Part shown: piece after piece, positions 1 to 64,000 of the stretch | How positions within the stretch are numbered: position 1 is the stretch's first letter | Layout: every line of letters begins with the position of its first letter | Assembly (NCBI GenBank): GCA_018064405.1 | Contig: JAGHVG010000003.1 | Location: forward strand, 49,152-113,151 | Direction of reading: 5' to 3' | Source: Candidatus Enterousia scatequi | Lineage (GTDB): Bacteria; Pseudomonadota; Alphaproteobacteria; Rs-D84 | Length of the DNA: 64,000 nt | The notes under the pieces: model-generated | Seen by the model: the letters and a program-made list of their open reading frames with translations, nothing else | Databases searched by the model: none | What the model was told of the DNA's origin: nothing | Program-made: the position numbers and the translations under genes

Positions 1-283
1 CAGGTTTATGTGAACCAATTTTAAGTTTTAATGCTTTTTTAATATAATACGACACAGGTGGTAACTTCATAATAAATTCAAAGCTACGATCTGTATAAAC
101 AGTGATTATACATGGAATTGGCATTCCAGGTTCTTTATCAGCCGTTTTGTCGTTAAATTGTTTGCAGAATTCAGCGATGTTAACACCCGCTGCACCTAGC
201 GCAGGACCAATCGGTGGCGCAGGATTTGCTTGTTTTGCAGGGACGACTAGTTTGACAATCCCTTTAACTTCTTTTTTTGCCAT
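1..283 (-). CDS. rplK: 50S ribosomal protein L11, N-terminal part; gene runs off the window start
   Basis: Minus-strand translation from the ATG at 283 reads [76 protein letters not shown], the conserved L11 N-terminus. It lies immediately downstream of nusG, the canonical secE-nusG-rplK order. It is absent from the ORF track because it is truncated by the window edge. Confidence 0.8.
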
Positions 284-373
284 TTTTTCACTCCATTGTT
301 ATGATGCATATGCATCTGGTTGTGTTGTGGTACGATATGGCGTATCTACCACAATTTCGGCGCGTTATTACGC

Positions 374-907
374 CTAAACTCTTTCTACCTGTGTAAAGTC
401 AAGTTCAACACTGGTTTCACGACCGAATACCAAAATCGTAGCGGTCATTTTTTGTTTTACATTGTCCACTTCGGCAACAACACCGTTAAACCCATTGAAT
501 GGACCATCAATAACATGCACTTCTTGACCAACTTCGTATGTGGTTTCGTCTGTGACCACAGAACCTTCTTCAACCTGTTTCAACAGACGTCTTGCTTCTT
601 CTTCACTAACCGCGATTGGTTTCTGTTTTGCACCCAAAAACATAACAACCTGGGGCATCAATTTGACCAATGAAAAGGTTTCGTTATTCATAATCATTTG
701 CACGACGATATATCCAGGAAAGAACTTCTTTTCAGATTTAACGCGTTTTCCGGCCTTGATTTCCATAACTTCACGCGTAGGAACCAAAATTTCACCAAAA
801 TACGCATTCAGACGGCGTTTATCAATCTGTTCACGCAAACCGCGGGCAACCTTGTCTTCACAACCTGTATGAACATTTACAACAAACCATTGCATTTTAT
901 CTTCCAT
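374..907 (-). CDS. nusG: transcription termination/antitermination factor NusG
   Basis: 177-aa product with an NGN domain (WFVVNVHTGCEDKV) and a KOW C-terminus (GQEVHVIDGPFNGFNGVVAEVD). Conserved synteny with secE upstream and rplK downstream. Confidence 0.92.
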   Translation of the reverse strand: MEDKMQWFVVNVHTGCEDKVARGLREQIDKRRLNAYFGEILVPTREVMEIKAGKRVKSEKKFFPGYIVVQMIMNNETFSLVKLMPQVVMFLGAKQKPIAVSEEEARRLLKQVEEGSVVTDETTYEVGQEVHVIDGPFNGFNGVVAEVDNVKQKMTATILVFGRETSVELDFTQVERV

Positions 908-926
908 TGCATATCCTTTGTCGTTT

Positions 927-1106
927 TTAGAAAATCCAACTAACGATTGCGTTCAAAACCCAATCAACCAAAAAGAAAAATAACGCCGCAGCCGCAGAAA
1001 ACACCAAAATCATTATTGTTGCACGAACAACCGTATCACGCGATGGCCAAACAATTTTAAACCATTCACCACGCACAGATTTAATATATTCAAACACTTT
1101 TTTCAT
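927..1106 (-). CDS. secE: preprotein translocase subunit SecE (single-TM form)
   Basis: Reads MKKVFEYIKSVRGEWFKIVWPSRDTVVRATIMILVFSAAAALFFFLVDWVLNAIVSWIF, the typical short SecE. It sits between tRNA-Trp and nusG. The ORF could extend upstream to 1169 (MVQLSQ...); the shorter start is chosen by analogy with ~60-aa alphaproteobacterial SecE. Confidence 0.75.
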   Translation of the reverse strand: MKKVFEYIKSVRGEWFKIVWPSRDTVVRATIMILVFSAAAALFFFLVDWVLNAIVSWIF

Positions 1107-1171
1107 ACTATTTTTCCAACACTTCTGCGACTTTTGTTCAAATTGTTCCAGTTGTGACAACTGAACCAACT

Positions 1172-1245
1172 TGGCAGGGGCAAAAGGAATCGAACCCTTA
1201 TCCGCGGTTTTGGAGACCGATATTCTACCGTTGAACTATGCCCCT
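1172..1245 (-). tRNA. trnW: tRNA-Trp (anticodon CCA), CCA 3' end encoded
   Basis: The reverse complement AGGGGCATAGTTCAACGGTAGAATATCGGTCTCCAAAACCGCGGATAAGGGTTCGATTCCTTTTGCCCCTGCCA folds as a cloverleaf. The anticodon loop is CUCCAAA, as in E. coli tRNA-Trp. It is in the conserved position upstream of secE. Confidence 0.88.
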
Positions 1246-1347
1246 ATAAACCCATTACGTACCATATTACCCCGTTAGTCTGTGGCAAGATAGCACACAC
1301 ATACAAAAAATCAAGCGGAAATATTATAATGTTTAAAAAAATTTGAC

Positions 1348-1411
1348 GCAAGTAAAAAGTTAGTTGTTCTCACAATCATTTTTTTTGAAAAGAGATTCAC
1401 TTTTTACTTGC
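1348..1411. promoter_or_regulatory. perfect 13-bp inverted repeat (GCAAGTAAAAAGT ...38 bp... ACTTTTTACTTGC) overlapping the putative virB8 promoter (TTGCAC-18-TACAAT at ~1408-1437)
   Basis: Read directly from the sequence. The arms are at 1348-1360 and 1399-1411. A GGGGGAG Shine-Dalgarno sits at 1451-1457, 6 nt before the TTG start at 1464. Confidence 0.35.
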
Positions 1412-1463
1412 ACAATATTTATATTTTTTTCTACAATCCACTTGATAACAGGGGGAGAAAAAC

Positions 1464-2120
1464 TTGCAAACCCGCATGCAACCGCCATTTTTAATGTCGC
1501 GTATATTGACACTGGTTTTGGCCAGTGCGGTTGTCGTTTTAATCATTATGGTCGTGACACTGGGCAAAATGTTTCCTCTGGATCGTCCACAGGTGTTCTT
1601 TTTGACAACACAACCAACGGCAGATGTTGAGATAACACTGACCGAAATGCCGAAAAACGTTGAAGATTTTAAGAAAAACTTCATTATGGAATACATCAAG
1701 GCGCGCAACGAGATTGTTCCAGACATGACTGTTATGCAACGGAAATGGTCCGAAGGTGGTATAATAGATACCCTGTCAAGCAACAAGGTGTTTGCTGAGT
1801 TTATTAATCAAAATGACGATATATGGTATGCCGTATTACAAGATGCCGATAATTTCCCCGGTGTTTGCACTGTTGAATTCCCATCAGAAGTGTTTTTGCC
1901 GTTTGCAGAAAACACATATCAGGTTAAATTCATATATACATGCAATTTGGGTGGACAAACCCGCATAAAAGATTATACAATCAAATTGAAATTAGAAACT
2001 GGGGACACTGAAAAGTGGTCTGACAGATTGGATAATCCGCTTGGGATGCGGGTTATAGAATATTCTGTGATGGATGGAAATTCAGACCCATTATCTGAAC
2101 TAAACCATCTGGACAAGTAA
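1464..2120 (+). CDS. virB8: type IV secretion system protein VirB8
   Basis: 218 aa with an N-terminal TM (ILTLVLASAVVVLIIMVV) followed by a periplasmic NTF2-like region containing the conserved NPxG motif (DNPLGMRV). It is the first gene of a virB8-9-10 unit. The start is TTG at 1464, preceded by a strong SD. Confidence 0.7.
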   Translation: MQTRMQPPFLMSRILTLVLASAVVVLIIMVVTLGKMFPLDRPQVFFLTTQPTADVEITLTEMPKNVEDFKKNFIMEYIKARNEIVPDMTVMQRKWSEGGIIDTLSSNKVFAEFINQNDDIWYAVLQDADNFPGVCTVEFPSEVFLPFAENTYQVKFIYTCNLGGQTRIKDYTIKLKLETGDTEKWSDRLDNPLGMRVIEYSVMDGNSDPLSELNHLDK

Positions 2121-2140
2121 AATTAAGGTAAGGAAAGAAA

Positions 2141-3637
2141 ATGAGCATTACAAAATCTATACTGAACATATCTTTATTTTGCATGGTGGCGGTTGGTGTT
2201 ATGCCTGCAATGGCTGAATATAATTTTTCGTGGGAAAACGCCAATGCAAATATGGCAAGTGGCAGTGTTAAGCCAGGATATGCCCAATTATCATGGTCAC
2301 AGGGCGCGGTTTTGCCAATAAAATTGCGTGATGGTATGGTCACAATGATTTCCTTGCCAAATGGCGAACAAATTGCAGATGCGGTTGTTGGTGATCAATC
2401 ATTGTTTTCAATTGAAACAACCCAGGGTGACCGAACAATGTTTGTGACCCCCACCGGTGGTAACGAAGGTATCAGCACAAATATGATTGTAATGGGGCAA
2501 TCGGGCAACAAATATATATTCTATTTAACTGCAGAACCATCCAGTTCCAGCGAAGTTGCCTATTCCCAGGTTGACATTATATTAGATGGCAATTCAAATT
2601 TACCAAATATTGCACAAAAAACGACAACATCTGGCGGAATGGCGTCTATATTTAAAAAGAAGGCATCGGCATCAAACACTGTTGGGGTTGATGGTGAAGA
2701 TTATGGTTGGATAAAGACCATGAAAATAGATCCTTCTGAATTCCGTTTTGATTTGGATATTTTCGTTCCAAATCCTGACGATTATGTGATTGCACCCGAA
2801 CGTGTATGGCGCGATCGTGTATTTACGTATATTGATTTTGGTGACAAGGTTATTTCTATGACTCAGCGTCCTGTGGTGTCATTGTTGGTTGAAGGTGGGG
2901 AATCACCCGTTAGTTTCCGTACAGATGGCGAAGATAGCCGTTTGTTGATTGTTGAAGCGGTTGGCGACATGGTATTACGCAGTGGTCAACGTATCGTATG
3001 TATCAAAAGACGTGCAAAGCCATTTTTGATTGCAGACACTGCAAGTGTTATGGCATTGGCAGAGGCCAATGTTGCACAAAGTATGATGTCTGGACAATCG
3101 TTGAATAATATTGCCTATAATGCAGATACATATGCGATGAACGCAGACGTGAATTATACTGGGACCCCTGTATTTGTTTCAGATAACACCGTACCATCTG
3201 CAAACGGGTATTATATGCCTGCGGGATACAGCACAGGTTCAGCATCTACATCTGGGCTGACGATGTTACCTATGGCGCGTGAAACAGCGGGTTCTTATTT
3301 ACCACAAACAAACATACCACTTATAACCAGTAATCAGGTTGGTGTTGCGGTTGAATTAAAATCAGATACATCTGTTAAGGCATTAAATGACTATTGGACT
3401 GGATTACTTGCTAAATTTAGTGGGGATTCTGGGGCTGGGTTATTAACACCGTATAAGGATATGGTTTTCTTTGCTGTTGATGAACAGGGTGTTGGTGATT
3501 TGGGTTCAACATCTTCAACTGCGCGTTTATATCGCCTGCGTATTGGACCAATGGCGGATATTGATACGGCCCAAAAGTTATGCGATCAGTTGTTAAAGTT
3601 CAGTGGAACATCCTGTCACGTCGTTAGAATTCAATAA
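2141..3637 (+). CDS. virB9: type IV secretion system protein VirB9 with a C-terminal SPOR (peptidoglycan-binding) domain
   Basis: Signal peptide (MVAVGVMPAMA). The VirB9/TrbG N-domain is present (SLFSIETTQGDRTMFVTP...NKYIFYLTAE), as is the VirB9 C-domain (EFRFDLDIFVPNPDDYVIAPERVWRDRVFTYIDFGDKV...LRSGQRIVCIKRR). An ~200-aa extension ends in a SPOR-like fold (QVGVAVELKSDTSVKALNDYW...ARLYRLRIGPMADIDTAQKLCDQLL). Confidence 0.75.
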   Translation: MSITKSILNISLFCMVAVGVMPAMAEYNFSWENANANMASGSVKPGYAQLSWSQGAVLPIKLRDGMVTMISLPNGEQIADAVVGDQSLFSIETTQGDRTMFVTPTGGNEGISTNMIVMGQSGNKYIFYLTAEPSSSSEVAYSQVDIILDGNSNLPNIAQKTTTSGGMASIFKKKASASNTVGVDGEDYGWIKTMKIDPSEFRFDLDIFVPNPDDYVIAPERVWRDRVFTYIDFGDKVISMTQRPVVSLLVEGGESPVSFRTDGEDSRLLIVEAVGDMVLRSGQRIVCIKRRAKPFLIADTASVMALAEANVAQSMMSGQSLNNIAYNADTYAMNADVNYTGTPVFVSDNTVPSANGYYMPAGYSTGSASTSGLTMLPMARETAGSYLPQTNIPLITSNQVGVAVELKSDTSVKALNDYWTGLLAKFSGDSGAGLLTPYKDMVFFAVDEQGVGDLGSTSSTARLYRLRIGPMADIDTAQKLCDQLLKFSGTSCHVVRIQ

Positions 3638-3643
3638 AGCGGT

Positions 3644-5971
3644 TTGTTTGGTATGAGTAAGTTAAAAGATCAATTTAATTCTATGCGCGAAAACATGCCA
3701 AAGGGCGTGATGTGGTTGCTGTTAATTGCAACATTTATCGTGGTGTTGATATTATTGACGCTAATATTTACACATTCTAACAAGGAAGGCGACAAGGAAC
3801 AATCAACACCTAACGTTGAACAAATTTATTTGAACATTGCCCCTGATGCAATTGATTGGGCTGATACGCCCGTAGATACAAAGAAAACAGAAAAAATAAA
3901 GGTATCTGCGACCGCACCAATCAAAGTATCCAAGGTTAGATTGGTTGATGATATACAAAATCTAACAGTTAAAGAAACCTGTACCTTGATTTCTGTGGCC
4001 CCAGATTTTCCTTGCACTGTAACTGTTGAATACAAACCAATGGCGGAACAGGAAAATAAAACAATACCATTATACATTGAATGGTACGGTGCAAACGAAA
4101 CTATAGATATGGTTAAACAATCTGTGTTAAATATAACAATTGGTGCATTTAAGGAATATGAAGAACCAGTATATATTCCAACGCCTGTTATTGAACCTGA
4201 ACCGGTATTTGAACCTGTTAAACAAGAAATACAAACAGCGGTTGAAGAAATTGCACCCGCATTGCCGGTTGTGTCAGATACCCCAACCGCACCATCAGAG
4301 GCATGTTCAGATTTCGCGCTGCCTGGTTATAATACAAACGGAACACAAATTGGATGGATAAAACCAGAATCTGGGACATATTATTTTCACCCATTTGATG
4401 ACAAAGAATGTAATAATCCAACGGGCATATATAATCCGGATACTGGCATTATAATGGATATTAATAAATCTGGCAAAAAAATCGGAACAGACGCGGAACA
4501 CATTGGATATTCGCCCATAATAAATGGGACAATGCCACAATTAAAATCAACGTCCGACACAACCACGCCTTCAAATTCAGTTCGCATTTATGGGGGAATG
4601 GGCAATTTAAAAGGAACATTTCTTGGTTCTGGGATGAACTTTATCAAGAATGACGTTCAAGCGGAAAAATACTTAGGATCTGGATTGGCGGAATCTGTGA
4701 TATCATCACGCCCGTATGATCGGACATTCATATTACGTCAATTCAAACCAATCCCAGCCACAATCGTATCAGAGGTTCGTGCAGACCCCAGCATATATGG
4801 TTGCGATGGCAGTGGTAATTGTACAGGTGGTGGTATCCCGGTTCGTGCAACAGTAGACAGAAATGTTTATTCCGATAATGGTCGCACAATTATTTTACCA
4901 ACTGGAACATTATTGTTGGGATATCTGAAGGGTGAATTGCCAGGACCATATAAATCAATTGGACGTATGCAAATTAATTGGTATCAATTTATTCGCCCAG
5001 ATGGCGTAGAGTTTAATTTTGCTGGCGGCCAGGATCCATATTCGGCAGATGCCCAGGGCCGTGTTGGTGTTCCGGGTCATGGTAGCACAGATTATGTTGA
5101 ACAGATTGTTATGCCTCTGCTAACGGCAATTGTACCGGCTGCGGTAAACCTGATTGCGCCAATCGCAGATACATTTGTTAATCAAATTGATTTGGATAAT
5201 AATACGGTTGTCCAAAGTGGAACGGTTCGTTCATCCGAATTAGCCAAAAATCAAGTTATAACCGCCTGGAATCAGGTTGCACAGAAATTGTTGGTTGATG
5301 CATTGGACAATACAGTTCCCCCATTTTCAATCGCCGCGGGAACACGTATAACGGTATATTCACCAGTTGATTTAATTGTGACATGCGGTGATGACGAAGG
5401 TAAAAACTGTAAAATTTCTGAATATTCTAATAACAATCGTCGTCCATGGGCATCTGTAAATAATCTGGTTGGGGTTAATTACGCAGATTCATCATGGATT
5501 GGACAGGCCCGATCATTCCAAGTAAGTAATTGTTGTAACACTGATGGCACGGTTATCCAAAATTGGCAGGCAAGCCCAGCATGTAAGGATTATGATTATA
5601 GAACCCTGCTGTTTTCATGCCAGGCAAATCAATACCAAGCAATTAATAACGCGAAACAGGCGGCATTATATGCTAATCAATCTGATCCGAATAATGCAAA
5701 TAGTGTTGCTGCTGCAACGGCAAATGGAACACAGGCGTATAATGAACAAGTATTAGGATTGAAATATAACGCAGATGGTTCTATACAAAATCCATTTAAT
5801 TCATCCACCAATAATACGGCAGCTGCGGCGGCCCCAGTGATAACGTGCGAAGATGGTAATTTACCAGATACGTATGGTTGCTGCGCGGGCGAGGTTTATA
5901 CAGATATGGGGGACCAAGGATTTAATTGTTGTCCTTCGTCAGGGGGCGATTGCTTCCCACCAATAAAATAA
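3644..5971 (+). CDS. virB10: type IV secretion system protein VirB10 with a long Cys-rich C-terminal extension
   Basis: N-terminal TM (VMWLLLIATFIVVLILLTLIF) and a Pro-rich linker (EEPVYIPTPVIEPEPVFEPV). The VirB10 beta-barrel core is recognisable (RATVDRNVYSDNGRTIILPTGTLLLGY...RMQINWYQFIRPDGVEFNF...DAQGRVGVPGH). After it come ~250 aa rich in Cys/Asn/Ala (SNCCNTDG...CCAGEVYTDMGDQGFNCCPSSGGDCF). The annotated start is TTG at 3644; a possible ATG is at 3653. Confidence 0.8.
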   Translation: MFGMSKLKDQFNSMRENMPKGVMWLLLIATFIVVLILLTLIFTHSNKEGDKEQSTPNVEQIYLNIAPDAIDWADTPVDTKKTEKIKVSATAPIKVSKVRLVDDIQNLTVKETCTLISVAPDFPCTVTVEYKPMAEQENKTIPLYIEWYGANETIDMVKQSVLNITIGAFKEYEEPVYIPTPVIEPEPVFEPVKQEIQTAVEEIAPALPVVSDTPTAPSEACSDFALPGYNTNGTQIGWIKPESGTYYFHPFDDKECNNPTGIYNPDTGIIMDINKSGKKIGTDAEHIGYSPIINGTMPQLKSTSDTTTPSNSVRIYGGMGNLKGTFLGSGMNFIKNDVQAEKYLGSGLAESVISSRPYDRTFILRQFKPIPATIVSEVRADPSIYGCDGSGNCTGGGIPVRATVDRNVYSDNGRTIILPTGTLLLGYLKGELPGPYKSIGRMQINWYQFIRPDGVEFNFAGGQDPYSADAQGRVGVPGHGSTDYVEQIVMPLLTAIVPAAVNLIAPIADTFVNQIDLDNNTVVQSGTVRSSELAKNQVITAWNQVAQKLLVDALDNTVPPFSIAAGTRITVYSPVDLIVTCGDDEGKNCKISEYSNNNRRPWASVNNLVGVNYADSSWIGQARSFQVSNCCNTDGTVIQNWQASPACKDYDYRTLLFSCQANQYQAINNAKQAALYANQSDPNNANSVAAATANGTQAYNEQVLGLKYNADGSIQNPFNSSTNNTAAAAAPVITCEDGNLPDTYGCCAGEVYTDMGDQGFNCCPSSGGDCFPPIK

Positions 5972-5993
5972 ATCGTAATAGCAACCAAACAGA

Positions 5994-6020
5994 CGTGCAT
6001 TTTGTTGCACGTTTTTTTTT
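5994..6020 (+). terminator. rho-independent terminator after virB10 (CGTGCATTTTGTTGCACG + T9)
   Basis: Hairpin followed by a 9-T run, read from the sequence. Confidence 0.6.
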
Positions 6021-6056
6021 ACGTAAAACAATAAATAAGAAAAATAGGAATAAAAG

Positions 6057-6107
6057 CCGATTCGCGACAAAAAATCTAAATACGTTTGCGAATCGGTTTT
6101 CCGATTC
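6057..6107. promoter_or_regulatory. CCGATTC repeat cluster (direct + inverted + direct) upstream of the 6187 ORF
   Basis: CCGATTCGCG at 6057-6066. GCGAATCGG at 6088-6096 is the reverse complement of CCGATTCGC. CCGATTC recurs at 6101-6107. The layout is operator-like. Confidence 0.3.
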
Positions 6108-6186
6108 ACATATCAACCAACGGTTGTAATTTTTGAATTTATTCCTGTTTTTATTTTAAACTACATTAACCAAAGGAGAAGAGAAA

Positions 6187-6525
6187 ATGAACACACAAAC
6201 AATAAAACAACCCGATACATTTCATAGCGCTGAACAAATGTGGTTTTGGTTTATATACTCTAAATCATTACAAAATGGCTATATTGGGCGCCACAGTACA
6301 TCATCAAAGCGAGTATGCGAATTATTAGATTTTGAAACATTAATAACAAAATTATATTTATCTGGAAAACTGACCGACGAACAATTAAACGTTATGAAAA
6401 TTTTTGGTGACAAACGGCGCGCACCCCATCAATATATTTGGGCTGAAAATCAGGCTGCATATCAATGGAAAACCGCAATGGATGTAATAGAAATGGCGGC
6501 ACGTAAAAATGGATGGATTGAATAA
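6187..6525 (+). CDS. hypothetical protein, possible small DNA-binding protein
   Basis: 112 aa with a good SD (AAAGGAGAAGAGAAA-ATG). It has a weak HTH-like segment (LTDEQLNVMKIFG). No confident family assignment. Confidence 0.4.
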   Translation: MNTQTIKQPDTFHSAEQMWFWFIYSKSLQNGYIGRHSTSSKRVCELLDFETLITKLYLSGKLTDEQLNVMKIFGDKRRAPHQYIWAENQAAYQWKTAMDVIEMAARKNGWIE

Positions 6526-6539
6526 AAGGATTGGTAATC

Positions 6540-6881
6540 ATGGTTATTATAGGATTTTCAACAACAACTTCATTATTAATACCAAACATTTTGTGCAGCC
6601 ATTTTAAACATTGTGCGGTTATAACACAAAAACACAATAAGATGTTTCTGTATCAATTTGTGCGGTATAAACACACCGACATCATAGAAATCAATGACAG
6701 TGGAATAAATAAATTGGCTAAATATGGGTGGGTATTCATCTACATACCTAAAAACATATCATCTGATTTTAATTTGCGTAATGCCATAACCTGTGTTGAT
6801 ATGGTCAAACGCGCAATCGGATTAAAACGTTTATCCATCCAAACCCCTGATAAATTATATCACTATTTGATTGGTATTTAA
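6540..6881 (+). CDS. hypothetical protein
   Basis: 113 aa from the ATG at 6540 with an AAAGGA SD 10 nt upstream (the ORF track starts at TTG 6531). It is tightly linked to the preceding ORF and followed by a bidirectional terminator. Confidence 0.35.
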   Translation: MVIIGFSTTTSLLIPNILCSHFKHCAVITQKHNKMFLYQFVRYKHTDIIEINDSGINKLAKYGWVFIYIPKNISSDFNLRNAITCVDMVKRAIGLKRLSIQTPDKLYHYLIGI

Positions 6882-6885
6882 TTAA

Positions 6886-6908
6886 AAATGCGCCAGATGG
6901 CGCATTTA
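6886..6908. terminator. bidirectional terminator hairpin (AAATGCGCCAGATGGCGCATTT) between convergent genes
   Basis: Perfect inverted repeat with T-runs on both strands. Confidence 0.6.
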
Positions 6909-6911
6909 GAT

Positions 6912-8483
6912 TTATTTTGACCCACGTTTAATAATATACATCTGGACAATTCCAAATATATTAGATACCGTCCAATACAAAACCAAACCTGCCGGCATCC
7001 ATGCAAACATAACCGTAAACATAATCGGCATCCATTTCATAACCTTTTGTGTTTGGGCAGCCATATCATTTTTATTCTTAGTATTCCCAGGTGATTGCAA
7101 ATATTGTTGAACCCACATTGTCGCACCCATTAATATTGGCAATATAAAGTAAGGATCCATAACCGACAAGTCAGATATCCACAAGAAATGTGCACTGCGC
7201 ATTTGAACAGATAATAGCAACGCCTTGTAAAGTGCAAAGAAAATTGGAATCTGAATCAGCATCGGCAAACAGCCCGACATTGGTGACGTTTTGTTTTTTT
7301 GATATAAACGCATCATTTCCATTTGCTGACGCTGTTTATCGTTTGGATACAGTGATTGAATCTTTTGCAATTCTGGTTGCATTTTTTGCATCGCAAGTGT
7401 GGACACGTATGATTTACGTGTTAATGGCCACATCAATATACGCACCAATATCGTAAAAATAATAATCGCAATACCATAATTACTGACCAAACCGTCCAAT
7501 AAATTCAACGACCAAACCATCGGCCGGGATAAAAACCAAAACCAACCATAATCAATACTGCGCGCGATTCCCGGAATCGCAGCAGATGCCGTATTCAAAA
7601 TCTTGCTATCACGTGGTCCAACATAAATATTTGTTGTTATATCCTTGCTTTCCCCCGGTGCAACAGATACAGATTCCGCCTTGATGTTTGCAGAGTATAA
7701 ATCACCCTGCTTTTTGATACTAATTGTTTGGTCGTTTGAATCAATTGATGCGACCGTTTCCCAATATTGATCAACAAAACCAGCAAATCCAGATACCGTT
7801 GAATACGCATACGATTTTTTATCAAAACGTGCCCAATCTTCGTGTTCTATTTTGGAATTAGCATAAACAATTGAACCATTATAAACACCTGATGACGATT
7901 TCATATTGTTATACCGCAAAATATGGGCATAAGGTGCAAAACTGACATTACGACCAGAATTGTTTTTTATTGTATCCGTGATTGTTATTAAATAATTATT
8001 GGCAGTAACTGTGCGAGTAAAATCAATATGATCGGAATTACGCCATGACATTTTACCATCTGTGGATTTCCATACTGTTTTTATGTCTGGCGCAGTTGTA
8101 CCAGATGGTGTAAGCCCAACCTCTATAAATGCACCATCACCAGAAACTAATGTGACAGAATCCGAATCATCTGAAACAGATGCCTTAAAATCTGACAACT
8201 TAATATTTGATACGCGAAGCCCCTGCACTGTCGCAAAAATTTTATCAGACGAAATATCTGATGTTGGCACAGATGACAAATCAACAACAACAGGTTCATC
8301 ATTGGATATCGTATTTACATTATCCGTCTTGGGTGATAACCACAAAGACAGCAACCACCATGATAACAAAAACACAACCAACCATCCAAATAGCCCCGAA
8401 AAAAATGATGGTTTTTTGGCCGCATCCCTGCCTGCTGCCCACTGCGCAAATCCAGAATTATTATTATTCAAATATTGAACCAT
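6912..8483 (-). CDS. yidC: membrane protein insertase YidC
   Basis: 523 aa with a large periplasmic domain and the conserved C-terminal 5-TM core (LQKIQSLYPNDKQRQQMEMMRLYQKNKTSPMSGCLPMLIQIPIFFALY). Confidence 0.92.
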   Translation of the reverse strand: MVQYLNNNNSGFAQWAAGRDAAKKPSFFSGLFGWLVVFLLSWWLLSLWLSPKTDNVNTISNDEPVVVDLSSVPTSDISSDKIFATVQGLRVSNIKLSDFKASVSDDSDSVTLVSGDGAFIEVGLTPSGTTAPDIKTVWKSTDGKMSWRNSDHIDFTRTVTANNYLITITDTIKNNSGRNVSFAPYAHILRYNNMKSSSGVYNGSIVYANSKIEHEDWARFDKKSYAYSTVSGFAGFVDQYWETVASIDSNDQTISIKKQGDLYSANIKAESVSVAPGESKDITTNIYVGPRDSKILNTASAAIPGIARSIDYGWFWFLSRPMVWSLNLLDGLVSNYGIAIIIFTILVRILMWPLTRKSYVSTLAMQKMQPELQKIQSLYPNDKQRQQMEMMRLYQKNKTSPMSGCLPMLIQIPIFFALYKALLLSVQMRSAHFLWISDLSVMDPYFILPILMGATMWVQQYLQSPGNTKNKNDMAAQTQKVMKWMPIMFTVMFAWMPAGLVLYWTVSNIFGIVQMYIIKRGSK

Positions 8484-8999
8484 TTATTTACCCTTCTTTT
8501 TTAATATTAACAAATTCAAAATATACAAACATACACCAACAACTATACACACATCTGCAAAATTAAATGCCGGCCAGTGCCAATCGCCAACGTGCCAATC
8601 AATAAAATCTATGACTGCGCCAAAGCGAATTCTATCAATTAAATTACCAAGTGCGCCGCCTGCAATTAATGCCAATGGAAAACGTTCATAATCAGATGCA
8701 CGCTTAAACAAATAATAAATAATCAATCCGATAATTATACCCGTTAACAACGTTATAATCCACGGTGCCGTATTTCCCAACGCCCGAAACATAGAAAAAG
8801 ATGTTCCAGGATTCCAGGTAAAAACAATATTAAACCAATTAAATACATTACCCATTAAATATGGATACTTTACAATCGCCCACGCATTACCAAACAATGG
8901 CACAGCCCCTGTAATTGCGAACAACAGCATCCCCTTGACCAACTGGTCCAGCAATATTACGAATAGAATTGTCAGCAAATATTTTAATATTTTTTTCAT
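8484..8999 (-). CDS. lspA: lipoprotein signal peptidase II
   Basis: From MKKILKYLLTILFVILLDQLVKG; carries LspA motifs (NPGTSFSM, FNFADVCIVVG). Immediately downstream of yidC. Confidence 0.85.
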   Translation of the reverse strand: MKKILKYLLTILFVILLDQLVKGMLLFAITGAVPLFGNAWAIVKYPYLMGNVFNWFNIVFTWNPGTSFSMFRALGNTAPWIITLLTGIIIGLIIYYLFKRASDYERFPLALIAGGALGNLIDRIRFGAVIDFIDWHVGDWHWPAFNFADVCIVVGVCLYILNLLILKKKGK

Positions 9000-9058
9000 T
9001 TTGTTTTCCCTGTCTGTGCAATATAGCAACAGACAGGTGCAAAATCAAATAAAAATGA

Positions 9059-10759
9059 TTATCCGCGCAGTGGTATTTCCTGTAACTTTTCGTAGTTATT
9101 TTCACGCATATCATGCAACAAATCGCGAACCTCTTCACGTGAATATCCTAAACGTTTAAAGACACCCCAAACCAACCAAAAAGATGATTCAATAGTTTCT
9201 GGGAATGCCTCTGTTACGCCAGATTTTAACATTTCACGCGAATCGTATAAATTACGTGCACGTGCATATATCTTTACGTTTGGTGCAATCGCTTTGACAG
9301 ATAACACTGCGTTATGTGCCGTTTCTGAATTATCCAGTGCAATTACAACTGCACGCGTATTACGTGGGTTAAGGCCAAAACTGCGCAATACCGCGATACT
9401 TTTCACATCACCATATGCACAATTTAATCCCATTTCACGTCCAACCATCACAGCATTTACATCTGTATCAATTGCAATATATGAAATGTTTTTGGCGGAC
9501 AATATGCGCGCAACAATCTGACCAACACGGCCGAATCCGCAAATTACAACAGATGGTTTTGGAATATCCATCAGATGCAAATCTGCAATTTGTTTTTTAT
9601 TACCCAAACGACCCGTACGATACATACGATCATATATCCACAAAATTAGTGGTGACGTTATCATTGATAAAACAATTATCGCGATTAATATTTCCTGATG
9701 ATGCAAGGGGATTAAATCAATTCCACTGTTACGCATCATCTGTAACATTAACAATGCAAATTCACTGCCCTGGGCAAGTAAAACACCGATAAAGGCAGCA
9801 TCTTGAATCTTTAATCTGCGCACACGTGCAACCATAAATATTGCGGCAAATTTTATACCAACCAAACCGATTAAGCCAACTAATATAAAATACCAACGCG
9901 ATGCCAGGAAAGGTATATTTAACTCCATCCCTAATGCCACAAAGAACATCGCCAAAAATAATAATGTATATGGGGTTATTTCAGCACTAATTTGATGCCG
10001 GAATATCGTTTCTGATAATAAAATACCCGCCAAGAACCCACCCAATTCCATTGGCAAGCCGGTCAAACTGATAACCCACGCCCAAAAGAAAATATTTAAC
10101 AATACTGCCAACAACATCGCCTCACGCGATTTGAAACGCGCAACCATTCGTAATAATGGATTTAAAATCGCACGACCGATTATAATCGCACCACCCACAA
10201 GTAATATTGTTAACACAGATATATCTATCAGTGTTGCACCCAAATCAAGTGTTTTGCCCGCCACAACTGGAAACGCCGCCATCAATGCAATAGCGACTAA
10301 ATCTTGAAATAACAAAATGGAAAAACTTTGACGACCAACATATGTATTTAACTGATTTCGGCGTGTAAGTGTTGGTAAATCCTGAGATGTGCTGGACATT
10401 GCCAACATTAATGAAATCATTAAACATCCAATAACACCCCACGATGTAATATCAAACAATATCGGGAACAGCATTATTGCAACCATTAAAACCTGGGCAC
10501 CACCAAAACTGATTAAAGTTCTGCGCATCGCCCACATACGTGACATACTGATTTCCAAACCAATCATAAACCACAAAAACAATATGCCAATATCACCCAA
10601 TGTTGTCCAAATATTGTTCAATTCAAACAGACCAAATCCATATTTTCCAGATAATATCCCCGCCAGCAAAAACGCAATCAAAACACCAATTTTTGCATGG
10701 TTCATTACGCAGACAACAACAAACATTATAGATAAAAATATTAATATAGATGTCATCAT
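9059..10759 (-). CDS. kefB: CPA2-family monovalent cation/H+ antiporter with a TrkA-N (KTN) domain (KefB/KefC-like)
   Basis: 566 aa with 12-13 TMs and a C-terminal Rossmann motif (GFGRVGQIVARIL...AIDTD). Confidence 0.8.
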   Translation of the reverse strand: MMTSILIFLSIMFVVVCVMNHAKIGVLIAFLLAGILSGKYGFGLFELNNIWTTLGDIGILFLWFMIGLEISMSRMWAMRRTLISFGGAQVLMVAIMLFPILFDITSWGVIGCLMISLMLAMSSTSQDLPTLTRRNQLNTYVGRQSFSILLFQDLVAIALMAAFPVVAGKTLDLGATLIDISVLTILLVGGAIIIGRAILNPLLRMVARFKSREAMLLAVLLNIFFWAWVISLTGLPMELGGFLAGILLSETIFRHQISAEITPYTLLFLAMFFVALGMELNIPFLASRWYFILVGLIGLVGIKFAAIFMVARVRRLKIQDAAFIGVLLAQGSEFALLMLQMMRNSGIDLIPLHHQEILIAIIVLSMITSPLILWIYDRMYRTGRLGNKKQIADLHLMDIPKPSVVICGFGRVGQIVARILSAKNISYIAIDTDVNAVMVGREMGLNCAYGDVKSIAVLRSFGLNPRNTRAVVIALDNSETAHNAVLSVKAIAPNVKIYARARNLYDSREMLKSGVTEAFPETIESSFWLVWGVFKRLGYSREEVRDLLHDMRENNYEKLQEIPLRG

Positions 10760-10817
10760 GTGTTTCTCTCTCCTCTTTACCTTGAACTCAAAAAATACTA
10801 TGGCACAAAGATAAAAT

Positions 10818-11651
10818 TTATACCACCAGTTTTTTTGCGATTTCTAAAAATTTTTCGGGGCTTAAATTTTCGGCGCGTTCTGTCCCAGACAATCCAAACA
10901 CCGACCAATCAACACCCGCAATTATTCCGCGTATCATTTTGCGACGTGTTGAAAATAATTTAGCCGTCAAATTTTCAACATTTTTTATATTTGTTATAGA
11001 ATTAATTTTTTTATCATTTGGTATTATTTGAACAACCGCAGATTGAACCTTGGGCTGTGGCACAAATGCAGTATTTGGAACATTAAACAAAATTTTTGCA
11101 TCTGCGACCAAACTGGTTAATACCGACAGGCGACCATATGCCTTGTCCCCAACGTGTGCAACGATACGGTCTGCAACCTCACGCTGAAACATCAATGTCA
11201 TAGATTTTATTTTTGGTGATTTATTTTCTGCGACAATATGCAACCAATTTATTAACAATTCTGTTCCGACATTATACGGCAGATTTGAACATAACGCATA
11301 ACTGTTTACACCAAATTTTGTAAAATCTGTTTTTAACGCATCACCATAAACAACCGTTAAACGCCCATTTGATGCAGATTCAATTTGTGACAAAATTGGT
11401 TCTGTCGCCCTATCCTTTTCAATTGCGATAACACGCTTTGCACCCGCCATCAATAGTGCACGTGTCAGACCAGCTGGGCCGGGTCCAACCTCTATCACAA
11501 CACTATTTGTTATATCAGGAACACTGCGTGCGATACGACCAGTTAAGTTCAAATCAAACAAAAAATTCTGGCCGAATTGCTTTTTGGGTTCCAGACCTGC
11601 AGAACGCATCATATCTGATACAGGTGGTAAAGATGCAATCATATCAGTCAT
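10818..11651 (-). CDS. rsmA: 16S rRNA (adenine1518/1519-N6)-dimethyltransferase
   Basis: Motifs QNFLFD and VIEVGPGPAGLTRAL; 277 aa. Confidence 0.9.
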   Translation of the reverse strand: MTDMIASLPPVSDMMRSAGLEPKKQFGQNFLFDLNLTGRIARSVPDITNSVVIEVGPGPAGLTRALLMAGAKRVIAIEKDRATEPILSQIESASNGRLTVVYGDALKTDFTKFGVNSYALCSNLPYNVGTELLINWLHIVAENKSPKIKSMTLMFQREVADRIVAHVGDKAYGRLSVLTSLVADAKILFNVPNTAFVPQPKVQSAVVQIIPNDKKINSITNIKNVENLTAKLFSTRRKMIRGIIAGVDWSVFGLSGTERAENLSPEKFLEIAKKLVV

Positions 11652-12241
11652 AACTTTTTACGCCCCCCAAATGCCAACGTTAATGTTCCGTCATCAATAT
11701 AATCCAGATCCCCACCCAATGGCATTCCAGATGCCAGTTCTGAAAACGCAATATTATGTGCATCACCGATAACCGACATAATGTATGACTGAGTTGTTTT
11801 ACCTTCAACTGTATTTGGCAAGGCAAAAATTATTTCGATAATATTTTCGTTTTTTATTCTGGCGGATATAGATGCGATATTTAAATCATCCGGCATTGTG
11901 CCATTTGCCCCAGATATCACACCACCTGTGATATGGTAACGCCCAAAATAAAACCCTGATTTTTCAATTACCCACACATCCGCCATATCGCGCACAACAC
12001 ATAATTGACCGTTAGAACGTTCATGGTTAGAACAAAATTCACACATATCTTTATCAGTTAAAACGCCGCAATTTTTACATGTATGAATCGTTTCTGCGGC
12101 GGATTGTAACGCAGCCGCCAATGCGGTTGCACGCCCCGTCTTATCCTGTAACAATGCCAAAACAATACGCTGGGCGGCACGCGATCCAACACGTGGTAAT
12201 TTTGCAAACATCTTTATTAATTTTTCAATCTGCGAATTCAT
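11648..12241 (-). CDS. recR: recombination protein RecR
   Basis: From MNSQIEKLIKMFAKLPRVGSRAAQR. Has the C4 zinc finger (CKNCGVL...CEFC) and a Toprim domain. The annotated ORF extends to 12382, but that extension would overlap dacC. Confidence 0.85.
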   Translation of the reverse strand: MNSQIEKLIKMFAKLPRVGSRAAQRIVLALLQDKTGRATALAAALQSAAETIHTCKNCGVLTDKDMCEFCSNHERSNGQLCVVRDMADVWVIEKSGFYFGRYHITGGVISGANGTMPDDLNIASISARIKNENIIEIIFALPNTVEGKTTQSYIMSVIGDAHNIAFSELASGMPLGGDLDYIDDGTLTLAFGGRKKL

Positions 12242-12254
12242 TCTGACACCCCAA

Positions 12255-13373
12255 TTAATGAAACACATAACAATCAATACCGTTGGCGATGGCTTTGTTT
12301 TTGATTGATTGTGCAGATGATTCAGATAGCCCAGACGCACGAACACGATATAGGCCGTTTGGTGCCTGGGAAATCGTTGCATTTACACCAATGGCGTTTT
12401 TAACCTTTTGCACCTGAGCATCAGCAGAACCGTACGATGAAAACGCACCAAATTGAACGCCCGCATTTCCAGATTGCACAACCGCCTTTGGTTTATCTGT
12501 TGCATATTGTGCCATCGGATTATTCTGGGTAATTGGATGTGATTCAACCACAGATGCAGGCGCAACATCTGCGGGGGCAGTTTCACCAATAATATTAAAA
12601 CCACGATTTAACATATTTGTTGCAGTAGATGCACGAACATCCTTGTCATTTGCACCCAAAACGACCGCTATCAAATGCGTATTTCTACGATGTGCCGTTG
12701 CAACCAATGAATATTTTGATTTGTTTGTGAATCCTGTTTTCATGCCATCACACCCGGGATACACGCCCAACAGGCGATTGCCGTTTGTGTATGTTTTGCC
12801 ACCGAATGTCCATGTTTTAATTCCGAAATACTTCCAATATTGTGGGTAATGTTTATATACCGCAACCGCCAATAGCGCGATATCACGTGCGGTTGATAAA
12901 TGATCATCATTTGGCAGACCCGATGAATTTTCAAAATTTGTGTTTGTTAATCCGATTTCACGTGCAACACGTGTCATTAAATCTGCAAAATTACCCTCCT
13001 TGCCGCCCTGCAGGTTTTCCGCCAAAACACGCGCGACATCATTTGCACTGTGCACTGCGACCGCCTTGATTGCATCTTCAACACTGATTTTGCTTCCCGC
13101 AGACAACCCCAGTTTTACCGGTTCTGCATTTGCCGCATTGTTTGACACAATTAAATAATCATCCAAATGCAGACGTCCATGTTCCAGTGCATCAAACGTT
13201 AAATACAGTGTCATAATCTTGGTCAAACTGGCGGGGTAATTCGCAACATTTGCATTTTCAGAATATAAAACACGCCCTGTATCCATATCTGCAACCAGCG
13301 CAGCACGATAGCCAGCCGCATTTGCGCCAAAAAACACAAATAAAGTTACTAAAAATGCGAAAAGGTTCCTCAT
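12255..13373 (-). CDS. dacC: D-alanyl-D-alanine carboxypeptidase (S11, PBP5/6-like) with a C-terminal SPOR domain
   Basis: Signal peptide; SxxK motif (ASLTKIM); SGN and KTG motifs. The C-terminus is SPOR-like (GVQFGAFSSYGSADAQ...GLYRVRASGLSESSAQSI). Confidence 0.8.
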   Translation of the reverse strand: MRNLFAFLVTLFVFFGANAAGYRAALVADMDTGRVLYSENANVANYPASLTKIMTLYLTFDALEHGRLHLDDYLIVSNNAANAEPVKLGLSAGSKISVEDAIKAVAVHSANDVARVLAENLQGGKEGNFADLMTRVAREIGLTNTNFENSSGLPNDDHLSTARDIALLAVAVYKHYPQYWKYFGIKTWTFGGKTYTNGNRLLGVYPGCDGMKTGFTNKSKYSLVATAHRRNTHLIAVVLGANDKDVRASTATNMLNRGFNIIGETAPADVAPASVVESHPITQNNPMAQYATDKPKAVVQSGNAGVQFGAFSSYGSADAQVQKVKNAIGVNATISQAPNGLYRVRASGLSESSAQSIKNKAIANGIDCYVFH

Positions 13374-13434
13374 GCCATATTAAGGTTAGTAAAAAAACAA
13401 TCAGCAGGTCAATAAATTTATAATGCCATAATTA

Positions 13435-14805
13435 TTACACCAATGTGCGTAAACTGATTTTTCGGTCATCAACAATTACAATATCACCAAAGTTGATTCC
13501 GCATGCATGCGCTGCGCCAAACGCATCGCGCATACCGAATAATTCAGGGTTATAAATCGGAATAACACCACGCGACAAACACAACTGGTTTGCAACAATT
13601 TCACTGCCACACACAGAAATAATCGGAACATCAGGACGACGGCACGCAATTTCAACACTGGTATTCCCATCCATATCAAAAACGACTATTGCTGGTGATT
13701 TATTCAATCGCACCATTGAAACCACCGAACGCGACCAATCATTGTCCGCACCACAATCAATATCAGACCAATCGTATGGATTTGCAATTGTATCCATATC
13801 TGCAAACGATAAAATCTTGGACATTGTTTCAATCGCCAAGATTGGATTTATGCCGACCGTTGTTTCCTCTGACGTCATGGTTGAATCAACACGCAAATAT
13901 GCGGATGTCGCGACATCTGAAATCTCTGCCCGTGTGGGGAATTCAGATTCCACCATTGATGCCAACATTTGTGTCGCCATAATCACAGGTCGATTCATAG
14001 ACCGGCACATGCGAATTATCTTACGCGATATAGATGGAACCTGTTCAAATGGAATCTCTATCGCCAAATCGCCACGCGCAACCATCACCGCATCAGATGC
14101 GGCAATAATATCGTGCAAGTCATCCAATGCCTGGGGGCGTTCTATTTTGGCAATTATTTTTATCGGCTTTGATGTGCGCGCCGTTATAAAATCACGCACA
14201 GATTCAATATCTGATGCGCGTTGAACAAAACTGACCGCGACAAAATCAGGATCCTTGGTTATGGCATATTCCAAATCCTGAATATCCTTGGGCGTTAACA
14301 CAGGTGTATCTATCAGTGTATCCGGCAGATTAAAACCACGCCGCGACCATATTTCATTTCCACGAACAACCGTTGTTGTCACAGCCCCCGGTTTAACATC
14401 CGAAACACGCATTTCTATTTTGCCATCATTTAATAACACCCTGTCCCCAATGTGCAAAGATTGCAACACATCATCATGCGGCAGGCACACACGACGCGAA
14501 TTACCCGGCCGCCTATCGTTATCAAAGGTAAATTTTTGCCCCACAACCAACTTATAATGCCCGTCTGTTTCAAAATCACCAATACGGTGTTTTGGGCCCT
14601 GCAGGTCAATAATTATTGCCACCGGCATATTTAATTCAGATGATATTTTACGAACAGAATCTATCTTATCCCCCTGAACATCACCAGTATCATGGCTAAA
14701 ATTAAGGCGTACAGCATTTGCACCCGAATGAATTAATCCCATCAAAACGTCAGGTGTTTCGGATTGCGGGCCGATAGATGCGGTTATCTTGGTAAATTTA
14801 TACAT
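13435..14805 (-). CDS. pyk: pyruvate kinase
   Basis: Starts MYKFTKITASIGPQS...; contains the K+-binding NFSHD motif. 456 aa. Confidence 0.92.
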   Translation of the reverse strand: MYKFTKITASIGPQSETPDVLMGLIHSGANAVRLNFSHDTGDVQGDKIDSVRKISSELNMPVAIIIDLQGPKHRIGDFETDGHYKLVVGQKFTFDNDRRPGNSRRVCLPHDDVLQSLHIGDRVLLNDGKIEMRVSDVKPGAVTTTVVRGNEIWSRRGFNLPDTLIDTPVLTPKDIQDLEYAITKDPDFVAVSFVQRASDIESVRDFITARTSKPIKIIAKIERPQALDDLHDIIAASDAVMVARGDLAIEIPFEQVPSISRKIIRMCRSMNRPVIMATQMLASMVESEFPTRAEISDVATSAYLRVDSTMTSEETTVGINPILAIETMSKILSFADMDTIANPYDWSDIDCGADNDWSRSVVSMVRLNKSPAIVVFDMDGNTSVEIACRRPDVPIISVCGSEIVANQLCLSRGVIPIYNPELFGMRDAFGAAHACGINFGDIVIVDDRKISLRTLV

Positions 14806-14876
14806 ATCTCTCTTCTTGATTTTTACAATTTATGGTATATCATATTGATAGCAAATAAACAAGGGGAAAACATACA

Positions 14877-15125
14877 ATGAAAAACGCAAATCACGGTTCA
14901 ATTGACAACGAACAACTGGTCAACATTATTGAAAGAATTGAAAAATTAAATGAAGAAACTGCTGCAATTGCCGCCGACATCAAGGAAATTTATAGCGAGG
15001 CCAAATCTGCAGGATTTGATCCAAAGTATATTCGTCAAATGATACGTTTGCGTAAACTGGACCCGGATGAATTAGATGAAGCAGACGAATTAACCCAAAT
15101 GTATAGAAACGCACTTGGTATATAA
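14877..15125 (+). CDS. gapR: DUF2312/GapR-like nucleoid-associated protein
   Basis: 82 aa reading NEQLVNIIERIEKLNEETAAIAADIKEIYSEAKSAGFDPKYIRQMIRLRK, the GapR signature. Confidence 0.7.
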   Translation: MKNANHGSIDNEQLVNIIERIEKLNEETAAIAADIKEIYSEAKSAGFDPKYIRQMIRLRKLDPDELDEADELTQMYRNALGI

Positions 15126-15439
15126 TGAAAACCTTTATAAAAAACATTGAAGATTTCACCTGCGCCCATTGTGGCGCAGTTGTTCATGGAAACGGATATA
15201 CAAATCATTGTCCAAAATGTTTGTGGTCCCGACATGTTGATAACAACCCTGGCGACAGATTGGCCGAATGTGGCGGCATGATGCACCCTATATCAGCCGA
15301 ACCAACAAGCGATGGTTTTATAATTACACATAAATGCGAAAAATGTGGCAAAACAAAAAAACAACACAGTGCGGCTGATGATGATGCCTCAATTTTAATT
15401 ACACTAACAACAAATCCTGAATTTATATTCGGGAAATAA
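15125..15439 (+). CDS. RNHCP domain zinc-ribbon protein
   Basis: Contains the literal motif YTNHCPKCLWSRHVD plus CEKCGK. The start overlaps the gapR stop (TAATG). Confidence 0.6.
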   Translation: MKTFIKNIEDFTCAHCGAVVHGNGYTNHCPKCLWSRHVDNNPGDRLAECGGMMHPISAEPTSDGFIITHKCEKCGKTKKQHSAADDDASILITLTTNPEFIFGK

Positions 15440-15445
15440 TCGGGC

Positions 15446-17446
15446 TTGACCGCGGTTGGCCTAAATTCCTATAATTTTTATATGCAGAATTTTTGGAAAA
15501 ATCAGAATCAAAATTTCTTTCTGTGGGTGCCGATTGTTATGGCATTTGGCGCCGCCCTATATTTCACATTAAACACAGAACCCGAAATTCAATATCCTGT
15601 TATTGCGACGCTATGTATGGTGATTATTATATTCGCAAAAAATTTAAACAAAATATTACGATTAATCGGAATATTTTTATTTGGGTTTCTGTATGCTGTG
15701 TCTTTTGCACGTCTGATAAGCACACCTATAATACCCTATCCATTGCGGGATATTAATACAGATGCAACCGTTATAAATATTGATTATGGTAGCGATAAAA
15801 ATCGGGCGATTTTGTCGGTTCCACTAAATGGTGGCTTGGCCAATGTTCGTCTGACATTACCAGAAATAACACAACCAATTCAAATTGGCGATAAAATCAA
15901 TATTAATGCGACATTGTTTCCACCAAACAAAATGGATGCACCCGATACATTTGATTATGCACGATGGGCATATTTTAATAATTTAAGCGCAACTGGTTTT
16001 ATCACAGAATATCAAGTCATCAACCACACGAATACAACATCATTTAACAATCTGCGTAATAATATTCACAACGATGCAAAATCAGTATTAACTGACGCAT
16101 TGATACTAGGGTATAAAAACGCATTACCGGAAACACAACACGACACGTGGACAAACGTTGGAATTGCACACATCTGGTCAATCAGCGGTTTTCATATGAC
16201 ATTAATCGGTGGATGGCTGTTCGTATTGTTTTATTCTATATTTCGCATGATTGGATTTATTACGCGCCGGATACCTGCGCGAATTCCTGCGACAATATGT
16301 GCATGGATTGGTTTAATATTTTACGTCGGTATATCTGGGGCCAGTGTTGCAACATTACGCGCATTTTTGATGACGTCACTGATATTCCTGGCGATAATAT
16401 TGGGACGTAATGTGATTAATTTGCGCAATGTATGTTTTGCCTTTTTAATTATATTTCTGATTAATCCGCACTACATAATGCAGGCGGGTTTTCAATTATC
16501 ATTTGCGGCAATTTTCGGTCTGATTTGGTTTTGGAACAGAAACAAAACAAATATATTTGATGAACCAGAACGTAAAAACAAAACACTAAACACAATATAT
16601 AAAATAATTATGACAACTGTTATTGCGACACTGTTCACATTGCCGTTTGTAATGACGCATTTTAATTCTGTTCCTGTATACACTTTGTTGGGAAACTTAA
16701 TATTACTGCCGATATTTTCATGTGTAATTATGCCATTGGTATTGATTGGCACACTATGCGCCGTATTTAACGTTCATATATTCTTAGATATGGCAAATTA
16801 TGTTTATGATTTTGCGCTAAATATTGCCACACACATATCAACGCTGCCCTTTGCAACATTAAACTTGCCACATATTTCAAACATCGCATTTACTATTATT
16901 ATTTTGGGTATGTTTATGATTATTTTTATAGTATCTACCAAGAAAGCAAACTATTTGATTGGTGGAACTTGTATTATGATTGGCATAATATGTATTATTG
17001 CAACCCCAAAGCCAGTGTTTTATATCACGGGTGACCACGAATTGATTGGTATGGTATATAATAACAAACTGGAATTTAATAAGGCACGTGCATCAAATCA
17101 CTATTTCGCGTTTAACACATTTAGAAAATTAAACGGTGAACCTGAATCAGAAATTAACACACGACATAAATGTCCAGATGGTGTTTGTATATATCAATCA
17201 GACAAATTCACGATTGCATATATTCAAAAATTTGTTCCACTAAACAAAAATTTTGGTGCGTTATGTAAAGACGGTTCCATAACCTATATAGCATCCTATT
17301 TTGATATACAATCAAAATTATGCGCAAATAAAATTTTACGTAATGGATTTGTAATCTATAAAAACGGGAAAATAAAATACACGCCAACTAATCGTTGGTG
17401 GCATATTCCGCACGAACAAAAAACAGCCCTGACGCCGGTGCCGTAG
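15446..17446 (+). CDS. comEC: ComEC/Rec2 DNA internalisation channel (competence domain only; no recognisable C-terminal metallo-beta-lactamase HxHxDH motif)
   Basis: Polytopic protein with the competence-domain motif WSISGFHMTLIGGWLFVLF. 666 aa. Confidence 0.75.
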   Translation: MTAVGLNSYNFYMQNFWKNQNQNFFLWVPIVMAFGAALYFTLNTEPEIQYPVIATLCMVIIIFAKNLNKILRLIGIFLFGFLYAVSFARLISTPIIPYPLRDINTDATVINIDYGSDKNRAILSVPLNGGLANVRLTLPEITQPIQIGDKININATLFPPNKMDAPDTFDYARWAYFNNLSATGFITEYQVINHTNTTSFNNLRNNIHNDAKSVLTDALILGYKNALPETQHDTWTNVGIAHIWSISGFHMTLIGGWLFVLFYSIFRMIGFITRRIPARIPATICAWIGLIFYVGISGASVATLRAFLMTSLIFLAIILGRNVINLRNVCFAFLIIFLINPHYIMQAGFQLSFAAIFGLIWFWNRNKTNIFDEPERKNKTLNTIYKIIMTTVIATLFTLPFVMTHFNSVPVYTLLGNLILLPIFSCVIMPLVLIGTLCAVFNVHIFLDMANYVYDFALNIATHISTLPFATLNLPHISNIAFTIIILGMFMIIFIVSTKKANYLIGGTCIMIGIICIIATPKPVFYITGDHELIGMVYNNKLEFNKARASNHYFAFNTFRKLNGEPESEINTRHKCPDGVCIYQSDKFTIAYIQKFVPLNKNFGALCKDGSITYIASYFDIQSKLCANKILRNGFVIYKNGKIKYTPTNRWWHIPHEQKTALTPVP

Positions 17447-18131
17447 GACCCGCAGCGCTGCGATTTTTCGCACCGAATATTGCATTTATATCATATGGTT
17501 TGCCCAAGCCAATTTCTACCAATGTTCCAACCATATTACGCACCTGGTGGTGTAAAAAAGAACGTGCAGAAAATTCAAAAATAATTTCATCACCGTTTTG
17601 TTTTATTTCACATCTGTCCAGCGTCTTGATTGGGGATTTTGCCTGACATTCAGACGACCTGAATGATGTAAAATCATGATTGCCAATTAACTTATTACCC
17701 GCATCCTGCATGGCAGCAACATCTAATTTACGCGGCACCCACCACACACGATTTTTATTTAACACAGGTTGTGCAGCACGATTTAACACAACATATTTAT
17801 AATGACGCGCAACACAAGAAAAACGCGCGTTAAAATCATCAGAAACAATCATACAACCCAACACTGAAACAGGTTTATCATTAAGATAAAAATTTAATGC
17901 ACGCATAACCGTATTTGCATCCGTATCAGATTGCAAATCAAAATGCGCACACATTGCAATTGCATGCACACCGGCATCTGTGCGCCCAGCAGCAATAACA
18001 TCTGGTTTCTCGCCACAAAATGATTTTACGGCATCTTTTATTAAAGATTGGACAGATGGTCCCTGGGTGTTTTCCTGCCACCCTATTAAATTCGTTCCAT
18101 CATATTCAAGAATTACTTTATATCGCGTCAT
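17388..18131 (-). CDS. truA: tRNA pseudouridine(38-40) synthase
   Basis: Catalytic motif GRTDAGVHA; 247 aa. Its 3' end overlaps the comEC 3' end by 59 bp (convergent). Confidence 0.9.
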   Translation of the reverse strand: MTRYKVILEYDGTNLIGWQENTQGPSVQSLIKDAVKSFCGEKPDVIAAGRTDAGVHAIAMCAHFDLQSDTDANTVMRALNFYLNDKPVSVLGCMIVSDDFNARFSCVARHYKYVVLNRAAQPVLNKNRVWWVPRKLDVAAMQDAGNKLIGNHDFTSFRSSECQAKSPIKTLDRCEIKQNGDEIIFEFSARSFLHHQVRNMVGTLVEIGLGKPYDINAIFGAKNRSAAGPTAPASGLFFVRAEYATND

Positions 18132-18134
18132 ATT

Positions 18135-18323
18135 TTATCTGCACTTACGGCATTTAATACATTTTTGCATCTGCGCATCAAAGTTTTTTGACACCCAAGA
18201 AATATATGTAACACAAGTGGCGCACTTATAACTAGGTACCTTGCAGCCCAGACATGGACATTTATTGTTTAGTTCTGAATCAGACACACTACATTTATGA
18301 AAACCACATTTTTTTACCGACAT
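18135..18323 (-). CDS. small cysteine-rich protein (62 aa, 10 Cys), paralog of the upstream ORF
   Basis: Reads MSVKKCGFHKCSVSDSELNNKCPCLGCKVPSYKCATC...CIKCRKCR. An AAAGGA SD lies 9 nt before the ATG. Its stop is 3 nt before the truA start. Confidence 0.5.
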   Translation of the reverse strand: MSVKKCGFHKCSVSDSELNNKCPCLGCKVPSYKCATCVTYISWVSKNFDAQMQKCIKCRKCR

Positions 18324-18338
18324 TCATCATCCTTTCGT

Positions 18339-18551
18339 TTAACGTTTTTTAAAAAAATGACATCTTGAGCAACGCATAAGCAATAAATTTTGCATATATT
18401 CCATATCACGAGCACATTTGGCAATTGAACAATTTGTACAATCTTCGCCCAGGCAACGTATACATTCACAACGCGAATACATCTTTGCAACATCGCCAAC
18501 CGTGGCATTACAAAATTGTGCAACAAAATCACATTTATCCAATTTTACCAT
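18339..18551 (-). CDS. small cysteine-rich protein (70 aa, 10 Cys)
   Basis: Reads MVKLDKCDFVAQFCNATVGDVAKMYSRCECIRCLGEDCTNCSIAKC...RCSRCHFFKKR. The ATG is 4 nt after the fmt stop. The Cys spacing parallels the 62-aa ORF (K-C-x-F...C; C-x-C-L-G...C; C-x-[RK]-C at the C-terminus). The longer 113-aa version would overlap fmt and is rejected. Confidence 0.45.
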   Translation of the reverse strand: MVKLDKCDFVAQFCNATVGDVAKMYSRCECIRCLGEDCTNCSIAKCARDMEYMQNLLLMRCSRCHFFKKR

Positions 18552-18555
18552 TTTG

Positions 18556-19371
18556 TTATTTACCCATAATAATATCTGCGCCACGCAGACCGTTAACAAA
18601 ACTTTCCCAATCCATTGGTTTTTTACCGTCTGGCTGGATACGCAATATTTCAAGTTTATTATCTGATATGCGCGTTTCAAGTATTTTTACCCCAATACTA
18701 TTTATAGTCGTACGCCCACCACCCAATGCACGAACCAAATTATGAATTTGCACAGGTTTAAGTTCCCAATCAATAATGGAATCTGAATTTGAAAATTTAT
18801 GTGTAAATGTTGGGGTTCCCATCTGTGCAATCGGAATATACCGGTCAGGTGCATCAAAATATTCGTTTAACATATCAACCGCCACAACAGAAACCTTATG
18901 CTCAACATCAGCATTTGTGTCGTTTATATCAATTTTTATATTCTTGCGTATTAAAATATCGCCAGCGTCCATCTCTTGGGTCATTTCCATCAGGCACACA
19001 TCCATATTATCGTCACCGTTTAATATCGCACTACGTATCGGTGACGGACCACGATATCGTGGCAAACTGCTGGGGTGAATGTTGATGCACTTTGCACTGG
19101 ATAAAACATTTTCCCCCAATATAACCCCATACGATATAACCACAATATATTCTGCCCCAGGATTAGTAAATTCCTTGATTGATGTATAAACCGGCAGACC
19201 TTTAGATTCCGCCCAAACATGAACCGGTGATTTTGTTAAAATTTGTTTGCGTCCCTGGGGTTTTGGGGCGCGCGTATAAACAGCCAAAATATCATGCTTG
19301 GTTGCCAGCGCATCAAACACAGGAACAACAAAATCGTTTGTACCCATCAATATCAATTTACGTTTTTGCAT
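18556..19371 (-). CDS. fmt: methionyl-tRNA formyltransferase
   Basis: Motifs HPSSLPRYRGPSPI and the C-terminal domain. Overlaps the def stop by 1 nt (classic def-fmt operon). Confidence 0.9.
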   Translation of the reverse strand: MQKRKLILMGTNDFVVPVFDALATKHDILAVYTRAPKPQGRKQILTKSPVHVWAESKGLPVYTSIKEFTNPGAEYIVVISYGVILGENVLSSAKCINIHPSSLPRYRGPSPIRSAILNGDDNMDVCLMEMTQEMDAGDILIRKNIKIDINDTNADVEHKVSVVAVDMLNEYFDAPDRYIPIAQMGTPTFTHKFSNSDSIIDWELKPVQIHNLVRALGGGRTTINSIGVKILETRISDNKLEILRIQPDGKKPMDWESFVNGLRGADIIMGK

Positions 19372-19871
19372 TACTTATGCCTCCGCACTTTGCGCATAAC
19401 CATTTCACGACGGGTGGCAGGTAAATAGTCAATGAATAATATACCATCCAGGTGATCTGTTTCATGTTGAACGATACGCCCTACGACACCAGACATTTCG
19501 GCACGCATCTGTTTGCCATCTATATCCGTCCATTCAACAATAACACTTTCGGGACGTGTCACATTTGCAAACACCGGTAAATTATCCCCACCTAATACAG
19601 ACAGGCACCCTTCTTCCATCGTACAAGTTTTATCACTGTGTGATACAATGACAGGATTTATCATTTTAAAAACCTGCCCAGAATCAGGATCCATCATTAC
19701 AAGAAAGCGTTTCAAAATATTAACTTGTGGGGCCGCCAATCCAACGCCATTTTGCGCATGCATCATTGAAACCATTTCGTCCATTATAGACAACAAATTA
19801 TCATCCACCTGCGAAACGGGTTCACATTTTGATCTTAGCGCTGAATCACCACAAAGTTTCATTTGCAACAT
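19371..19871 (-). CDS. def: peptide deformylase
   Basis: The three metal-binding motifs are present: GVGLAAPQ, EGCLS and HETDHLDG. The start is chosen at MLQMKL (19871); the ORF is open to 19946. Confidence 0.9.
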   Translation of the reverse strand: MLQMKLCGDSALRSKCEPVSQVDDNLLSIMDEMVSMMHAQNGVGLAAPQVNILKRFLVMMDPDSGQVFKMINPVIVSHSDKTCTMEEGCLSVLGGDNLPVFANVTRPESVIVEWTDIDGKQMRAEMSGVVGRIVQHETDHLDGILFIDYLPATRREMVMRKVRRHK

Positions 19872-19915
19872 GCAATATATCCTTTTATAATCCGATTGTA
19901 GCAAAGGAATCTTGA

Positions 19916-20785
19916 ATGACAACTTATATTTTTGTTTTATTAGCAATAATTATCGTACTGTTGGTTGTTATGTTATTGCGCAATCCCAAAGTGGATATTT
20001 CCCCCATTCGCGAAGATAACACCCGGCTGCGTGAAGCGCTGGCAACGCGCTTAGGTGCACTAACACAGAACGCAAACGAATTACGCACAATAAGCGCAGA
20101 CATCGCAAATTTCAAAGATATTTTGATGGGCAACAAACAGGCACGCGGATCATTTGGCGAACGTCAACTGGCTGATTTAGTTGCAGATATTTTACCCCCA
20201 GACGCATATGCCTTTCAGTGTGTGATGAAAACAGGTGTCAGACCCGATTGTATAATTCGCCTGCCCTATCCACCTGGGGATATGATTATTGATTCTAAAT
20301 TTCCATTGGAATCTTATAATCGCATGCGCAGTGACAATTCTGATGGGATAAAAAAGCAGTTTGAACTAGACGTCAGAAAACATATTGATGCAATAGCAGA
20401 AAAATATATTATTACAGGCGAAACTGCAGAATCAGCAATGATGTTTATTGCATCTGAATCAATATTTGAAATACTGCACAGGGAATTTCCTGCACTGGTT
20501 GATTATGCCGCACGACGCAAAGTGTTTATCGTATCCCCGGCAACATTGTGGGCAACACTGAACACTATACGCGCCGTATTATCAGACATTAAAATTAAAC
20601 GTGTCGCAGGAAAAATAAAAAAAGAACTTGATGCACTGCTGACTGATCTTAACCGTTTGTCAGACCGTACGGAAAACCTGCAACGCCATTTTGCACAAAC
20701 ATCAGGCGACATTGAACAGATTCAAACATCTGTATCTAAAATCGCACCCCGCGCCGAAAAAATTCGCGATATGGATTTTGACTAA
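19916..20785 (+). CDS. rmuC: DNA recombination protein RmuC
   Basis: N-terminal TM, coiled coil and the RmuC C-terminal domain. SD AAAGGA precedes the ATG. Confidence 0.85.
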   Translation: MTTYIFVLLAIIIVLLVVMLLRNPKVDISPIREDNTRLREALATRLGALTQNANELRTISADIANFKDILMGNKQARGSFGERQLADLVADILPPDAYAFQCVMKTGVRPDCIIRLPYPPGDMIIDSKFPLESYNRMRSDNSDGIKKQFELDVRKHIDAIAEKYIITGETAESAMMFIASESIFEILHREFPALVDYAARRKVFIVSPATLWATLNTIRAVLSDIKIKRVAGKIKKELDALLTDLNRLSDRTENLQRHFAQTSGDIEQIQTSVSKIAPRAEKIRDMDFD

Positions 20786-20799
20786 TAAAGGATAATATT

Positions 20800-21396
20800 A
20801 TGCCAAAACGAACAAATGTTGTTGTTTTTGATTTTGATGGAACGCTATCTGCATCCGATTCAAATTTTGAATTTGTAAAATATTGTATGAAAAAACGCCC
20901 ATATTTATATGCATACTTGCCTTGGATTGCGTTATGGGCCGCAATTAGTAAATTTAATAAAGCGGGGATTACATGGCGACAACAAATGCGACACTTTATC
21001 ACAAAACAAATGGTTCATGATTATACCCCAGGGTTTGTTTCAGAGCACAAAAAGCGCAGATTTGGCTGGGCTGCAGAACAGGTTAAAAAAGAACATGATA
21101 CGGGCAACATTGTTATTCTGATTTCTGCCAGCCCTAATTATACAATTCCTAAACTAGTATCCGATATGGGTTTTGATGTGGTATTAACATCACAAATGGA
21201 TTCACAGCATCCGTGGAAATATAAATTCTTATGTTTCGGATTAAATAAGGTTATTGCCCTGGATTATTGGGCAACACAAAACAAGATTATACCAAACATC
21301 GTTCGCGCATATAGCGATAGTAAATCTGATTTACCATTAATGAAACTGGCCAAGGATCAGGTTTGGATTGATAGAAAAACAGGATTGCGTAAATAA
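20800..21396 (+). CDS. HAD-superfamily hydrolase, subfamily IB
   Basis: DxDxT motif (VVFDFDGTLS) and a cap domain. 198 aa. Confidence 0.7.
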   Translation: MPKRTNVVVFDFDGTLSASDSNFEFVKYCMKKRPYLYAYLPWIALWAAISKFNKAGITWRQQMRHFITKQMVHDYTPGFVSEHKKRRFGWAAEQVKKEHDTGNIVILISASPNYTIPKLVSDMGFDVVLTSQMDSQHPWKYKFLCFGLNKVIALDYWATQNKIIPNIVRAYSDSKSDLPLMKLAKDQVWIDRKTGLRK

Positions 21397-21400
21397 AATC

Positions 21401-21418
21401 GGCACCCAAATGGGTGCC
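21401..21418. terminator. bidirectional terminator hairpin GGCACCCAAATGGGTGCC between the HAD gene (+) and acrB (-)
   Basis: Perfect 7-bp stem with an AAAT loop and T-rich flanks on both strands. Confidence 0.6.
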
Positions 21419-21422
21419 ACGT

Positions 21423-24400
21423 TTATTTATGTTTCTTAAATTTTGTGCGTAATCTTTCCATCGCAAAGAATAATGCAGGGGTCAGTACAAATGTCCACAG
21501 CAAACTGGCGCCCATACCACCAATCATAACCGCCGACATTGCGCGTTTCAAGCCATCAGCCGCCCATAGTTGTGGCAACATCCCAGCCATAATCGCAATA
21601 GATGTCATTAAGACCATATTTTTCTTATCCGATAATTCTGTCCACAATGCATCATACATATTTTCACCATTACGGATACGATTTATCGTTGGTTCCAAAA
21701 CCAAAATATTATTATTAACAACCAATCCAACCAACATAACAAATGCTAACATCGCGCCAACATTCATTGATGCACCAGACAAAAATAATAATATAAACAC
21801 ACCCGCAAAACTGGTCAAAATTGATGTAGCAATTGTAAATGGATGTGTCAAAGAATTCAAAATCGCAGCAAGCAACATAAATGTCAGAACTGTTGCTAAT
21901 AAAAATGCAATTCCAATTTCGTGTGTTGATTCGGCCTGGGTTTCAGACATTCCACCAAACCCAGTATGATAGCCAGGTTTCCAATCCATTTTTGCTATTT
22001 CAGATTCAATTTTTTGTTGAACAGGTCCAATCGTTGATTTACCAATATTTATATCAATTTCGGTAATTCTTTCCTTGTTCAGACGATTAATATTTGACGT
22101 TGCAGCCACTGTTTCTATATCGCCCAAATCGGACAAAGATACCATGCCACGTGGTGAATTAACATATGCATTTTGAAACATTTGATTTGTTTTAAACGGA
22201 CGCGCAAATTCCAATATGATTGGATATTCTTCCCCATTTTCCTTATATTTATAACTATCATTTCCATACAATGCTGTACGTAATACTGTTCCTGCATAAG
22301 AATTGCTGATACCCCAAGCACTCATTTTATCGTCATCTGGGACAAAACGAATTTCATTATTCGGGCTCTGTTGTGCCAAGACCGCACTTTGCACTTCTGG
22401 GATATCGTTTATAATTTGTATTAAACGATTTGCATAGTCATTACGTATTTCGTTATTTTCACCATAAATATTTAGCACCATATCAGACGATATACTGGAC
22501 ATAGATTCACCTGCACGTATTTGAATTTCGGCATCTGGGATTTTTGCCAATTCTGGTAACATCTTTTGCGTTAACATTTTATCTGAAATTCTGCGGTGTC
22601 CCCTGTCTACTAATTTCACCTTTACCGCGATATTTTGCAGACCGCGTTCACCAATTTTTGTTGTCACGTTTGTAACCTCTGGGAATTCGGATAGAACTTG
22701 TTCAATTTGCTTTGATATATCAAGCGACTTGTCATACGTTGCCCCCATAGGCGCACGTGCAACAATGTTTATTTCATTATTATCCGTTGATGGTTGGAAT
22801 TCATTTCCAATAAAACGTGTTAACATTGCAGATAAAACCAATACTACAACAGCCAATAAAATTGTTATTCCTGAATGTGCGTGTTGAAAATCAAACAAAC
22901 GACGATAATTTTTGGATAGTGTGGTTTTGGTTTGTTTTTTCTTTTTATCGCCAGTTATACGCAAAATCTTGGCAATCATCATTGGGGTCAGTGTAAAAGA
23001 AAACACCAATGACAACAAAGTTAAATAAACGACAGTCATTCCAAACTGGGCCATAAACTGTCCGACAATTCCACCCATAAATGCCAACGGTAAAAACACA
23101 ACAACGTTTGTGCCAACACCCGCCAACACCGACACAGCAACACGTTTTGTACCATCTATGGCGGCATCTTCTGGGGTTTTGCCAGAACGCATTTCTTGCA
23201 GTGCAGATTCTATCATAATAATTGCATTAGACACCAATGTTCCCAGTGCAGACGAATACGCCAACAATGTCATAACATTTATTGTAAAGCCATTTAAATC
23301 CATAAAGAACGCCCCAGCAATTAATGATGCAGGTATCACAACGCCAGCAATAATTGTTGAACGCCAATTACGTGTAAATGCCAGCAACACCAAAATAGTG
23401 AACACCACCCCCAGCACAATACCGTTTATTGTATCGTGTGTTTCTTGTGACACAGTAATAGATGAATCATTTACAATCTGCATTTCAGCCGATGGAAAAC
23501 GCGATTTTAAATCAGCAATATAATCAGGCATTTTTTTATTAAGTTCACCAGAAATCTTGACCGCATTACCATCAGATGATTTTACCACAGATGCAATAAC
23601 AACATCCTGGCCGTTGTAACGTGCGCCATTAGCAATATCGCGTGCCGCATCACGAATTGTTGCAACGTCTGATAATTTAAAGTTATGACCTTCGGCTGTA
23701 ACTATACGTAAATCGCCAATTTCTTGGACAGATGCAAATTCACCAACAAATCGGACACTAGCAGAATCAACATCAGATTCTATCTTGCCCCCAGGAACAT
23801 TAAGATTTTTATTTGCCAACGCAGAAACGATATCTATTATCGTAACCCCACGTGCAGACATTTCATCTGGCGACATTTCTATACGCACAGCACGTTTTTG
23901 CCCACCAAATATAGATACACTTGCAACACCACTAATACCGGTTATTTTATTAGACAACACATCATCAACATAATCAACCAATGCACGCGGTTCTGCACCA
24001 TATAAAACAATATCAACCACAGATTGTTGCAGTGGATTCAATTTTTCAACAACTGGTTGTTTCAAATCATCGGGGAATTCAGAAGCAATAGAATCTATTT
24101 TTGTTTTAACCTCTGATGCTTTGTCATTAACATTTACACCCAAATTAAATTCCGCCATCACATAGCCACCGTTTTCATAAACCTGGGACGTAATTTTTTT
24201 TAATTCAGAAACCTGGGATATCGCATCTTCGGCTTTTTTGACAACCTGTGATTCAATTTCAGATGCTTCGGCACCTGGATATACAAATGTGGCAGTTACC
24301 ATCGGGAAATCAATGGACGGTGTGCGTTCAACATTCATACGCGGAAAAGAATATATACCCAAAACAACCCACAACAAAACAAACATAACCGTTGTAATAG

Positions 24401-24425
24401 GTCTGCGCACAAAAAATTTTAACAT
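21423..24425 (-). CDS. acrB: RND multidrug efflux transporter, AcrB/AcrD/AcrF family
   Basis: 1000 aa with 12 TMs and two large periplasmic loops. Typical HAE1 length and hydropathy. Confidence 0.9.
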   Translation of the reverse strand: MLKFFVRRPITTVMFVLLWVVLGIYSFPRMNVERTPSIDFPMVTATFVYPGAEASEIESQVVKKAEDAISQVSELKKITSQVYENGGYVMAEFNLGVNVNDKASEVKTKIDSIASEFPDDLKQPVVEKLNPLQQSVVDIVLYGAEPRALVDYVDDVLSNKITGISGVASVSIFGGQKRAVRIEMSPDEMSARGVTIIDIVSALANKNLNVPGGKIESDVDSASVRFVGEFASVQEIGDLRIVTAEGHNFKLSDVATIRDAARDIANGARYNGQDVVIASVVKSSDGNAVKISGELNKKMPDYIADLKSRFPSAEMQIVNDSSITVSQETHDTINGIVLGVVFTILVLLAFTRNWRSTIIAGVVIPASLIAGAFFMDLNGFTINVMTLLAYSSALGTLVSNAIIMIESALQEMRSGKTPEDAAIDGTKRVAVSVLAGVGTNVVVFLPLAFMGGIVGQFMAQFGMTVVYLTLLSLVFSFTLTPMMIAKILRITGDKKKKQTKTTLSKNYRRLFDFQHAHSGITILLAVVVLVLSAMLTRFIGNEFQPSTDNNEINIVARAPMGATYDKSLDISKQIEQVLSEFPEVTNVTTKIGERGLQNIAVKVKLVDRGHRRISDKMLTQKMLPELAKIPDAEIQIRAGESMSSISSDMVLNIYGENNEIRNDYANRLIQIINDIPEVQSAVLAQQSPNNEIRFVPDDDKMSAWGISNSYAGTVLRTALYGNDSYKYKENGEEYPIILEFARPFKTNQMFQNAYVNSPRGMVSLSDLGDIETVAATSNINRLNKERITEIDINIGKSTIGPVQQKIESEIAKMDWKPGYHTGFGGMSETQAESTHEIGIAFLLATVLTFMLLAAILNSLTHPFTIATSILTSFAGVFILLFLSGASMNVGAMLAFVMLVGLVVNNNILVLEPTINRIRNGENMYDALWTELSDKKNMVLMTSIAIMAGMLPQLWAADGLKRAMSAVMIGGMGASLLWTFVLTPALFFAMERLRTKFKKHK

Positions 24426-24441
24426 TTCGTTCCCCTTATTA

Positions 24442-25017
24442 TTACTTTGATTCTTGAACCTTGGCCCCTGGCACTACATTTGACAGTATTACCATGTCGC
24501 CATCATTTAAACCATGTGTTATTAAAACCCGGTTTGCATCTTCACGCGCAATAATAACCTTTTGCGCAACGGCAACGCCATCTTTAACAACGAAAACCTG
24601 ATTATCATGAACCGCATATACAGGCACAAAATAACCATTACGACGGTATTCGGCATATTGCAATCCATCGGGCACGCCACGTGTTTTTATCACGTGCATA
24701 CCTGTATCCAAATCTATCTTGGACGATACAGAAACAATTTTTCCCGTAGATACTGATTGTCCTGCGCGGAACAAACCAACCCGTGCACCTGTTACCAATG
24801 CACGATTATTTTTTATTGTTAATGGTTCGTACAGGATATCTGTTTCGTTTTTGACAATCATTGTCTGAACAGGAACACCGAATTCTGTTTCCATGCGTGA
24901 GATATTAAACACAACACGATTATGTTCCGCAACCAATGTCCAGATTCTGAATCCGATCCAAAACGCAACCCCAACAATGACCAATACATACAATATTTTT
25001 TTCCAGCGTTGCAACAT
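24442..25017 (-). CDS. short (191 aa) RND periplasmic adaptor (membrane-fusion protein) apparently lacking the alpha-helical hairpin
   Basis: N-terminal TM anchor (ILYVLVIVGVAFWIGF) followed by beta-barrel/lipoyl-like segments (NRALVTGARV...GKIVSV...NQVFVVKDGVAVAQKVIIAREDANRVLI). Sits between tolC and acrB. Confidence 0.6.
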   Translation of the reverse strand: MLQRWKKILYVLVIVGVAFWIGFRIWTLVAEHNRVVFNISRMETEFGVPVQTMIVKNETDILYEPLTIKNNRALVTGARVGLFRAGQSVSTGKIVSVSSKIDLDTGMHVIKTRGVPDGLQYAEYRRNGYFVPVYAVHDNQVFVVKDGVAVAQKVIIAREDANRVLITHGLNDGDMVILSNVVPGAKVQESK

Positions 25018-25021
25018 TGTT

Positions 25022-26347
25022 TTACTTCCTTAGTTTGTTCACAGATTCTTGCGCCATCAAAATGTTATATTTTGAATTTATTAACGCCATATCCAGTTGA
25101 TACAGACCAGATGAAACATCAGCTAATTCCACAGCAGATGTTTGACCCGATGCAAATCTTTCCTGGGAAAACTGATATGCCTTGGCCGCTAAATCACGCG
25201 CATTTTGCAAACTTTCCAGATTTCCACGCAAATGATTATATTTTTTTATTGCATTTGTATACTGTTCAGACACAATCTTTTTAGATTTGTATAAATCTTG
25301 ACGTGATGCCTCTGCATTCATGGCATCAACCGTTGCATTTGCACGATGCAACCCCCCAGAAAAAATAGGAACCTGCAAGGACAATCCCCAATATGCCGCC
25401 TGGGTACCTGCCTTGTCAAACAAGTGATCAACGCTATTACCCATTGAATTATAACTATAATTACCAACCGCTGCCAATGTTGGATATCCATTTGCACGTT
25501 GTGACGATGCCTTGGATTGATACATATTAACCTGTTCTTGCAAAACGTCCCACTCTGGCGTTGACGATAATTTTTCAGGAACATTCAATTCTGCAAAATC
25601 AGACGGAAAATCATCCACCAAATTTAGTTCTTCATTTACATCTATACCAGACAAAATTTTTAACATTCTGTGTGCAGTATCACGGTTAAATTCTGCATCG
25701 GACAAATTTATTTCCTTGGATGCGATATCTGATTCTATTTTGACCAGATTACTGCGATTTGCGCGACCTGCACCCGTTAATTTATTCTTAGATGCCACAG
25801 CATCAGACAAATCTTTACGCGCCAATTCAACAATTTTATCAGTCATCTTGGCAGTCCAATACATATCCGTAGCGCTATATTTTATTGCACGGCGTGTCAT
25901 TTCACGACTGGATTCAGACATCTTAATCGCACCACGCACACTATCAACCGCATTACCAATTTTGCCAAACGTGTAAATTGGCTGTGTAATTGACAATCCC
26001 GCCATAAATATATTGTCAGGAATTGTAAATTTTGCGTCTTCACCTAACTGTGACTGAATTAACTGACCCAGTTCTGGGGGCAAAGCAAAACCTTCACTAG
26101 AAAACGGACGTTCAACATTAACCAAACTCATATAATTTGCAGACGCATCTACGCTAAACCAACGTTTTGCATTAACTGCGTCTAGTTGCGCCTTGGCCAA
26201 ATTTACGTTTGCTTCGGCTTTTTTCAAATCATGTGATTCTGATAACATTTTGTTTACCGTATCTGACAGCGATAAATCCAATGCATATGCGCCAGGCACA
26301 CCGCCACACATAACAATACAAGAAACAAAAAACAAAAACTTACGCAT
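25022..26347 (-). CDS. tolC: TolC-family outer-membrane efflux channel
   Basis: Signal peptide and two repeats of the TolC coiled-coil/beta-barrel architecture. 441 aa. Confidence 0.8.
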   Translation of the reverse strand: MRKFLFFVSCIVMCGGVPGAYALDLSLSDTVNKMLSESHDLKKAEANVNLAKAQLDAVNAKRWFSVDASANYMSLVNVERPFSSEGFALPPELGQLIQSQLGEDAKFTIPDNIFMAGLSITQPIYTFGKIGNAVDSVRGAIKMSESSREMTRRAIKYSATDMYWTAKMTDKIVELARKDLSDAVASKNKLTGAGRANRSNLVKIESDIASKEINLSDAEFNRDTAHRMLKILSGIDVNEELNLVDDFPSDFAELNVPEKLSSTPEWDVLQEQVNMYQSKASSQRANGYPTLAAVGNYSYNSMGNSVDHLFDKAGTQAAYWGLSLQVPIFSGGLHRANATVDAMNAEASRQDLYKSKKIVSEQYTNAIKKYNHLRGNLESLQNARDLAAKAYQFSQERFASGQTSAVELADVSSGLYQLDMALINSKYNILMAQESVNKLRK

Positions 26348-26789
26348 TTTTAACCTCTAACTTACTTAAAATACTGTTCATAGTTTTCATACAACGGGAT
26401 AATTCGGCCTCGTCCTCACACGAAAGGGGCGCGGTTAATTCATCAATTGCATTTCCCAATGCATCAAATGCCGTCATCGCCAATGCAGTTCCCGATTCGG
26501 TCAATTCATACCATGTATTACGACGATCGTTTTCATCAACACTGTGTGACACCAATCCATCGCGTTCCAACATACGAAACACTGCACACAGGTTCGGTGT
26601 TGATACCATTTCCCGTTGGGCAATATCTTTTAATAATGCGCGTCCCCCAAGGTGCAGGCGTAATACCAAAGCAATATGCTTTTGCGAATAATTGCTGATC
26701 TTAGAAAAATCACACTTTAACCGATTCGCCAAATGGTCAACAATCATGACGTTTTCTTTCATCAGTTTAATAAATTCCTTGTGCGCCAT
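26340..26789 (-). CDS. marR: MarR-family transcriptional regulator
   Basis: From MAHKEFIKLM. Winged-HTH signature (LRLHLGGRALLKDIAQREMVSTPNLCAVFRMLERDGLV...DENDRRNTWYELTESG). Overlaps the tolC start by 8 nt. Confidence 0.8.
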   Translation of the reverse strand: MAHKEFIKLMKENVMIVDHLANRLKCDFSKISNYSQKHIALVLRLHLGGRALLKDIAQREMVSTPNLCAVFRMLERDGLVSHSVDENDRRNTWYELTESGTALAMTAFDALGNAIDELTAPLSCEDEAELSRCMKTMNSILSKLEVKNA

Positions 26790-26951
26790 AGTAAATCCTT
26801 TTTTGATTATTGGGCAACCGCAATCGTTAAAAAACTTAATGATTATAAATTTTAATAATTGAATTGCAAGCATTATTTTTAATAAATTTTTCAAACCAGC
26901 AAAAATATTATTGCAAATCCTAGAAAGTGATTTATAATTCAGCGTACGTAT

Positions 26952-27025
26952 TGGGGTGTCGTCTAATGGTAGGACAAGAGATTTTGGTTCTCTTTATCAT
27001 GGTTCGAATCCGTGCGCCCCAACCA
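26952..27025 (+). tRNA. trnQ: tRNA-Gln (anticodon UUG), CCA encoded
   Basis: TGGGGTGTCGTCTAATGGTAGGACAAGAGATTTTGGTTCTCTTTATCATGGTTCGAATCCGTGCGCCCCAACCA. Acceptor stem has a U1-A72 pair, as in E. coli tRNA-Gln. Anticodon stem is AGAGA/TCTCT with loop UUUUGGU. Confidence 0.8.
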
Positions 27026-27085
27026 AAAATTCAACACAGCATAAGTCATTGATTTATAATTCGTCTTAGGAAAGAGGGTTCTCGT

Positions 27086-28003
27086 ATGTACAAATATGGT
27101 TTTTACCGTCGGGTCACATCCGTAGTTGCGGGTATTTTTGGAACAACCAAAGCTGCGCGCCGCTTAAATCGGGATAAAATTAGATATAAAGGATTGATTT
27201 CCACAACTGGCGAATCTGTTTTACCACGAATAAAGTTCGCAGAAAAAATACCTGTGGCGTTCTGTTTTGATTCACGTGGATGCAAGATGGCCGCTGTGAC
27301 GATAAAATCCCTGCTGACGGCATCTGATGGACGCTGTGATTATGATGTTTATTGTGTTATATCCAAAGATGTTGACAAATCTTTGTGCGATATTATTCGC
27401 GGTGTAATAAAGGGTTCTGGGTCAACAATACATTTTGTGACGGCAAATACTGATTTTGATAAATCTAACCATCATGGCTGGATCGTTGCCGTGTGGTACA
27501 GATTGATGCTGCCAAAATTGTTACCAAACGTAAAAAGAATTATATATGCGGATATTGATACTTTGTTTTTACGCGATTTAATAGATATTTATGAATACGA
27601 TTTACAAACGAATGTAATTGCCGCTGTTCCAACCAGAACAGATGGATATATAAATTCTGGATTTTTGCTGATGGATTTGGAAAAAATTCGCAAAGAAAAA
27701 CTTTATGATAAATGGGTATCTGTTTCTAAGGAATACGATTTTAAAAACCCAGATCAAGATGTGTTAAATCATACATTAAAGGGACGTATTGCTTTCTTGC
27801 CATTAAAATACAATTTTCAGTTATCACACGGTTCACGAATATTCAAAATATATTCTGAAAGTCAACTGGATGATTTAAAACATAATTTAGTGGTTTTGCA
27901 TTATTCAGATTTTATGAAGCCATGGGGCCCACGCAAAAAAAGACCTGTATTTTCTGAATTATGGTGGAAAATTGCTCGTCCGTTAGATTTATTTCAAGAA
28001 TAG
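27086..28003 (+). CDS. glycosyltransferase family 8 (retaining, LgtC/WaaJ/GspA-like)
   Basis: GT8 motifs: IPVAFCFDSRG...YDVYCV, DxD (IYADIDTLF), NSGFLLMDL, and the HYSDFMKPW C-terminal motif. Has a ~60-aa basic N-terminal extension. Confidence 0.75.
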   Translation: MYKYGFYRRVTSVVAGIFGTTKAARRLNRDKIRYKGLISTTGESVLPRIKFAEKIPVAFCFDSRGCKMAAVTIKSLLTASDGRCDYDVYCVISKDVDKSLCDIIRGVIKGSGSTIHFVTANTDFDKSNHHGWIVAVWYRLMLPKLLPNVKRIIYADIDTLFLRDLIDIYEYDLQTNVIAAVPTRTDGYINSGFLLMDLEKIRKEKLYDKWVSVSKEYDFKNPDQDVLNHTLKGRIAFLPLKYNFQLSHGSRIFKIYSESQLDDLKHNLVVLHYSDFMKPWGPRKKRPVFSELWWKIARPLDLFQE

Positions 28004-28078
28004 AGTTGTTTTTGCAACAATCTTTTGATACATTTTTGGACTTGTTATGATATAATTTTGTATAAGACAGGTGTATCT

Positions 28079-28850
28079 ATGTTGATAGAAAAATTTATAA
28101 ATTCTTGCAAATCTGATATAGATGTTTATGGTGGTAATAAAAAGTGTTTCCTTTTTGCAGATTATGTTTTGTTGCAAGGCAGCTTTAAAGAAAATGAAGT
28201 AAAAAAAAGAAATTAAAATCGGCAACGAATTAAAAAACAATGGTGTTAATATAATCCCAACCATAGAATATAAGGTTATTGGTCCGAAAAACGAATTGGG
28301 TTATTCAAAAGGATATATCCTGCAACCCAGAGCAAAAGGTGTTTGGTTATATACTCGTAATATGACAAATAGTGAATATAAAAAGAGATTACACGATATT
28401 GCAAAAATGGATTATCGTAAATTAGACAAATTTGTTTCTGATTGGATAGCTATTGTAGAGGCCGGTTTGCAGATAGACCCTAGTAAATGTGAAAACTTTT
28501 TTTATTCTGGCACTAATATTAGTTTTATTGATCTAAACTTACGAAACGGTTCAAGCAATTTAAAAGAGATTTTTTTAGAAATCATGTCTGTTTTAACTGG
28601 ACTAGGATTAAAATATCAAGGAACAAACATTAGTGATTGTATCCAAATTATAACAAATACAGCCGGTTTGTTTTTGAAAAAGAAGTTATTAAACATCAAA
28701 GACATTCAAGATGTTTTATATTCCCGTTATAGTTCGCTGCTTAATAAATTTCAAATCGCTAATATCATTACATCCCTAAATGCACAACAGCATTCTGGGC
28801 AACCAGCAAATAATACGCACTTGCTTAATGTTATGATTGAAAAACAATAA
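28079..28850 (+). pseudogene. hypothetical gene interrupted by a +1 frame change at an A8 tract (28201-28208); the two ORFs (28079-28216 and 28203-28850) would join into a ~255-aa protein
   Basis: Frame 2 reads ...ENEVKKRN* at 28216. Frame 0 is open from 28203 (KKEIKIGNELKNNGVNIIPTIEYKVIGPKNELGYSKGYILQPRAKG...) through the annotated 28296 ORF. The frame switch lies exactly in the GTAAAAAAAAG run. Confidence 0.4.
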
Positions 28851-28950
28851 AACCAACACATGACTTATTTATATTTTGTCAACCAAACATATCTTGACTA
28901 ATCATTTTTTTATGCAATCATTATCAGACAGGAAAAAGGTAAAACATAAA

Positions 28951-29967
28951 ATGAAAAAAAATGTATTTTCAAAAATAGCACTTGCGACAGCACTTGGGAC
29001 GGCTGTTGTTGCACAATCTAAGGCGCAGGACAAAAAAGATCCCGAACAACAAAAAATTGATATATTGTATCAGAAGTTGCGCGCAACAAAGGACATTTCA
29101 ACATATACTATGCCGGATTCATTGCGACATGTCCAAAGGACATACAATGCACTACGTGCAACAGTAGAAAAACAATCTGCAGCATTTGATTCCTTGATAA
29201 GCGTTAATTGGGATATGTATTTGCAAGCATATGACAAGTTTGCCGTTAGAATTGGCAAGCAATTTCAATTGTCTAAATATTTCAAACCATGGGAACTAAT
29301 TACACTAAAGAAACTGGTGCAAGAAGGTAGCCTGTATGCACCTATGGACTATTTTCAGCAAAACGCGCTTGCTAGGATAATGAATGACACAGCATCATTG
29401 GCGGATTTATTGGAATTTTGTTCCGATATAGATTTTGATGTCATATGGCAACATTTTGAAACAAAATTCTTACCCCGAGATTCATCCAATGAATACGACG
29501 ATTACTCACATTGGTCACCAATAGTTTTTATAGACGATAACATAACTAAAGATGTTAACAAAGAGTTGATGTTGCTGTCTGATAGTTGGGCATCGGCTTA
29601 TGTTGATAAACAAATCTATCTAATGAAGATTGATCGTGATAAGTTAATATCTTCGTTGGATGGCACGTATGTTGCAACCCAAAAGAAGCAAATCAACGAA
29701 ATGTACCTGAAAAACAAAGATACGTTTGTTGCTGATTTTACTGCGGAAAACGGTGGGTTAGATGTGCCTAATTTTAGAATTCCTGAAATGAAAGAAATAA
29801 AGACACAATATTTAAAAAACGATGCACGGATAATATCTTTCATGGATCAGTATCAGGAGATGTATTCTGCAGAAGACCGTCTACAAACGTTTGTTAATAA
29901 AGAACGCGAAACACTGGCTGATAGTTTAAACGTATTGCTAGAAAGACGGAAACAACGTAGCAAATAA
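28951..29967 (+). CDS. secreted hypothetical protein (signal peptide MKKNVFSKIALATALGTAVVAQS)
   Basis: 338 aa from MKKNVF; the annotated ORF starts 25 codons earlier. No recognisable domain. Confidence 0.5.
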   Translation: MKKNVFSKIALATALGTAVVAQSKAQDKKDPEQQKIDILYQKLRATKDISTYTMPDSLRHVQRTYNALRATVEKQSAAFDSLISVNWDMYLQAYDKFAVRIGKQFQLSKYFKPWELITLKKLVQEGSLYAPMDYFQQNALARIMNDTASLADLLEFCSDIDFDVIWQHFETKFLPRDSSNEYDDYSHWSPIVFIDDNITKDVNKELMLLSDSWASAYVDKQIYLMKIDRDKLISSLDGTYVATQKKQINEMYLKNKDTFVADFTAENGGLDVPNFRIPEMKEIKTQYLKNDARIISFMDQYQEMYSAEDRLQTFVNKERETLADSLNVLLERRKQRSK

Positions 29968-29989
29968 TCAGAGCATATTATAAACAAAA

Positions 29990-30030
29990 TCATGGCGCGC
30001 GCAGTTTTTCTGTACGCGCCATAAATTTTC
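29990..30030 (+). terminator. terminator hairpin ATGGCGCGC...GCGCGCCAT followed by a T-run
   Basis: 8-bp GC stem flanking AGTTTTTCTGTA, then AAATTTTCTTTTTTTG. Confidence 0.45.
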
Positions 30031-30095
30031 TTTTTTTGTTACATAAACAAATTTGTTGAAAAATGAACTATATGCATGTAATATTGTTGGGTTGT

Positions 30096-30170
30096 GCCCC
30101 TATCGTCTAGCGGTTAGGACATCAGATTCTCATTCTGGTAACATGGGTTCGATTCCCGTTAGGGGTGCCA
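30096..30170 (+). tRNA. trnE: tRNA-Glu (anticodon reads CUC), CCA encoded
   Basis: GCCCCTATCGTCTAGCGGTTAGGACATCAGATTCTCATTCTGGTAACATGGGTTCGATTCCCGTTAGGGGTGCCA. Architecture matches bacterial tRNA-Glu (GTCTAG.GG..AGGAC D-arm, 4-nt variable loop). Anticodon loop is UUCUCAU. Confidence 0.8.
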
Positions 30171-30180
30171 AGATTTTTCC

Positions 30181-30561
30181 TTAAGAATTTAATATTTCTT
30201 GTTTGGCCTGGTGTAATAAATCCAGCAACACATCAATTGTATCCGCATCCAGTTTTGCAGATTTGCCACCAACATTATTGTGGGTATTCGGGTTGTTATT
30301 AGCCACAGTATCAGCCGATGGAAATTCGCCATCATGCAGCATCTTTTTAACACCTGCAATTGTCATACCACGGTTATATAATAAATCTTTTATCGTTGCT
30401 ATTTTTTCAACCGTATCAGCGCGGTAGTAACGGCGCCCACCCGCCCCAGTTGTTGGACGAATTGCCGTTGGAAACTGTTTTTCCCAATAGCGCAAAGTGT
30501 GCGCCGGCACAGATAAACGTTTTGAAACATCGTTTATTGATGTAAAATATTCTTTATCCAT
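30181..30561 (-). CDS. MerR-family transcriptional regulator
   Basis: N-terminal HTH (INDVSKRLSVPAHTLRYWEKQF...GGRRYYRADTVEKIATIKDLL). Located 13 nt downstream of gyrA on the same strand. Confidence 0.8.
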   Translation of the reverse strand: MDKEYFTSINDVSKRLSVPAHTLRYWEKQFPTAIRPTTGAGGRRYYRADTVEKIATIKDLLYNRGMTIAGVKKMLHDGEFPSADTVANNNPNTHNNVGGKSAKLDADTIDVLLDLLHQAKQEILNS

Positions 30562-30573
30562 GCCGACACCTTT

Positions 30574-33306
30574 TTATTCTGCGACAGTTGTATCTGATTC
30601 ATCCGCCGCATCATCATCGGAAACTATAGATATCGCAGATACAACCTTTTCATTATCCGCCGTTCTGAACAATGTCACACCCGCCGTTGAACGGCCCGCA
30701 ATACGAACATCTGAAACAGGGGTACGAATAATCTTGCCACCATCCGTCACCATAATAATATCATGGTTATCTGCCACAGGGAACGATCCCGCAACCGCGG
30801 TGTTTTTACCGCCCAGTTTAATATTCGTAAATCCGTTACCGCCACGATGGGTTGTGCGATATTCATACGAACTGGTGCGTTTACCGAATCCGTTTTCAGA
30901 AATCGTTAAGATGAATTCTTCGGATGCAGCCATTTTTGCCATCTGGTCAGAATCCAAAACAACATTTGTTTCTTCTTCATCTGAATCCGCCTCTTCATCA
31001 ATACCGGTTTCTGCACGACGTGCCGCACGTGATTGTTTGATATAAGCACTACGAACCGCACTATCATCTTCGCCATGCGTCAGCATTGCCATACCGATAA
31101 TCCGATCATCCTTGGCCAATGTTAGTCCGCGAACACCCGTTGAATTACGGCCTGCAAAAATACGAATCTCTGGCACTGGGAAACGGATACAACGACCGCG
31201 ATATGTCGCAAGGAATACATCCTGATCTTCGTTACATGGCAGAACAGAAATCAAACTGTCACCATCATCTAACTTCATCGCAATCTTACCGTTTGCACGA
31301 ATTGAATCAAAATCAGACATACGGTTACGACGCACTGTCCCGGATGCAGTTGCGAACATCAAGAAATGTTCCTTGCCTGATTCCTGGGCACGTTTAACGT
31401 CTTCTTCTGACACAGGTAAAATTGCAGTAATTGTTTCGTCTTTTTCAAGTGGTAACAAATTCACCAACGGGCGTCCCTTGGCCGCAGCTGCTGCCTCTGG
31501 TAATTTATATGTTTTTAATTTATAGCACAACCCCTTCGATGAAAAGAACAACAATGGTGTATGCGTGTTTGCAACAAACACCTGAACCACATAATCATCA
31601 TCCTTGGTCGCCATGGCGTTACGGCCCTTGCCCCCACGTTTTTGTGCGCGATATGTATCCAACGCAACACGTTTGATATATCCCGTGTTAGATACAGTCA
31701 CAACCATATCTTCACGTGCAATCAAATCTTCAATATCAATATCTATTTCTGCATCAGATATTTCTGTTCTGCGTGGGGATGCCCAACTATCGCGGACAGA
31801 TGCCGTTTCGTCACGAATGATTTGAATGATACGCTCATGACTGCCCAATATATCCAGCAAGTCCTTAATCACCGCACCCAGTTCTGTCAAATCAGCGTGC
31901 AATTTATCACGTTCCAGACCCGTCAAACGATGCAACTGTAATTCCAAGATTGCACGTGCCTGATCCTCAGACATATAGAACATACCATCACGATATTCAG
32001 TATTTGGATCATCAATCAATTCAATGTATGACGCAATATCAGATGCCGCCCAGCCACGCGCCAACAATGCCGCACGGGCTTCATCAGGATTCGCACTGGA
32101 TTTAATTAATTCAATCACTTCGTCCAGATTGCCAACCGCAACTGACAGCCCCAACAAAGTATGCGCACGATTACGCGCCTTGTTCAAATCAAATATAGTG
32201 CGACGACGTATAACTTCTTCACGGAATTCAATGAACGCATCCAACACAGTTCGCACCGTAAACAACATGGGACGACCGCGATTCAGCGCCATCATATTTA
32301 CCGGGAAATTCGTCTGCATTTCTGTATCCTGGAATAGATGATTCAGAACAACGTCATAAATCGCATCACGTTTTAATTCAATTACAATGCGCAGGCCTTC
32401 CTTGGACGATTCGTCACGAATTTCGGCAATACCTTCTATCTTTTTTTCCTTGGCCAATTCAGCAATTTTAATAATCATCTGGGCCTTGTTCACCTGATAT
32501 GGAATTTCATCAACAACAATTGCCTGGTGATCATGAAATGTTTCAGGGTGCGTCTTTGCGCGAACAATTATTGAACCACGACCCGTTGTGTGTGCCTTGT
32601 AAGAACCAGCACGTCCCATAATAATTGCGCCAGTTGGAAAGTCAGGTCCAGGGATAATCTGGAACAATTCATCATCAGATATTTCACGATTATCCAATAT
32701 CGCTAAAATACCATTACATACTTCGCCCAGGTTATATGTTGGAACATTTGTTGCCATACCAACCGCAATACCCGATCCACCATTTACCAAGAAATTTGGG
32801 AATTTGGTTGGCAAAACGATTGGTTCCTGCAATGTTCCATCAAAGTTCGGCTGCCAATCAACAGTATCCTTGTCCAAATCATCCATAAGCGATGCGCCAA
32901 GTTTTGATAAACGCGCCTCTGTATAACGCATAGCGGCGGGTTTATCGCCATCACGCGAACCAAAGTTACCCTGACCCTGGACCAACATTTCACCCATGGA
33001 AAAATCCTGGGCCATACGGGCCATGGCCTCGTAAATAGACGAATCGCCATGCGGGTGATAACGTCCCATAACATCACCAACGATACGCGCAGATTTAACC
33101 GTTGCCTTGGTTGCGGGTGCAACTTCGTTCATAACATACAAAATACGGCGGTGCACCGGTTTACAACCATCGCGAACATCAGGTAATGCGCGGTCAACAA
33201 TAACCGACATTGCATAGTCCAAAAAGCTGGTCCGCATTTCGTGTTCAATTGACGATTGTGGAACTTTCACAGCACATACTTCATTTACATTTTCATTTTC
33301 TGACAT
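30574..33306 (-). CDS. gyrA: DNA gyrase subunit A
   Basis: Conserved motifs: [26 protein letters not shown], the active-site Tyr region ([10 protein letters not shown]), and the GyrA box plus beta-pinwheel C-terminal domain. Start chosen at MSENEN (33306); the ORF is open to 33339. Confidence 0.95.
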
Positions 33307-33389
33307 AACTTTATTTTCCCCTATGTATAACAGTGTCAAGATAGCAGATTTTTGCCATTGACGTCAAGAATTATTGCCAAAAAAATGCA

Positions 33390-33420
33390 TTGACAAAGCG
33401 ACTTTTTTTACTAGTATATT
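33390..33420 (+). promoter_or_regulatory. near-consensus sigma70 promoter (TTGACA-17-TAGTAT) driving the 33442 small ORF
   Basis: Read from the sequence. An AAGGGGG SD lies 6 nt upstream of the ATG at 33442. Confidence 0.4.
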
Positions 33421-33441
33421 CTTGGTCCAAAAGGGGGCATT

Positions 33442-33639
33442 ATGTCGTATATTAAGGGCAACTTACAAGAACTGCGCGACTATTTACAAGACACACTGAA
33501 TAACAATCCGGAAATGGGCGTTGCCAAGATTGATATTCAGTGCAGATTACATAATATCAACCTTATGCTGAAAGGGATTAACAGGGTTGAAGCTTTGATC
33601 GGTAAATTGGGTCGTGGATACAAAAACAAGGTAAAATAA
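33442..33639 (+). CDS. small hypothetical protein (65 aa)
   Basis: Has strong promoter and SD signals. No recognisable family. Confidence 0.4.
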   Translation: MSYIKGNLQELRDYLQDTLNNNPEMGVAKIDIQCRLHNINLMLKGINRVEALIGKLGRGYKNKVK

Positions 33640-33802
33640 ATGGAAAACAGGTTTTTTCTGCCCTTATGGGATTTTTTTATGGCTATATTCATTTATTACC
33701 TGTTCATAGAAGGACTAAAAAAACTAGGATTGGTAAAAAGTAAATAAAAATGTTGCGTTTTTATAAAACGTGTGATTAAATAGTGGCACAAAAGGATTTA
33801 TT

Positions 33803-33955
33803 ATGGCAACAAAGAGAACATATCAACCATCAAAAACACGTCGTGTAAAGACACACGGGTTTCGTGAAAAAATGGCAACAAAAAGTGGACGCGACGTATT
33901 GAATCGTCGTCGTGCGGCGGGCCGCAAACGTTTGGCCGTTTCCGCAATTAATTAA
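33803..33955 (+). CDS. rpmH: 50S ribosomal protein L34
   Basis: Reads [50 protein letters not shown] (50 aa). Too short for the ORF track, so found by reading the DNA. Confidence 0.88.
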
Positions 33956-33956
33956 A

Positions 33957-33987
33957 ACAACCGCCCAATCGGGCGGTTGTTTTTTTA
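33957..33987 (+). terminator. rho-independent terminator after rpmH (ACAACCGCCCAATCGGGCGGTTGT + T7)
   Basis: 10-bp GC-rich stem plus a T-run. Confidence 0.7.
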
Positions 33988-34015
33988 CGCGTTGCGATAC
34001 GCGTGATACATTTCA

Positions 34016-34870
34016 TCAATTACCGACCGACCCAAAAACGCCCGAACGGAAACCGGAATCGGACTGGACGTAGTCCGCACAGAAGCTAGCACAAGCGTAC
34101 GCGCAAGTGCCCGCATCGAAGAAGACGTAGTAGTCGTTGAACACCCAACGCGACACAGACGGTTCTGTCATCTTGCACCAGCAATACAGACTATTTTCCT
34201 CATCAAATGCTTCATCCGGATTGCCAGGTTTGGCATATGTCCCAGGCGTGCTGCTGCATAATGCCTCTCCCTTTATTTTATCACCTGTATATAATGTCAC
34301 ACCCCAGGTGTTGTCTTGCGTTAGACCGTATACGGACTCATTGGAACTATCTGGGTACCAACCATGAACACTGTCGTTGATGTATCCATAATCGCTTCCA
34401 CCTGTACTTGCATTAATACAACTGCTGAATCCGATGTCGTATGTGCCGGCAGAACACTGCAGACCCGACGATGCAGAATCTGCATACTTTTCAAACACAT
34501 ACTCGTTTGTCGTGGCGTTCCATATCATCATATGTTTACCAGACGTCGGTAATGTTCCAAGGTTCAGTTTCGTTATATCTATCATGCCCGCCAAATCTGC
34601 ATTTGTCACCGCACCATCCGCCAGATGTATCGTTTCTATGGCGCCATCCGCAAATAAATCTGTCCCAACCGTCGTTGCGACTACATTTCCCGAATTATCC
34701 GTTTGCAATACCATATTTTGTGTATAATTTGCATTATCTGCCTTTTTATCTATCTTGGCTTGCACATTATCGCGCATACTATTTACATGCGATACAGACG
34801 CTAAATCCGCAACAGCCGGTGATACAATCATACATAATAACGACAGTATACTTAATAAATGTCTGAACAT
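34016..34870 (-). CDS. secreted tail-fibre-like/Cys-rich family protein, paralog 1 (284 aa)
   Basis: Signal peptide ...SPAVA. N-terminus ADLASVSHVNSMRDNVQAKIDKKADN. Motifs WNATTNEYVFE, GSDYGYINDS and YGLTQDNTWGVTLYTGDKI. C-terminus YCWCKMTEPSVSRW...CAYACASFC...SVGN. Confidence 0.6.
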   Translation of the reverse strand: MFRHLLSILSLLCMIVSPAVADLASVSHVNSMRDNVQAKIDKKADNANYTQNMVLQTDNSGNVVATTVGTDLFADGAIETIHLADGAVTNADLAGMIDITKLNLGTLPTSGKHMMIWNATTNEYVFEKYADSASSGLQCSAGTYDIGFSSCINASTGGSDYGYINDSVHGWYPDSSNESVYGLTQDNTWGVTLYTGDKIKGEALCSSTPGTYAKPGNPDEAFDEENSLYCWCKMTEPSVSRWVFNDYYVFFDAGTCAYACASFCADYVQSDSGFRSGVFGSVGN

Positions 34871-34895
34871 ACTTTATCCCCCCGATTATAAAAAA

Positions 34896-35330
34896 TTAAT
34901 TACCACTAACGCCACCTGTTGGCGCAGAACCGCCATTACGACCAATGTTTTCCCACACAAAATTACCACTATCCGCATTGTATATCAGCATACATGACCC
35001 AGATGTGCATTTTGTCGGTAAATTCAATTTATTTATCCCAATACCACTTGCTATCTTTGCATTGGTGACATCACCGTCTTTTATCTTTGCAGAATTAACC
35101 GCATCATTCGCAATCATCCCAGACGCAATTTGACCCGTCTGCACCGCACCATTTGTTCCGGTGGTTACCAATGCTTTGTTCGTACCATTTTCAAATTTAT
35201 TATCTAATTTTCCAGAAATATTATCGTTCAAATTGTTTTCAACCGTCGATACATATGTCTTTGATGCCAAATCTGCCATCGCAGGCGATGTTAATAAAAA
35301 TACCCCTGCAATAAAAATAATGTATTTCAT
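34896..35330 (-). CDS. secreted tail-fibre-like family protein, paralog 2 (144 aa, N-terminal module only)
   Basis: From MKYIIFIAGVFLLTSPAMA. N-terminus ADLASKTYVSTVENNLNDNISGKLDNK. Motif CMLIYNADSGNFVWENI. Lies 25 nt upstream of paralog 1 on the same strand. Confidence 0.55.
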   Translation of the reverse strand: MKYIIFIAGVFLLTSPAMADLASKTYVSTVENNLNDNISGKLDNKFENGTNKALVTTGTNGAVQTGQIASGMIANDAVNSAKIKDGDVTNAKIASGIGINKLNLPTKCTSGSCMLIYNADSGNFVWENIGRNGGSAPTGGVSGN

Positions 35331-35566
35331 ATTTCCCCCTTTCGTATGAATTATAAAAACCACCGATTTTATTTGGTGGTTGGAGTTTAAGAACAATTAT
35401 ACAGAAATTGCGTGCATTATTCTTTATATTCTGCACACCCCAACCACACACGGTTGGAGAATTTTCATCTGTTTCAGATGCTGTATAACGGGTTCTTAAG
35501 CCCATCACGACAACACGTCGTGACAACACAATTATATAATATTTATAAAACACATGTAAACAAAAA

Positions 35567-35586
35567 AACGCACCAAATGGTGCGTT
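35567..35586 (-). terminator. terminator hairpin AACGCACCAAATGGTGCGTT after RNase J; an identical 30-mer recurs at 45181-45210
   Basis: Perfect 8-bp stem, AAAT loop and flanking T-run. Confidence 0.6.
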
Positions 35587-35588
35587 TT

Positions 35589-37352
35589 TTATTTCTGGAT
35601 AAAATGAATACTATATTGTGGTTTTTTATCTGCACCCAATGATGCACGAACCACACGGTTTGATGCGACCTGAACCGCCTTGGCAATGTTTTTTTGATCC
35701 TTGCGTTCTGCCTTGGTCAAATTATCAATTGCCTTGGTAATTTCAATCTGAATCTGGCGTTTCATAAATCCGGTATCATCAGATTCAAAAATACCAACAC
35801 TGGATACATCTGGCGTGCCCTTTAAAAATCCGCGTTTATCAACCGGCAACGTCACAAATACCGCACCATTTGATGCAACCTTTTTACGATTCTTGTAGAC
35901 CTGGTCATCAGCACTGCGTTCGGTTTCACCTTCCATCACGACAAAACTGGTTTCAATGGTTTCGCATACGTATGGCGCATCACCGTCACGCAGCGCAATC
36001 ATTTCACCATTATGCACGACCATCATATGCTTTGCACCACCACGTTCCATTGCCATTTTTCCGTTCAACATTTCGTTGATATAATCACCATGCATTGGGA
36101 TAGAAACCTGGGGGTGAACAATGTCATAAAACCGTTCATATTCAGGACGACCCGCATGTCCACTGGCGTGGATATTATCCGTATCAAATATAGTGTGCGT
36201 TTTAATGCCCATACGCGCCAATTTGTTATACAGGTTTGAAACATCCTGTTCACGACCCGGAATAATAATCGCACTGAACACAACCGTATCAGTTGGCATT
36301 AATTTTAATTCCTTTACCTGACCATGACACAGACGTGTCAGCATTGCGAATTTTTCACCCTGGGAACCTGTTAAGAATATCGCCTGTTTTTCCGCAGGTA
36401 AATCCTTGATATCATTATGGATATAGATTTCATCCTTGCCCAAATATCCCATATTTATAGCCATTTCGCGAAATTCAGGCAACCCAACATATGGCACAGG
36501 ATTTGGATTACTGCGTTCCTTGATTGCAGGAACACGACCCACCGCATGTGCTGCTTCGGCAAACATTTTCATACGTGCAATACTGCGCGAATAGCCCGTC
36601 ACAATAACGCGACCTGGGGCGTTTTTCATAATTTCAGTCAAACTATCGCGAACCTGGGTTTCAGTCACCTGTTTGGTCTGGCGTGATGCAGATGTTGAAT
36701 CACACACGCATGCCAATAATTTTGGATCAGAACCAATTTCACGCATACGCGCAAAATCTGTGCCATCTTCAATTGGGTTATCATCATTGAATGTCCAATC
36801 GCCTGTATGCAAAATTTTACCCGCAGGCGTTGATATTATTAACATCTGCGCTTCTGGCAACGAATGCGTGACATGAAATGTTTCAACCGTAAACGGTTTT
36901 AAATCTAACTTTGCACCATGATGGTCAAATTCAACAATATCCTTGCGCGGATCAAAATCCATTTCCAAACCTGCAAACGTTTGACGTAAAATTTCCGCCG
37001 GAAAACGTGTGCAATAAATTGGCTTTCTGAACTTTGGCCAAATAAATTTCAATGCGCCAATATGGTCTTCGTGACCGTGTGTAATGACAAATCCAACAAC
37101 ATCTTTTTTATGCTTTTCCAGCCATGTTGTATCGCAATATTGAACATCACCTGCACCGATTTCTTCTTCTAAGAAACCCATACCGCAATCAACAATCAGA
37201 TACTTGCCGCGATATTTATAAACATACATATTCTGGCCGACGTGTTCCAAACCGCCCAATGCCATAAAATATATCTTGTCGTCGTTTTTATCAGATTCAT
37301 GTGCCGGTTTGTCCGCGATTGGTGCCGGCTTTTTTTCCCTAACTTTTACCAT
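35589..37352 (-). CDS. rnj: ribonuclease J (beta-CASP metallo-beta-lactamase RNase)
   Basis: MBL motifs HGHEDHIG and DCGMGF; beta-CASP and C-terminal domains. 587 aa. Confidence 0.9.
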   Translation of the reverse strand: MVKVREKKPAPIADKPAHESDKNDDKIYFMALGGLEHVGQNMYVYKYRGKYLIVDCGMGFLEEEIGAGDVQYCDTTWLEKHKKDVVGFVITHGHEDHIGALKFIWPKFRKPIYCTRFPAEILRQTFAGLEMDFDPRKDIVEFDHHGAKLDLKPFTVETFHVTHSLPEAQMLIISTPAGKILHTGDWTFNDDNPIEDGTDFARMREIGSDPKLLACVCDSTSASRQTKQVTETQVRDSLTEIMKNAPGRVIVTGYSRSIARMKMFAEAAHAVGRVPAIKERSNPNPVPYVGLPEFREMAINMGYLGKDEIYIHNDIKDLPAEKQAIFLTGSQGEKFAMLTRLCHGQVKELKLMPTDTVVFSAIIIPGREQDVSNLYNKLARMGIKTHTIFDTDNIHASGHAGRPEYERFYDIVHPQVSIPMHGDYINEMLNGKMAMERGGAKHMMVVHNGEMIALRDGDAPYVCETIETSFVVMEGETERSADDQVYKNRKKVASNGAVFVTLPVDKRGFLKGTPDVSSVGIFESDDTGFMKRQIQIEITKAIDNLTKAERKDQKNIAKAVQVASNRVVRASLGADKKPQYSIHFIQK

Positions 37353-37582
37353 TTATAATCCTTTATTAAAGTTAATATTCACGCCACCACCATAAATTCA
37401 TTGCCAATAAAGATTGACTTTATTTGTAGTGAATCCGTGTGATGACGCACCCGTGGCAGTTTCCCCGATTGAAGTATTCATGGATAAAATATCTATTGGG
37501 GATAAAACCGAACATAAATATGTCCGCCCTGCTACACCCTATAAATAATAGTATTTTTATTCTGAAAATCAAGGTTTATTAA

Positions 37583-37604
37583 AAACGCACCATAATTGGT
37601 GCGT
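37583..37604 (-). terminator. terminator hairpin AACGCACCATAATTGGTGCGTT
   Basis: Downstream of the 37611 gene on the minus strand; a T-run follows on that strand. Confidence 0.55.
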
Positions 37605-37610
37605 TGGTAT

Positions 37611-39254
37611 TTATTCCTGGCCCTGTGGTTTTGGTATAACAAACGTATCGTTATAATACGACAAGAAACGCGTTCCTGTGGCACAATATATTTTTTGCAG
37701 TGAATCCTTATACTCACGAACCGCGGCAACCCAACGTTCGTTAATATCACTCTGGGCACCCTGGTACGCAACAAATCCTCCCAGCGCGCCACCCGCACCC
37801 GCACCAATCAAGGTTGACTTTAACCGTGCCTTGTTCCCCAAATCAACAATTCCACCATCAGATGCATCCTGATAAATTGGGTTAAAGAAATTCATGTCAT
37901 AGTCCGTTGCCCCCGTAGAATCACCCATATTGTTACGCAGATATATTGGACCACTTAATCTGCCACGCAAATCGGACCAATCTGATTTTTTCCAACCGAA
38001 TGGCTTATTTGGTAATGTGTTTAACATTTCAACCATAACTGCCTTGGCCGCACCATTTGGAATAGCCGCCGATTCCACAAGATAATACATAGCTGCATCA
38101 AAATCACATTGGGTTGCAACAGAACCGTTAACCTGTTGACAATATGCAGGCGACGCCACTGCAAATTTTTCCAATTCATCTGCATTCATATCAGATAAAT
38201 ATGTGACTTGTTTCTCACGATCCTTGATATTCGTATCCAAATACTTGTCCATATTGGTCAACTTAACCTGGGTCAGATTCACGATTTGACATGCAGAATT
38301 GTCACTTGTACACTCTAATCCGCGACTGTTTTTTATATCATAATAGTATTTTTTATTTTGGTCTGTTTGCTCGGTTTCAATGTACGCGCCCCACAGGCAT
38401 TTGGCTGATCGGCCATCTATTTTACAATTTTCAATTCGCATCACAGAATCGCCGGATGCCGCCATATTTCCAATTACACCACCCGCGGCCATGTTCACAC
38501 CCGTTGATAAAATAATATCACCTGCAACCTTGCCAGAATAAGTGCTGCCCGCCATCAATGCCGCACCCGACAACGCGCCAATTGCGGTTCCTGTGATTTT
38601 ACCCTTGTCTGTTCCAATCAAGCCATTTTTACCAACATCATTTTTGCCAGCTATGTTCCCACCAATTCCACCAACCAATGCCGCAGCAGCAATTTTTAAC
38701 CCAGCATTTTGTTTTTGTTCCTGGTCCATGACCTTGGTTACATCTTCTATTGTTGGTTCTTTATCCGCAGGGAATATGACATTTTCAGCCACAGCCGTAA
38801 TAGAATATTCAGGGAAATAATCAATATTACATTTTATCCCGTCGCCAGTAGCAACATTCGCGCGTGCCAAAACCAAGTCACTGCCGTTTTCACCCATTTG
38901 ATATCCACGCAATTCAACAACCGCGACACATTGACGCGGTCCAGCCGCAGACAGCCCTGCCGTTGGTTTATCAATCGCAAACGACCCAGTTGGGTAAATC
39001 ATAGAACACATATCTAAATCAGTGTCGGTCGAAATGTTATCCGCAACGACGTTTGGCGCGGCCACCATTTGTTGGTTCACAGGCACTGTTTCGAGAATCT
39101 GCGCAGTTGTTGGCGCAGCATATAAATTATTTTGCATATTCATTTTGGCGTTATAGACACGCGCAGAATTATTATCTATGCGCAACGCAGCCACGGCTTC
39201 TATATCTGGGACAGAAACAAACAAAACTGGTAAAATAATTAAACTTTTTTTCAT
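37611..39254 (-). CDS. large secreted protein with an internal glycine-zipper segment
   Basis: From MKKSLIILPVLFVSVPDIEAVAA. Gly-zipper-like stretch AAALVGGIGGNIAGKNDVGKNGLIGTDKGKITGTAIGALSGAALMAGSTYSGKVAG. Multiple Cys pairs. The annotated ORF starts 12 codons upstream at 39290. Confidence 0.55.
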   Translation of the reverse strand: MKKSLIILPVLFVSVPDIEAVAALRIDNNSARVYNAKMNMQNNLYAAPTTAQILETVPVNQQMVAAPNVVADNISTDTDLDMCSMIYPTGSFAIDKPTAGLSAAGPRQCVAVVELRGYQMGENGSDLVLARANVATGDGIKCNIDYFPEYSITAVAENVIFPADKEPTIEDVTKVMDQEQKQNAGLKIAAAALVGGIGGNIAGKNDVGKNGLIGTDKGKITGTAIGALSGAALMAGSTYSGKVAGDIILSTGVNMAAGGVIGNMAASGDSVMRIENCKIDGRSAKCLWGAYIETEQTDQNKKYYYDIKNSRGLECTSDNSACQIVNLTQVKLTNMDKYLDTNIKDREKQVTYLSDMNADELEKFAVASPAYCQQVNGSVATQCDFDAAMYYLVESAAIPNGAAKAVMVEMLNTLPNKPFGWKKSDWSDLRGRLSGPIYLRNNMGDSTGATDYDMNFFNPIYQDASDGGIVDLGNKARLKSTLIGAGAGGALGGFVAYQGAQSDINERWVAAVREYKDSLQKIYCATGTRFLSYYNDTFVIPKPQGQE

Positions 39255-39295
39255 ACTCTCTCCCCACCACACATATACACGCCAAGACAATATTT

Positions 39296-40381
39296 TTAGA
39301 ATTGCAATCTTAATCTGGCACCAACATCAATCATTCCCAGGCGTCCGCTTTCGTACCAATTTGTAAATTGGAACACAGCATCATATGGTGCTTCATAATC
39401 TGGGGGCATCCCTGTTGCTAACAATTGAGTTTGAGATACGACGATACTGCCAGACGTTTGCACTTTACCAAGATTGGCATAACGTGCAAATAAATCTAAC
39501 TTTAAACCACCAGACAAATCTGCCGTTACACCCGCTTCAAGCGAGAAAGCTAACCGTTCCACAGAACCACCGTTGTGATAACCATAAATATCATAAACCC
39601 CAGTAATAGGATTAGGATCCGAAGGATCAACTGTTGAAGGATCTTCAACAAAATAATACGGCCCACTATCATAAACAACATAATCGGCGATGGTATTAAA
39701 TGCCACCCCAACACCACCACCAATATACGGACGCAAAGATCCACCGGCAATATACCCTGTAAATGAATCAATATTATAATAAATGTTTAACATTGCCGCA
39801 TTTGCAGTAATTGCACCACCACTGGTTTTTGCAGGAACATATCCACCACTACCATCAGCCGTATCAACAGAATCAGGATAAGACAACCCCGAATACCGCA
39901 AATAAGAAACATCTATACGTAAATCACTGTTTACGGCGGCACCGACAGAAACCTGTAATGGAATTACTGTATCTGATTTAAAATTCCCCTCTCGAAAAGC
40001 ACCAGGGGCGTCGTAAGACCCAGATTCACCTGCATAATCAGCAGAAATGCCACCATTAACACTAGCAGTATATGCGGCAGATATACCAACATATAAACCA
40101 CTATCCGCCAAACGATCATAATCCGCAGGTTGATAATATTGACGTCCTGCAGTTGTGGCCGCCGTTCCAACACGTGGCAACGCACCCGTTATGCGTGTTG
40201 GCTGCGCAGCAACTGCAGAATTTACAGCCACCGTCCTATTCCCATTTGAAGGTAAATAAACAACCGGCGCAGATGCGGAAACCGCACGTCCGTTTTGATA
40301 CACCGGATACGCGGCATCAACCGATGTTGCATCAACAATCAACACCCCAGCCAAAAGCCCAAGAAAACCAATCTTTTTCAT
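39296..40381 (-). CDS. outer-membrane beta-barrel protein
   Basis: Signal peptide MKKIGFLGLLAGVLIV...VDA. Alternating amphipathic beta-strands rich in Gly/Tyr. C-terminal aromatic residue (...ARLRLQF). Confidence 0.6.
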   Translation of the reverse strand: MKKIGFLGLLAGVLIVDATSVDAAYPVYQNGRAVSASAPVVYLPSNGNRTVAVNSAVAAQPTRITGALPRVGTAATTAGRQYYQPADYDRLADSGLYVGISAAYTASVNGGISADYAGESGSYDAPGAFREGNFKSDTVIPLQVSVGAAVNSDLRIDVSYLRYSGLSYPDSVDTADGSGGYVPAKTSGGAITANAAMLNIYYNIDSFTGYIAGGSLRPYIGGGVGVAFNTIADYVVYDSGPYYFVEDPSTVDPSDPNPITGVYDIYGYHNGGSVERLAFSLEAGVTADLSGGLKLDLFARYANLGKVQTSGSIVVSQTQLLATGMPPDYEAPYDAVFQFTNWYESGRLGMIDVGARLRLQF

Positions 40382-40479
40382 CCTCGTCTGCTTTCCTTCA
40401 GACATAGTATATCATAAAATGTCTTTTGTGTAAAAGGTTTTATTACACCCCGAAAATACTTTTATATAAACAAAATCTA

Positions 40480-41502
40480 CTAAAAGACCACATTAACCCG
40501 CACACCCGCTTCTGCCTTGATATCGGTTCCATTTTGGGACTGTGCATGCGATTTATCAAACGTATATTCTGCAAACGCAGCAAATTGAATCATGTCGGTC
40601 ATTTGATACGCACCAACGACCTTTAACACATATTCATTCCAACCATCATTCATATCAGCAGTTTGTGCAAGCAAACTATCAACCACCTTTTGTTGCCACT
40701 CAGGGCCAACGATAGATTCATTTAATTTTGTATGAATACTTTTGATACTGTTATCCCTGTGTTCAATAAATTCAAAACCACCACCCACAGACCATTTCTT
40801 AGACAACTGAACAAATGCATTTATACCACTATTAATCTCATGCGTACTGGCCAAATCCACAGATATTTCACTTGGGATACCAACCATACCCATCGTAATA
40901 GGCACACCAACAGCAATAGGACTATTTTGATCTATCCTTACTTTGTTATTATGATTTCCAAATGTTTGCAAATATTCGCCATACGCAGACAACGTAAAAT
41001 TGCCCCACGTCTTGCCTAGTTTGGTTCCACCATACATTCCCCAACGACCGTTAGAATAATTATCATATGTAAAATTACCATTTGAATATTTACCCTCCAT
41101 CGGCATCAGGGCTGATAAATATGCCTCACCATAAACATCCCAAAGGATTGGTGAATCATCCGCTAAAATACGATACGTCAATCCGACACGACCACGATGC
41201 ATACCCTTGCGATTAATGGAATCATCCTGGGTCCACCCAAAACGCCCATGCACCGCCAAGCGATCTGTTATACCATAACCCAAATCTTCGGTAAAACGCC
41301 ATATTGGAAATTCGTCATTTCCGTCCATGTGTTTTTTCTTTAATGCTTCTGTATGATCAGAACGCTTATACATCAAACCCATACCTGATTTAGAATAAAA
41401 ATCACCCGCAGATGGCAAATACATCGGATGTTCCATATTCCCCGCGAACGCGTAACCCGTTATCATAGTGGCGGTGCAAATCACGAATAAAAAATGTTTC
41501 AT
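40480..41502 (-). CDS. outer-membrane beta-barrel protein (porin-like)
   Basis: Signal peptide MKHFLFVICTATMITGYAFA. Beta-strand periodicity. C-terminus ...GVRVNVVF. Confidence 0.6.
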   Translation of the reverse strand: MKHFLFVICTATMITGYAFAGNMEHPMYLPSAGDFYSKSGMGLMYKRSDHTEALKKKHMDGNDEFPIWRFTEDLGYGITDRLAVHGRFGWTQDDSINRKGMHRGRVGLTYRILADDSPILWDVYGEAYLSALMPMEGKYSNGNFTYDNYSNGRWGMYGGTKLGKTWGNFTLSAYGEYLQTFGNHNNKVRIDQNSPIAVGVPITMGMVGIPSEISVDLASTHEINSGINAFVQLSKKWSVGGGFEFIEHRDNSIKSIHTKLNESIVGPEWQQKVVDSLLAQTADMNDGWNEYVLKVVGAYQMTDMIQFAAFAEYTFDKSHAQSQNGTDIKAEAGVRVNVVF

Positions 41503-41575
41503 CACATAACTCCCTTTCATCACAGCGTAACTTTTAAGATTTTATACTAATAGACATACAAATGTCAAAAAGATA

Positions 41576-42814
41576 TTATTTATGTTTATATGCCAACACA
41601 TATTCAGTCAAATTATCAAATACATTTTCACACCACGTGCGCGGTATAACAATAGCATTTCCCTGACCTGCAGACATTTTTGATAATCTTTCGTTGTTTT
41701 TAGCATTGATTATTTCAGGCAACACAACATCACATTTTGGACCATTTGGCAAAATGAAAGTTATTGTATCCCCAGATTTAATTTCGTTACGTAATTCAAA
41801 AACAATTTCATTACCTGTATTTTTTGTGACCACCCCTGCGGCATGATATTCAGACGATGAACGTGTTGTTTCATAATCATGTGCGGTCGCGGGCAACGGG
41901 CCATCAAAAAATGCCGTTGTGTATCCACGCGATTCCAATATATTTAAATCGTCCATAAATGGTTGAGGATTAAAATTCTGGGGATCAGATGCCCATGCAT
42001 CAATCGCAGCCCTATATGCACGCACGACCGACCCAACATAATATTCACTGCGATTACGACCTTCTATTTTTAATGAATCTGGGGCGGACGCTAAAACATC
42101 TGCTAAACGTGGCATCAAGCATAGATCTTTGGAATTCATAATATATGCCCCCCGTTCATCTTCATCAATCGGCATTTCAATTCCCGATTCGTGTTCACGC
42201 AGAATAACATCATATTTCCACCGACATAGTTGTGCGCATGCGCCACGATTTGACGGACGTCCTGTTATGAAATTAGACAGCAAACACCGCCCAGAATACG
42301 CCATACACATTGCACCATGAACAAAGATTTCCAATTTGATATCGGGGCATTGTTTTCTGATATTAACGAATTCGTTATGAGAAACCTCACGCGATAGAAC
42401 ACACAACGATGCCCCTGCATTTTGCCAAAACTTTACAGACGCAGCAGAACATATATTTGCCTGGGTTGAAATATGTATCGGCATATCGGGGAAATTTTCT
42501 TTGCTCCACATCATAACACCCGCATCTGCGACAATTAATGCATCAGGTTTAAGGTATTCAATTACTTCACGAACGCGTGGCATATTGGCATAGTCCCGAT
42601 CGTGTGCAAACAAATTAAAAGCTAAATAAACTTTTTTTCCATGTGTATGTGCGAAATCGATTCCCTGTTTTACACCATCTATATCAATTTTTGCACGTGC
42701 GCGCATAGAAAACCCCGGCAGCCCTGCATAAACAGCATCCGCCCCATACAGCACAGCCGTTTTAAACGCATCCAATGTTCCCGCAGGTGCCAAAAGTTCG
42801 GGTATTTTTAACAT
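41576..42814 (-). CDS. peptidase U32 family protein (RlhA/TrhP/YegQ-like)
   Basis: U32 signature E-x-F-x-x-G-[SA]-[LIVM]-C-x-4-G-x-C-x-[LIVM]-S is present (EIFVHGAMCMAYSGRCLLS). N-terminal TIM-barrel region. 412 aa. Confidence 0.85.
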   Translation of the reverse strand: MLKIPELLAPAGTLDAFKTAVLYGADAVYAGLPGFSMRARAKIDIDGVKQGIDFAHTHGKKVYLAFNLFAHDRDYANMPRVREVIEYLKPDALIVADAGVMMWSKENFPDMPIHISTQANICSAASVKFWQNAGASLCVLSREVSHNEFVNIRKQCPDIKLEIFVHGAMCMAYSGRCLLSNFITGRPSNRGACAQLCRWKYDVILREHESGIEMPIDEDERGAYIMNSKDLCLMPRLADVLASAPDSLKIEGRNRSEYYVGSVVRAYRAAIDAWASDPQNFNPQPFMDDLNILESRGYTTAFFDGPLPATAHDYETTRSSSEYHAAGVVTKNTGNEIVFELRNEIKSGDTITFILPNGPKCDVVLPEIINAKNNERLSKMSAGQGNAIVIPRTWCENVFDNLTEYVLAYKHK

Positions 42815-43299
42815 TAACGCACCTTATTAAAGTTAAATATTTTTTTAAACACATTAGCCAATGAATGCTTGTGCATTGTTGCTGGTGTATAATTGTTCCT
42901 CGCAACATTTGGATATAATTGCGCCAATCTGCTTATGCATTGTTTTTCTATACACGACAAACGCCAAAAATCCGACCCAGCGTTTTCGTGCCCATCAATA
43001 TCATCAATATATGATGCAGATGCATCTGACATTAAATATTTTGTTGTATGCCTGTCAGCACCCGCCGACACAGAATACAATTCCAGTATAATTTTTTTTG
43101 AATATGATCCCTGTATTTTGCGCACTAATTCATATTTATTATCTATGACATACGTTATGTTATAGCGGTTAAGATTATCCGCATGTTCAAACAACCCGGC
43201 CAAAGACAAAGCCGTTCTGAAATCAATATTTTTGGCACCAGATATTGCATCCGACACTGCACCAGCATCATTCAATGACAAACTATACATGCCACACAA
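42814..43299 (-). CDS. hypothetical protein (161 aa), translationally coupled upstream of the U32 gene
   Basis: Its stop overlaps the U32 start by 1 nt. No confident family assignment. Confidence 0.4.
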   Translation of the reverse strand: MCGMYSLSLNDAGAVSDAISGAKNIDFRTALSLAGLFEHADNLNRYNITYVIDNKYELVRKIQGSYSKKIILELYSVSAGADRHTTKYLMSDASASYIDDIDGHENAGSDFWRLSCIEKQCISRLAQLYPNVARNNYTPATMHKHSLANVFKKIFNFNKVR

Positions 43300-43395
43300 C
43301 CCCCTTTGTATAAAACTATCCAGGGTGCATATTTTTTACCATTATTTTGAAAAAGCAAGCATTTTTAAATTGTCATGATTGAACAAAATAAAAAA

Positions 43396-43418
43396 ACGGG
43401 GCAATACCCGTTTTTTTT
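43396..43418. terminator. terminator ACGGGGCAATACCCGT with a T8 run
   Basis: Read from the sequence. Confidence 0.55.
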
Positions 43419-43878
43419 ATTTTAACCGATCCAATACCTTTTGAATTTTAGCCAATTCAGCTTGTTCGTTGTTTTTTTTGAATGCAGCGCTGGCCTTCAC
43501 TTGACGTGCTGCATCATCCATTTTTCTTTTTTTATTGGCCTTTTTTATCAATACATCTTTACGTTCACGTGCATAATCCAACAAATCTGTGAACCAACGT
43601 GATCGCTGCTGTTGCCAAGAATCATTATTAACAAAAAAACACATCACTGAATAAATATCTTTTCCATCCTTGACCACCGTTAACCTTTTCGGTTCTGTCA
43701 CTTTAAAGTGTATTTCCATATCATCCAACAAAAAACATTCAACGTTACCTTTGTATTCCACGCTTATTTGCCCAGATTTTCCTATTTTATCCGCCAATGT
43801 ATCAAACAAAGCCCTTTCTTTTCTGTATTGTTTATTAAAAATTAATGACAATCCCATAAGACACTCCTTAATTACCAT
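43417..43878 (-). CDS. hypothetical protein (153 aa), basic C-terminus
   Basis: ORF with a terminator immediately downstream. No recognisable domain. Confidence 0.4.
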   Translation of the reverse strand: MVIKECLMGLSLIFNKQYRKERALFDTLADKIGKSGQISVEYKGNVECFLLDDMEIHFKVTEPKRLTVVKDGKDIYSVMCFFVNNDSWQQQRSRWFTDLLDYARERKDVLIKKANKKRKMDDAARQVKASAAFKKNNEQAELAKIQKVLDRLK

Positions 43879-43967
43879 GGTAATGGTATCACACTTATTA
43901 CGCTAAGTCAATTTGTTGAAAAAACACTTGAAATCGTGAAAACAAATATGTAATATATGCGGTGCGT

Positions 43968-44043
43968 CGCCGGTTTAGCTCAGCTGGTAGAGCATCTGAT
44001 TTGTAATCAGAGGGTCGTTGGTTCAAGTCCGACAACCGGCACC
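43968..44043 (+). tRNA. trnT: tRNA-Thr (anticodon UGU), CCA encoded
   Basis: GCCGGTTTAGCTCAGCTGGTAGAGCATCTGATTTGTAATCAGAGGGTCGTTGGTTCAAGTCCGACAACCGGCACCA. Anticodon stem TCTGA/TCAGA with loop UUUGUAA. Confidence 0.85.
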
Positions 44044-44050
44044 AGAAATA

Positions 44051-44080
44051 AAACACCGCCCAAATGGGCGGTGTTGTTTT
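44051..44080 (+). terminator. terminator AACACCGCCCAAATGGGCGGTGTT + T-rich tail, after tRNA-Thr
   Basis: 10-bp stem. Confidence 0.6.
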
Positions 44081-44105
44081 GATATGTTTTGCGTGATACC
44101 GCTCA

Positions 44106-44881
44106 TCAATTGCCGACGGACGAGAAGACGCTAGAACGAATGCCCGAGTTGAACCGGACGTAGTACCCGCAGAAGTACGCACAATAGTTCGCGCAACCGG
44201 CCGCATTGACGCTGTCGGGGGGGGAAACCCAACGCGACACAGCCGGAAACGTCATTTTACACCAGCAATACTGTCCCTTATCTGTTTGGTTAAAGTTTTG
44301 GTTCGTAGATTGTGCATATGTACCAGGTGTGCTATACACGATGCTATGCCCGTTACTTTATCACCTGTATATAATGTTGCACCCCATGTTTGGTCTGTTG
44401 TCAGGCCGTATGTAGCGGTGTTACTGGTCAATGCACCAGATTCCCCAGTGCTATCATTCATATAGCCGTAATCTGTCCCATTCGGACCGGGATCTATACA
44501 CTGACTAAAACCGAGGCAGTATTGTCCATTTGGGCATTGTGAATGTGGAACAAGTTCAAATACAAAATTGCCTGTATTGCCGTTCCATACTAGGTTATAC
44601 CGACCACCACTCGGGCCTGTTGGTAATTTATCCTGTTTCGTTGAATCGTGGTAACTGGTTGTTATATATCCACTATCGTTCGTAAATGAACTTATGGTTG
44701 TTGGAACGGTGGGGATCGTTGGCGTATTGCTTAAATCATTATACGAACCTGTCTTTGCAACCGTCGGCAAAGAATCAACAACACTATCCACATAGCCCAC
44801 TGATGCAATATCGGCGTATGATATATTACATATTGTTATTAAACCTAATATTATAAATATTCGTTTCATTCCCTTTCGCAC
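44106..44881 (-). pseudogene. secreted tail-fibre-like/Cys-rich family protein, paralog 3, disrupted by a 1-nt frameshift near 44335-44345; contains a C8/G8 homopolymer (44217-44224)
   Basis: ORF 44252-44881 reads MKRIFIILGLITICNISYADIASVGYVDS...RYNLVWNGNTGNFVFELV...YGLTTDQTWGATLYTGDKVTGIASC, then derails. ORF 44106-44339 in the -1 frame continues STPGTYAQS...YCWCKMTFPAVSRWVSPPDS...CANYCAYFC...SVGN, colinear with paralog 1. Confidence 0.55.
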
Positions 44882-45085
44882 TCCCCCGATTTAATCTTGG
44901 TGGTGGCGTATCAATGCGCTAAATACACCACCAAAAAAACCAATAAGTCTCACAAATATAATGGTACATAAACCAAGGTTTTTGCACCGCCCCAAAACAG
45001 CCCCAAATCAAAAAAGCGGTAAAACCCGTCTATGCATAAGAATTCTGCGGGTTTCAAGCAATAATTATGGGTGGAAAATTTTTAT

Positions 45086-45133
45086 AAAAAAGTGGTTGAA
45101 AAAAAACCTTAGTTTTTTTTGCACCACTTTTTT
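45086..45133. repeat. 48-bp AT-rich palindrome (AAAAAAGTGGTTGAAAAAAAACCTTAGTTTTTTTTTGCACCACTTTTTT)
   Basis: Outer arms AAAAAAGTGGT / ACCACTTTTTT are perfect. The inner A8/T9 arms are nearly perfect. Located upstream of paralog 3. Confidence 0.4.
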
Positions 45134-45186
45134 GTATTTAACTGTTTGATTTTTGTATATATTTTGAAAGTTGTGAAGCCACAAAA

Positions 45187-45206
45187 AAACGCACCAAATG
45201 GTGCGT
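45187..45206 (-). terminator. terminator hairpin AACGCACCAAATGGTGCGTT after the thioesterase gene (identical to 35567-35586)
   Basis: Read from the sequence. Confidence 0.6.
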
Positions 45207-45208
45207 TT

Positions 45209-45931
45209 TTAATTCCAATAACACACAACATGTGCCTTAGATTCAGATCCAACACGAATCTGGTGCAAACTCTTGTGTGGGGTCAATTCAACATCAACGT
45301 TTACACTTGGTACATTTGCCGGTATTTCATGTTCAAAATAAATTTCTATACCTGACAATTTATGTGTGTTACGAAATTCAAACCCAACACTTTCGGTTGC
45401 CCAACTGGCATAAACCGCATTATTTATATGCTGGTTCACATCAACATCATCATAACGACAATTAAAAACATGTGTCGCGTTCGGATTAATTGATGGCGCA
45501 CGATTAAATTCACGATCCCACGCACGAACATTTAATTGTTCATATTGTGGTAGTGTATCATCCAAACGCATTGGCCTGCGCGTATTCATATTTATTAATG
45601 CCCACTGGCTGGTTGCACGAACACGAATCCGCCCATGCGCATCACGGATTTCATAATCACGAATTGCACGCAGGCCATTATTCTTAACCGGCCACGACGA
45701 CACCAGTAATTGTTCGTTTTCATGTGGTGCATCAACAATATCAACAAACATGTGTGTCACAACCCAACCAACACCATGCTGGGCACAATACGACCGACCA
45801 AACCCCAACATTTCCGCATTACGATCCGCAACCGCCTGTAATTCATTCATTAACATTACAGGACGCACAATGCCATACCTGTCACATTGATAGGTTTTTA
45901 AAATTCTCTCTTCCGTTGTTTTTGATGTCAT
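45209..45931 (-). CDS. acyl-ACP thioesterase family protein (hot-dog fold)
   Basis: 240 aa with two hot-dog halves. Conserved thioesterase features include NQHINNAVY. Overlaps the valS stop by 4 nt. Confidence 0.7.
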   Translation of the reverse strand: MTSKTTEERILKTYQCDRYGIVRPVMLMNELQAVADRNAEMLGFGRSYCAQHGVGWVVTHMFVDIVDAPHENEQLLVSSWPVKNNGLRAIRDYEIRDAHGRIRVRATSQWALINMNTRRPMRLDDTLPQYEQLNVRAWDREFNRAPSINPNATHVFNCRYDDVDVNQHINNAVYASWATESVGFEFRNTHKLSGIEIYFEHEIPANVPSVNVDVELTPHKSLHQIRVGSESKAHVVCYWN

Positions 45932-48327
45932 TTATTTTCCCCCGCCACAGTAAAATCAACCGCGCCCCCCAGCGCAATATTATTCGCACGTGCCGCAGAT
46001 TTTATCAATTCATGCAACGTATTCGGTGTCCCTGACGGAATCGTCAACGTTTCCAATTTTGCACCATTACCAATCTGGCGTTCTGTGCGCATACCGCGAA
46101 CCGTCTTTAATATATCCAGCGCGATATTCATTTCAGTAACATCAGTGTTATATTCTGGATTCACGACCGGATATTCCGTCAGGTGTAATGTTTCACCACC
46201 TTCGGTATCACGATAAATCTTGTGCCACAACTCTTCGGTAATAAATGGAATAAATGGTGCATACAAACCAATTACCGCACGCAAAACAGTGTATAAAGTC
46301 CACTGCGCCGACAGTTTTGATTCAGTGCTGTATTTTTCAGGACTCCAAAATCTATCCTTAACAAATTCAACATACTGGTCACACAAAATATCCCAGAAAA
46401 ATGTATCAATCGCCGCACGCGCATTATAGTTATCGTATTTGTCCAGATTCTTGCGAACATCTGCAACTGTTTTGTTCAATTCATTTAAAACCCAGCGATC
46501 CTCTATCAATCGTTCTGAGACAGGAACATTCTGCGCGGTTTTAGGATCAAAATCAGTCAAATTCATCAGAACATATTTTGATACGTTCCATAACTTCGTC
46601 AGTAATTTTGAACCACGTTTAACCTCGTCATCACTGTAACGCAAATCAGTTCCAATTGGTGCAGTCGCAATCCAATAACGCAATGCATCAACACCAAATT
46701 TATCAACCGCAGTCAAAGGATCCGTTCCATTACCTTTGGTCTTGGACATCTTTTGCCCCTTAGAATCACGAACAAGTCCATGGAAATTCACCGTATGAAA
46801 TGGAATATCACCCATTACATACATACCCATCATTATCATACGCGCAACCCAGAAAAATATAATATCAGCCGCGGTATATAATAAATCCGTTGGATAATAA
46901 TGTTTTAATTCCAATGTGTCATCCGGCCAACCCAACGTTGAAAACGGCCACAACCCCGATGAAAACCACGTATCCAACGCATCGTTATCACGTGTTAATG
47001 TTTTACCACCCGATTGCTTGATTGCTTCTTCTTCGCTTTCAGCGACATACACATTGCCATCTGCATCGTACCACGCAGGTATCCGGTGTCCCCACCATAA
47101 TTGACGCGAAATGGTCCAAGGCCGAATATCACGCATCCATGCCATAAACAAATTATACCGATGATCAGGGATAAATTTTATTTTACCTTCTTCAACTGCC
47201 TTAATCGCAGGTTCAGCCAGTTTTTTCGTATCAACAAACCACTGTTCTGTCAGATATGGTTCAACAGGAACCTGCCCCCGTTCAGAATATGGTGTTGGAA
47301 TAATTTTATCTTCTATCTTGGTCAGCAGGCCTGCGGCTTCTATATCCTCTATAACCGCCTGGCGCGCGACATAACGATCCATACCGCGATATTTTTCAGG
47401 AACTTCCTTGATATCTTTTAATTTTGCATCCGTCGTTAAAATACACAATGGTTCCAAGTTGTGACGAAGTCCAACCTCATAATCATCAAAATCATGTGCG
47501 GGTGTAATTTTAACCGCACCAGTCCCCTTTTCAGGATCAGCATGTTCATCACCAACAATTGGAATTTCAATATCAGTAAGTGGGATAATCGCCTTTTTAC
47601 CAATTAAATGTTTTAGTTTTTCATTTTCAGGATGAACCGCTATCGCCTTGTCCCCAAATAATGTTTCAGGACGCGTTGTTGCAATTTCTATCACCCCGCC
47701 ATCAACCAACGGATAGTTAAAATAATAGAACTTGCCGTGTTCTTCACGGGTTTCCACCTCAAGATCTGAAACAGATGTTTGCTGTTTTGGGCACCAATTT
47801 ACCAGGCGCTTTTCACGATAAATCAAACCCTCGTTATACATTTTTACAAACAATTTGGTTACCGCGCGTGACAATCCATCATCCATTGTAAAACGTTCAC
47901 GTTTCCACACTGGTGTCACACCCAAAATATGCAGTTGCTGCATAATCTGTCCACCTTTTTCTGCCTTCCATTTCCAGGCAGTATCCAACAATTCCTGTTT
48001 AGACAAACTGTGCGGATTAATACCACGTTTTGATAAATCACGTTCAACTAATAACTGGGTCGCGATTGATGCGTGGTCTGTTCCCGGCTGCCACAAGACA
48101 TCAAAACCCGCCATACGCTTATAACGGCACATAATATCTGTTAAGACATTATCCAATGCGTGTCCCATGTGCAAATTACCCGTCACATTTGGTGGTGGCA
48201 TCATGACACAAAAGGACTTTTTGCCGGAATTCATGTCATTATTCCAAAAATCGTTATCGTCCCAGAATTTTTGTATTCTGGTTTCCATATCACGTGTATT
48301 AATGTTTTTACCTAAATCTATGTTCAT
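45928..48327 (-). CDS. valS: valyl-tRNA synthetase (compact form)
   Basis: Class I HIGH (PPNVTGNLHMGHAL) and KMSKS (KMSKTKGN) motifs plus the editing domain. 799 aa. Confidence 0.95.
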   Translation of the reverse strand: MNIDLGKNINTRDMETRIQKFWDDNDFWNNDMNSGKKSFCVMMPPPNVTGNLHMGHALDNVLTDIMCRYKRMAGFDVLWQPGTDHASIATQLLVERDLSKRGINPHSLSKQELLDTAWKWKAEKGGQIMQQLHILGVTPVWKRERFTMDDGLSRAVTKLFVKMYNEGLIYREKRLVNWCPKQQTSVSDLEVETREEHGKFYYFNYPLVDGGVIEIATTRPETLFGDKAIAVHPENEKLKHLIGKKAIIPLTDIEIPIVGDEHADPEKGTGAVKITPAHDFDDYEVGLRHNLEPLCILTTDAKLKDIKEVPEKYRGMDRYVARQAVIEDIEAAGLLTKIEDKIIPTPYSERGQVPVEPYLTEQWFVDTKKLAEPAIKAVEEGKIKFIPDHRYNLFMAWMRDIRPWTISRQLWWGHRIPAWYDADGNVYVAESEEEAIKQSGGKTLTRDNDALDTWFSSGLWPFSTLGWPDDTLELKHYYPTDLLYTAADIIFFWVARMIMMGMYVMGDIPFHTVNFHGLVRDSKGQKMSKTKGNGTDPLTAVDKFGVDALRYWIATAPIGTDLRYSDDEVKRGSKLLTKLWNVSKYVLMNLTDFDPKTAQNVPVSERLIEDRWVLNELNKTVADVRKNLDKYDNYNARAAIDTFFWDILCDQYVEFVKDRFWSPEKYSTESKLSAQWTLYTVLRAVIGLYAPFIPFITEELWHKIYRDTEGGETLHLTEYPVVNPEYNTDVTEMNIALDILKTVRGMRTERQIGNGAKLETLTIPSGTPNTLHELIKSAARANNIALGGAVDFTVAGENK

Positions 48328-48440
48328 TTCTTGGCCTTAATCTTATCTTGGGTATCCTAGCAAAATAAAATCAAAATTCAAGACACAATTAACAGAATTT
48401 TACCCAACATCTTGGTTTTTTGCTTCAGTAATCACAGAAA

Positions 48441-49172
48441 TTAATTCGCGCGCGCAACACGACAAAATGTTACACCATATACAGCCCTTGCCCCAGCATT
48501 TAGCAGCACGCGACGTAATTCTGAAAACGTCGCCCCAGATGTCATAACATCATCAACCAGTAAAATCTTTTTCCCACATATTTTATCAGGTCGCACAACA
48601 TTAAATGCGCCACGAATGTTTTGCGCACGCTGCATCGCATTCTTGTGCCCCATTGATTGACGATATTTTCGTTTAATAGAGTTAACATCCATTTTGACAC
48701 CTAATGCATTTGCAATCGGACGTGCCAATAACATCGCCTGGTTATAGCCACGCTTACACAGACGCAAATATGCCAGTGGTACCGGCATAACAACATCTGC
48801 ATCCACATTGATATCGCGCATTGCCCAAATCATAGCGCGCGCCATAAACAATGAATATTTTGTTTTACCACAATGCTTAAACGGCAACATCGCAACCTTG
48901 GACACATCATCATAAACACATGCAGAACGTATCCAATCTAGTTCACATTTACCCGCAGCACACGTTGGACACAGTGTATCAAGCGATAAATCTACATCAG
49001 ACGAAAACGGATATCCACACTTCGCGCATCTCGCCCCAGTTATCCAATTAAACACAGACCAACAATCAGAACACAACTCACCATGTGTTGATACACGATT
49101 TTCACATAATGGACAAGATGGCGGATACAAAAATTCAATTACAGAATGAAAAACACTGCGCACCGTTACCAT
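48441..49172 (-). CDS. comF: ComF-family protein (phosphoribosyltransferase-like, competence)
   Basis: N-terminal double zinc ribbon (CPLCEN...CSDCW...CAKCG...CPTC). PRTase motif LLVDDVMTSGAT. Confidence 0.8.
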   Translation of the reverse strand: MVTVRSVFHSVIEFLYPPSCPLCENRVSTHGELCSDCWSVFNWITGARCAKCGYPFSSDVDLSLDTLCPTCAAGKCELDWIRSACVYDDVSKVAMLPFKHCGKTKYSLFMARAMIWAMRDINVDADVVMPVPLAYLRLCKRGYNQAMLLARPIANALGVKMDVNSIKRKYRQSMGHKNAMQRAQNIRGAFNVVRPDKICGKKILLVDDVMTSGATFSELRRVLLNAGARAVYGVTFCRVARAN

Positions 49173-50362
49173 GCCAAACTTTTATAGGTTTTATTGCCAG
49201 TGGTTTTACCATATTTATTTTTTTGTTGTTGGGTCAGCGTTTCATATTGATCATTTGATATTATACGCAACACAAAACCTTCTTCTTCACTGCGTGATGC
49301 CAACACAGGCACAATACGTTGTTCAGCAACCCCCGTATCACGCAATACCTGTTCAACAATCGCCAAACGACGCGCAGCCAATTTTTTATCATCCGCATCA
49401 GATATCACAGATTTTGGAATTTCAACCTGGATAGCACGTTTTGGATTATTTACAACAATCCCTGCGTATTCTGTTAATAGATTAAAATTATCACGTGACA
49501 ACGCTGAATCTTCGTTACGGAATTTTATTTTTATCTCTAGCGGGCGAACACCACCCTCTTCGGATAAATCGCGTTGTGACGTAAAACCTTCAATAGATGT
49601 GGACATATCAGATGCCACATCAAATTTGTTATCTATCTGATATGTGGACAGATGCTTGTTTTCTGACAAAAATGTTTTGCGAAACGCCTTGCGTAATTCA
49701 GTCGGCGACATTTTTGTCATATCATCACGCACAGCAGCAATTTTTGGTGACGTAGTACGTTCAACCCTGCGCACGACAACATCGTCCATCGGAACAACCA
49801 TCTGTGAAATCTTTACGGGTTCAGATTCTGGAGCAACCACATCATTTTTTGCAACCAATGGTGATTCAATTTTAATTGGCGCGACCTTTACACTGGCATC
49901 CGCGCGACGTTGCAATTCATTTAAACGTGCGATTTGTTCATCAAATTCAGAATTCCTGGTCGGTTCCACGCGCGCAACCGACACAGGTTTTACAGGTTCT
50001 ACATCCAAGCTCTCCTCTGGCAAGAAACCATTTGAACTTAATACAGTAAATTCGTCACTGCGTGGCATACGTAATGGTGCATCAGACGATGCCCATAAAT
50101 TATCACTTGGACGATTAGGTGACAAAATATCACCACCCATTGCCAAATTATCATTTGGTTGCGCCACGATTGCTTTACGTGAAACGACGTTTTTACTAAC
50201 GAATTTATTTTGCGTTTTGTTTGACACCACCGGTTGCATCGGCACCCCAAACGCCGCACGTGCAGACACAGATCCCGCAACATCAACCGTTGGCAAATAC
50301 GATGCCGCAATCCCAGGCACAGCAAGCATTATACCGATAATTGATACAGATATAAAACGCAT
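49166..50362 (-). CDS. periplasmic hypothetical protein with a degenerate OmpA/MotB-like C-terminus
   Basis: Signal peptide. The C-terminus NFNLLTEYAGIVVNNPKRAIQVEIPKSVISDADDKKLAARRLAIVEQVLRDTGVAEQRIVPV resembles the peptidoglycan-binding OmpA_C consensus (N..LS..RA.aV...L...Gv...ri). Confidence 0.45.
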   Translation of the reverse strand: MRFISVSIIGIMLAVPGIAASYLPTVDVAGSVSARAAFGVPMQPVVSNKTQNKFVSKNVVSRKAIVAQPNDNLAMGGDILSPNRPSDNLWASSDAPLRMPRSDEFTVLSSNGFLPEESLDVEPVKPVSVARVEPTRNSEFDEQIARLNELQRRADASVKVAPIKIESPLVAKNDVVAPESEPVKISQMVVPMDDVVVRRVERTTSPKIAAVRDDMTKMSPTELRKAFRKTFLSENKHLSTYQIDNKFDVASDMSTSIEGFTSQRDLSEEGGVRPLEIKIKFRNEDSALSRDNFNLLTEYAGIVVNNPKRAIQVEIPKSVISDADDKKLAARRLAIVEQVLRDTGVAEQRIVPVLASRSEEEGFVLRIISNDQYETLTQQQKNKYGKTTGNKTYKSLAW

Positions 50363-50446
50363 AATTCCTTTCCTTCCATTTCAATCATAGAACAATTTAC
50401 GAATCGTGCGCAAGTAAAAAATAAAACCACAACAAGATATCTATAA

Positions 50447-51493
50447 CTATTTCAAAACCTCACAAACAATTTTTGAAACAGCATCATTTTTAACCAAAGA
50501 TTTTTCTGCCATCTTTATCAGACGTGATGGATTATCAAATAATTCTGTCAGTGTTGCGGTTAACCATTTCGGCGTGAACTTTGATTGCTCAATCGCAAAT
50601 CCACCACCCAGTTTTGCAAACGATGCCGCATTTGCCGCCTGGTCTGGATTAATATTCAGTGGAACCAATATTGCACCACGACCGATTGTTTCAAGTTCTA
50701 TGACGGTACTCGCACCACTGCGCCCAATCACAAGATCTGAATCTTTTATCGCCGCCGCCATATCATGCACGAACGATAACACATTTGCATGAATTTTATT
50801 CTGGGCATAAAACGCCTGCAAGCGTGCAACATTTTCGGGTCGCGTTTGATGGGTCACAAAAATCTTTTTATTTTTCATTGATGCAATTGCGACCGGTACA
50901 ACATCATCTAATATCTGGGCCCCTAGTGACCCACCCGTCACCAACAAATGCATATTATTTGGAATAGGTTCCCCAGCAAAAACCAAGAAATCCGCCCTGA
51001 CCGGCAACCCAGTATAAACAATTTTCGTATTTGTTCCCTTTGGCATATCAGATACTGTTGGAAAACTAGTCATCAATGTTTTTACCCAACGCATTGCGAA
51101 TTTATTTGCACGCCCAATTGCGGCATTTTGTTCATGCAACAACGTTGGTATTTTCCAAACATGTGCCGCAAAAACAGCCGGCACAGATGCGTATCCACCA
51201 AACGCAACAACACGATCAGGACGAAAAAGCATAAAACGCAGTGTTAGTGCAAATGCAGATACTGCGATTTTGAACAATGCATAAACCTGGTTCAAACGCG
51301 ATTTCGCACCAACCCCAGATGCCCATATATGAACAACGTGTGCACGTTCGGGTTTATCACGCATAACCATACTGCGCACACGGCCATCACATGAAATTGT
51401 AATCCTATGTCCACACGATACCAACGCCGATGCAACACTAAGTGCCGGGAAAACGTGCCCCCCCGTTCCACCTGTTGCAATCCATATTTTCAT
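50447..51493 (-). CDS. murG: UDP-GlcNAc:undecaprenyl-PP-MurNAc-pentapeptide GlcNAc transferase
   Basis: N-terminus MKIWIATGGTGGHVFPALSVA; GT28 fold. 348 aa. Confidence 0.9.
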   Translation of the reverse strand: MKIWIATGGTGGHVFPALSVASALVSCGHRITISCDGRVRSMVMRDKPERAHVVHIWASGVGAKSRLNQVYALFKIAVSAFALTLRFMLFRPDRVVAFGGYASVPAVFAAHVWKIPTLLHEQNAAIGRANKFAMRWVKTLMTSFPTVSDMPKGTNTKIVYTGLPVRADFLVFAGEPIPNNMHLLVTGGSLGAQILDDVVPVAIASMKNKKIFVTHQTRPENVARLQAFYAQNKIHANVLSFVHDMAAAIKDSDLVIGRSGASTVIELETIGRGAILVPLNINPDQAANAASFAKLGGGFAIEQSKFTPKWLTATLTELFDNPSRLIKMAEKSLVKNDAVSKIVCEVLK

Positions 51494-51507
51494 GTTTTAT
51501 CCTTTTA

Positions 51508-52650
51508 TTATTTCCATTTATCTTCACGAATTATCGCGAACAGCATGCCAAACAACAAACAAAATGACAAGAACGAACTGCCCCCAAAAGAAATAAATGG
51601 CAATGTTATTCCTGTTGGCGGCATCAAATTTAAGGTTGTTGCCAAATTAATTGATATCTGGAATGCAAATAACAACGCCGCACCAGATGTCGCATAAAAC
51701 ACAAACGGATCACGCGCACCACGTGCATCACGTATTAAACGATTTATCATATACAACATTACACACAGCATTATACACGCCAAAATTGCACCAAAATCTT
51801 CCACTAATGCTGCATAAACGAAATCACTTTCGGCCATTGGCAGTTTTTCGGTTGCAAAGGCCTCGTCCCCCATGCCAAATAGGCCACCTTGGCGTATAGA
51901 ATTGATGGAATATCCAACCTGGGTATTTGGATCAAGTGGCTTAAAGAAATCAATAACACGTTCATGCACGTGATGCTTTAAAAAGAACGCGCCAACCCCA
52001 CCACACAAAACAACCAATCCTAATATTCCACATATCTTTAACGGCAGGCCCGCTACAAACAGCATTCCGCCAGCAACCGCACCATATAACAACAATGTTC
52101 CGATATCCGGTTGCTTAAACAAAACTAGTGCAATAAAACCAAACAACGCAATATATGTCCACCAACTGAACGCACCAAATTTCAATGTATCACGCGTAAA
52201 AATATTTTCACCAAAGCGTTCTTTCATTTTACTAATAAACCACGCAGTAACCATAACAAACCCTGGTTTCAATATATCAGACGGCATAATATTTATTCCA
52301 GACAGCCCCACCCAACGCGAAGAACCGTTAATTGTTACAGGATGAACCAATGTGACAAATAACAACAACAAACAAACAATCACATTAATCCACGCAACAA
52401 TCATGACATTGCGCTTATTCAGTAAACTGACGACAAACATTGTTGCAAAACCACCAATATAAAACGGCAACATACTTACAAAAAAGTGATACCAATGCCA
52501 CCCCTTACGCACAGTCATTGCGGATCCAGTTGATATAGCCGCAATCATACCAATCAATATCAACCCCAAAACACAAAACAGCAACGCGCGATCAACACCA
52601 TAATACCAATCGGTAAAATGACTGTCATCTGTTCTGCGCGCAATCAACAT
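51508..52650 (-). CDS. ftsW: SEDS peptidoglycan glycosyltransferase FtsW
   Basis: 10-TM FtsW/RodA family. Lies between mraY and murG. Confidence 0.85.
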   Translation of the reverse strand: MLIARRTDDSHFTDWYYGVDRALLFCVLGLILIGMIAAISTGSAMTVRKGWHWYHFFVSMLPFYIGGFATMFVVSLLNKRNVMIVAWINVIVCLLLLFVTLVHPVTINGSSRWVGLSGINIMPSDILKPGFVMVTAWFISKMKERFGENIFTRDTLKFGAFSWWTYIALFGFIALVLFKQPDIGTLLLYGAVAGGMLFVAGLPLKICGILGLVVLCGGVGAFFLKHHVHERVIDFFKPLDPNTQVGYSINSIRQGGLFGMGDEAFATEKLPMAESDFVYAALVEDFGAILACIMLCVMLYMINRLIRDARGARDPFVFYATSGAALLFAFQISINLATTLNLMPPTGITLPFISFGGSSFLSFCLLFGMLFAIIREDKWK

Positions 52651-52666
52651 TTGATAACATCCTTCT

Positions 52667-53755
52667 TTATGCGAATTTTAGTAATACCAATGCCAAGCCG
52701 GCAAACAATACCGACATAACAAAAAAACGTTCCACTATCTTGGTTTCTGGCCAGCCCAATTCTTCAAAATGATGATGCAGTGGGGCACGTAAAAATATAC
52801 GACGACCCGTTCCAGTTATTTTACGTGTAATTTTAAAACCAACCGTCTGCAACAGTGATGATAACAAAATTAAAACCATCATTCCCGCAGCCACAGCCAT
52901 AACAATTTCTGACTTTAACAACATAGCGATCGTTCCCATCAATCCTCCCAATGCCAACGATCCGACATCGCCCATAAATATTGACGCGGGTTTTGCATTA
53001 AACCACAAGAAACCTAGGATTGCACCAAACGCGCCCCCCAGCACAGCATACAATCCGTCCGCCGCGGGCAAGAACATAACCGTATCCATAAAGCCGATGC
53101 GTGTTGCACCATATAGGGCCACAACCAAAACAATTAAAACTGGCAAATATAACTTGGCCAACATACCGTCCAGACCATCCGTGATATTAGTGGCATTTGC
53201 CGAACCACAAATTACGAAATACGCAAACACATAATAAAACAGCCCCAATGGTAACACTATACCAAACGGTATTGCCAAAGATAGCGTCTGCATATACGGC
53301 GGAAAAGTCATATTAATAAAATATGCTAAAACAACGACAAAGACCGCCTCTGCCACCAAACGGAATAAAGGCGACAATCCGTTAGATGCTTTTTTTGACT
53401 GTGATTTGACCTTTTTATAATCATCTGCAAAGCCAAGCATTCCAAACAAAGCCACCGCCAACAATGCAATCCACCCGTCCATATTTGCCAATGGCATAAA
53501 CAGCACAGATGAAATCAGTATTGCCAACACAACCAAAATGCCACCCATTGTTGGCGTTCCGGTCTTTTGTTTATGCGATGCTGGCAAATTTTCACTAATT
53601 GGTTGACCCTTCTTTTGCCAATTTTGCATCCATTTAATAAAACCCCGACCAAAGATAACCATTATCAAAAAAGACAACGCAAAGGCACAAGCCAGTTGCA
53701 TCCAACCACTAGCAAAAAAACCTATACCGCGCGACAACAAATAATCTGTCAGCAT
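52667..53755 (-). CDS. mraY: phospho-N-acetylmuramoyl-pentapeptide transferase
   Basis: MraY motifs are present (NATNITDGLDG, FMGDVGSLALGG). 362 aa. Confidence 0.95.
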   Translation of the reverse strand: MLTDYLLSRGIGFFASGWMQLACAFALSFLIMVIFGRGFIKWMQNWQKKGQPISENLPASHKQKTGTPTMGGILVVLAILISSVLFMPLANMDGWIALLAVALFGMLGFADDYKKVKSQSKKASNGLSPLFRLVAEAVFVVVLAYFINMTFPPYMQTLSLAIPFGIVLPLGLFYYVFAYFVICGSANATNITDGLDGMLAKLYLPVLIVLVVALYGATRIGFMDTVMFLPAADGLYAVLGGAFGAILGFLWFNAKPASIFMGDVGSLALGGLMGTIAMLLKSEIVMAVAAGMMVLILLSSLLQTVGFKITRKITGTGRRIFLRAPLHHHFEELGWPETKIVERFFVMSVLFAGLALVLLKFA

Positions 53756-53826
53756 TTGAAAAAACTCCTTTCATACACTGATTATGGTTTTATTACAAAA
53801 TATATGCAACACAAAATTTTATATGA

Positions 53827-55896
53827 TTAAAAAACGCCACCAACAACCGCAGATTTAACGGCACCTTTTTGTTTTGGTGCAGGATTTGGGGATTGACCGG
53901 GTTTAAACGCCTCTGTAATAATCATTCCATCGGGATCATGCGCGGCGGCGACACCACTGCTACGATTTACACGAACAAAATTCATGCCGTCAGGAACAGC
54001 AAAAGGTTGATCTGATTCATTTTGCAAAGCGCTTGTCATAAATTCAGCAAAAACACGCGCCGCCATATGCGAACCTGCGCCCTTGCCCAATGGTTTGGGC
54101 GTATCATAACCCAAATATACACCCGCAATTAAATTTTTAGAAAAACCAATAAACCACACATCCTTGACATCATTTGTTGTTCCGGTCTTGCCCGCAATAG
54201 TATGACCCGCAACACGTGCCTGACGCCCAGTACCACGTTCAACCGCGCCCTGTAAAATAGATACGATTTGATACAAACTCTGTGGATCAGACAGGGCAGC
54301 TGTTTCTTCGGTAAATTCAGGTGGTAATAATTCTGAATCCCATTCAATAATTTCAGATGCCTTGCCATCAATAAGATTTCCATACCTGTCTTCAATATAG
54401 TCAACCAAACGTGGTTGAATCACATGCCCACCATTAACAAATGCGGAATAACCCGAAACCAATTTCTGCAACGTTGTTTCCCCCGACCCCAGTGCCATTG
54501 ATAAATTTATGTCCTGTTTATCAGATGGATAGACACCGAAACGCTGCGCAACCTCTATGGCATCTTTGTCACCAATCTGTTGAACCAGGCGAACCGTTGT
54601 CACATTACGTGATGTTTCCAATGACAGACGCAGTGGTATATCACCCAAAAATTTCTTGTCATAATTTTCAGGTTTCCACAATGTATCATTTTCACGCCAA
54701 CCAACAATTGGTGCATCCAATAATAATGTTTCAGGTGAATAACCACGTTCCAATGCCGCCAAATACACAAATGGTTTTATTGTTGAACCAATTTGACGAT
54801 ATGCCTGGGTTGCACGATTAAACGAACTTTCGCGAAAACTGCGTCCCCCCGCCATTGCAAGCACGCGTCCCGTATGTGGGTTCATCGCAAATATCGCACC
54901 CTGTAATTTTTCGCCAGTGCGTCCATTGTTAAAATTATCCAATTCTTTATTTAATGCCGCAGATGCCGCCCGCTGTAATTCAGGGTTAATTGTCGTTTTT
55001 ATATACAATCCCTGGTTATACAATGTTTCGCGACCAATAGAATCAAGTAATTGACGGCGTACTTCTTCGGCAAAATATTGAAAATCATCAGACATTTGTT
55101 CGGTAAATCCAGCATTGATATTTAATGGTTCCGCCATCGCCGCATCCGCATCAGATTGGGTTATAAAACCTTCGTCCACCATACGATTCAAAACATAATT
55201 ACGGCGTTCAATCGCGCGTGCGCGATCGTTTGGTGCCTTGGGCAAGGATGCCAAAAACGCACATTCTGACAATGATAATTCTGATACCGGTTTGTTAAAA
55301 TACATCAATGCCGCCGACGCGACACCGTATGCACGTGCACCTAAAAATATCTGATTCAGATATAATGTCATTATATGCTGCTTTGAAAAACTGCGTTCCA
55401 GACGCAGGGCCAATATCGCCTCTTTCACTTTGCGTGAAAGGGTGCGGTCAGATGTTAAAAAGAAATTTTTTGCAACCTGTTGTGTAATTGTTGATGCACC
55501 AGAAAAATTACCACCAATCCCAAATTTACGCATAACATTATTTGCAGTTGCACGAACAATTCCAACAACATCAATTCCTGGATGTGTCCAGAAATTTTGA
55601 TCTTCGGCCGCGACAAATGCATTTATTAACTGGGACGGAATATCGTTAAAGTCCAGGAACACACGTCTTTCTTCGGCATATTCAATCAACAGTGATCCGT
55701 CAGACGCATACAGGCGCGATGCCACAGGCGGCGCATACGTTGCCAAATTACGATAGTCGGGCAAATTGTTTCCATATATCAACAACACAGCCGCAACGAC
55801 ACCAACAAATGCCGTAAACAGCCAGAAAAAACCATTTAAAATTTTACGAAAAAAACTTTTGTTTTGCATAAATATAATTTTATCTGAATATTTCAC
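53827..55896 (-). CDS. mrcA: class A penicillin-binding protein 1A (transglycosylase + transpeptidase), compact 689-aa form
   Basis: GT51 motifs (EDQNFWTHPGIDV, RKVKEAILALRLE). Transpeptidase motifs SxxK (STIKPF), SxN and KTG. Confidence 0.9.
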   Translation of the reverse strand: MKYSDKIIFMQNKSFFRKILNGFFWLFTAFVGVVAAVLLIYGNNLPDYRNLATYAPPVASRLYASDGSLLIEYAEERRVFLDFNDIPSQLINAFVAAEDQNFWTHPGIDVVGIVRATANNVMRKFGIGGNFSGASTITQQVAKNFFLTSDRTLSRKVKEAILALRLERSFSKQHIMTLYLNQIFLGARAYGVASAALMYFNKPVSELSLSECAFLASLPKAPNDRARAIERRNYVLNRMVDEGFITQSDADAAMAEPLNINAGFTEQMSDDFQYFAEEVRRQLLDSIGRETLYNQGLYIKTTINPELQRAASAALNKELDNFNNGRTGEKLQGAIFAMNPHTGRVLAMAGGRSFRESSFNRATQAYRQIGSTIKPFVYLAALERGYSPETLLLDAPIVGWRENDTLWKPENYDKKFLGDIPLRLSLETSRNVTTVRLVQQIGDKDAIEVAQRFGVYPSDKQDINLSMALGSGETTLQKLVSGYSAFVNGGHVIQPRLVDYIEDRYGNLIDGKASEIIEWDSELLPPEFTEETAALSDPQSLYQIVSILQGAVERGTGRQARVAGHTIAGKTGTTNDVKDVWFIGFSKNLIAGVYLGYDTPKPLGKGAGSHMAARVFAEFMTSALQNESDQPFAVPDGMNFVRVNRSSGVAAAHDPDGMIITEAFKPGQSPNPAPKQKGAVKSAVVGGVF

Positions 55897-55910
55897 GATT
55901 GCAAATAATA

Positions 55911-55933
55911 ATTAAAAAATGCGCCGAATTGGC
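55911..55933 (-). terminator. terminator AAATGCGCCGAATTGGCGCATTT
   Basis: Perfect palindrome downstream of the IMPase-like gene. Confidence 0.55.
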
Positions 55934-55939
55934 GCATTT

Positions 55940-56644
55940 TTATAATTCTATATGACCATTCGTTGCGACCAAATCGGCACCCATGGCGATTTTACCGCCC
56001 GCTTCGCGTACCAATAATTCACCTGCGGCAATTTCCGCAAAATCAATCGGATCAGACACAAACCCATCAAACCGCCCACATGCAACCCACGCCAAATCCA
56101 ACGCGGGGCAACCCGTCCGACGTGCATCACCAAATGTTTTACGATTATCAGATGTATTATATGCAATCGTAGATTCAGATAAATCTGTAATATTAGATGT
56201 GCGAACACGCGCAGAATGAAATGTTGAATATGCATATGCACCTGCGTCCGCTTCGCCATAATATAGGCGTTCATCAATTGGTGAATAAATTAATGCAATC
56301 TTGGTTTCGCCATTTGTTCGCAGCGCCAACGATATTGCAAAATGTGGGTTCGCACGAACAAAATTTGATGCCCCGGACAGTGACAAAACAAATTCATCAC
56401 GACCATCACCCGCCTGGGATACATTCGGCGTCAGCAGACCCGCCGATGGGCGAACCAACAATAAATCAGACAAAATACTTTCTTCTATTCTGGCAGATGC
56501 CTTTTGCACAAAATCATGTGCAGAACGAATTGACTGTTGCAGGTTTTCAACTTCGCCAAAATCATGACGCAGGCCCGACGCAGTGCGTTCCAATGCCGCA
56601 AACATTTTGTTTAATTCGGTTGATCCCTTTATCAACAGTTCCAT
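55940..56644 (-). CDS. suhB: inositol monophosphatase family protein (SuhB-like)
   Basis: IMPase motifs WVACGRFDGFV, DFAEIAAGELLVREAGG and the metal-binding DPIDERLY region. 234 aa. Confidence 0.7.
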   Translation of the reverse strand: MELLIKGSTELNKMFAALERTASGLRHDFGEVENLQQSIRSAHDFVQKASARIEESILSDLLLVRPSAGLLTPNVSQAGDGRDEFVLSLSGASNFVRANPHFAISLALRTNGETKIALIYSPIDERLYYGEADAGAYAYSTFHSARVRTSNITDLSESTIAYNTSDNRKTFGDARRTGCPALDLAWVACGRFDGFVSDPIDFAEIAAGELLVREAGGKIAMGADLVATNGHIEL

Positions 56645-56658
56645 TTTATTGTCCCTGA

Positions 56659-64000: not shown

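Follow-up and report, generated by a model that had tools for sequence, protein, structure and literature searches.

A VirB9-family protein with a tethered, divergent SPOR-family domain in Candidatus Enterousia scatequi and related alphaproteobacteria

We analyzed a window of 64,000 nucleotides from Candidatus Enterousia scatequi (assembly GCA_018064405.1, contig JAGHVG010000003.1, positions 49,152 to 113,151, forward strand). Close to its start lies a three-gene operon, virB8-virB9-virB10, that encodes homologues of type IV secretion system (T4SS) components (Table 1). The central gene is an uninterrupted ORF with an ATG start that encodes 498 amino acids (aa) followed by a stop codon; its start codon lies 20 nt downstream of virB8, the first gene of the operon, and its end is separated by 6 nt from the start of virB10. 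The VirB10/TrbI homologue, which also matches the NCBIfam VirB10 domain (55 bits), is characterized by long N- and C-terminal extensions, and its C-terminal tail is rich in cysteines. The hairpin that apparently closes the operon consists of a 9-bp stem followed by TTTTTTTACG. The gene order, with virB8 upstream of virB9 and virB10 present, is kept in all 80 related loci examined.

The T4SS is known here from these three genes alone. None of virB4, virB6, virB11 and virD4 is found in the window, and the ten largest other ORFs (eight with a Pfam assignment and two without) include no T4SS gene and are mostly housekeeping genes. No VirB1/SLT-like gene adjoins the operon in the window. When VirB4 of a distant relative, from a lineage with contiguous virB2-virB9 clusters, was used as the query, only proteins from its own lineage were returned, with no matches in Enterousia. 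Peptidoglycan is present in this organism: the window encodes a class A PBP (53827..55896), and RodA, MreB, and MrdA have been reported in the order Rs-D84 (PMC12306168).

Table 1 Features of the virB8-virB9-virB10 locus (positions in the window; residues are those of the VirB9-SPOR protein unless stated otherwise)
Feature	Position	Strand	Basis or remark
virB8 homologue	1464..2120	+	218 aa; Pfam VirB8 E 3e-13, residues 12-202 of its product
virB9-SPOR fusion gene	2141..3637	+	single ORF with both CagX and SPOR Pfam matches
Predicted N-terminal Sec-type signal peptide, ~residues 1-25 (...VMPAMA/EY, slash at the predicted cleavage site)	2141..2215	+	hydrophobic core followed by AxA, read from the sequence
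VirB9 core, N- and C-terminal beta domains, residues 49-290	2285..3010	+	Pfam CagX
Near-invariant predicted helical segment, residues 296-326, FLIADTASVMALAEANVAQSMMSGQSLNNIAY	3026..3118	+	97% identity in 80 genomes, constant length
Low-complexity linker, residues 327-374	3119..3262	+	rich in N, Y, T, S, G, A, P; pLDDT <50
Pre-domain motif, residues 375-399, MxPxxRxTAGSYLPQxNIPLIxSNQ	3263..3337	+	79% identity, fixed length
C-terminal SPOR-family domain, residues 400-498	3338..3634	+	Pfam SPOR, AlphaFold topology, Foldseek, hhalign
virB10/TrbI homologue	3644..5971	+	775 aa; Pfam TrbI E 1.4e-14, residues 370-573 of its product
Terminator-like hairpin with T-run, closing the operon	5991..6014	+	consensus scan, pattern match only

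The sequence-only reading had described the central protein as a complete VirB9 core followed by about 200 extra residues, and both statements agree with the profile search. The Pfam VirB9/TrbG/CagX family (PF03524) is matched with 83.1 bits (cut-off 34.2, E 3e-23) over almost the whole model (positions 5-197 of 198), and 208 residues extend beyond this match at the C-terminus. The C-terminal domain of the VirB9 part (residues 185-295) is 94% conserved over 80 genomes. The closest solved relative by sequence, and the sole solved chain found, is TrwF, the VirB9 of R388 (E 0.0012). Against the equivalog model for P-type VirB9 (NCBIfam TIGR02781), the protein scores 55.1 bits, with a cut-off of 217.7. 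Judged by these scores, it is a divergent member of the VirB9 superfamily and not an equivalog of the Agrobacterium-type VirB9. It shares with canonical VirB9, TraO (pKM101), and TrwF the CagX match over nearly the full model, the virB8-virB9-virB10 gene order, and the signal peptide; unlike in the canonical systems, no VirB7-like ORF is seen beside the operon in the window. The signal peptide includes a predicted helix (residues 7-19) and is poorly conserved (35% over 80 genomes). A lipoprotein N-terminus was considered and ruled out: Cys14 is preceded by Leu-Phe, which is not a lipobox.

The VirB9 core is separated from the C-terminal domain by about 110 linker residues. Within and just past the near-invariant helical segment, helices are predicted at residues 301-317 and 321-334, with low pLDDT. 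The low-complexity linker that follows is only 44% identical across the 80 genomes and varies in length from 38 to 63 aa, whereas the C-terminal domain is 84% conserved and spans 99-101 aa in the same genomes. Strong purifying selection acts on this domain, and its conservation, set against the variability of the linker, is what would be expected of a functional domain attached by a flexible tether.

The C-terminal domain belongs to the SPOR family. With the whole protein as the query, Pfam SPOR (PF05036) matches residues 457-495 with 22.8 bits, above the gathering cut-off of 21 (E 1.1e-4), although the first half of the model is left uncovered (match at positions 37-75 of 76); scanned alone, the 100-residue domain reaches 26.2 bits (E 9.8e-6). 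The match recurs in all 24 orthologues scanned (best E 1.7e-6) and, at E <= 1, in 22 of 26 diverse family members (best E 5.3e-8), and no other family recurs. Comparison with FtsN, CwlC, and RlpA using hhalign yielded a probability of 83% (E 8.5e-6), with only the beta3-alpha2-beta4 half aligned; on the sequence level, the beta1-alpha1-beta2 half is too divergent for alignment with SPOR. Isolated C-terminal fragments are named 'SPOR domain-containing protein' by NCBI. Profile searches against PDB sequences with narrow and diverse alignments of the domain returned no SPOR entry and only chance antibody or coiled-coil matches; SPOR domains diverge too strongly to be detected in this way. When a database was searched with the diverse profile, only short fragments from the same clade were retrieved, with no taxonomic breadth.

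The predicted fold points in the same direction. Both AlphaFold models show the beta-alpha-beta-beta-alpha-beta topology required of SPOR, with the elements b1 at residues 401-409, a1 at 412-426, b2 at 442-447, b3 at 463-471, a2 at 474-488, and b4 at 493-497. The domain model is of medium confidence (pLDDT 64, pTM 0.56; structured elements at pLDDT ~70-80). In the full-length model, everything but the N-terminal domain of VirB9 and the SPOR domain is poor (mean pLDDT 44.5), which is why the fold search used the domain model. With the medium-confidence domain model as the query, the top Foldseek matches in the PDB are DedD (6ztg), the SPOR domain of RlpA (6i09 and 6i05), and CwlC (1x60); the E-values are weak (~1e-2), and the RlpA matches reach a probability of 1.00 and TM 0.70 on the target. 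The SPOR-type C-terminus proposed from the sequence is thus borne out by the Pfam score and the topology, and the top Foldseek matches, though weak, are in line with it.

None of the best 120 database homologues is shorter than full length, and in 80 independently assembled Candidatus Enterousia-like genomes, the fusion is a single intact, collinear, and syntenic ORF that always ends in the same way (...VVR[IMV]Q). A missed stop codon or frameshift separating two genes, which would have undone the earlier interpretation, was looked for, and none was found. The SPOR score of the single protein is barely above the threshold, which by itself might suggest a chance Pfam match or the erroneous joining of two genes during sequencing or assembly; the full-length homologues, the intact ORF, and the recurrence of SPOR matches among the relatives refute such an artefact and leave it a negligible probability. 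Many VirB9 proteins at a greater distance also carry homologous C-terminal domains. The 80 long, distant relatives all match Pfam CagX, and relatives sit in complete virB2-virB11(/virD4) clusters. Full conjugative virB/virD4 clusters with such a VirB9 are found on plasmids of Sphingosinicella and Erythrobacter, and the cultured carriers, Sphingosinicella sp. BN140058 and Erythrobacter aureus YH-07, make experiments feasible. Being present in many genomes and lineages, the fusion is a family trait and not a one-off. The architecture is indeed not the textbook one, as noted from the sequence, in that TrwF consists of 266 aa compared to 498 aa here, the difference being the conserved helix, the variable linker, and the SPOR-family domain; however, the fusion is not peculiar to this genome. 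Our literature search found no paper that describes a VirB9-SPOR architecture or links VirB9 with SPOR.

SPOR domains usually form the C-terminus of a protein and are preceded by a disordered linker of low complexity (PMC6895207). The domain described here shares this layout, the size (~70-100 aa), and the beta-alpha-beta-beta-alpha-beta fold with the SPOR domains of FtsN, DamX, DedD, RlpA, and CwlC, but those reside on division or wall-enzyme proteins, whereas here the carrier is a subunit of a secretion machine. Compared to the known SPOR domains, the Enterousia clade contains a 14-residue insertion between beta2 and beta3. Cys481 and Cys492 are invariant in the family and probably form a disulfide, and helix 1 contains a conserved Trp; these are not SPOR hallmarks, and the location of the Cys pair in alpha2 and beta4 distinguishes it from the cysteines of FtsN (C252 and C312).

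The putative glycan site appears to be conserved only in part. In SPOR domains, the lactyl carboxylate of MurNAc is bound by a basic patch (R302/R309/R311 in RlpA, R285 in FtsN). The segment YR465LR467IGP aligns with HR309VR311LGP of RlpA and NR285VVIGP of FtsN, so that the beta3 motif xRxRxGP is common to RlpA and the domain here, and Arg465 and Arg467 are equivalent to R309 and R311, which bind the MurNAc carboxylate in RlpA. Across the family, these two positions are occupied by Arg in 20 and 21 of the 26 members, respectively. The Gln in beta1 is the one highly conserved side chain that contacts the glycan (PMC6895207), with MurNAc and GlcNAc contacted by Q270 of RlpA, Q251 of FtsN, and Q351 of DamX. 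Manual motif matching ('IELGS' to 'LQVGAF') and greedy hhalign both place Glu405 in this column, within a stretch of low-confidence alignment; the family has Glu in 18, Asp in 7, and Gln in 1 of the 26 sequences. An acidic residue at this position should disfavour the MurNAc carboxylate, and the ligand may therefore differ from the canonical one. The sugar-stacking Phe is not kept, and beta1 lacks its terminal aromatic residue.

Expansion of VirB9 has a precedent in CagX of the Helicobacter pylori Cag T4SS, which is a VirB9 homologue lengthened by species-specific additions (PMC13417560). No CagX-specific region was detected in the protein analyzed here. The addition here differs in being a recognisable domain of a wall-binding type, placed at the C-terminus. 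Other trans-envelope machines follow the same logic of carrying their own wall-binding module, namely, OmpA-like DotK (Dot/Icm), TagL-type domains (type VI secretion), GspA/ExeA (type II secretion), and the LysM proteins FimV and TsaP (type IV pili). In those cases, however, the modules have OmpA-like, PG_binding_1, or LysM folds and belong to accessory proteins, whereas the SPOR-type fold is part of the core subunit VirB9.

It seems likely, with a probability of roughly 0.6, that the gene product is a true VirB9 subunit of the T4SS outer-membrane core complex whose tethered, divergent SPOR-family domain holds or positions the complex on peptidoglycan. Under this scenario, the protein would be exported via the Sec signal peptide, and its VirB9 core would assemble with VirB10 under the outer membrane. 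The linker of each copy would then let the SPOR domain, which is expected to be periplasmic, reach down to the sacculus, where the face of the beta-sheet with the Arg pair would bind glycan strands. Whichever role applies, anchoring or positioning, the domain probably ties the T4SS to peptidoglycan or targets it there. What the data show is the architecture, the family-level homology to SPOR, the selection on the domain, the variable tether, and the wide spread of the fusion; the periplasmic location, the binding of denuded glycan, and the tethering put forward from the sequence alone are inferred.

Instead of being a static anchor, the domain could serve for targeting by recognising amidase-processed (denuded) septal glycan as FtsN, DamX, DedD, and RlpA do, so that core complexes would be built where the wall is open at the division site and end up at the new poles. 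Polar T4SS are known from other bacteria. [quoted passage not shown] No VirB1/SLT-like gene accompanies virB8-virB10 in the window, and the ORFs left unassigned in the virB cluster of Erythrobacter aureus gave no SLT Pfam match; if targeting is the function, a dedicated VirB1 lytic transglycosylase would be needless. However, these absences cover small regions and not whole genomes, and the hallmark Gln, which is required for the septal localization of FtsN and DamX, is seemingly replaced by Glu or Asp, so that we consider targeting of this kind somewhat unlikely. The same replacement, together with the unalignable beta1-alpha1-beta2 half, the family's own invariant Cys pair, and the conserved Trp in helix 1, would be compatible with a repurposed SPOR fold that binds another feature of the wall, such as strands with peptides attached or N-deacetylated sugars, or else a protein. 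It might, for instance, form a periplasmic ring, dock onto one, or substitute for the VirB7 lipoprotein, no gene for which is seen in the operon; the pre-domain motif and the 97% conserved helix suggest additional contacts. Nevertheless, both arginines of the basic patch for glycan binding are still present, SPOR is the sole family matched repeatedly, and a low-complexity linker of variable length is unlike a component of a rigid ring, all of which makes repurposing a rather doubtful alternative.

A surface adhesin, with the C-terminal tail passing through or around the outer-membrane cap and the domain attaching to a target cell through its wall or glycans, appears very improbable. The C-terminal domain of pKM101 VirB9 has been reported to be surface accessible, and the adjoining VirB10 carries the long Cys-rich tail. 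The reduced genome (~0.75-1 Mb) of an organism thought to depend on a partner (PMC12306168) could also be accommodated by this explanation. However, nothing points to export past the periplasm, and in intact cells the ligands of SPOR domains are normally shielded. Moreover, free-living Sphingomonadales carry the same domain within ordinary conjugation clusters on plasmids. More speculatively, the domain could represent a distinct, T4SS-specific SPOR subfamily, defined by the acidic residue in place of Gln, the Arg pair, and the alpha2-beta4 Cys pair, that reads a non-canonical wall mark, such as N-deacetylated or otherwise modified strands at zones of growth or division. Such a domain would set the site of VirB9/VirB10 core insertion and replace the functions of VirB1 and VirB7 in a large, mostly uncultured alphaproteobacterial T4SS lineage; we regard this as a tentative proposal with a low probability.

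How T4SS core complexes cross or relate to peptidoglycan is poorly understood, and the usual answers are the VirB1 lytic transglycosylase and the VirB7 lipoprotein. A putative wall-binding domain inside VirB9 itself, kept in about 80 Enterousia-like species genomes and in further lineages, suggests a different solution and offers a handle for experiment, namely, a single small domain with its two arginines and its acidic residue. In addition, the fusion is a marker for an extensive and for the most part uncultured T4SS lineage of gut alphaproteobacteria, whose genomes are very small and in which the conservation of a chromosomal T4SS is in itself of interest. Current annotation gives the full-length proteins just the label 'TrbG/VirB9 family', so that the second domain goes unnoticed.

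The sequence-only reading described the window protein as a VirB9 with about 200 extra residues ending in a SPOR domain, and this architecture is borne out by the Pfam analysis. The CagX/VirB9 model is matched across residues 49-290, almost in full (E 3e-23), and 208 residues lie beyond it; the anticipated PF05036 (SPOR) match, on residues 457-495, scores 22.8 bits where the gathering threshold is 21, with model positions 37-75 of 76, that is, the second half, alone aligned. By sequence, the nearest protein of solved structure is TrwF of plasmid R388, a VirB9 of 266 aa, compared to 498 aa in the window protein, and only the N-terminal domain is aligned. The window protein, which falls far below the threshold of the NCBIfam VirB9 equivalog model, is a divergent VirB9.

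The isolated last 100 residues score 26.2 bits against Pfam SPOR, all 24 aligned orthologues match SPOR at E <= 0.01, and fragments consisting of the C-terminal part of the window protein are titled 'SPOR domain-containing protein, partial' by NCBI. Among 26 diverse C-terminal domains, from relatives 18-67% identical to the window domain, 22 match SPOR at E <= 1 (best 5.3e-8), which is the only Pfam family to turn up repeatedly. Compared profile to profile, the domain and the aligned SPOR sequences of FtsN, CwlC and RlpA match at 83% probability (E 8.5e-6), in the beta3-alpha2 region only; the first half has diverged strongly. Both AlphaFold runs predict the order beta-alpha-beta-beta-alpha-beta, with strands 401-409, 442-447, 463-471 and 493-497 and helices 412-426 and 474-488 in the full-length model; these strands and helices have a pLDDT of about 70-80, and the model of the domain has a mean of 64 and pTM of 0.56. 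Four of the top five Foldseek matches in the PDB are SPOR structures (DedD 6ztg, RlpA 6i09 and 6i05, CwlC 1x60), at E values of only 0.009-0.03; both RlpA entries have probability 1.00 and TM 0.70 on the target, and fourth place is taken by a viral LANA DNA-binding domain. Sequence-profile searches of the PDB reached no SPOR entry. Family-level homology to SPOR is well supported, and we consider it very probable.

Features of the window and regions of the VirB9-SPOR protein (region identities are means against the window protein over 80 genomes)
Feature	Coordinates	Strand	Description
virB8			218-aa ORF, 20 nt 5' of the VirB9 ORF; Pfam VirB8 match
virB9-SPOR	2141..3637	+	single unbroken ORF, ATG start, 498 aa
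N-terminal domain			70% identity; 103-118 aa
C-terminal beta domain	residues 185-295		94% identity; no length variation
Predicted helical segment	residues 296-326 (3026..3118)		FLIADTASVMALAEANVAQSMMSGQSLNNIAY; 97% identity, best-conserved stretch; no length variation; between core and variable linker
Linker	residues 327-374		44% identity; 38-63 aa
Pre-domain motif	residues 375-399		79% identity; no length variation
SPOR domain	residues 400-498		84% identity; 99-101 aa, essentially without indels
virB10	3644..5971	+	775 aa, starts 6 nt past the VirB9 ORF; TrbI/VirB10 match
Terminator-like hairpin	5991-6014		3' of virB10; pattern resemblance
orf112	6187..6525	+	112 aa, just 3' of virB10
orf116	6531..6881	+	116 aa, just 3' of virB10
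ComEC-like competence protein	15446..17446	+	in a reduced genome
ORF	37611..39290	-	558 aa; no Pfam match at E <= 1e-5
ORF	61393..62874	+	493 aa; no Pfam match at E <= 1e-5

A missed stop or frameshift, which the sequence-only reading had named as a possible flaw, finds no counterpart in the homologues: the best 120 of 1321 are full-length (487-528 aa, 96-100% query cover, 72-100% identity), and all 80 VirB9 ORFs in the retrieved related loci reach the same C-terminus. A scan of one genome for each GTDB species located 218 stretches that encode a relative; the record titles of the 80 retrieved name either Candidatus Enterousia or uncultured gut Alphaproteobacteria, and one of these records, of 958,618 bp, bears the label chromosome. 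Two of the 80 assemblies bear the titles of Bacteroides fragilis and Muribaculaceae bins yet carry the same alphaproteobacterial VirB9-SPOR gene, and are probably mis-binned or mislabelled. Enterousia belongs to the order Rs-D84 and comprises rods with genomes of about 0.75-1.0 Mb and peptidoglycan genes (PMC12306168).

The gene order nusG-secE / virB8-virB9-virB10-orf112-orf116 / yidC-lspA is kept across these loci, with nusG and secE at the flank in 78/80, orf112 in 72/80 and orf116 in 71/80; median identity is far higher for VirB9 (73%) than for its operon partners VirB8 (45%) and VirB10 (51%). This fixed place between secE-nusG and yidC-lspA points to vertical descent within a reduced genome. 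In the window, tRNA-Trp, secE and nusG upstream and yidC and lspA downstream lie on the opposite strand, and of the 10 largest other ORFs eight have housekeeping functions (gyrA, a class I aminoacyl-tRNA synthetase, a class A PBP, AcrB, RNase J, pyruvate kinase, ComEC and a Na+/H+ exchanger) and two are without a Pfam match, so virB8-virB9-virB10 is a chromosomal three-gene operon at 1464..5971. The TrbI domain of VirB10 is confined to residues 370-573 of 775 and is followed by about 200 residues ending in a Cys-rich tail (...GCCAGEVYTDMGDQGFNCCPSSGGDCFPPIK). Neither orf112 nor orf116 has a significant Pfam match; both may be T4SS-associated. No VirB7-like small lipoprotein ORF adjoins the window operon (1246..1463 and the whole operon were searched).

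When the RlpA SPOR domain is bound to glycan, the denuded strand is contacted through the side chains of Q270, R302, R309 and R311, and F274 is stacked against a sugar; Q270 stands out as the single position highly conserved across SPOR domains, and septal localisation depends on its counterparts Q251 in FtsN and Q351 in DamX (PMC6895207). The window stretch Y-R465-L-R467-I-G-P aligns to RlpA H-R309-V-R311-L-G-P, with Arg at the two positions in 20/26 and 21/26 family members. At the Gln position, Glu405 was placed by a manual motif match (I-E-L-G-S vs L-Q-V-G-A-F) and greedy hhalign, and this column, in which the beta1 alignment is weak, holds E in 18, D in 7 and Q in 1 of the 26 members. The stacking Phe is not conserved. 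C481 (helix 2) and C492 (start of strand 4) are invariant (26/26), a pair placed differently from C252-C312 of FtsN.

We favour, at a probability of roughly 0.6, the reading that the SPOR-family domain binds glycan of the sacculus and anchors or positions the core complex. The VirB9 core would be seated in the outer-membrane core complex, and the variable linker, about 50-70 residues in the window protein and about 40 in that of Sphingosinicella, would let the domain of each copy extend to the sacculus and attach to its glycan strands. The basic patch argues for a glycan-carboxylate ligand, while the acidic residue at the Gln position would argue that specificity has changed or that a salt bridge forms internally. 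That amidase-processed glycan targets the complex to the septum or pole is possible but considerably less probable. In its favour, no gene resembling VirB1 was seen next to these operons (no VirB1/SLT-like gene adjoins the window operon, and the unassigned ORFs of the Erythrobacter aureus plasmid virB cluster include no SLT match); against it, the hallmark Gln appears to be missing.

That the SPOR fold has been repurposed to recognise some other wall mark or a partner protein is slightly more doubtful still, and surface display as an adhesin appears quite improbable. That the end domain is well conserved while its tether is hypervariable speaks for a function rather than an artefact, the chance of which is negligible. 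Sacculus anchoring and its rivals overlap in part and are not mutually exclusive.

Wall-binding modules are known on other trans-envelope machines; those, however, have other folds and are placed on accessory proteins, whereas here a SPOR domain is carried by VirB9. The literature search returned no paper with both 'VirB9' and 'SPOR domain', and among the listed papers that mention 'type IV secretion' together with 'SPOR domain', none reports such a fusion in its title or abstract opening. Precomputed Pfam annotation lists PF05036 alongside PF03524 for two homologues, so the pairing had already been seen by automated pipelines, uninterpreted by anyone.

Exhaustive searching across 1.84 billion representatives clustered at 50% identity yielded 459 relatives at E <= 0.001, many of 430-620 aa. 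A local iterative HMM found the C-terminal domain in 37 of the best 150 representatives, and a further 24 long ones have a more divergent domain that keeps the Cys-x(9-11)-Cys end (93.6% hhalign probability for the group against the family profile); Pfam SPOR matches only 11 of 80 long representatives. Among cultured bacteria, Sphingosinicella sp. BN140058 and Erythrobacter aureus YH-07 encode plasmid VirB9 proteins of 430 and 432 aa (family HMM ~1e-16) within clusters running through virB4, virB8, virB9, virB10, virB11 and virD4; in Erythrobacter the annotation names VirB2 and VirB4, and a MobA/MobL relaxase adjoins the Sphingosinicella cluster. Microvirga sp. VF16 has the divergent variant of the domain, and Azospirillum p5 is without it. 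Of 72,556 PLSDB plasmids, only those of Sphingosinicella, Erythrobacter and Microvirga, three in all, have the domain; therefore, the architecture is common in metagenomes and rare on sequenced plasmids.

The cluster of an uncultured genome (L081) reads virB4, five genes without assignment, virB8, a small ORF also without assignment, a second virB8, VirB9-SPOR (537 aa, Pfam SPOR 25 bits), VirB10 and virB11; in a related lineage (L086-L089), the order is two virB2, virB3, virB4, four genes without assignment, virB8, a 62-aa ORF, a second virB8 and virB9. These contiguous clusters have virB8 doubled, in L086-L089 also virB2, and four or five large unassigned genes after virB4. The ORF of 62-68 aa that adjoins virB8 in the relatives could be a VirB7 analogue. 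Directly upstream of the L086-L089 clusters lies a type IV pilus/secretin-like cluster (secretin, TcpQ, PilO-like, T2SSE ATPase). VirB10 of L081 (11611..19764) has 2717 aa packed with beta-flower repeats, and the VirB10 proteins of this T4SS lineage, including that of 775 aa in the window, look heavily decorated.

Follow-up and report, generated by a model that had tools for sequence, protein, structure and literature searches.

Two small cysteine-rich genes, ORF A and ORF B, lie between fmt and truA in the window, the 64,000-nucleotide stretch of the Candidatus Enterousia scatequi genome analyzed here, and both are real, conserved genes that are under selection. They belong to Fam1, an orphan family confined to one genus, Ca. 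Enterousia, and to one slot of its chromosome. One fixed junction of a core translation operon is the site of variable orphan Cys-rich mini-proteins, which gene callers often miss. With somewhat better than even confidence, we read the products as accessory Fam1 mini-proteins that are stabilized by metal, probably through two Zn(Cys)4 sites, and that act as binders or modulators; most of the weight of this reading is placed on real, metal-stabilized, accessory mini-proteins, and much less on the role as binders.

The identities of the surrounding def, fmt and truA genes, originally named from the sequence, are confirmed by Pfam (Table 1), and alignment to the 167-aa Def proteins of relatives, which begin MLQMKLCGD, places the def start at the ATG at 19871 and not at the TTG at 19946. 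The fmt stop (TAA, 18556-18558) is followed by 4 nt (CAAA) and the ORF A ATG at 18551; the ORF A stop (18339-18341) is followed by a 15-nt spacer, ACGAAAGGATGATGA, which contains AAAGGA, and the ORF B ATG at 18323; the ORF B stop (18135-18137) is followed by 3 nt (AAT) and the truA ATG at 18131. The original prediction had given gaps of 4, 15 (with an AAAGGA Shine-Dalgarno) and 3 nt, and these, like its coordinates and lengths, are exact. A further AAAGGA Shine-Dalgarno stands 3' of the promoter-like site, 9 nt ahead of the def ATG. The promoter-like site would drive the operon and the terminator-like hairpin, CCAACGATTAGTTGG, would end it; no convincing internal promoter or terminator was seen within def-fmt-A-B-truA, and an Rfam scan of the window returned four tRNAs only, with no RNA element near ORF A or ORF B. 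Since the genes are tightly packed and each small gene has its own ribosome-binding site, def, fmt, ORF A, ORF B and truA are probably co-transcribed and translated from one mRNA. The neighborhood encodes GapR-like, RNHCP, ComEC, TruA, Fmt, Def, RmuC and HAD proteins, and no maturase, transporter or metal regulator gene is found among the neighbors of the locus.

Table 1. Features of the putative def-truA operon, in window positions
Feature	Position	Strand	Basis
Promoter-like site: TTGTCA, 16 nt, TG-extended TACAAT	19895..19922	-	Consensus scan, 10/12 matches
def (peptide deformylase), operon gene 1	19371..19871	-	Pfam PF01327, E 3e-42
fmt (methionyl-tRNA formyltransferase), short 271-aa form	18556..19371	-	Pfam PF00551, E 8e-26; PF02911, E 1e-9
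ORF A, 70 aa, 10 Cys, Fam1 "CNATVGD" (A-type) subfamily	18339..18551	-	Leave-out HMM
15-nt spacer ACGAAAGGATGATGA with the ORF B Shine-Dalgarno	18324..18338	-	Sequence read
ORF B, 62 aa, 10 Cys, Fam1 "VxVSEYN...CxCLxC" (B-type) group	18135..18323	-	Leave-out HMM
truA (tRNA pseudouridine synthase A), final operon gene	17388..18131	-	Pfam PF01416, E 1e-34
Terminator-like hairpin CCAACGATTAGTTGG plus T-rich tail, at the truA stop	17384..17398	-	Consensus scan

Each ORF encodes exactly ten Cys, in agreement with the original count: positions 7, 14, 28, 30, 33, 38, 41, 46, 61 and 64 of ORF A, and 6, 11, 22, 24, 27, 34, 37, 55, 58 and 61 of ORF B. These are the two highest counts among the 123 ATG-initiated ORFs of 50-130 aa in the window, and Cys makes up 14-16% of ORF A and ORF B as against 1.1% of window ORFs of at least 200 aa. 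The spacing of the cysteines is approximately parallel in the two proteins, as had been claimed; the shared motif as first written, C.C..LG..C, does not stand, the core being C-E-C-I-R-C-L-G-E-D-C in ORF A and C-P-C-L-G-C-x6-C in ORF B, so that what they have in common is CxCxxC and then CxxC. Both ORFs share the strand of fmt and truA, which flank them, and carry the Fam1 cysteine signature (C7, C28/30/33, C38/41 and C61/64 in ORF A; C6, C22/24/27, C34/37 and C55/58 in ORF B); two more Cys of each lie outside the conserved positions (C14 and C46 in ORF A; C11 and C61 in ORF B). The net charge is +4 for ORF A and +9 for ORF B.

Membership in Fam1, which HMMs detect in 17 of the 50 genomes compared (described below), was assessed by leave-out HMM tests run against a database of 9,369 six-frame ORFs. 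An HMM built from Fam1 genes without the window and without A-type members recovered ORF B (E 2.4e-6), and one built from the A-type genes of other genomes recovered ORF A (E 3.4e-10). The nearest relatives of ORF A are the "CNATVGD" genes of L037, L035, L040, L031, L042, L005, L053 and L054, and those of ORF B are the "VVSEYNNNGxCKCLxC" genes of L048, L016, L034, L039 and L032. A plain HMM left ORF A unlinked to the B-type genes (E 0.68), and BLASTP found no significant similarity between ORF A and ORF B, which are about 17% identical. The link between them comes from the profile-profile comparison together with their common locus and common Cys pattern: hhalign joined the A-type to the B-type subfamily, ORF B left out, with a probability of 95.4% (E 1.9e-8, score 42.1), where the best of 60 column-shuffles scored 17.2 and Fam2, the second family of the slot, 9.3. 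The proposed homology of the two ORFs is thereby upheld, whereas a recent tandem duplication is contradicted by the low identity, by the blank BLASTP result and by each ORF being nearer to genes of other species than to its neighbor. Since identity is low and the homology is visible only to profiles, ORF A and ORF B are old paralogs and not a fresh duplication.

The setting of these genes was followed across relatives by a TruA protein scan with one genome per species, which gave 49 loci at 69-91% TruA identity and, with the window, a set of 50 genomes. All 49 relatives are metagenome-assembled genomes from gut or rumen and carry the label Candidatus Enterousia or uncultured Alphaproteobacteria/Rickettsiales. 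Enterousia belongs to the uncultured order Rs-D84, has genomes mostly below 1 Mb, and is without a TCA cycle, a respiratory chain and the standard sugar, amino acid and peptide transporters (PMC12306168). In 19 of the 50 genomes the junction is closed, the fmt stop overlapping or abutting the truA start (gap 0-14 nt), and in the other 31 it is filled, with a gap of 170-1020 nt that holds one to four small Cys-rich ORFs on the same strand; the check for conservation at this locus that accompanied the original prediction therefore came out in its favor. The closed state is also that of the two genomes closest by TruA identity, L002 (91%) and L003 (85%), and closed and filled states are scattered over the TruA tree of the 50 genomes. 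Such scatter is consistent with a slot of long standing that held several genes and lost them independently many times, with duplication and divergence besides. Since 19 of the 50 relatives, L002 and L003 included, do without any small gene of this kind, the genes are dispensable accessories, and the translation-linked role first suggested for them is left unsupported by the same distribution. Neighboring cassettes abut or overlap and leave no space for attC-like sites, and an integron-like cassette array was rejected on the basis of this spacing.

Fam2 carries four conserved Cys (CxxC...C...C), with 4-5 Cys in total, and is consistently basic. It is found in 19 of the 50 genomes (as a remnant only in L010), is absent from the window, and is unrelated to Fam1 by hhalign (probability 0.2%). 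The two families are fused as Fam1-Fam2 in L019 and L047 and in the reverse order, Fam2-Fam1, in P0047/L054. Many genomes have Fam1 without Fam2, or Fam2 without Fam1; since they often occur singly they are not obligate partners, and a toxin-antitoxin pair of Fam2 with Fam1 was rejected because most genomes have just one of the two. Cys-rich ORFs outside both families are present in L036, L043 and L052 (3257-3436).

Both families are fast-evolving yet clearly under purifying selection. Among ortholog pairs, dN/dS was 0.13-0.57 for Fam1 and 0.05-0.26 for Fam2, and fmt and truA of the same pairs gave 0.01-0.23, the fmt values of four pairs that involve L025 or L019 being excluded as artefacts of a misregistered codon alignment; the small genes (Fam1 and Fam2) had 2-8 times the dN of their neighbors fmt and truA. 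We also rejected a Cys-sensing leader peptide or attenuator, since the spacing and the residues other than Cys show conservation and are subject to selection. A single-sequence, word-indexed search returned one near-identical copy of ORF A (99% identical) on a Logan contig of 1.2 kb, itself 99.1% identical, with one substitution in ORF A and none in ORF B; with so few substitutions this contig could not be used for a selection test. The same kind of search with ORF B gave no match, the protein being absent from the 15-billion-protein collection.

The original reader could name no family for either ORF, and neither could we: there was no significant match in Pfam, NCBIfam, PHROGs, PADLOC or the PDB. 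In Pfam, searched up to E 1 with both ORFs and 17 further members of alignment A1, nothing was significant, and DUF1289, YacG and Trm112, families proposed for checking, were not among the matches. NCBIfam was likewise without a significant match, PHROGs gave no Fam1 match below E 0.027, and PADLOC, searched with 46 members, gave one stray match only (E 0.041). Profile searches of the PDB up to E 10 had as their best matches 2luy, a yeast tandem zinc finger (E 0.16), whose alignment to Fam1 misses the CxC pair, and cytochrome c-552 (E 0.36). A Fam1 profile search of a 5.8-billion-protein database found 25 proteins, which carry neither Pfam domains nor functional names, the sole recorded name being "hypothetical protein". 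When 1.84 billion cluster representatives were searched exhaustively with HMMER, 25 Fam1 representatives came out, each of at most 155 aa. Over the 50 loci of about 12 kb and the 64-kb window, Fam1 HMM matches are confined to the fmt-truA gap. Four further members whose contigs could be read are all located immediately before truA; ahead of the small ORFs come rmuC, def and fmt on two of these contigs, and the other two contigs break off inside fmt. Scanning with the A-type alignment uncovered no relative on viral contigs and, in metagenomes, one locus identical in type to L035. It is the blanks in the databases, together with every readable context being at fmt-truA, that make Fam1 a genus-level orphan.

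Fam1 proteins are built around their cysteines. Across 46 aligned members, whose columns average 24% identity, seven Cys are invariant; alignment A2 has an eighth invariant Cys, and these seven to eight hold over alignments of 46-65 Fam1 sequences in the pattern C1...(13-35)...C-x-C-x2-C...(4-10)...C-x(2-9)-C...(15-50)...C-x2-C. A Val and an Asn are near-invariant in the "VxVSEYN" strand, and each member has one to three additional Cys at non-conserved positions. The number of Cys remains between 8 and 11 over lengths from 60 to 130 aa, and this independence from length is in keeping with fixed structural sites, not with Cys density. His is unconserved (0-5 per protein). Net charge runs from -7 to +11, a range that indicates no uniform nucleic-acid-binding surface. 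No signal peptide or membrane segment was evident in the Fam1 sequences inspected by eye, which points to cytoplasmic mini-proteins, and in a cytoplasmic protein seven to eight invariant Cys are most simply metal ligands; metal binding is the natural reading of such a pattern, and eight ligands suggest two Cys4 sites per protein. The AlphaFold2 (AF2) model of ORF B is compact and of moderate confidence (mean pLDDT 74.8), with residues 3-14 predicted as a beta-hairpin, 31-34 as a short helix and 38-56 as a long one; a Foldseek search with it gave no PDB match and no significant BFVD match. For ORF A, AF2 produced a poor model that could not be used (pLDDT 46).

Taken in this light, ORF A and ORF B are anciently diverged paralogs of a family of 60-130 aa with eight conserved Cys, which most likely form two tetrahedral Zn(Cys)4 sites. 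The fmt-truA junction is a fixed "slot" that probably held several genes ancestrally, of Fam1 as well as Fam2, and whose genes the lineages would since have lost, duplicated and diverged to give zero to four copies. We do not think that Fam1 proteins are either enzymes or bulk metal stores. By elimination, they are most likely small metal-stabilized modules that bind by docking to a partner macromolecule, since they are small, non-enzymatic, fast-evolving, dispensable and occasionally fused to the basic Fam2; through these gene fusions, Fam2 is the only partner that the data would suggest.

An unlikely alternative, though one that several features recall, is a metallothionein-like buffer or store that would hold Zn, Cu or Cd in thiolate clusters, with a copy number that tracks exposure to metals in the gut. 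Cyanobacterial SmtA carries CxCxxCxC and forms a Zn4 thiolate cluster with Cys and His ligands. The CxCxxC of Fam1 resembles the former; more broadly, ORF A and ORF B share with BmtA and SmtA a cytoplasmic location, a size of about 55-70 aa, a Cys content of roughly 15% and a CxCxxC-type run, and the 9-10 Cys of most members could build a Zn3Cys9-type cluster. The beta-hairpin and helix predicted by AF2 for ORF B would match the zinc-finger-like beta-hairpin plus helix core of BmtA-type proteins (PMC3323870). Occurrence is patchy for both, sometimes with several copies (one or more bmtA genes in 14 of 33 marine cyanobacterial genomes; PMC3323870), and gene callers often miss both. However, Fam1 has no match to a bacterial metallothionein in Pfam, nor to any metallothionein chain in PDB profile searches up to E 10, and it is without conserved His ligands. 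The number of Cys is flat as the protein grows longer, and conservation extends to the spacing and to residues other than Cys, as it does in a structural domain. Fam1 also sits inside a housekeeping operon and not beside a metal sensor, with no sensor or efflux gene nearby, and the co-resident Fam2 holds just 4-5 Cys.

It is more doubtful that the Fam1 proteins are iron or Fe-S redox mini-proteins, that is, rubredoxin-like Fe(Cys)4 or [4Fe-4S] carriers of strictly fermentative anaerobes. Eight invariant Cys are as many ligands as a 2x[4Fe-4S] ferredoxin has, the half with CxxC...CxxC is similar to the knuckles of rubredoxin or of a zinc ribbon, and the host is an anaerobe without a respiratory chain (PMC12306168); one Fam1 member gave a stray, sub-threshold NCBIfam match to the Fe-S subunit ArrB (E 0.0012). 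Against these stand the absence of a CxxCxxCxxxCP motif from ORF A and ORF B, the lack of any Pfam or NCBIfam match to ferredoxin, rubredoxin or high-potential iron protein families, a neighborhood without a redox enzyme, and the 19 relatives of 50 that manage without the small genes.

A broader reading, which we consider improbable, takes the slot as a dedicated, fast-turnover array of metal-stabilized mini-proteins of both families, at times fused, that would adjust or safeguard the machinery of tRNAs and translation start encoded around them (Def, Fmt, TruA, initiator or other tRNAs). Under it, the proteins might be species-specific modulators, or decoys against phages or against organisms on which these bacteria depend, and the array would be a novel type of accessory module inside a core operon. 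Among anti-phage and phage proteins, Fam1 has no significant counterpart in PADLOC or PHROGs and no relative on viral contigs.

Cys-rich RiPP precursors of a SCIFF, ranthipeptide or sactipeptide-like kind are very improbable: the genes are indeed small, Cys-rich, quick to evolve and present in tandem variable copies, but no radical-SAM enzyme, protease or exporter is found within several kb at any locus read, conservation spans the whole length with no split between leader and core, and the NCBIfam precursor models are unmatched; for SCIFF and ranthipeptides in particular, neither an adjacent radical-SAM maturase nor a precursor profile match was found. Scarcely credible is the last alternative, that these are non-functional chance ORFs or Cys-rich leader-type ORFs that couple or attenuate truA translation, which could draw on the tight, coupling-like spacing, on the many relatives in which the small genes are missing and on the absence of ORF B from the large protein collection, but which selection and conservation have already largely refuted: dN/dS is well under 1, Cys positions and spacing are invariant in an otherwise divergent alignment, the leave-out HMM matches are significant, and small genes are kept in otherwise streamlined genomes below 1 Mb (PMC12306168). 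The possibility of chance ORFs in a spacer, against which the original prediction had to be weighed, is answered by the same conservation in relatives, purifying selection and HMM matches.

Among known systems, Fam1 is a new, unnamed family within a familiar kind, the small Cys-rich metal-binding proteins; what is unusual is a variable array locked into one core-operon junction in highly reduced genomes. An analogy may be drawn with the one-domain zinc-finger C(P)XCG micro-proteins of Haloferax volcanii, which are shorter than 70 aa, consist almost entirely of Cys4 metal sites and in many cases belong to no known family; most of them bind zinc, and their deletion leads to regulatory or stress phenotypes (PMC11241148, PMC10716476, PMC6562870). 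ORF A and ORF B would be similar to these in being stand-alone, small and built on Cys sites. In contrast to the archaeal proteins, Fam1 has eight ligands and not four, is bacterial, and is found in one genus at one locus. The C(P)XCG motif itself is absent from ORF A and ORF B, where no CxxC pair is followed by G (CIRCL, CTNCS and CSRCH in ORF A; CLGCK, CATCV, CIKCR and CRKCR in ORF B).

Ca. Enterousia is widespread in human and livestock guts, and genes retained in genomes below 1 Mb usually have some function. If Fam1 binds zinc and a partner, it would be a bacterial counterpart of the archaeal zinc-finger micro-proteins and would show streamlined genomes expressing accessory genes inside housekeeping operons. 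If it instead buffers metals, it would be a new type of bacterial metallothionein, of relevance to livestock supplemented with zinc or copper. At 60-70 aa, the proteins are small enough for both the binder and the buffer ideas to be cheap to test.

Two further groups of proteins bear comparison. The two-zinc, eight-ligand modules (B-box, FYVE, RING, LIM-like and the Schizosaccharomyces pombe Stc1 structure 2luy) are like Fam1 in having eight ligands, which in Fam1 are Cys, within about 60 residues, and Fam1 gave stray, sub-threshold matches to B-box (E 0.013), FYVE (E 0.077) and 2luy (E 0.16-0.68), none of them significant; unlike Fam1, the B-box, FYVE, RING and LIM-like modules are eukaryotic domains within larger proteins. 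The zinc-binding ribosomal proteins (bL36, bL31, bL32, bL33 and uS14) are small, Cys4 and translation-linked. Fam1 matched no ribosomal protein in the PDB profile searches, and Fam2 weakly resembles bL36, with non-significant matches at E 0.07-1.2.

The slot between fmt and truA, in which zero to four small Cys-rich cassettes are found per genome, is occupied in 19 of the 50 genomes (49 relatives and the window) by a second orphan family, Fam2, which is absent from the window. The Fam2 proteins are 65-90 aa long and basic, with a conserved CxxC...C...C pattern and net charges between +3 and +12. They are unrelated to Fam1 (hhalign probability 0.2%), the unnamed family with about eight conserved Cys to which the window's ORF A and ORF B belong. 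Fam2 has no match in Pfam, and its profile gave weak, non-significant matches to ribosomal protein bL36 (E 0.07-1.2). Natural fusions of the two families were found in both orders, Fam1-Fam2 (117 aa) and Fam2-Fam1 (134 aa), a hint that Fam1 and Fam2 cooperate functionally.

When locus L018 was compared with L026 and L022, nucleotide identity fell to 0.78-0.81 precisely across the Fam2 cassette (~5770-5920), against 0.90-1.00 in its flanks, and dS was 0.83-0.90 for the cassette versus 0.20-0.40 for fmt and truA. Swapping of the cassette between lineages may explain this, as may a local mutation hotspot. Between L035 and L042, a Fam1 pair, identity shows no comparable dip. In addition, some other small Cys-rich ORFs in the slot are fitted by neither family HMM, for example one of 59 aa with 9 Cys (L052), 'FCAHGNAFVIPNAYNN...' (L036) and 'FYCKIGNVLIAPNVYNG...' (L043). 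These may be degenerate or extra subfamilies.

Coordinates of genes in and around the fmt-truA slot (L-numbers, related def-fmt-truA loci, each in its own coordinates)
Feature	Locus	Coordinates	Strand	Remark
Fmt	window	18556-19371	-	short, 271 aa
GapR-like DNA-binding protein (PF10073), then RNHCP-domain Cys-rich protein	window	14877-15439	+	RNHCP-domain protein 104 aa
Fam2 (examples, among others)	L018	5794-5997
Fam2	L025	5761-5994
Fam2	L021	5795-5992
Fam2	L034	5262-5783
Fam2	L039	5288-5779
Fam1/Fam2 fusion	L019	1006-1359
Fam1/Fam2 fusion	L047	5645-5998
Fam1/Fam2 fusion	L054	582-986		P0047, order Fam2-Fam1
Slot ORF outside both families	L036	5475-5995
Slot ORF outside both families	L043	5831-5995
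Slot ORF outside both families	L052	3257-3436

The C-terminal tRNA-binding domain of the window's Fmt is matched only in part (PF02911, residues 194-239). In 49 of 49 relatives Fmt aligns as far as the 271-aa query extends and terminates within a few codons of that point, in genomes with and without cassettes alike. Downstream, truA (minus strand) and comEC (plus strand, 15446-17446) overlap convergently at their 3' ends by 59 nt (17388-17446), a stretch which holds a terminator-like hairpin; the convergent overlap is also present in the gene calls of L052, L053 and L055. At the other edge, the mechanical ORF would start def at TTG 19946, overlapping rmuC (plus strand, 19916-20785), a start that was rejected since relatives show the true one to be ATG 19871. 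With def beginning there, the rmuC/def divergent control region is ~45 nt and contains a promoter-like site.

The sole other small Cys-rich protein near the locus is the RNHCP-domain protein, whose start is overlapped by the stop of the GapR-like gene. Its weak matches to the Fam1 profiles (E 0.005-0.05) are spurious, an example of how Cys composition inflates scores.

In a collection of 15 billion proteins the exact ORF B protein was not found, and ORF A appeared only as an over-extended 86-aa call on a 1.2-kb Logan contig (SRR25429234). Among 185,579 species representatives the window's own genome is not represented, and the closest TruA is that of L002 (91%). One 108-kb contig (L030, CAVGNU010000001.1), entitled 'Bacteroides fragilis isolate ... 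cleanbin', has an Enterousia-type def-fmt-Fam2-truA locus with a TruA 73% identical to that of the window, and looks taxonomically mislabelled or mis-binned.

Follow-up and report, generated by a model that had tools for sequence, protein, structure and literature searches.

An ancestral GT8 glycosyltransferase gene in a variable tRNA-bounded slot of "Candidatus Enterousia scatequi," accompanied by a frameshifted gene for a predicted kinase-like protein and a gene for a putatively exported orphan

A 3-kb interval between two tRNA genes of "Candidatus Enterousia scatequi" is probably best explained, with moderate confidence, as a slot of gene turnover that holds an ancestral GT8 glycosyltransferase gene, a gene for a kinase-like protein (KIN) that has slipped out of frame, and a gene for an exported protein (SEC). 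The sequence comes from a MAG of this species, a member of the order Rs-D84 (genomes of <1 Mb), and the window analyzed here is a stretch of 64 kb from it. The interval begins with tRNA-Gln (anticodon UUG; 26952 to 27025, + strand) and ends with tRNA-Glu (anticodon CUC; 30096 to 30170, + strand), and ARAGORN placed both exactly where a sequence-only reading of this DNA had put them. As that reading also had it, three genes lie between the tRNAs: the GT8, a split gene, and a signal-peptide gene. All three are on the + strand. On the left flank, Pfam matches identify a MarR-type regulator (26340 to 26894, - strand) that closes an RND efflux block made up of AcrB (21423 to 24425), an adaptor (24442 to 25017), and a TolC-like protein (25022 to 26347). 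On the right flank are a MerR-family regulator (30181 to 30561, - strand; Pfam MerR_1, 1.5e-20) and GyrA (30574 to 33339, - strand), the latter recognized by 86 to 88% identity to its orthologs at the same flank in the related loci L012, L013, L015, and L023. The MarR/efflux flank also precedes tRNA-Gln in L006 and L008, and MarR-TolC or MerR-GyrA flanks recur at several related GT8 loci. The tRNA-Gln/tRNA-Glu interval would be a conserved chromosomal slot of Enterousia-type (Rs-D84) gut Alphaproteobacteria in which one gene stays constant and the others turn over.

The first gene (27086 to 28003, + strand) encodes a 305-aa retaining-type glycosyltransferase of Pfam family PF01501. The match to Glyco_transf_8 spans residues 57 to 280 with an E value of 4.6e-29 and a score of 102.2 bits (cutoff, 24.3). 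The catalytic domain, approximately residues 57 to 296, contains D156-x-D158, D223-Q-D225, and H272...K278-P-W, and D156, D158, D223, Q224, D225, H272, K278, P279, and W280 are invariant among 22 orthologs. LgtC, the Neisseria LOS alpha-1,4-galactosyltransferase, belongs to the same Pfam family and has the same DxD, DQD, and H..KPW motifs, the positions of which we take, from the LgtC structure, to be its catalytic residues. The family profile of the GT8 matches LgtC residues 4 to 254, and since this alignment begins only at profile position 58, residues 1 to 55 are a real extension. A basic N-terminal extension of ~60 aa had been noted before; it measures ~55 aa, is conserved, and, as read from the sequence, has 13 K/R versus 3 D/E residues. 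LgtC, in contrast, lacks this conserved 55-aa basic module, and its membrane attachment is presumably via the C terminus. A consensus scan upstream of the gene found a sigma-70-like site, TCAACA-18-TATAAT (27031 to 27060, + strand; 10/12 matches), which is a promoter candidate only, because the total number of such sites in the region was not above the shuffle expectation.

Searches with the family profile gave WbbM (5.8e-21), 3tzt (4.6e-20), LgtC (3.2e-19), and GlyE (2e-17) as PDB matches, whereas GlyE was the top match by E value when the single GT8 protein was the query. The GT8 domain of WbbM (Klebsiella O-antigen galactan) is therefore among the best solved relatives by family profile. 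The sole NCBIfam match was the LPS 3-alpha-galactosyltransferase WaaI (NF011718, an equivalog), and the WaaI/WaaJ LPS-core GT8 enzymes belong to the same Pfam family. We considered whether the protein is WaaI itself and rejected this, the score of 53.8 bits lying far below the equivalog cutoff of 461; the two are related but different enzymes. Glycosyltransferases of the Legionella Lgt, SetA, or clostridial-toxin type were absent from the PDB matches, both for the single sequence (E ≤ 0.01) and for the profile (E ≤ 0.001). Judged by these sequence matches, the protein is an LgtC/WbbM-like retaining-type glycosyltransferase. The suggestion that it could be of an effector type was not borne out: among solved structures and curated families, the closest relatives are enzymes for LPS, LOS, and O antigen (WbbM, LgtC, and WaaI-like).

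Three observations bear on the ancestry of the GT8. First, related proteins are widespread. There were 137 homologs at E ≤ 0.001, of which the best (60 to 76% identity) matched over the full length, and the GTDB species genomes contained 162 confirmed relatives. Full-length orthologs that include the extension occur across the clade at 47 to 76% identity. Second, tRNA-Gln and tRNA-Glu(ctc) enclose the GT8 in all seven related species in which both tRNAs were captured (L006, L007, L008, L011, L013, L016, and L032), and tRNA-Glu(ctc) is downstream of the GT8 in 15 related loci, according to synteny maps in which genes were called crudely, as longest ORFs, and clustered by BLASTP. Third, the comparison with L002, a strain with 99.1% identity, showed 0 SNPs in the GT8 versus 11 in KIN and 9 in SEC. 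On this comparative sequence evidence, the GT8 is ancestral at the inter-tRNA locus and not imported. Horizontal acquisition, as had been proposed, does not fit a gene that is present in every one of these seven related intervals, with a conserved extension and without strain-level change. The accompanying statement that none of the three genes has housekeeping synteny is wrong for the GT8, which is kept between the tRNAs, and partly wrong for SEC. The sequence-only reading had itself named the pattern that would speak against an acquired islet, namely, ancestral core genes between the same tRNAs and a GT8 clustering with LPS-core transferases. Because of its conservation between the tRNAs and its grouping with LPS, LOS, and O-antigen GT8 enzymes, this is the pattern that the GT8 displays; the split gene and the secreted gene do not.

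The genomic context in relatives points in the direction of the cell envelope. In 14 sister-clade loci, a PagL lipid A 3-O-deacylase (PF09411, 4.6e-9) is directly downstream of the GT8, and in other sister-clade loci the GT8 sits amid three GT2 genes, RgpF, Caps_synth, and a GT1. Given the sister-clade PagL and the TolC/RND genes, we infer that "Candidatus Enterousia scatequi" has LPS; no lipid A/core biosynthesis genes were seen within the 64-kb window. Most likely, the GT8 adds an alpha-linked hexose to an envelope glycan, either the LPS/LOS core or a related surface polysaccharide. It would act on the cytoplasmic side of the inner membrane, to which its N-terminal module, basic and amphipathic, probably tethers it. 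At roughly half of the close loci, the GT8 is flanked by APH-like small kinases, c1 and c2, and these kinases and the GT8 have a common N-terminal module that is hydrophobic and then reads R-R/D-K-V/I-R. The same kind of module is seen on the APH-like small kinases that adjoin the GT8 in sister species.

A different acceptor would be protein, in which case the GT8 would glycosylate surface adhesins (autotransporters or exported proteins such as SEC) and not LPS. This is the activity of GlyE, which extends a protein O-glycan on a serine-rich adhesin and tops the single-query PDB matches; however, WbbM, 3tzt, and LgtC rank above GlyE with the family profile. Likewise, the GT8 of relatives often adjoins a 1,020-aa autotransporter (PF03797, 4.5e-29), and its neighbors of 1,400 to 1,900 aa, also frequent, appear, by the look of the sequence alone, to be repeat-rich surface adhesins, but these adhesin neighbors are variable and occur on either strand, and the interval of the present genome contains none. 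The most conserved neighbors in the sister clades are instead PagL and polysaccharide glycosyltransferases. An adhesin-directed enzyme is thus distinctly improbable, and an envelope glycan is the acceptor that we favor.

While the GT8 is constant, the rest of the interval is not. It is 3.1 kb long here, the smallest version seen, compared to 4.8 to 15.7 kb in related species, and the related intervals differ in content, with autotransporters, an M23 peptidase, LysR, and kinases among their genes. To this extent, the earlier view of the region as accessory is supported, since both length and gene set vary. The empty site that an inserted islet would leave in relatives, with the two tRNAs adjacent, occurred in no related genome examined. 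Among the 54 ORFs, KIN has the lowest GC content (0.29 to 0.31 versus a mean of 0.40; z = -2.8), whereas the GT8 and SEC have z values of only -1.3 each. Like tRNA-associated genomic islands, the slot has tRNA bounds, variable content, and one low-GC accessory gene. Unlike them, it contains no integrase, recombinase, or mobility genes between the tRNAs (the flanking genes are MarR and MerR), no direct repeat of a tRNA 3′ end (att-like) was found in 26000 to 31000, and its anchor, the GT8, is ancestral. The pattern suggests genes being gained, lost, and rearranged piece by piece in a permissive slot, not a discrete element integrating as a whole. Therefore, of the small acquired or effector islet first proposed, the variable interval and the accessory KIN gene survive, whereas the ancestral GT8 and the lack of an integrase or att repeats contradict the rest.

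The accessory gene, KIN, is broken by an A8 homopolymer (28201 to 28208, + strand). Its 5′ fragment of 45 codons (28079 to 28216, + strand) starts with the ATG at 28079, reads MLIEKF...EVKKRN, and ends at the stop codon at 28214 to 28216; in the NCBI annotation, it has its own entry, KBS86_00775, as a hypothetical protein of 45 aa. The 3′ part (28209 to 28850, + strand), established by translation and family alignment, continues from the tract in the +1 frame to the stop codon at 28848 to 28850. Deleting one A from the tract yields a 256-aa KIN ORF, in agreement with the earlier description of a gene for ~255 aa split at an A8 tract, and the intact form occurs in L002, where the tract is A7. 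KIN was found at none of the 80 related GT8 loci. Its homologs elsewhere lie in unrelated genomic contexts, one of them adjoining a secretin/TcpQ pilus cluster. With its low GC content, its absence from the related loci, and these scattered contexts, KIN looks accessory, as had been supposed, and it was probably inserted into the slot in the "Candidatus Enterousia scatequi" lineage only.

Sequence and profile searches with KIN found no match to any Pfam, NCBIfam, or PDB family and no detectable similarity to the APH-like c1/c2 kinases of the related loci. The family comprises 21 clusters of ~255 aa in which K21, D133, K136, N139, and D151 are invariant, and its invariant motifs (21 sequences) are D133-P-S-K136-x-x-N139, which is catalytic-loop-like, and I-D151-L-N. 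An AF2 model of the homolog P0123 (59% identical; pLDDT, 81; pTM, 0.78) had 84 Foldseek matches in the PDB at E ≤ 1e-3, the best with an E value of 1.6e-5 and a probability of 1.0. The top 50 matches were all kinases, with modest TM-scores of ~0.42, and the matches include MSK1, AmiN, PknG, APH(3′), WaaP, and LegK7. In the model, the motifs fall between helix 112-127 and strands 140-149. KIN would thus represent a small family, unnamed and restricted to the lineage, with intact catalytic-type residues and a fold predicted to be protein-kinase-like. This predicted fold matches that of the small PKL kinases (APH(3′), AmiN, WaaP, and YihE/SrkA), and the D..K..N and the DFG-like I-D-L follow an alpha-E-like helix, as in kinases. 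The differences are a minimal N-lobe without a GxGxxG loop and a motif spacing of D+3 for K and D+6 for N, compared to D+2 and D+5 in kinases.

Over 3.1 kb, the window and L002 (99.14% identity overall) differ by a single indel, the A7/A8 change. Most likely, it is an ordinary slippage mutation, in which an A7 tract encoding Lys-Lys would have expanded by one base to A8 and broken KIN in the window strain. The KIN allele here would be null or, in the most favorable case, would keep slight function through transcriptional slippage. Homopolymers are error-prone, and there is a very slim chance that the frameshift is an assembly or sequencing artifact and that the gene is intact in the organism. 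L001 also has A8 but is 100% identical to the window over 4.7 kb, and these A8 assemblies may come from the same reads. However, the NCBI MAG and a Logan contig, two separate assemblies, agree on A8, and short-read platforms resolve tracts of this length reliably, which counts against an artifact.

The tract might also be an evolved phase-variation (contingency) switch that turns KIN on and off within populations. A difference of one A between strains with 99.1% identity does give ON (A7) versus OFF (A8), and the strain differences in KIN and SEC are mostly nonsynonymous. Homopolymer-controlled phase-variable LOS genes are known from Haemophilus and Neisseria, such as lgtC and lic1, and the likeness is that of a surface-glycan locus in which a neighbor gene is switched by a one-base homopolymer change. 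However, the tract here lies in KIN and not in the GT8, is short (7 to 8 A's), and is unconserved among orthologs, being present in L002 and L086 but missing in L083 (TTA AAA CAG) and L084 (ATA AAA AGG). It is no more than two Lys codons (AAA AAA) of an AT-rich gene, and two KIN tract alleles were seen in all. A tract of 8 bases is also barely long enough to slip efficiently, which counts against a switch. Two of the three A8 tracts in the 64 kb fall inside the 3-kb interval, as might be expected of a contingency locus, but the second of them, which the homopolymer census placed directly after the SEC start codon (ATG AAA AAA AAT; 28954 to 28961, + strand), is invariant, with equal lengths in the window strain and L002. 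A dedicated switch is therefore unlikely, and ordinary slippage remains our preferred explanation.

The third gene (28951 to 29967, + strand) encodes SEC, a helical orphan of 338 aa with a signal peptide encoded at approximately 28951 to 29025. The protein starts MKKNVFSKIALATALGTAVVAQSKA/QD, in which the n-, h-, and c-regions of a Sec signal peptide can be seen by inspection, and its homologs begin at the same Met; the ORF length and signal peptide given previously were both right. Among 1.8 billion proteins, its relatives amount to just 13 representative clusters, and homologs with 27 to 28% identity adjoin MerR-GyrA in L023 and L060. From these comparisons, SEC is a lineage-restricted, fast-evolving, mostly helical orphan that is positionally conserved in two related loci. 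It would be a Sec-exported, rapidly diverging protein that may function in the periplasm or at the cell surface. The gene is followed by an intrinsic-terminator-like hairpin with a U-rich tail (29992 to 30022, + strand), for which RNA folding gave -20.6 kcal/mol (z = -4.17), a stability that none of 200 shuffles reached.

This lineage has reduced genomes and is predicted to live as an obligate symbiont or parasite (PMC12306168), which would suit a reading in which the GT8, KIN, or both are T4SS-delivered effectors that target a host or partner and sit on an acquired cassette at a tRNA. The window encodes VirB8, VirB9/CagX, and VirB10/TrbI at 1464 to 5971, but no link was found between these secretion genes and the three genes of the interval. 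KIN is compositionally foreign, patchy, and kinase-like, has LegK7 among its Foldseek matches, and has one homolog beside the secretin/TcpQ pilus cluster. However, its kinase matches are generic, it has no signal peptide or recognizable secretion signal, and it is broken in this strain. The GT8, for its part, is vertically conserved, strongly constrained, and linked to PagL and glycan clusters in the sister clades, and its solved relatives are LPS/LOS/O-antigen enzymes, with none of the Lgt, SetA, or toxin type at E ≤ 0.01. With neither an integrase nor att repeats to mark a cassette, delivered effectors have the slightest of chances. Highly unlikely, too, is the slot as a partner-interaction contingency locus of a genome-reduced, obligately partner-dependent gut alphaproteobacterium that retains a VirB-type secretion system, with a fixed GT8, exchangeable small kinases from two unrelated kinase-like families (c1/c2 in most species and KIN here), and KIN toggled by slippage in its poly-A tract. 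In such a locus, the GT8 would remodel the partner-facing surface, and the kinases would act with the GT8 or be exported.

With the ancestral GT8 in a turnover slot as the favored explanation, the value of this analysis is mostly corrective: what appeared to be an imported effector islet is better described as a lineage-conserved gene, probably for an envelope-glycan enzyme, in a hot spot of turnover. KIN is a modest lead, as an unnamed, lineage-restricted, predicted kinase-like family. The basic N-terminal module common to the GT8 and the APH-like kinases suggests a common localization device for envelope-glycan enzymes of the clade. More broadly, Rs-D84/Enterousia genomes of <1 Mb appear to keep a hypervariable slot rich in surface functions, and its glycosyltransferases, small kinases, autotransporters, and orphan secreted proteins may make it a place to seek determinants of partner dependence.

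The two tRNA genes, tRNA-Gln(UUG) at 26952 to 27025 and tRNA-Glu(CUC) at 30096 to 30170, were both called on the forward strand by ARAGORN and are 3,070 bases apart, with three forward-strand genes between them. The first (27086 to 28003) encodes a 305-aa family 8 glycosyltransferase (GT8) matching Pfam Glyco_transf_8. The second, a kinase-like gene (KIN), is split: its 5′ piece of 45 codons (28079 to 28216) ends at a stop codon just past an A8 tract (28201 to 28208), and the 3′ part extends to 28850 in the +1 frame. The third is an ORF (28951 to 29967) for a 338-aa secreted protein (SEC), and 3′ of it lies a strong hairpin whose tail is U rich (29992 to 30022; z = −4.17). The left flank is an RND efflux block whose last gene encodes a MarR-type regulator, and the right flank is MerR-GyrA. 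The sequence-only reading had described this layout (two tRNAs, GT8, a gene split at A8, and a 338-aa signal-peptide protein) accurately, as confirmed by ARAGORN, Pfam, and translations; its interpretation as an accessory or effector islet held in part.

Some other features of the window were also apparent. A 13-mer, TGATTTATAATTC, which includes a −10-like element, occurs just upstream of tRNA-Gln (26928 to 26940) and again just upstream of GT8 (27050 to 27062), and from its sequence may be a promoter element common to both. In the efflux block, a 191-aa gene (24442 to 25017, reverse strand) without a Pfam match lies between AcrB and a TolC-like gene, where the membrane-fusion adaptor is expected; it is found at the same position in relatives with 45 to 47% identity. 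Runs of large ORFs (347 to 559 aa) at 37611 to 41523, 49166 to 50362, and 57526 to 62874 had no Pfam match at E ≤ 1e-3 and are lineage specific, amid the housekeeping genes MurG, FtsW, MraY, PBP1, and ValRS.

Comparison of related loci points to GT8 being ancestral at this position rather than imported. First, the protein is well conserved. It matched Glyco_transf_8 with an E value of 4.6e-29 over residues 57 to 280, and among 5.8 billion proteins searched it had 137 homologues (E ≤ 0.001), the best of them 60 to 76% identical across all 305 residues. An alignment of 22 homologues showed D156-x-D158, D223-Q-D225, and H272...K278-P-W to be invariant, as are R25, R26, R29, and D30 within the N-terminal 55 residues; this N-terminal "extension" is therefore a feature of the family. 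Scanning GTDB with each species represented by a single genome gave 162 relatives, and the best 80 of these were nearly all from MAGs of gut or rumen Alphaproteobacteria/Enterousia. Second, the position is conserved. In a tRNA scan, GT8 lay between tRNA-Gln and tRNA-Glu(CUC) in all seven loci that captured both tRNAs (L006, L007, L008, L011, L013, L016, and L032), and tRNA-Glu(CUC) was downstream of GT8 in 15 loci. The MarR-TolC or MerR-GyrA flanks were retained in several, and none of the GT8 loci scanned had the two tRNAs adjacent, as an empty site would. Third, between the window and a 99.14%-identical strain (L002), no substitutions were found in GT8, compared to 11 in KIN (8 nonsynonymous), 9 in SEC (5 nonsynonymous), and 6 in the spacers; K44E, listed among the KIN changes, stems only from the way the alignment gap was set. 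The proposal that GT8 is an imported islet gene was thus not borne out. Upstream of GT8, the tRNA-Gln anticodon is CUG in L004, L005, L009, L024, L027, and L029, which have a different left flank, and UUG in the L006-L016 group, so GT8 stays linked to tRNA-Gln across rearrangements.

Structural and genomic neighbors of GT8 suggest a role in envelope glycan synthesis. Searched against the PDB, the GT8 family profile matched WbbM (O-antigen galactan) best (5.8e-21), followed by the GT8 structure 3tzt, LgtC (LOS; 3.2e-19, aligned only from profile position 58), and GlyE (2e-17). The sole NCBIfam match was LPS 3-alpha-galactosyltransferase, far below the equivalog cutoff. No effector-type glycosyltransferase was present among the PDB and NCBIfam matches, which goes against the earlier suggestion that GT8 might be an effector. 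In 14 sister-clade loci, where GT8 is ∼50% identical, a gene for the lipid A 3-O-deacylase PagL (PF09411; 4.6e-9) is directly downstream, and in five loci (L049, L052, L053, L055, and L056) GT8 sits amid three GT2 genes, RgpF, Caps_synth, and GT1. In this clade (L037-L059), a tRNA-Met(CAT) gene in the opposite orientation lies immediately upstream of GT8, and the PagL-family gene comes after GT8; a DUF1796 protein in L051 has at its C terminus the basic motif described below for the N terminus of GT8. In close relatives, small APH-like kinases of two clusters, c1 (e.g., L025, L007, and L016) and c2 (e.g., L035, L036, and L024), are often found before or after GT8. Many Enterousia-type genomes have these ∼240-aa kinases beside GT8. 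Cluster c2 is above the Pfam APH threshold; c1 had no Pfam match but is homologous to c2 (97.9% by hhalign) and keeps a Q-G-D-x-x-x-N...D-W-E motif. GT8, c1, and c2 begin with the same kind of basic N-terminal module, in which R-(R/D)-K-(V/I)-R comes after a short run of hydrophobic residues; this module would hold GT8 at the membrane. GT8 would then act as an envelope-glycan transferase on a presumptive LPS/LOS-type acceptor; the literature searched gave no useful information on LPS in Rs-D84. The main alternative is that GT8 glycosylates proteins, given that GlyE is the top PDB match by E value when the single GT8 protein is the query and that autotransporters are frequent neighbors of GT8 in relatives.

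At NCBI, a protein identical to GT8 is recorded as MBQ0013091.1, from the MAG of Candidatus Enterousia scatequi. Enterousia is placed in Rs-D84, an uncultured order; most of its genomes are <1 Mb, and its members are predicted to be obligate symbionts or parasites of animal guts (PMC12306168). A lineage thought to depend on other cells, together with genes for VirB8 (1464 to 2120), VirB9/CagX (2141 to 3637), and VirB10/TrbI (3644 to 5971) on the forward strand of the window, makes export of some proteins conceivable. However, it is very improbable that GT8, KIN, and SEC are effectors exported through type IV secretion, as nothing links them to the VirB system and the GT8 evidence points the opposite way, toward the envelope. 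The VirB8-VirB10 genes are chromosomal and adjoin NusG and tRNA-Trp, and no VirB11 or VirD4 gene follows them within the window.

KIN is a real gene, since an intact 256-aa form (with A7) is present in L002 and 20 other clusters (∼250 to 295 aa) are 44 to 82% identical to it; NCBI lists the two pieces as KBS86_00775 and KBS86_00780, each a hypothetical protein of its own. Invariant in the family are K21, D133-P-S-K136-x-x-N139, and I-D151-L-N. No match was found in Pfam, NCBIfam, or PADLOC, and in the PDB neither the single sequence nor the profile had a match above noise. An AlphaFold model of a 59%-identical homologue, P0123 (pLDDT 81, pTM 0.78), had 84 Foldseek matches in the PDB at E ≤ 1e-3 (TM-scores ∼0.42), and the top 50 were all protein-kinase-like, including MSK1, AmiN, PknG, APH(3′), YihE, WaaP, and LegK7. 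The invariant motifs fall at the catalytic-loop and DFG Asp positions of the predicted fold, by which KIN would be a divergent kinase-like family. A diverged copy of the c1/c2 kinases was rejected, as hmmsearch and hhalign showed no relationship (probability <1%). KIN has the lowest GC content of the 54 window ORFs (z = −2.8), was in none of the best 80 of the 162 GT8 loci, and has homologues in three unrelated neighborhoods; of the three genes, it alone thus qualifies as "accessory." In L086 (167 to 7054), the most distant homologue (295 aa) is directly upstream of a cluster of TcpQ, secretin, PilO-like, and T2SSE ATPase genes.

The A7 tract of KIN consists of two Lys codons (AAA AAA) and the final A of the codon before them, and other family members lack this tract, so the A8 allele looks more like a common slippage mutation than like a switch that evolved as such. 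Two tract alleles were seen, and the contig confirming A8 (L001, 100% identical to the window) may share reads with the MAG. Transcriptional slippage at poly(A) tracts rescues genes in endosymbionts, and low-level rescue of KIN would be possible in principle. A second A8 tract (28954 to 28961) comes immediately after the start codon of SEC (ATG AAA AAA AAT) and is of identical length in L001 and L002; of three A8 runs in the window, two are thus inside this 3-kb interval.

SEC is an orphan secreted protein. Its N terminus, MKKNVFSKIALATALGTAVVAQSKA/QD, is typical of a Sec signal peptide, and among 1.8 billion proteins its relatives amounted to no more than 5 close and 13 representative clusters. 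Homologues with 27 to 28% identity adjoin MerR-GyrA at the same place in two loci (L023 and L060); SEC has therefore long been present at the right end of the slot and diverges fast. Its profile gave only noise against the PDB, and its model, mostly helical, was of low confidence (pLDDT 59, central 120 residues unresolved), so no fold was assigned.

The slot itself is a gene-turnover hotspot, not an island. In related species, 4.8 to 15.7 kb lies between the same tRNAs, with variable contents (LysR regulator, M23 peptidase, autotransporters, kinases, and orphans), and GT8 is the first gene here and the last in L006; these maps, for which the longest ORFs were simply taken as genes and clustered by BLASTP, may be wrong in fine detail. 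When representatives of c1, c2, autotransporter, and other clusters were searched against the window by tblastn, only SEC was matched. A mobile element was rejected because the slot lacks an integrase gene and no att repeat, formed by a duplicated tRNA end, was found. L001 and L002, both short public contigs (from short reads) carrying the region, end inside tRNA-Gln (window ∼26988 to 26997), and L002 also ends inside tRNA-Glu (∼30125). This suggests assembly-graph branching at the tRNAs, from strain variation or repeats, and fits strain-level variation at the slot boundaries. Hence, of the proposed accessory islet, the variable slot and the accessory KIN stand, but GT8 appears ancestral. The locus is best described as a variable slot between two tRNAs that contains a putative envelope-glycan enzyme (GT8), a member of a predicted divergent kinase-like family, and an orphan secreted protein.

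Follow-up and report, generated by a model that had tools for sequence, protein, structure and literature searches.

The described system that comes closest to the proteins reported here is that of the mosaic adhesive trimer (MAT) fibres of Bdellovibrio bacteriovorus, which combine a signal peptide and a conserved N-terminal part with diversified tips (Caulton et al. 2024, PMC10769870). MAT fibres are around 1000 aa long, with long beta-helical prisms and a dedicated beta-rich N-domain of about 130 aa, and 13 of the 21 end in an S74 chaperone-protease; both their surface display and their trimerisation have been demonstrated, and some of their tips have previously unseen folds (PMC10769870). 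In Enterousia and the rest of the order Rs-D84, the genomes of less than about 1 Mb lack most biosynthesis, and a dependence on partner cells has been predicted for these bacteria (PMC12306168). These bacteria are common in animal guts, and the way in which they attach to their partners is the question on which the proteins described below would bear.

The window, that is, the whole stretch of 64,000 nucleotides analysed here, belongs to the MAG of Candidatus Enterousia scatequi (order Rs-D84). The original prediction had pictured its source as an intracellular bacterium; the bacterium is an alphaproteobacterium of the gut, uncultured and of reduced genome size, and its partner-dependent lifestyle is only predicted (PMC12306168). 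Three genes of this window, termed P1, P2 and P3, would belong to a mosaic family of exported, MAT-like adhesive mini-fibres of Candidatus Enterousia, a reading to which we give a probability of about 0.5. Most likely, these proteins would form short fibres on the cell surface by which the bacterium adheres to its partner cells, and it is reasonable to infer an adhesin or host-interaction role for the family. The features on which this reading is built are the following, in positions of the window.

34016..34870, minus strand: P1 gene (KBS86_00815, MBQ0013099.1), 284 aa, with signal peptide, type-A stalk, neck and Cys-rich tip
34808..34870, minus strand: P1 signal peptide, aa 1-21, MFRHLLSILSLLCMIVSPAVA followed by DLAS, read from the sequence
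34466..34807, minus strand: P1 type-A stalk, aa 22-135, a predicted helix and then ADGA[IV].T..[IL] repeats, homologous to P2
34490..34531, minus strand: neck motif MMIWNATTNEYVFE, aa 114-127, conserved in P1, P2, P3 and relatives, with the tip-swap boundary directly after it
34019..34465, minus strand: P1 Cys-rich C-terminal tip, aa 136-284, from profile search and AF2
34106..34138, minus strand: hypervariable loop of the tip, NDYYVFFDAGT, aa 245-255, preceded by the conserved SRWVF and followed by the first helix Cys
34896..35330, minus strand: P2 gene (KBS86_00820), 144 aa, with signal peptide, type-A stalk and neck, tip-less, C-terminus ...GRNGGSAPTGGVSGN
35531..35560, minus strand: promoter-like TTTACA-18-TATAAT (11/12), a consensus match only, upstream of P2 and just past the RNase J terminator hairpin
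44052..44075, no strand: bidirectional terminator hairpin with a 10-bp stem, between P3 and tRNA-Thr
44106..44869, minus strand: P3 gene, with type-B stalk, neck and Cys-rich tip, frameshifted, 254 aa once repaired
44217..44224, minus strand: C8 homopolymer in the P3 hypervariable loop (RWVSPPDS); in the alignment, L021 has a divergent stretch without a homopolymer here
44334..44335, minus strand: site of the 1-nt deletion in P3, TGT-A-TAGC against TGT-AAT-AGC in the alignment with L021

The paralogy that had been proposed for the three genes was borne out by pairwise BLASTP. P1 and P2 share 37% identity over the N-terminal 126 aa (E=7e-22), P1 and the repaired P3 share 49% over the C-terminal 189 aa (E=1e-52), and the 26% identity between P2 and P3 extends over 127 aa (E=1e-4) covering the signal peptide, the DIAS..YV motif and the neck. 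The predicted coordinates of the three reading frames were confirmed, with the start of P2 refined to the ATG at 35330, just preceded by aagggggaaat, instead of the TTG at 35396. P1 is a 100% match to the MAG protein, with ggggggataaagtATG as its SD, and no fourth copy was found within the window by tblastn. The original prediction also quoted several motifs, all of which are present, but P2 departs from its expression in one detail, with IYN where the others have [IV]WN. Scans of P1, P2, P3 and their relatives against Pfam, NCBIfam and PADLOC gave nothing significant, and the tail-fibre family PF03406, which had been named for comparison, was not matched, nor was any other Pfam family.

All three proteins begin, as had been claimed, with a Sec-type signal peptide as judged by eye. 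In P1, a basic n-region and a hydrophobic core lead to A-V-A, which is followed by the invariant DLAS, and 35 relatives are laid out in the same way; inspected likewise by eye, P1, P2, P3 and these 35 relatives have a hydrophobic, signal-peptide-like N-terminus that ends in A-x-A before [DN][IL]AS. In 35 proteins of the family, drawn from all sub-types, the predicted A-x-A cleavage site is immediately followed by the motif [DN][IL]AS..YV. We also weighed whether these proteins might be lipoproteins and decided against it, since the Cys of the signal peptides (LLC-M, ITIC-N) is outside a canonical lipobox and the conserved A-x-A/D[IL]AS site lies downstream of it.

P2 lies 25 nt upstream of P1, and its orthologues are found directly upstream of P1-like genes, with 78% identity in L001 and L002 and 41% in L049. 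Judging from its match to the consensus, the site at 35531..35560 is the likely promoter of a P2-P1 operon. P3 is split into a 209-aa and a 77-aa frame, and it has an intact relative, 81% identical, in L021. The frameshift comes down to one missing A, the window having TCGTGT-ATAGC where this relative has TCGTGTAATAGC, and the repaired protein reads ...GIASCNSTPGTYAQ..., matching the other paralogues. The deletion is either a real mutation or an assembly error, so P3 would be either currently inactive or mis-assembled. The alignment of P3 with L021 also contains a 127-nt island of 100% identity beside diverged sequence, which suggests recombination.

The N-termini of the three proteins had been described as tail-fibre-like, and how well this description holds depends on the type of stalk. 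It is strongly supported for P3-type stalks by their IMG/VR relatives, and weakly to moderately for P1 and P2 by tail-fibre PHROGs. The P3 N-terminus has 59 relatives on IMG/VR viral contigs, with up to 87% identity over 31 aa, and the paralogue P0172 has at least 358, with 75-81% identity over about 50 aa, in the repeat units of viral fibre proteins of 700-2700 aa; P0172 also matches annotated Synechococcus phage tail fibre proteins (E=1e-6). For the type-A stalks, aa 66-106 of P1 match the tail-fibre phrog_892 (E=8.5e-5) and aa 19-95 of P2 match the tail-fibre phrog_28766 (E=9.6e-6), a weak similarity (PHROG E-values of about 1e-5 over 40-75 aa) that counts against the mini-fibre reading. 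No match to the N-termini or stalks of P1 and P3 was found among GenBank phages by tblastn, nor were there relatives of the type-A stalk profile on viral contigs. The ADGAVT.AKIADGAV repeat of the P1 and P2 stalk is also present in P0292, a distant protein with a YadA anchor (PF03895), and in other repeat proteins. Sequence searches of the PDB with both module profiles returned nothing beyond a weak match to 'tail collar fibers gp4' (E=1.2), and AF2, run on an alignment of 19 sequences, gave a poor model of the full-length P1 monomer (pLDDT 55, with the stalk below 50).

The genes that surround the family in the window include rpmH, RNase J, gyrA, valS, an acyl-ACP thioesterase, a U32 peptidase and cell-wall genes, and the paralogues of relatives sit between mutL and nrdD, yrdC and VIT1, or an M23 peptidase and GrpE. 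The neighbours are housekeeping genes only, in the window and in three loci of relatives, and the family genes are not in a phage, prophage or tailocin structural cluster. Inspection of neighbouring genes over the whole 64-kb window and around the dispersed paralogues revealed no phage genes, in agreement with what had been noticed for the three loci. On one relative's contig, phage genes are located about 7 kb from a family gene. As for the secreted and OMP-like ORFs at 37611-41523, which have no Pfam match, nothing ties them to P1, P2 and P3, and a link was rejected.

The phage-fibre type of the stalk modules, which is clear, would also be expected if these genes were remnants of prophage, tailocin or GTA tail fibres devoid of a present cellular function, and the frameshift of P3, its position beside a tRNA gene and the phage genes 7 kb from one relative's copy would suit such an origin. 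However, signal peptides are present on all members, whereas virion fibres lack them; phage structural genes are absent from the 64-kb window and from four other loci; different lineages have kept the P2-P1 cassette, in which P2 is 78% identical; the Cys-rich tip has no viral relatives; and the family has expanded, mostly as intact genes, in genomes that are subject to strong reduction (PMC12306168). We therefore regard the remnant origin as very improbable.

What the mosaic proteins have in common is a layout of signal peptide, fibre-like stalk, conserved neck (WN..TG.FVFE) and exchangeable C-terminal tip. The exchange is seen in the orthologues of P1, where a conserved N-module of 110-130 aa is followed in some proteins by the Cys-rich tip and in others by an unrelated one: the P1 stalk is 82-84% identical to the N-termini (about 130 aa) of orthologues that bear other tips, and these keep the stalk while ending in YTQLEYIESTGTQYID...FFTNSGTGxFIAGPE. 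At the DNA level, the homology of P1 to the L001 and L002 orthologues ends at about nt 380-390 of the gene, right after the neck. The alternative tip had no match among GenBank phages, and its sole match in IMG/VR was a 40-aa fragment in a 32-aa ORF, which gives no ground for deriving this tip from phages.

The Cys-rich C-terminal module noticed in the original prediction is a real conserved domain, although far from private to three loci, since a profile search recovered 1958 cluster representatives (about 2000 clusters at 50% identity), 803 of them with E<=1e-10. The signature of this family, found in uncultured gut Alphaproteobacteria, is CWC[KR]MT.P..SRWVF ... C-x3-C-x3-C ... FRSGxFGSVG. 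The tips of P1 and P3 are bona fide members, with profile E-values of about 1e-55 and all the invariant residues, which in P1 are W189, G201, C205, C230, W231, C232, C256, C260 and C264, the repaired P3 having the same set. The AF2 model of the P1 tip (pLDDT 95, pTM 0.90) consists of a beta-sheet and two C-terminal helices bearing the C-x3-C-x3-C, and it had no fold match in the PDB or among viral structures. The module profile detected no phage relatives on viral contigs, and the family lacks a model in Pfam and NCBIfam as well as a solved structure, nor was literature on it found. A large domain family with neither a curated model nor a PDB relative merits a Pfam entry and a crystal structure.

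Most commonly, the family occurs as a stand-alone protein of 140-165 aa, a signal peptide plus the domain, and otherwise as tandem copies in giant proteins; fusion to fibre stalks is limited to a subset, mainly from horse-gut Enterousia. Signal peptides are present on nearly all members, and Listeria-Bacteroides (Flg_new) surface repeats are found together with the domain, which points to the extracellular context that the mini-fibre reading calls for. In the source MAG, the module is carried by at least 11 genes (KBS86_00815, 01225, 01415, 02050, 02380, 02460, 02875, 03185, 03320, P3 and others), and a strict DNA motif scan found up to 8 loci per related MAG; such a scan under-samples the family and leaves its full taxonomic range undefined.

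In trimeric autotransporters it is the C-terminus that is cell-proximal. The Cys-rich module could accordingly be imagined as a C-terminal domain for anchoring or sorting on the producer's own envelope or export pathway, with the N-terminal parts as the functional end. Its position would fit, as in 126 of 163 proteins no more than 5 aa separate the end of the domain from the C-terminus, and one copy is usually terminal where there are several; so would the strongly conserved tail F-R-S-G-x-F-G-S-V-G-[NQK] and the joining of the domain to very different N-terminal architectures, the giant Flg_new-repeat proteins among them. This terminal position and conserved FRSGxFGSVGN tail could indeed mean anchoring or sorting, and to that extent they count against mini-fibres. 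However, the commonest form would be an anchor without cargo, internal tandem copies reach up to 7 per protein, P1 orthologues exchange the domain for an unrelated one with the stalk retained, and there is neither a TM segment nor a terminal aromatic beta-signal nor a YadA anchor. The surface of the domain also has a hypervariable patch, which would be unexpected if the target were a constant self structure, and we consider an anchoring role unlikely.

This patch is made of a loop and one helix face that are hypervariable between paralogues, flanked by an invariant core, and in an alignment of 27 fibre-fused family members, column entropy peaks in the loop (aa 245-255). With its presumably exposed loop and helix face, this hypervariable patch is the likely ligand-binding or antigenic surface. 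Phage-fibre modules are used for targeting in tailocins and lectin-like bacteriocins, a precedent for a different reading of the same tip, in which the proteins would be secreted antagonists or effectors of a bacteriocin-, toxin- or inhibitor-like kind, with the Cys-rich domain as warhead and the fibre piece as targeting module. Even though proteins that are small, secreted, disulfide-rich, multi-copy and fast-diversifying would suit this role, no immunity-like small genes adjoin them at the loci inspected, no toxin, defence or bacteriocin family is matched, and, Cys, Trp, Gly and Arg apart, the invariant residues include no conspicuous polar ones that would suggest catalysis. Tandem arrays in giant repeat proteins also suit binding modules better than warheads, and an effector role seems to us rather improbable.

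The mini-fibre reading would work as follows. After Sec export, cleavage by signal peptidase I would leave a mature N-terminus that starts with the observed motif D-[IL]-A-S-x-x-Y-V. The stalk would be built from phage-fibre-type modules in P3 (SGSYNDLSNKPT and SFTNDSGYIT units), and in P1 and P2 from ADGAVTNAKI-type repeats, modules that also appear in phage fibre proteins; it would oligomerise, probably as a trimer, because such repeats do so in phage fibres. The conserved neck (WN..TG.FVFE) would bear an independently folding C-terminal tip, in P1 and P3 a compact alpha/beta domain presumably locked by the conserved cysteines, and recombination at the neck would swap tips. With at least 11 such genes in a genome of less than about 1 Mb, a cell may in this way have various binding specificities at its disposal, directed at partner cells or gut surfaces. 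More speculatively, the tip-less P2, a probable operon partner of P1, would be a base, adaptor or co-assembling subunit. Counting against mini-fibres, an obvious retention domain is missing, given that the signal peptide leads straight into the stalk, and neither an outer-membrane route nor an anchor was identified for P1, P2 and P3.

A family that takes up more than 1% of the genome, is secreted and mosaic, uses in part phage receptor-binding hardware and has a hypervariable tip is an obvious candidate for attachment and recognition. It is possible, and we put this forward only tentatively, that Enterousia/Rs-D84 independently built a MAT-like recognition system from captured phage-fibre repeats and a disulfide-locked, hypervariable tip of new fold, with a dozen recombining paralogues setting the partner cells or host surfaces to which an obligately dependent cell can attach. 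If so, uncultured gut Alphaproteobacteria would possess in this tip domain, whether it stands alone or in giant multi-copy proteins, a major adhesion module that has so far gone unrecognised. In practical terms, binding screens could make use of recombinant tips, and the partner could be sought with antibodies or FISH.

Compared with the trimeric autotransporter adhesins of the YadA family, the proteins share a signal peptide and short repeat stalks, but P1, P2 and P3 lack the C-terminal YadA beta-barrel anchor (no PF03895 match), and their polarity is probably reversed, the C-terminus being the variable end. Within the Cys-rich family itself, P1 and P3 differ from most members, which stand alone or in tandem in giant Flg_new-repeat proteins and are not stalk-fused. 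With phage long tail fibres (viral contigs L077-L081, and the tail fiber protein of Synechococcus phage S-H34) they have in common the variable, receptor-binding type of C-terminal end and the modules KQDTISD..IRSGA.AGATAVQP..LATVATSGSYNDLSNKPT and SFTNDSGYIT, up to 75-87% identical over 30-50 aa. The phage proteins, however, are 700-2700 aa long, with dozens of repeats and no signal peptide, and are encoded in viral genomes, whereas those of Enterousia have 1-2 repeat units, a signal peptide and a non-viral Cys-rich tip, and their genes are scattered among housekeeping genes.

Contrary to MAT fibres, the Enterousia proteins have only 144-330 aa, far shorter than known fibre adhesins, which counts against the mini-fibre reading; their stalk comes straight after the signal peptide, they have no Peptidase_S74 (Pfam), and trimerisation and display are expected here by analogy. 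Their tip matches no structure of the PDB library, which should include the MAT tips, and the N-module profile, run over 5.8 billion proteins, gave no Bdellovibrio-named match, a weak negative that concerns names only. What they share with MAT fibres is their nature as non-virion cellular proteins with a signal peptide, a conserved N-terminal part, a phage-fibre-related stalk and independently folding, diversified tips, together with a multi-gene repertoire, in Bdellovibrio that of a bacterium that must recognise other cells.

We infer that P1, P2 and P3, the predicted secreted products of three paralogous genes of the Candidatus Enterousia scatequi contig, function as cellular mosaic fibre adhesins made of phage parts. 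The genes are present as the original prediction described them, and the P1 sequence matches MBQ0013099.1 (KBS86_00815) from the E. scatequi MAG at 100% identity:

34016-34870, minus strand: P1, open reading frame of 284 aa
34896-35330, minus strand: P2, open reading frame of 144 aa
44106-44869, minus strand: P3, open reading frame in two frames
35560-35531: promoter-like site TTTACA-18-TATAAT 5' of P2, strong consensus match

P2 starts at the ATG at 35330, preceded by a Shine-Dalgarno-like aagggggaaat, and not at an upstream TTG. The frameshift of P3 consists of a single missing A (TCGTGT-ATAGC vs TCGTGTAATAGC in L021, an intact relative 81% identical to P3), and its repair gives back ...GIASCNSTPGTYAQ..., as in other paralogues; it may reflect a recent pseudogene or an assembly error. 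The proposed paralogy holds in BLASTP: P1 shares 37% identity with P2 over the N-terminal 126 aa (E=7e-22) and 49% with repaired P3 over the C-terminal 189 aa (E=1e-52), and P2 and P3 are co-linear but weakly similar (E=1e-4). No fourth copy occurs within the window. Enterousia belongs to the order Rs-D84 of the Alphaproteobacteria and includes uncultured bacteria from farm-animal guts, whose genomes, about 0.75-1.0 Mb in size, lack most biosynthetic pathways (PMC12306168). Since their dependence on partner cells is predicted and not demonstrated (PMC12306168), the former description of the bacterium as intracellular is unsupported.

Every family member starts with a predicted Sec-type signal peptide ending in A-x-A, directly followed by [DN][IL]AS..YV, invariant in 35 proteins of every sub-type; the proteins would thus be exported by Sec and cleaved. 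A short stalk follows, of which there are two types, both closed by the neck motif L.T...G...[IVL][WY]N...[GN].[FY]V[FW]E. The type A stalk (P1 and P2) is a predicted helix followed by ADGA[IV].T..[IL] repeats, which are also found in unrelated repeat proteins, one of them with a YadA anchor. The type B stalk, TGSYNDLSNKPT plus SFTNDSGYIT units, is present in P3 and at least four further paralogues of the MAG. The N-terminus of P3 has 59 relatives in IMG/VR, confirmed by tblastn (best 87% identity over 31 aa), and the paralogue P0172 has at least 358 viral relatives (75-81% identity over about 50 aa), located in viral proteins of 700-2700 aa with dozens of KQDTISD..IRSGA.AGATAVQP..LATVATSGSYNDLSNKPTIP repeats. 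Further matches of P0172 are annotated Synechococcus phage tail fibre proteins (E=1e-6; E-values of the type B matches to phages are relative to candidate stretches only). In the GenBank phage set, smaller than IMG/VR, no match was found for the stalks of P1 and P3. Because of the IMG/VR relatives and the Synechococcus phage fibre matches, a phage-fibre ancestry of the type B stalk is well supported. The fibre-like character originally suggested for the stalks is upheld in this type, whereas type A shows only modest similarity to tail-fibre PHROGs (phrog_892, E=8.5e-5; phrog_28766, E=9.6e-6). The stalks would mediate trimerisation, yielding mini-fibres exposed outside the cell.

P2 lies downstream of the RNase J terminator hairpin and the promoter-like site that follows it; P1 starts 25 nt past P2, with its own Shine-Dalgarno sequence and no terminator between, and the two genes probably form an operon. 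In two other Enterousia assemblies (L001 and L002), a 144-aa P2 orthologue (78% identity) precedes a P1-like gene by 20-30 nt. The product of this gene shares 82-84% identity with P1 over its first ~130 aa and then has an unrelated C-terminal module, YTQLEYIESTGTQYIDTG ... FFTNSGTGxFIAGPE, found twice in the protein P0005. DNA homology to P1 ends about 380-390 nt into these genes, just past the neck, which is the conserved boundary of the swap. A P2-like/P1-like pair whose tip is Cys-rich adjoins rpmH in a third lineage (L049), as the window's pair does. As read from these sequences, the cassette keeps a base with an exchangeable tip, together with a tip-less partner; P2 could serve as a base subunit or an adaptor.

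The surroundings are cellular, as had been proposed. No phage genes occur in the 64-kb window, where every encoded function is a housekeeping one (gyrA, rpmH, RNase J, U32 peptidase, acyl-ACP thioesterase, valS, murG/ftsW/mraY-type genes, PBP, AcrB, ComEC and YidC). In a related genome, solitary paralogues separate mutL from nrdD and yrdC from a VIT1 gene. A decaying prophage remnant is at odds with this absence of phage genes, as well as with the signal peptides, the conserved P2-P1 cassette and the expansion of the family in streamlined genomes.

Several further observations concern these loci. Directly 3' of the P1-like gene of L001 (GCA_045627945.1) lie tandem paralogous 75-aa genes (9447-9674 and 9868-10095; MNH.Q.WGAIDS.AKAKG...), with no Pfam match and missing at the same place in L002. 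On the L002 contig (ENA), Phage_Bbp19 and head-to-tail connector genes (15461-16984) at the contig end, ~7 kb 3' of the cassette, may belong to an Enterousia prophage. A viral contig (L076:4333-4452) shows 60% identity to the alternative tip over its final ~40 aa (FIPAKRNSDGEVGMYD...F.TN) in an open frame of only 32 aa, which weakly suggests that phages carry this tip type as well. The horse-gut MAG locus L049:354-5425 has the order rpmH, P1-like, P2-like, acyl-ACP thioesterase, valS, whereas ~9.9 kb separates P2 from the thioesterase in the window (34896-45931). This block holds RNase J, three secreted or OMP-like ORFs, the U32 peptidase, two ORFs, tRNA-Thr and P3; since same-strand family members (P2/P1 and P3) flank it, recombination between paralogues may have driven the rearrangement. 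The three consecutive signal-peptide ORFs (37611-39290, 39296-40405 and 40480-41523, minus strand; no Pfam match) encode uncharacterised envelope proteins, one of 559 aa and Gly/Ala-rich and two with OMP-like beta-signal ends (...RLRLQF, ...VRVNVVF); no connection between these ORFs and the fibre genes came to light. Neither of the two ORFs between the U32 peptidase and tRNA-Thr (42814-43299, 161 aa; 43417-43878, 153 aa; minus strand) matches Pfam; L027, from another Enterousia MAG, has a relative of the 153-aa one with 40% identity. Finally, 28001-30000 has a GC content of 0.33 vs ~0.40 elsewhere, with two ORFs (28296-28850 and 28876-29967; no Pfam match) beside a family-8 glycosyltransferase (27086-28003) and tRNA-Glu (30096-30170), and may be a surface-glycan locus gained by horizontal transfer.

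The Cys-rich tip of P1 and P3 was searched as a profile of 13 copies against 1.84 billion cluster representatives, with 1958 matches at E<=1e-3 and 803 at E<=1e-10. All organism-named matches are hypothetical proteins of uncultured alphaproteobacterial or proteobacterial MAGs. A strict DNA motif for YCWCKMT.P....W found 71 loci among 185,579 species genomes, all in Candidatus Enterousia or uncultured (Alpha)proteobacteria MAGs, with at most eight per genome and, where hosts are named, always from animal gut (horse, sheep, buffalo, deer). At least 11 genes of the E. scatequi MAG carry the domain. Among the 163 best proteins (109-6218 aa, one to seven copies), nearly all have N-terminal signal peptides. 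The domain also turns up together with Listeria-Bacteroides/Flg_new surface repeats. Four deep-search matches (P0020, P0022, P0021 and P0170) are giants of 2382-6218 aa with 5-7 copies each; some giants also have up to 10 Flg_new/List_Bact repeats, and many begin with an unusual MAVFRRF...-type signal region. W189, G201, C205, C230-W231-C232, C256, C260 and C264 (P1 numbering) are invariant, and M.T.P..SRWVF and the tail R.G.F.SV nearly so. AlphaFold2 models the tip confidently (pLDDT 95, pTM 0.90; 126-sequence alignment) as a compact antiparallel sheet against two C-terminal helices bearing the C-x3-C-x3-C cysteines. A scan of viral sequences detected no phage derivation, and the tip represents a sizeable, uncurated domain family whose fold may be new.

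Column entropy over 27 fibre-fused tips shows an almost invariant core, with the highest values in the loop after SRWVF (P1 aa 245-255) and at i+2/i+3 positions between and after the helix cysteines. Such a hypervariable, exposed patch on a rigid modelled scaffold is expected of a ligand-binding or antigenic surface, and may bind partner-cell or gut ligands. P3 (44140-44350) and L021 (6060-6380), from different MAGs, are 100% identical along 127 nt, between flanks 70-90% identical; the full identity stops exactly at the hypervariable loop, where they diverge completely. This gene-conversion-like mosaic suggests recombination, and tip swapping together with gene conversion would diversify the repertoire. 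The loop of P3 also contains a C8 run (44217-44224; G8 on the plus strand), which could allow slipped-strand phase variation or merely be prone to assembly errors. An anchor or sorting role for the Cys-rich module would agree with its conserved tail and its terminal position (ending at most 5 aa before the C-terminus in 126 of the 163 best proteins). However, the commonest form is a cargo-less signal peptide plus domain of 140-165 aa, the fibre-fused proteins being a subset, and internal tandem copies, the hypervariable patch and the replaced tips of P1 orthologues also argue against it. For a secreted toxin, bacteriocin or effector, neither immunity genes, at the loci inspected, nor toxin homology were found.

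Adhesive mosaic fibres remain our preferred reading; the earlier structural interpretation as domesticated fibre- or adhesin-like proteins was largely right, with function still a matter of inference. The nearest functional precedent is the MAT fibres of Bdellovibrio, which are displayed on the surface, bind prey glycans and in some cases carry tips with novel folds (PMC10769870). Both families share one layout, in which a signal peptide precedes a conserved N-terminal region and mosaic tips (PMC10769870). MAT membership is not claimed on this likeness of layout, since the Enterousia proteins lack S74 and have only a third to a seventh of the length. The literature searched contained no discussion of MATs outside Bdellovibrio-like predators. 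Cellular mosaic fibre adhesins are a known kind, of which the Enterousia proteins, with their uncurated tip domain family, would be a new version.
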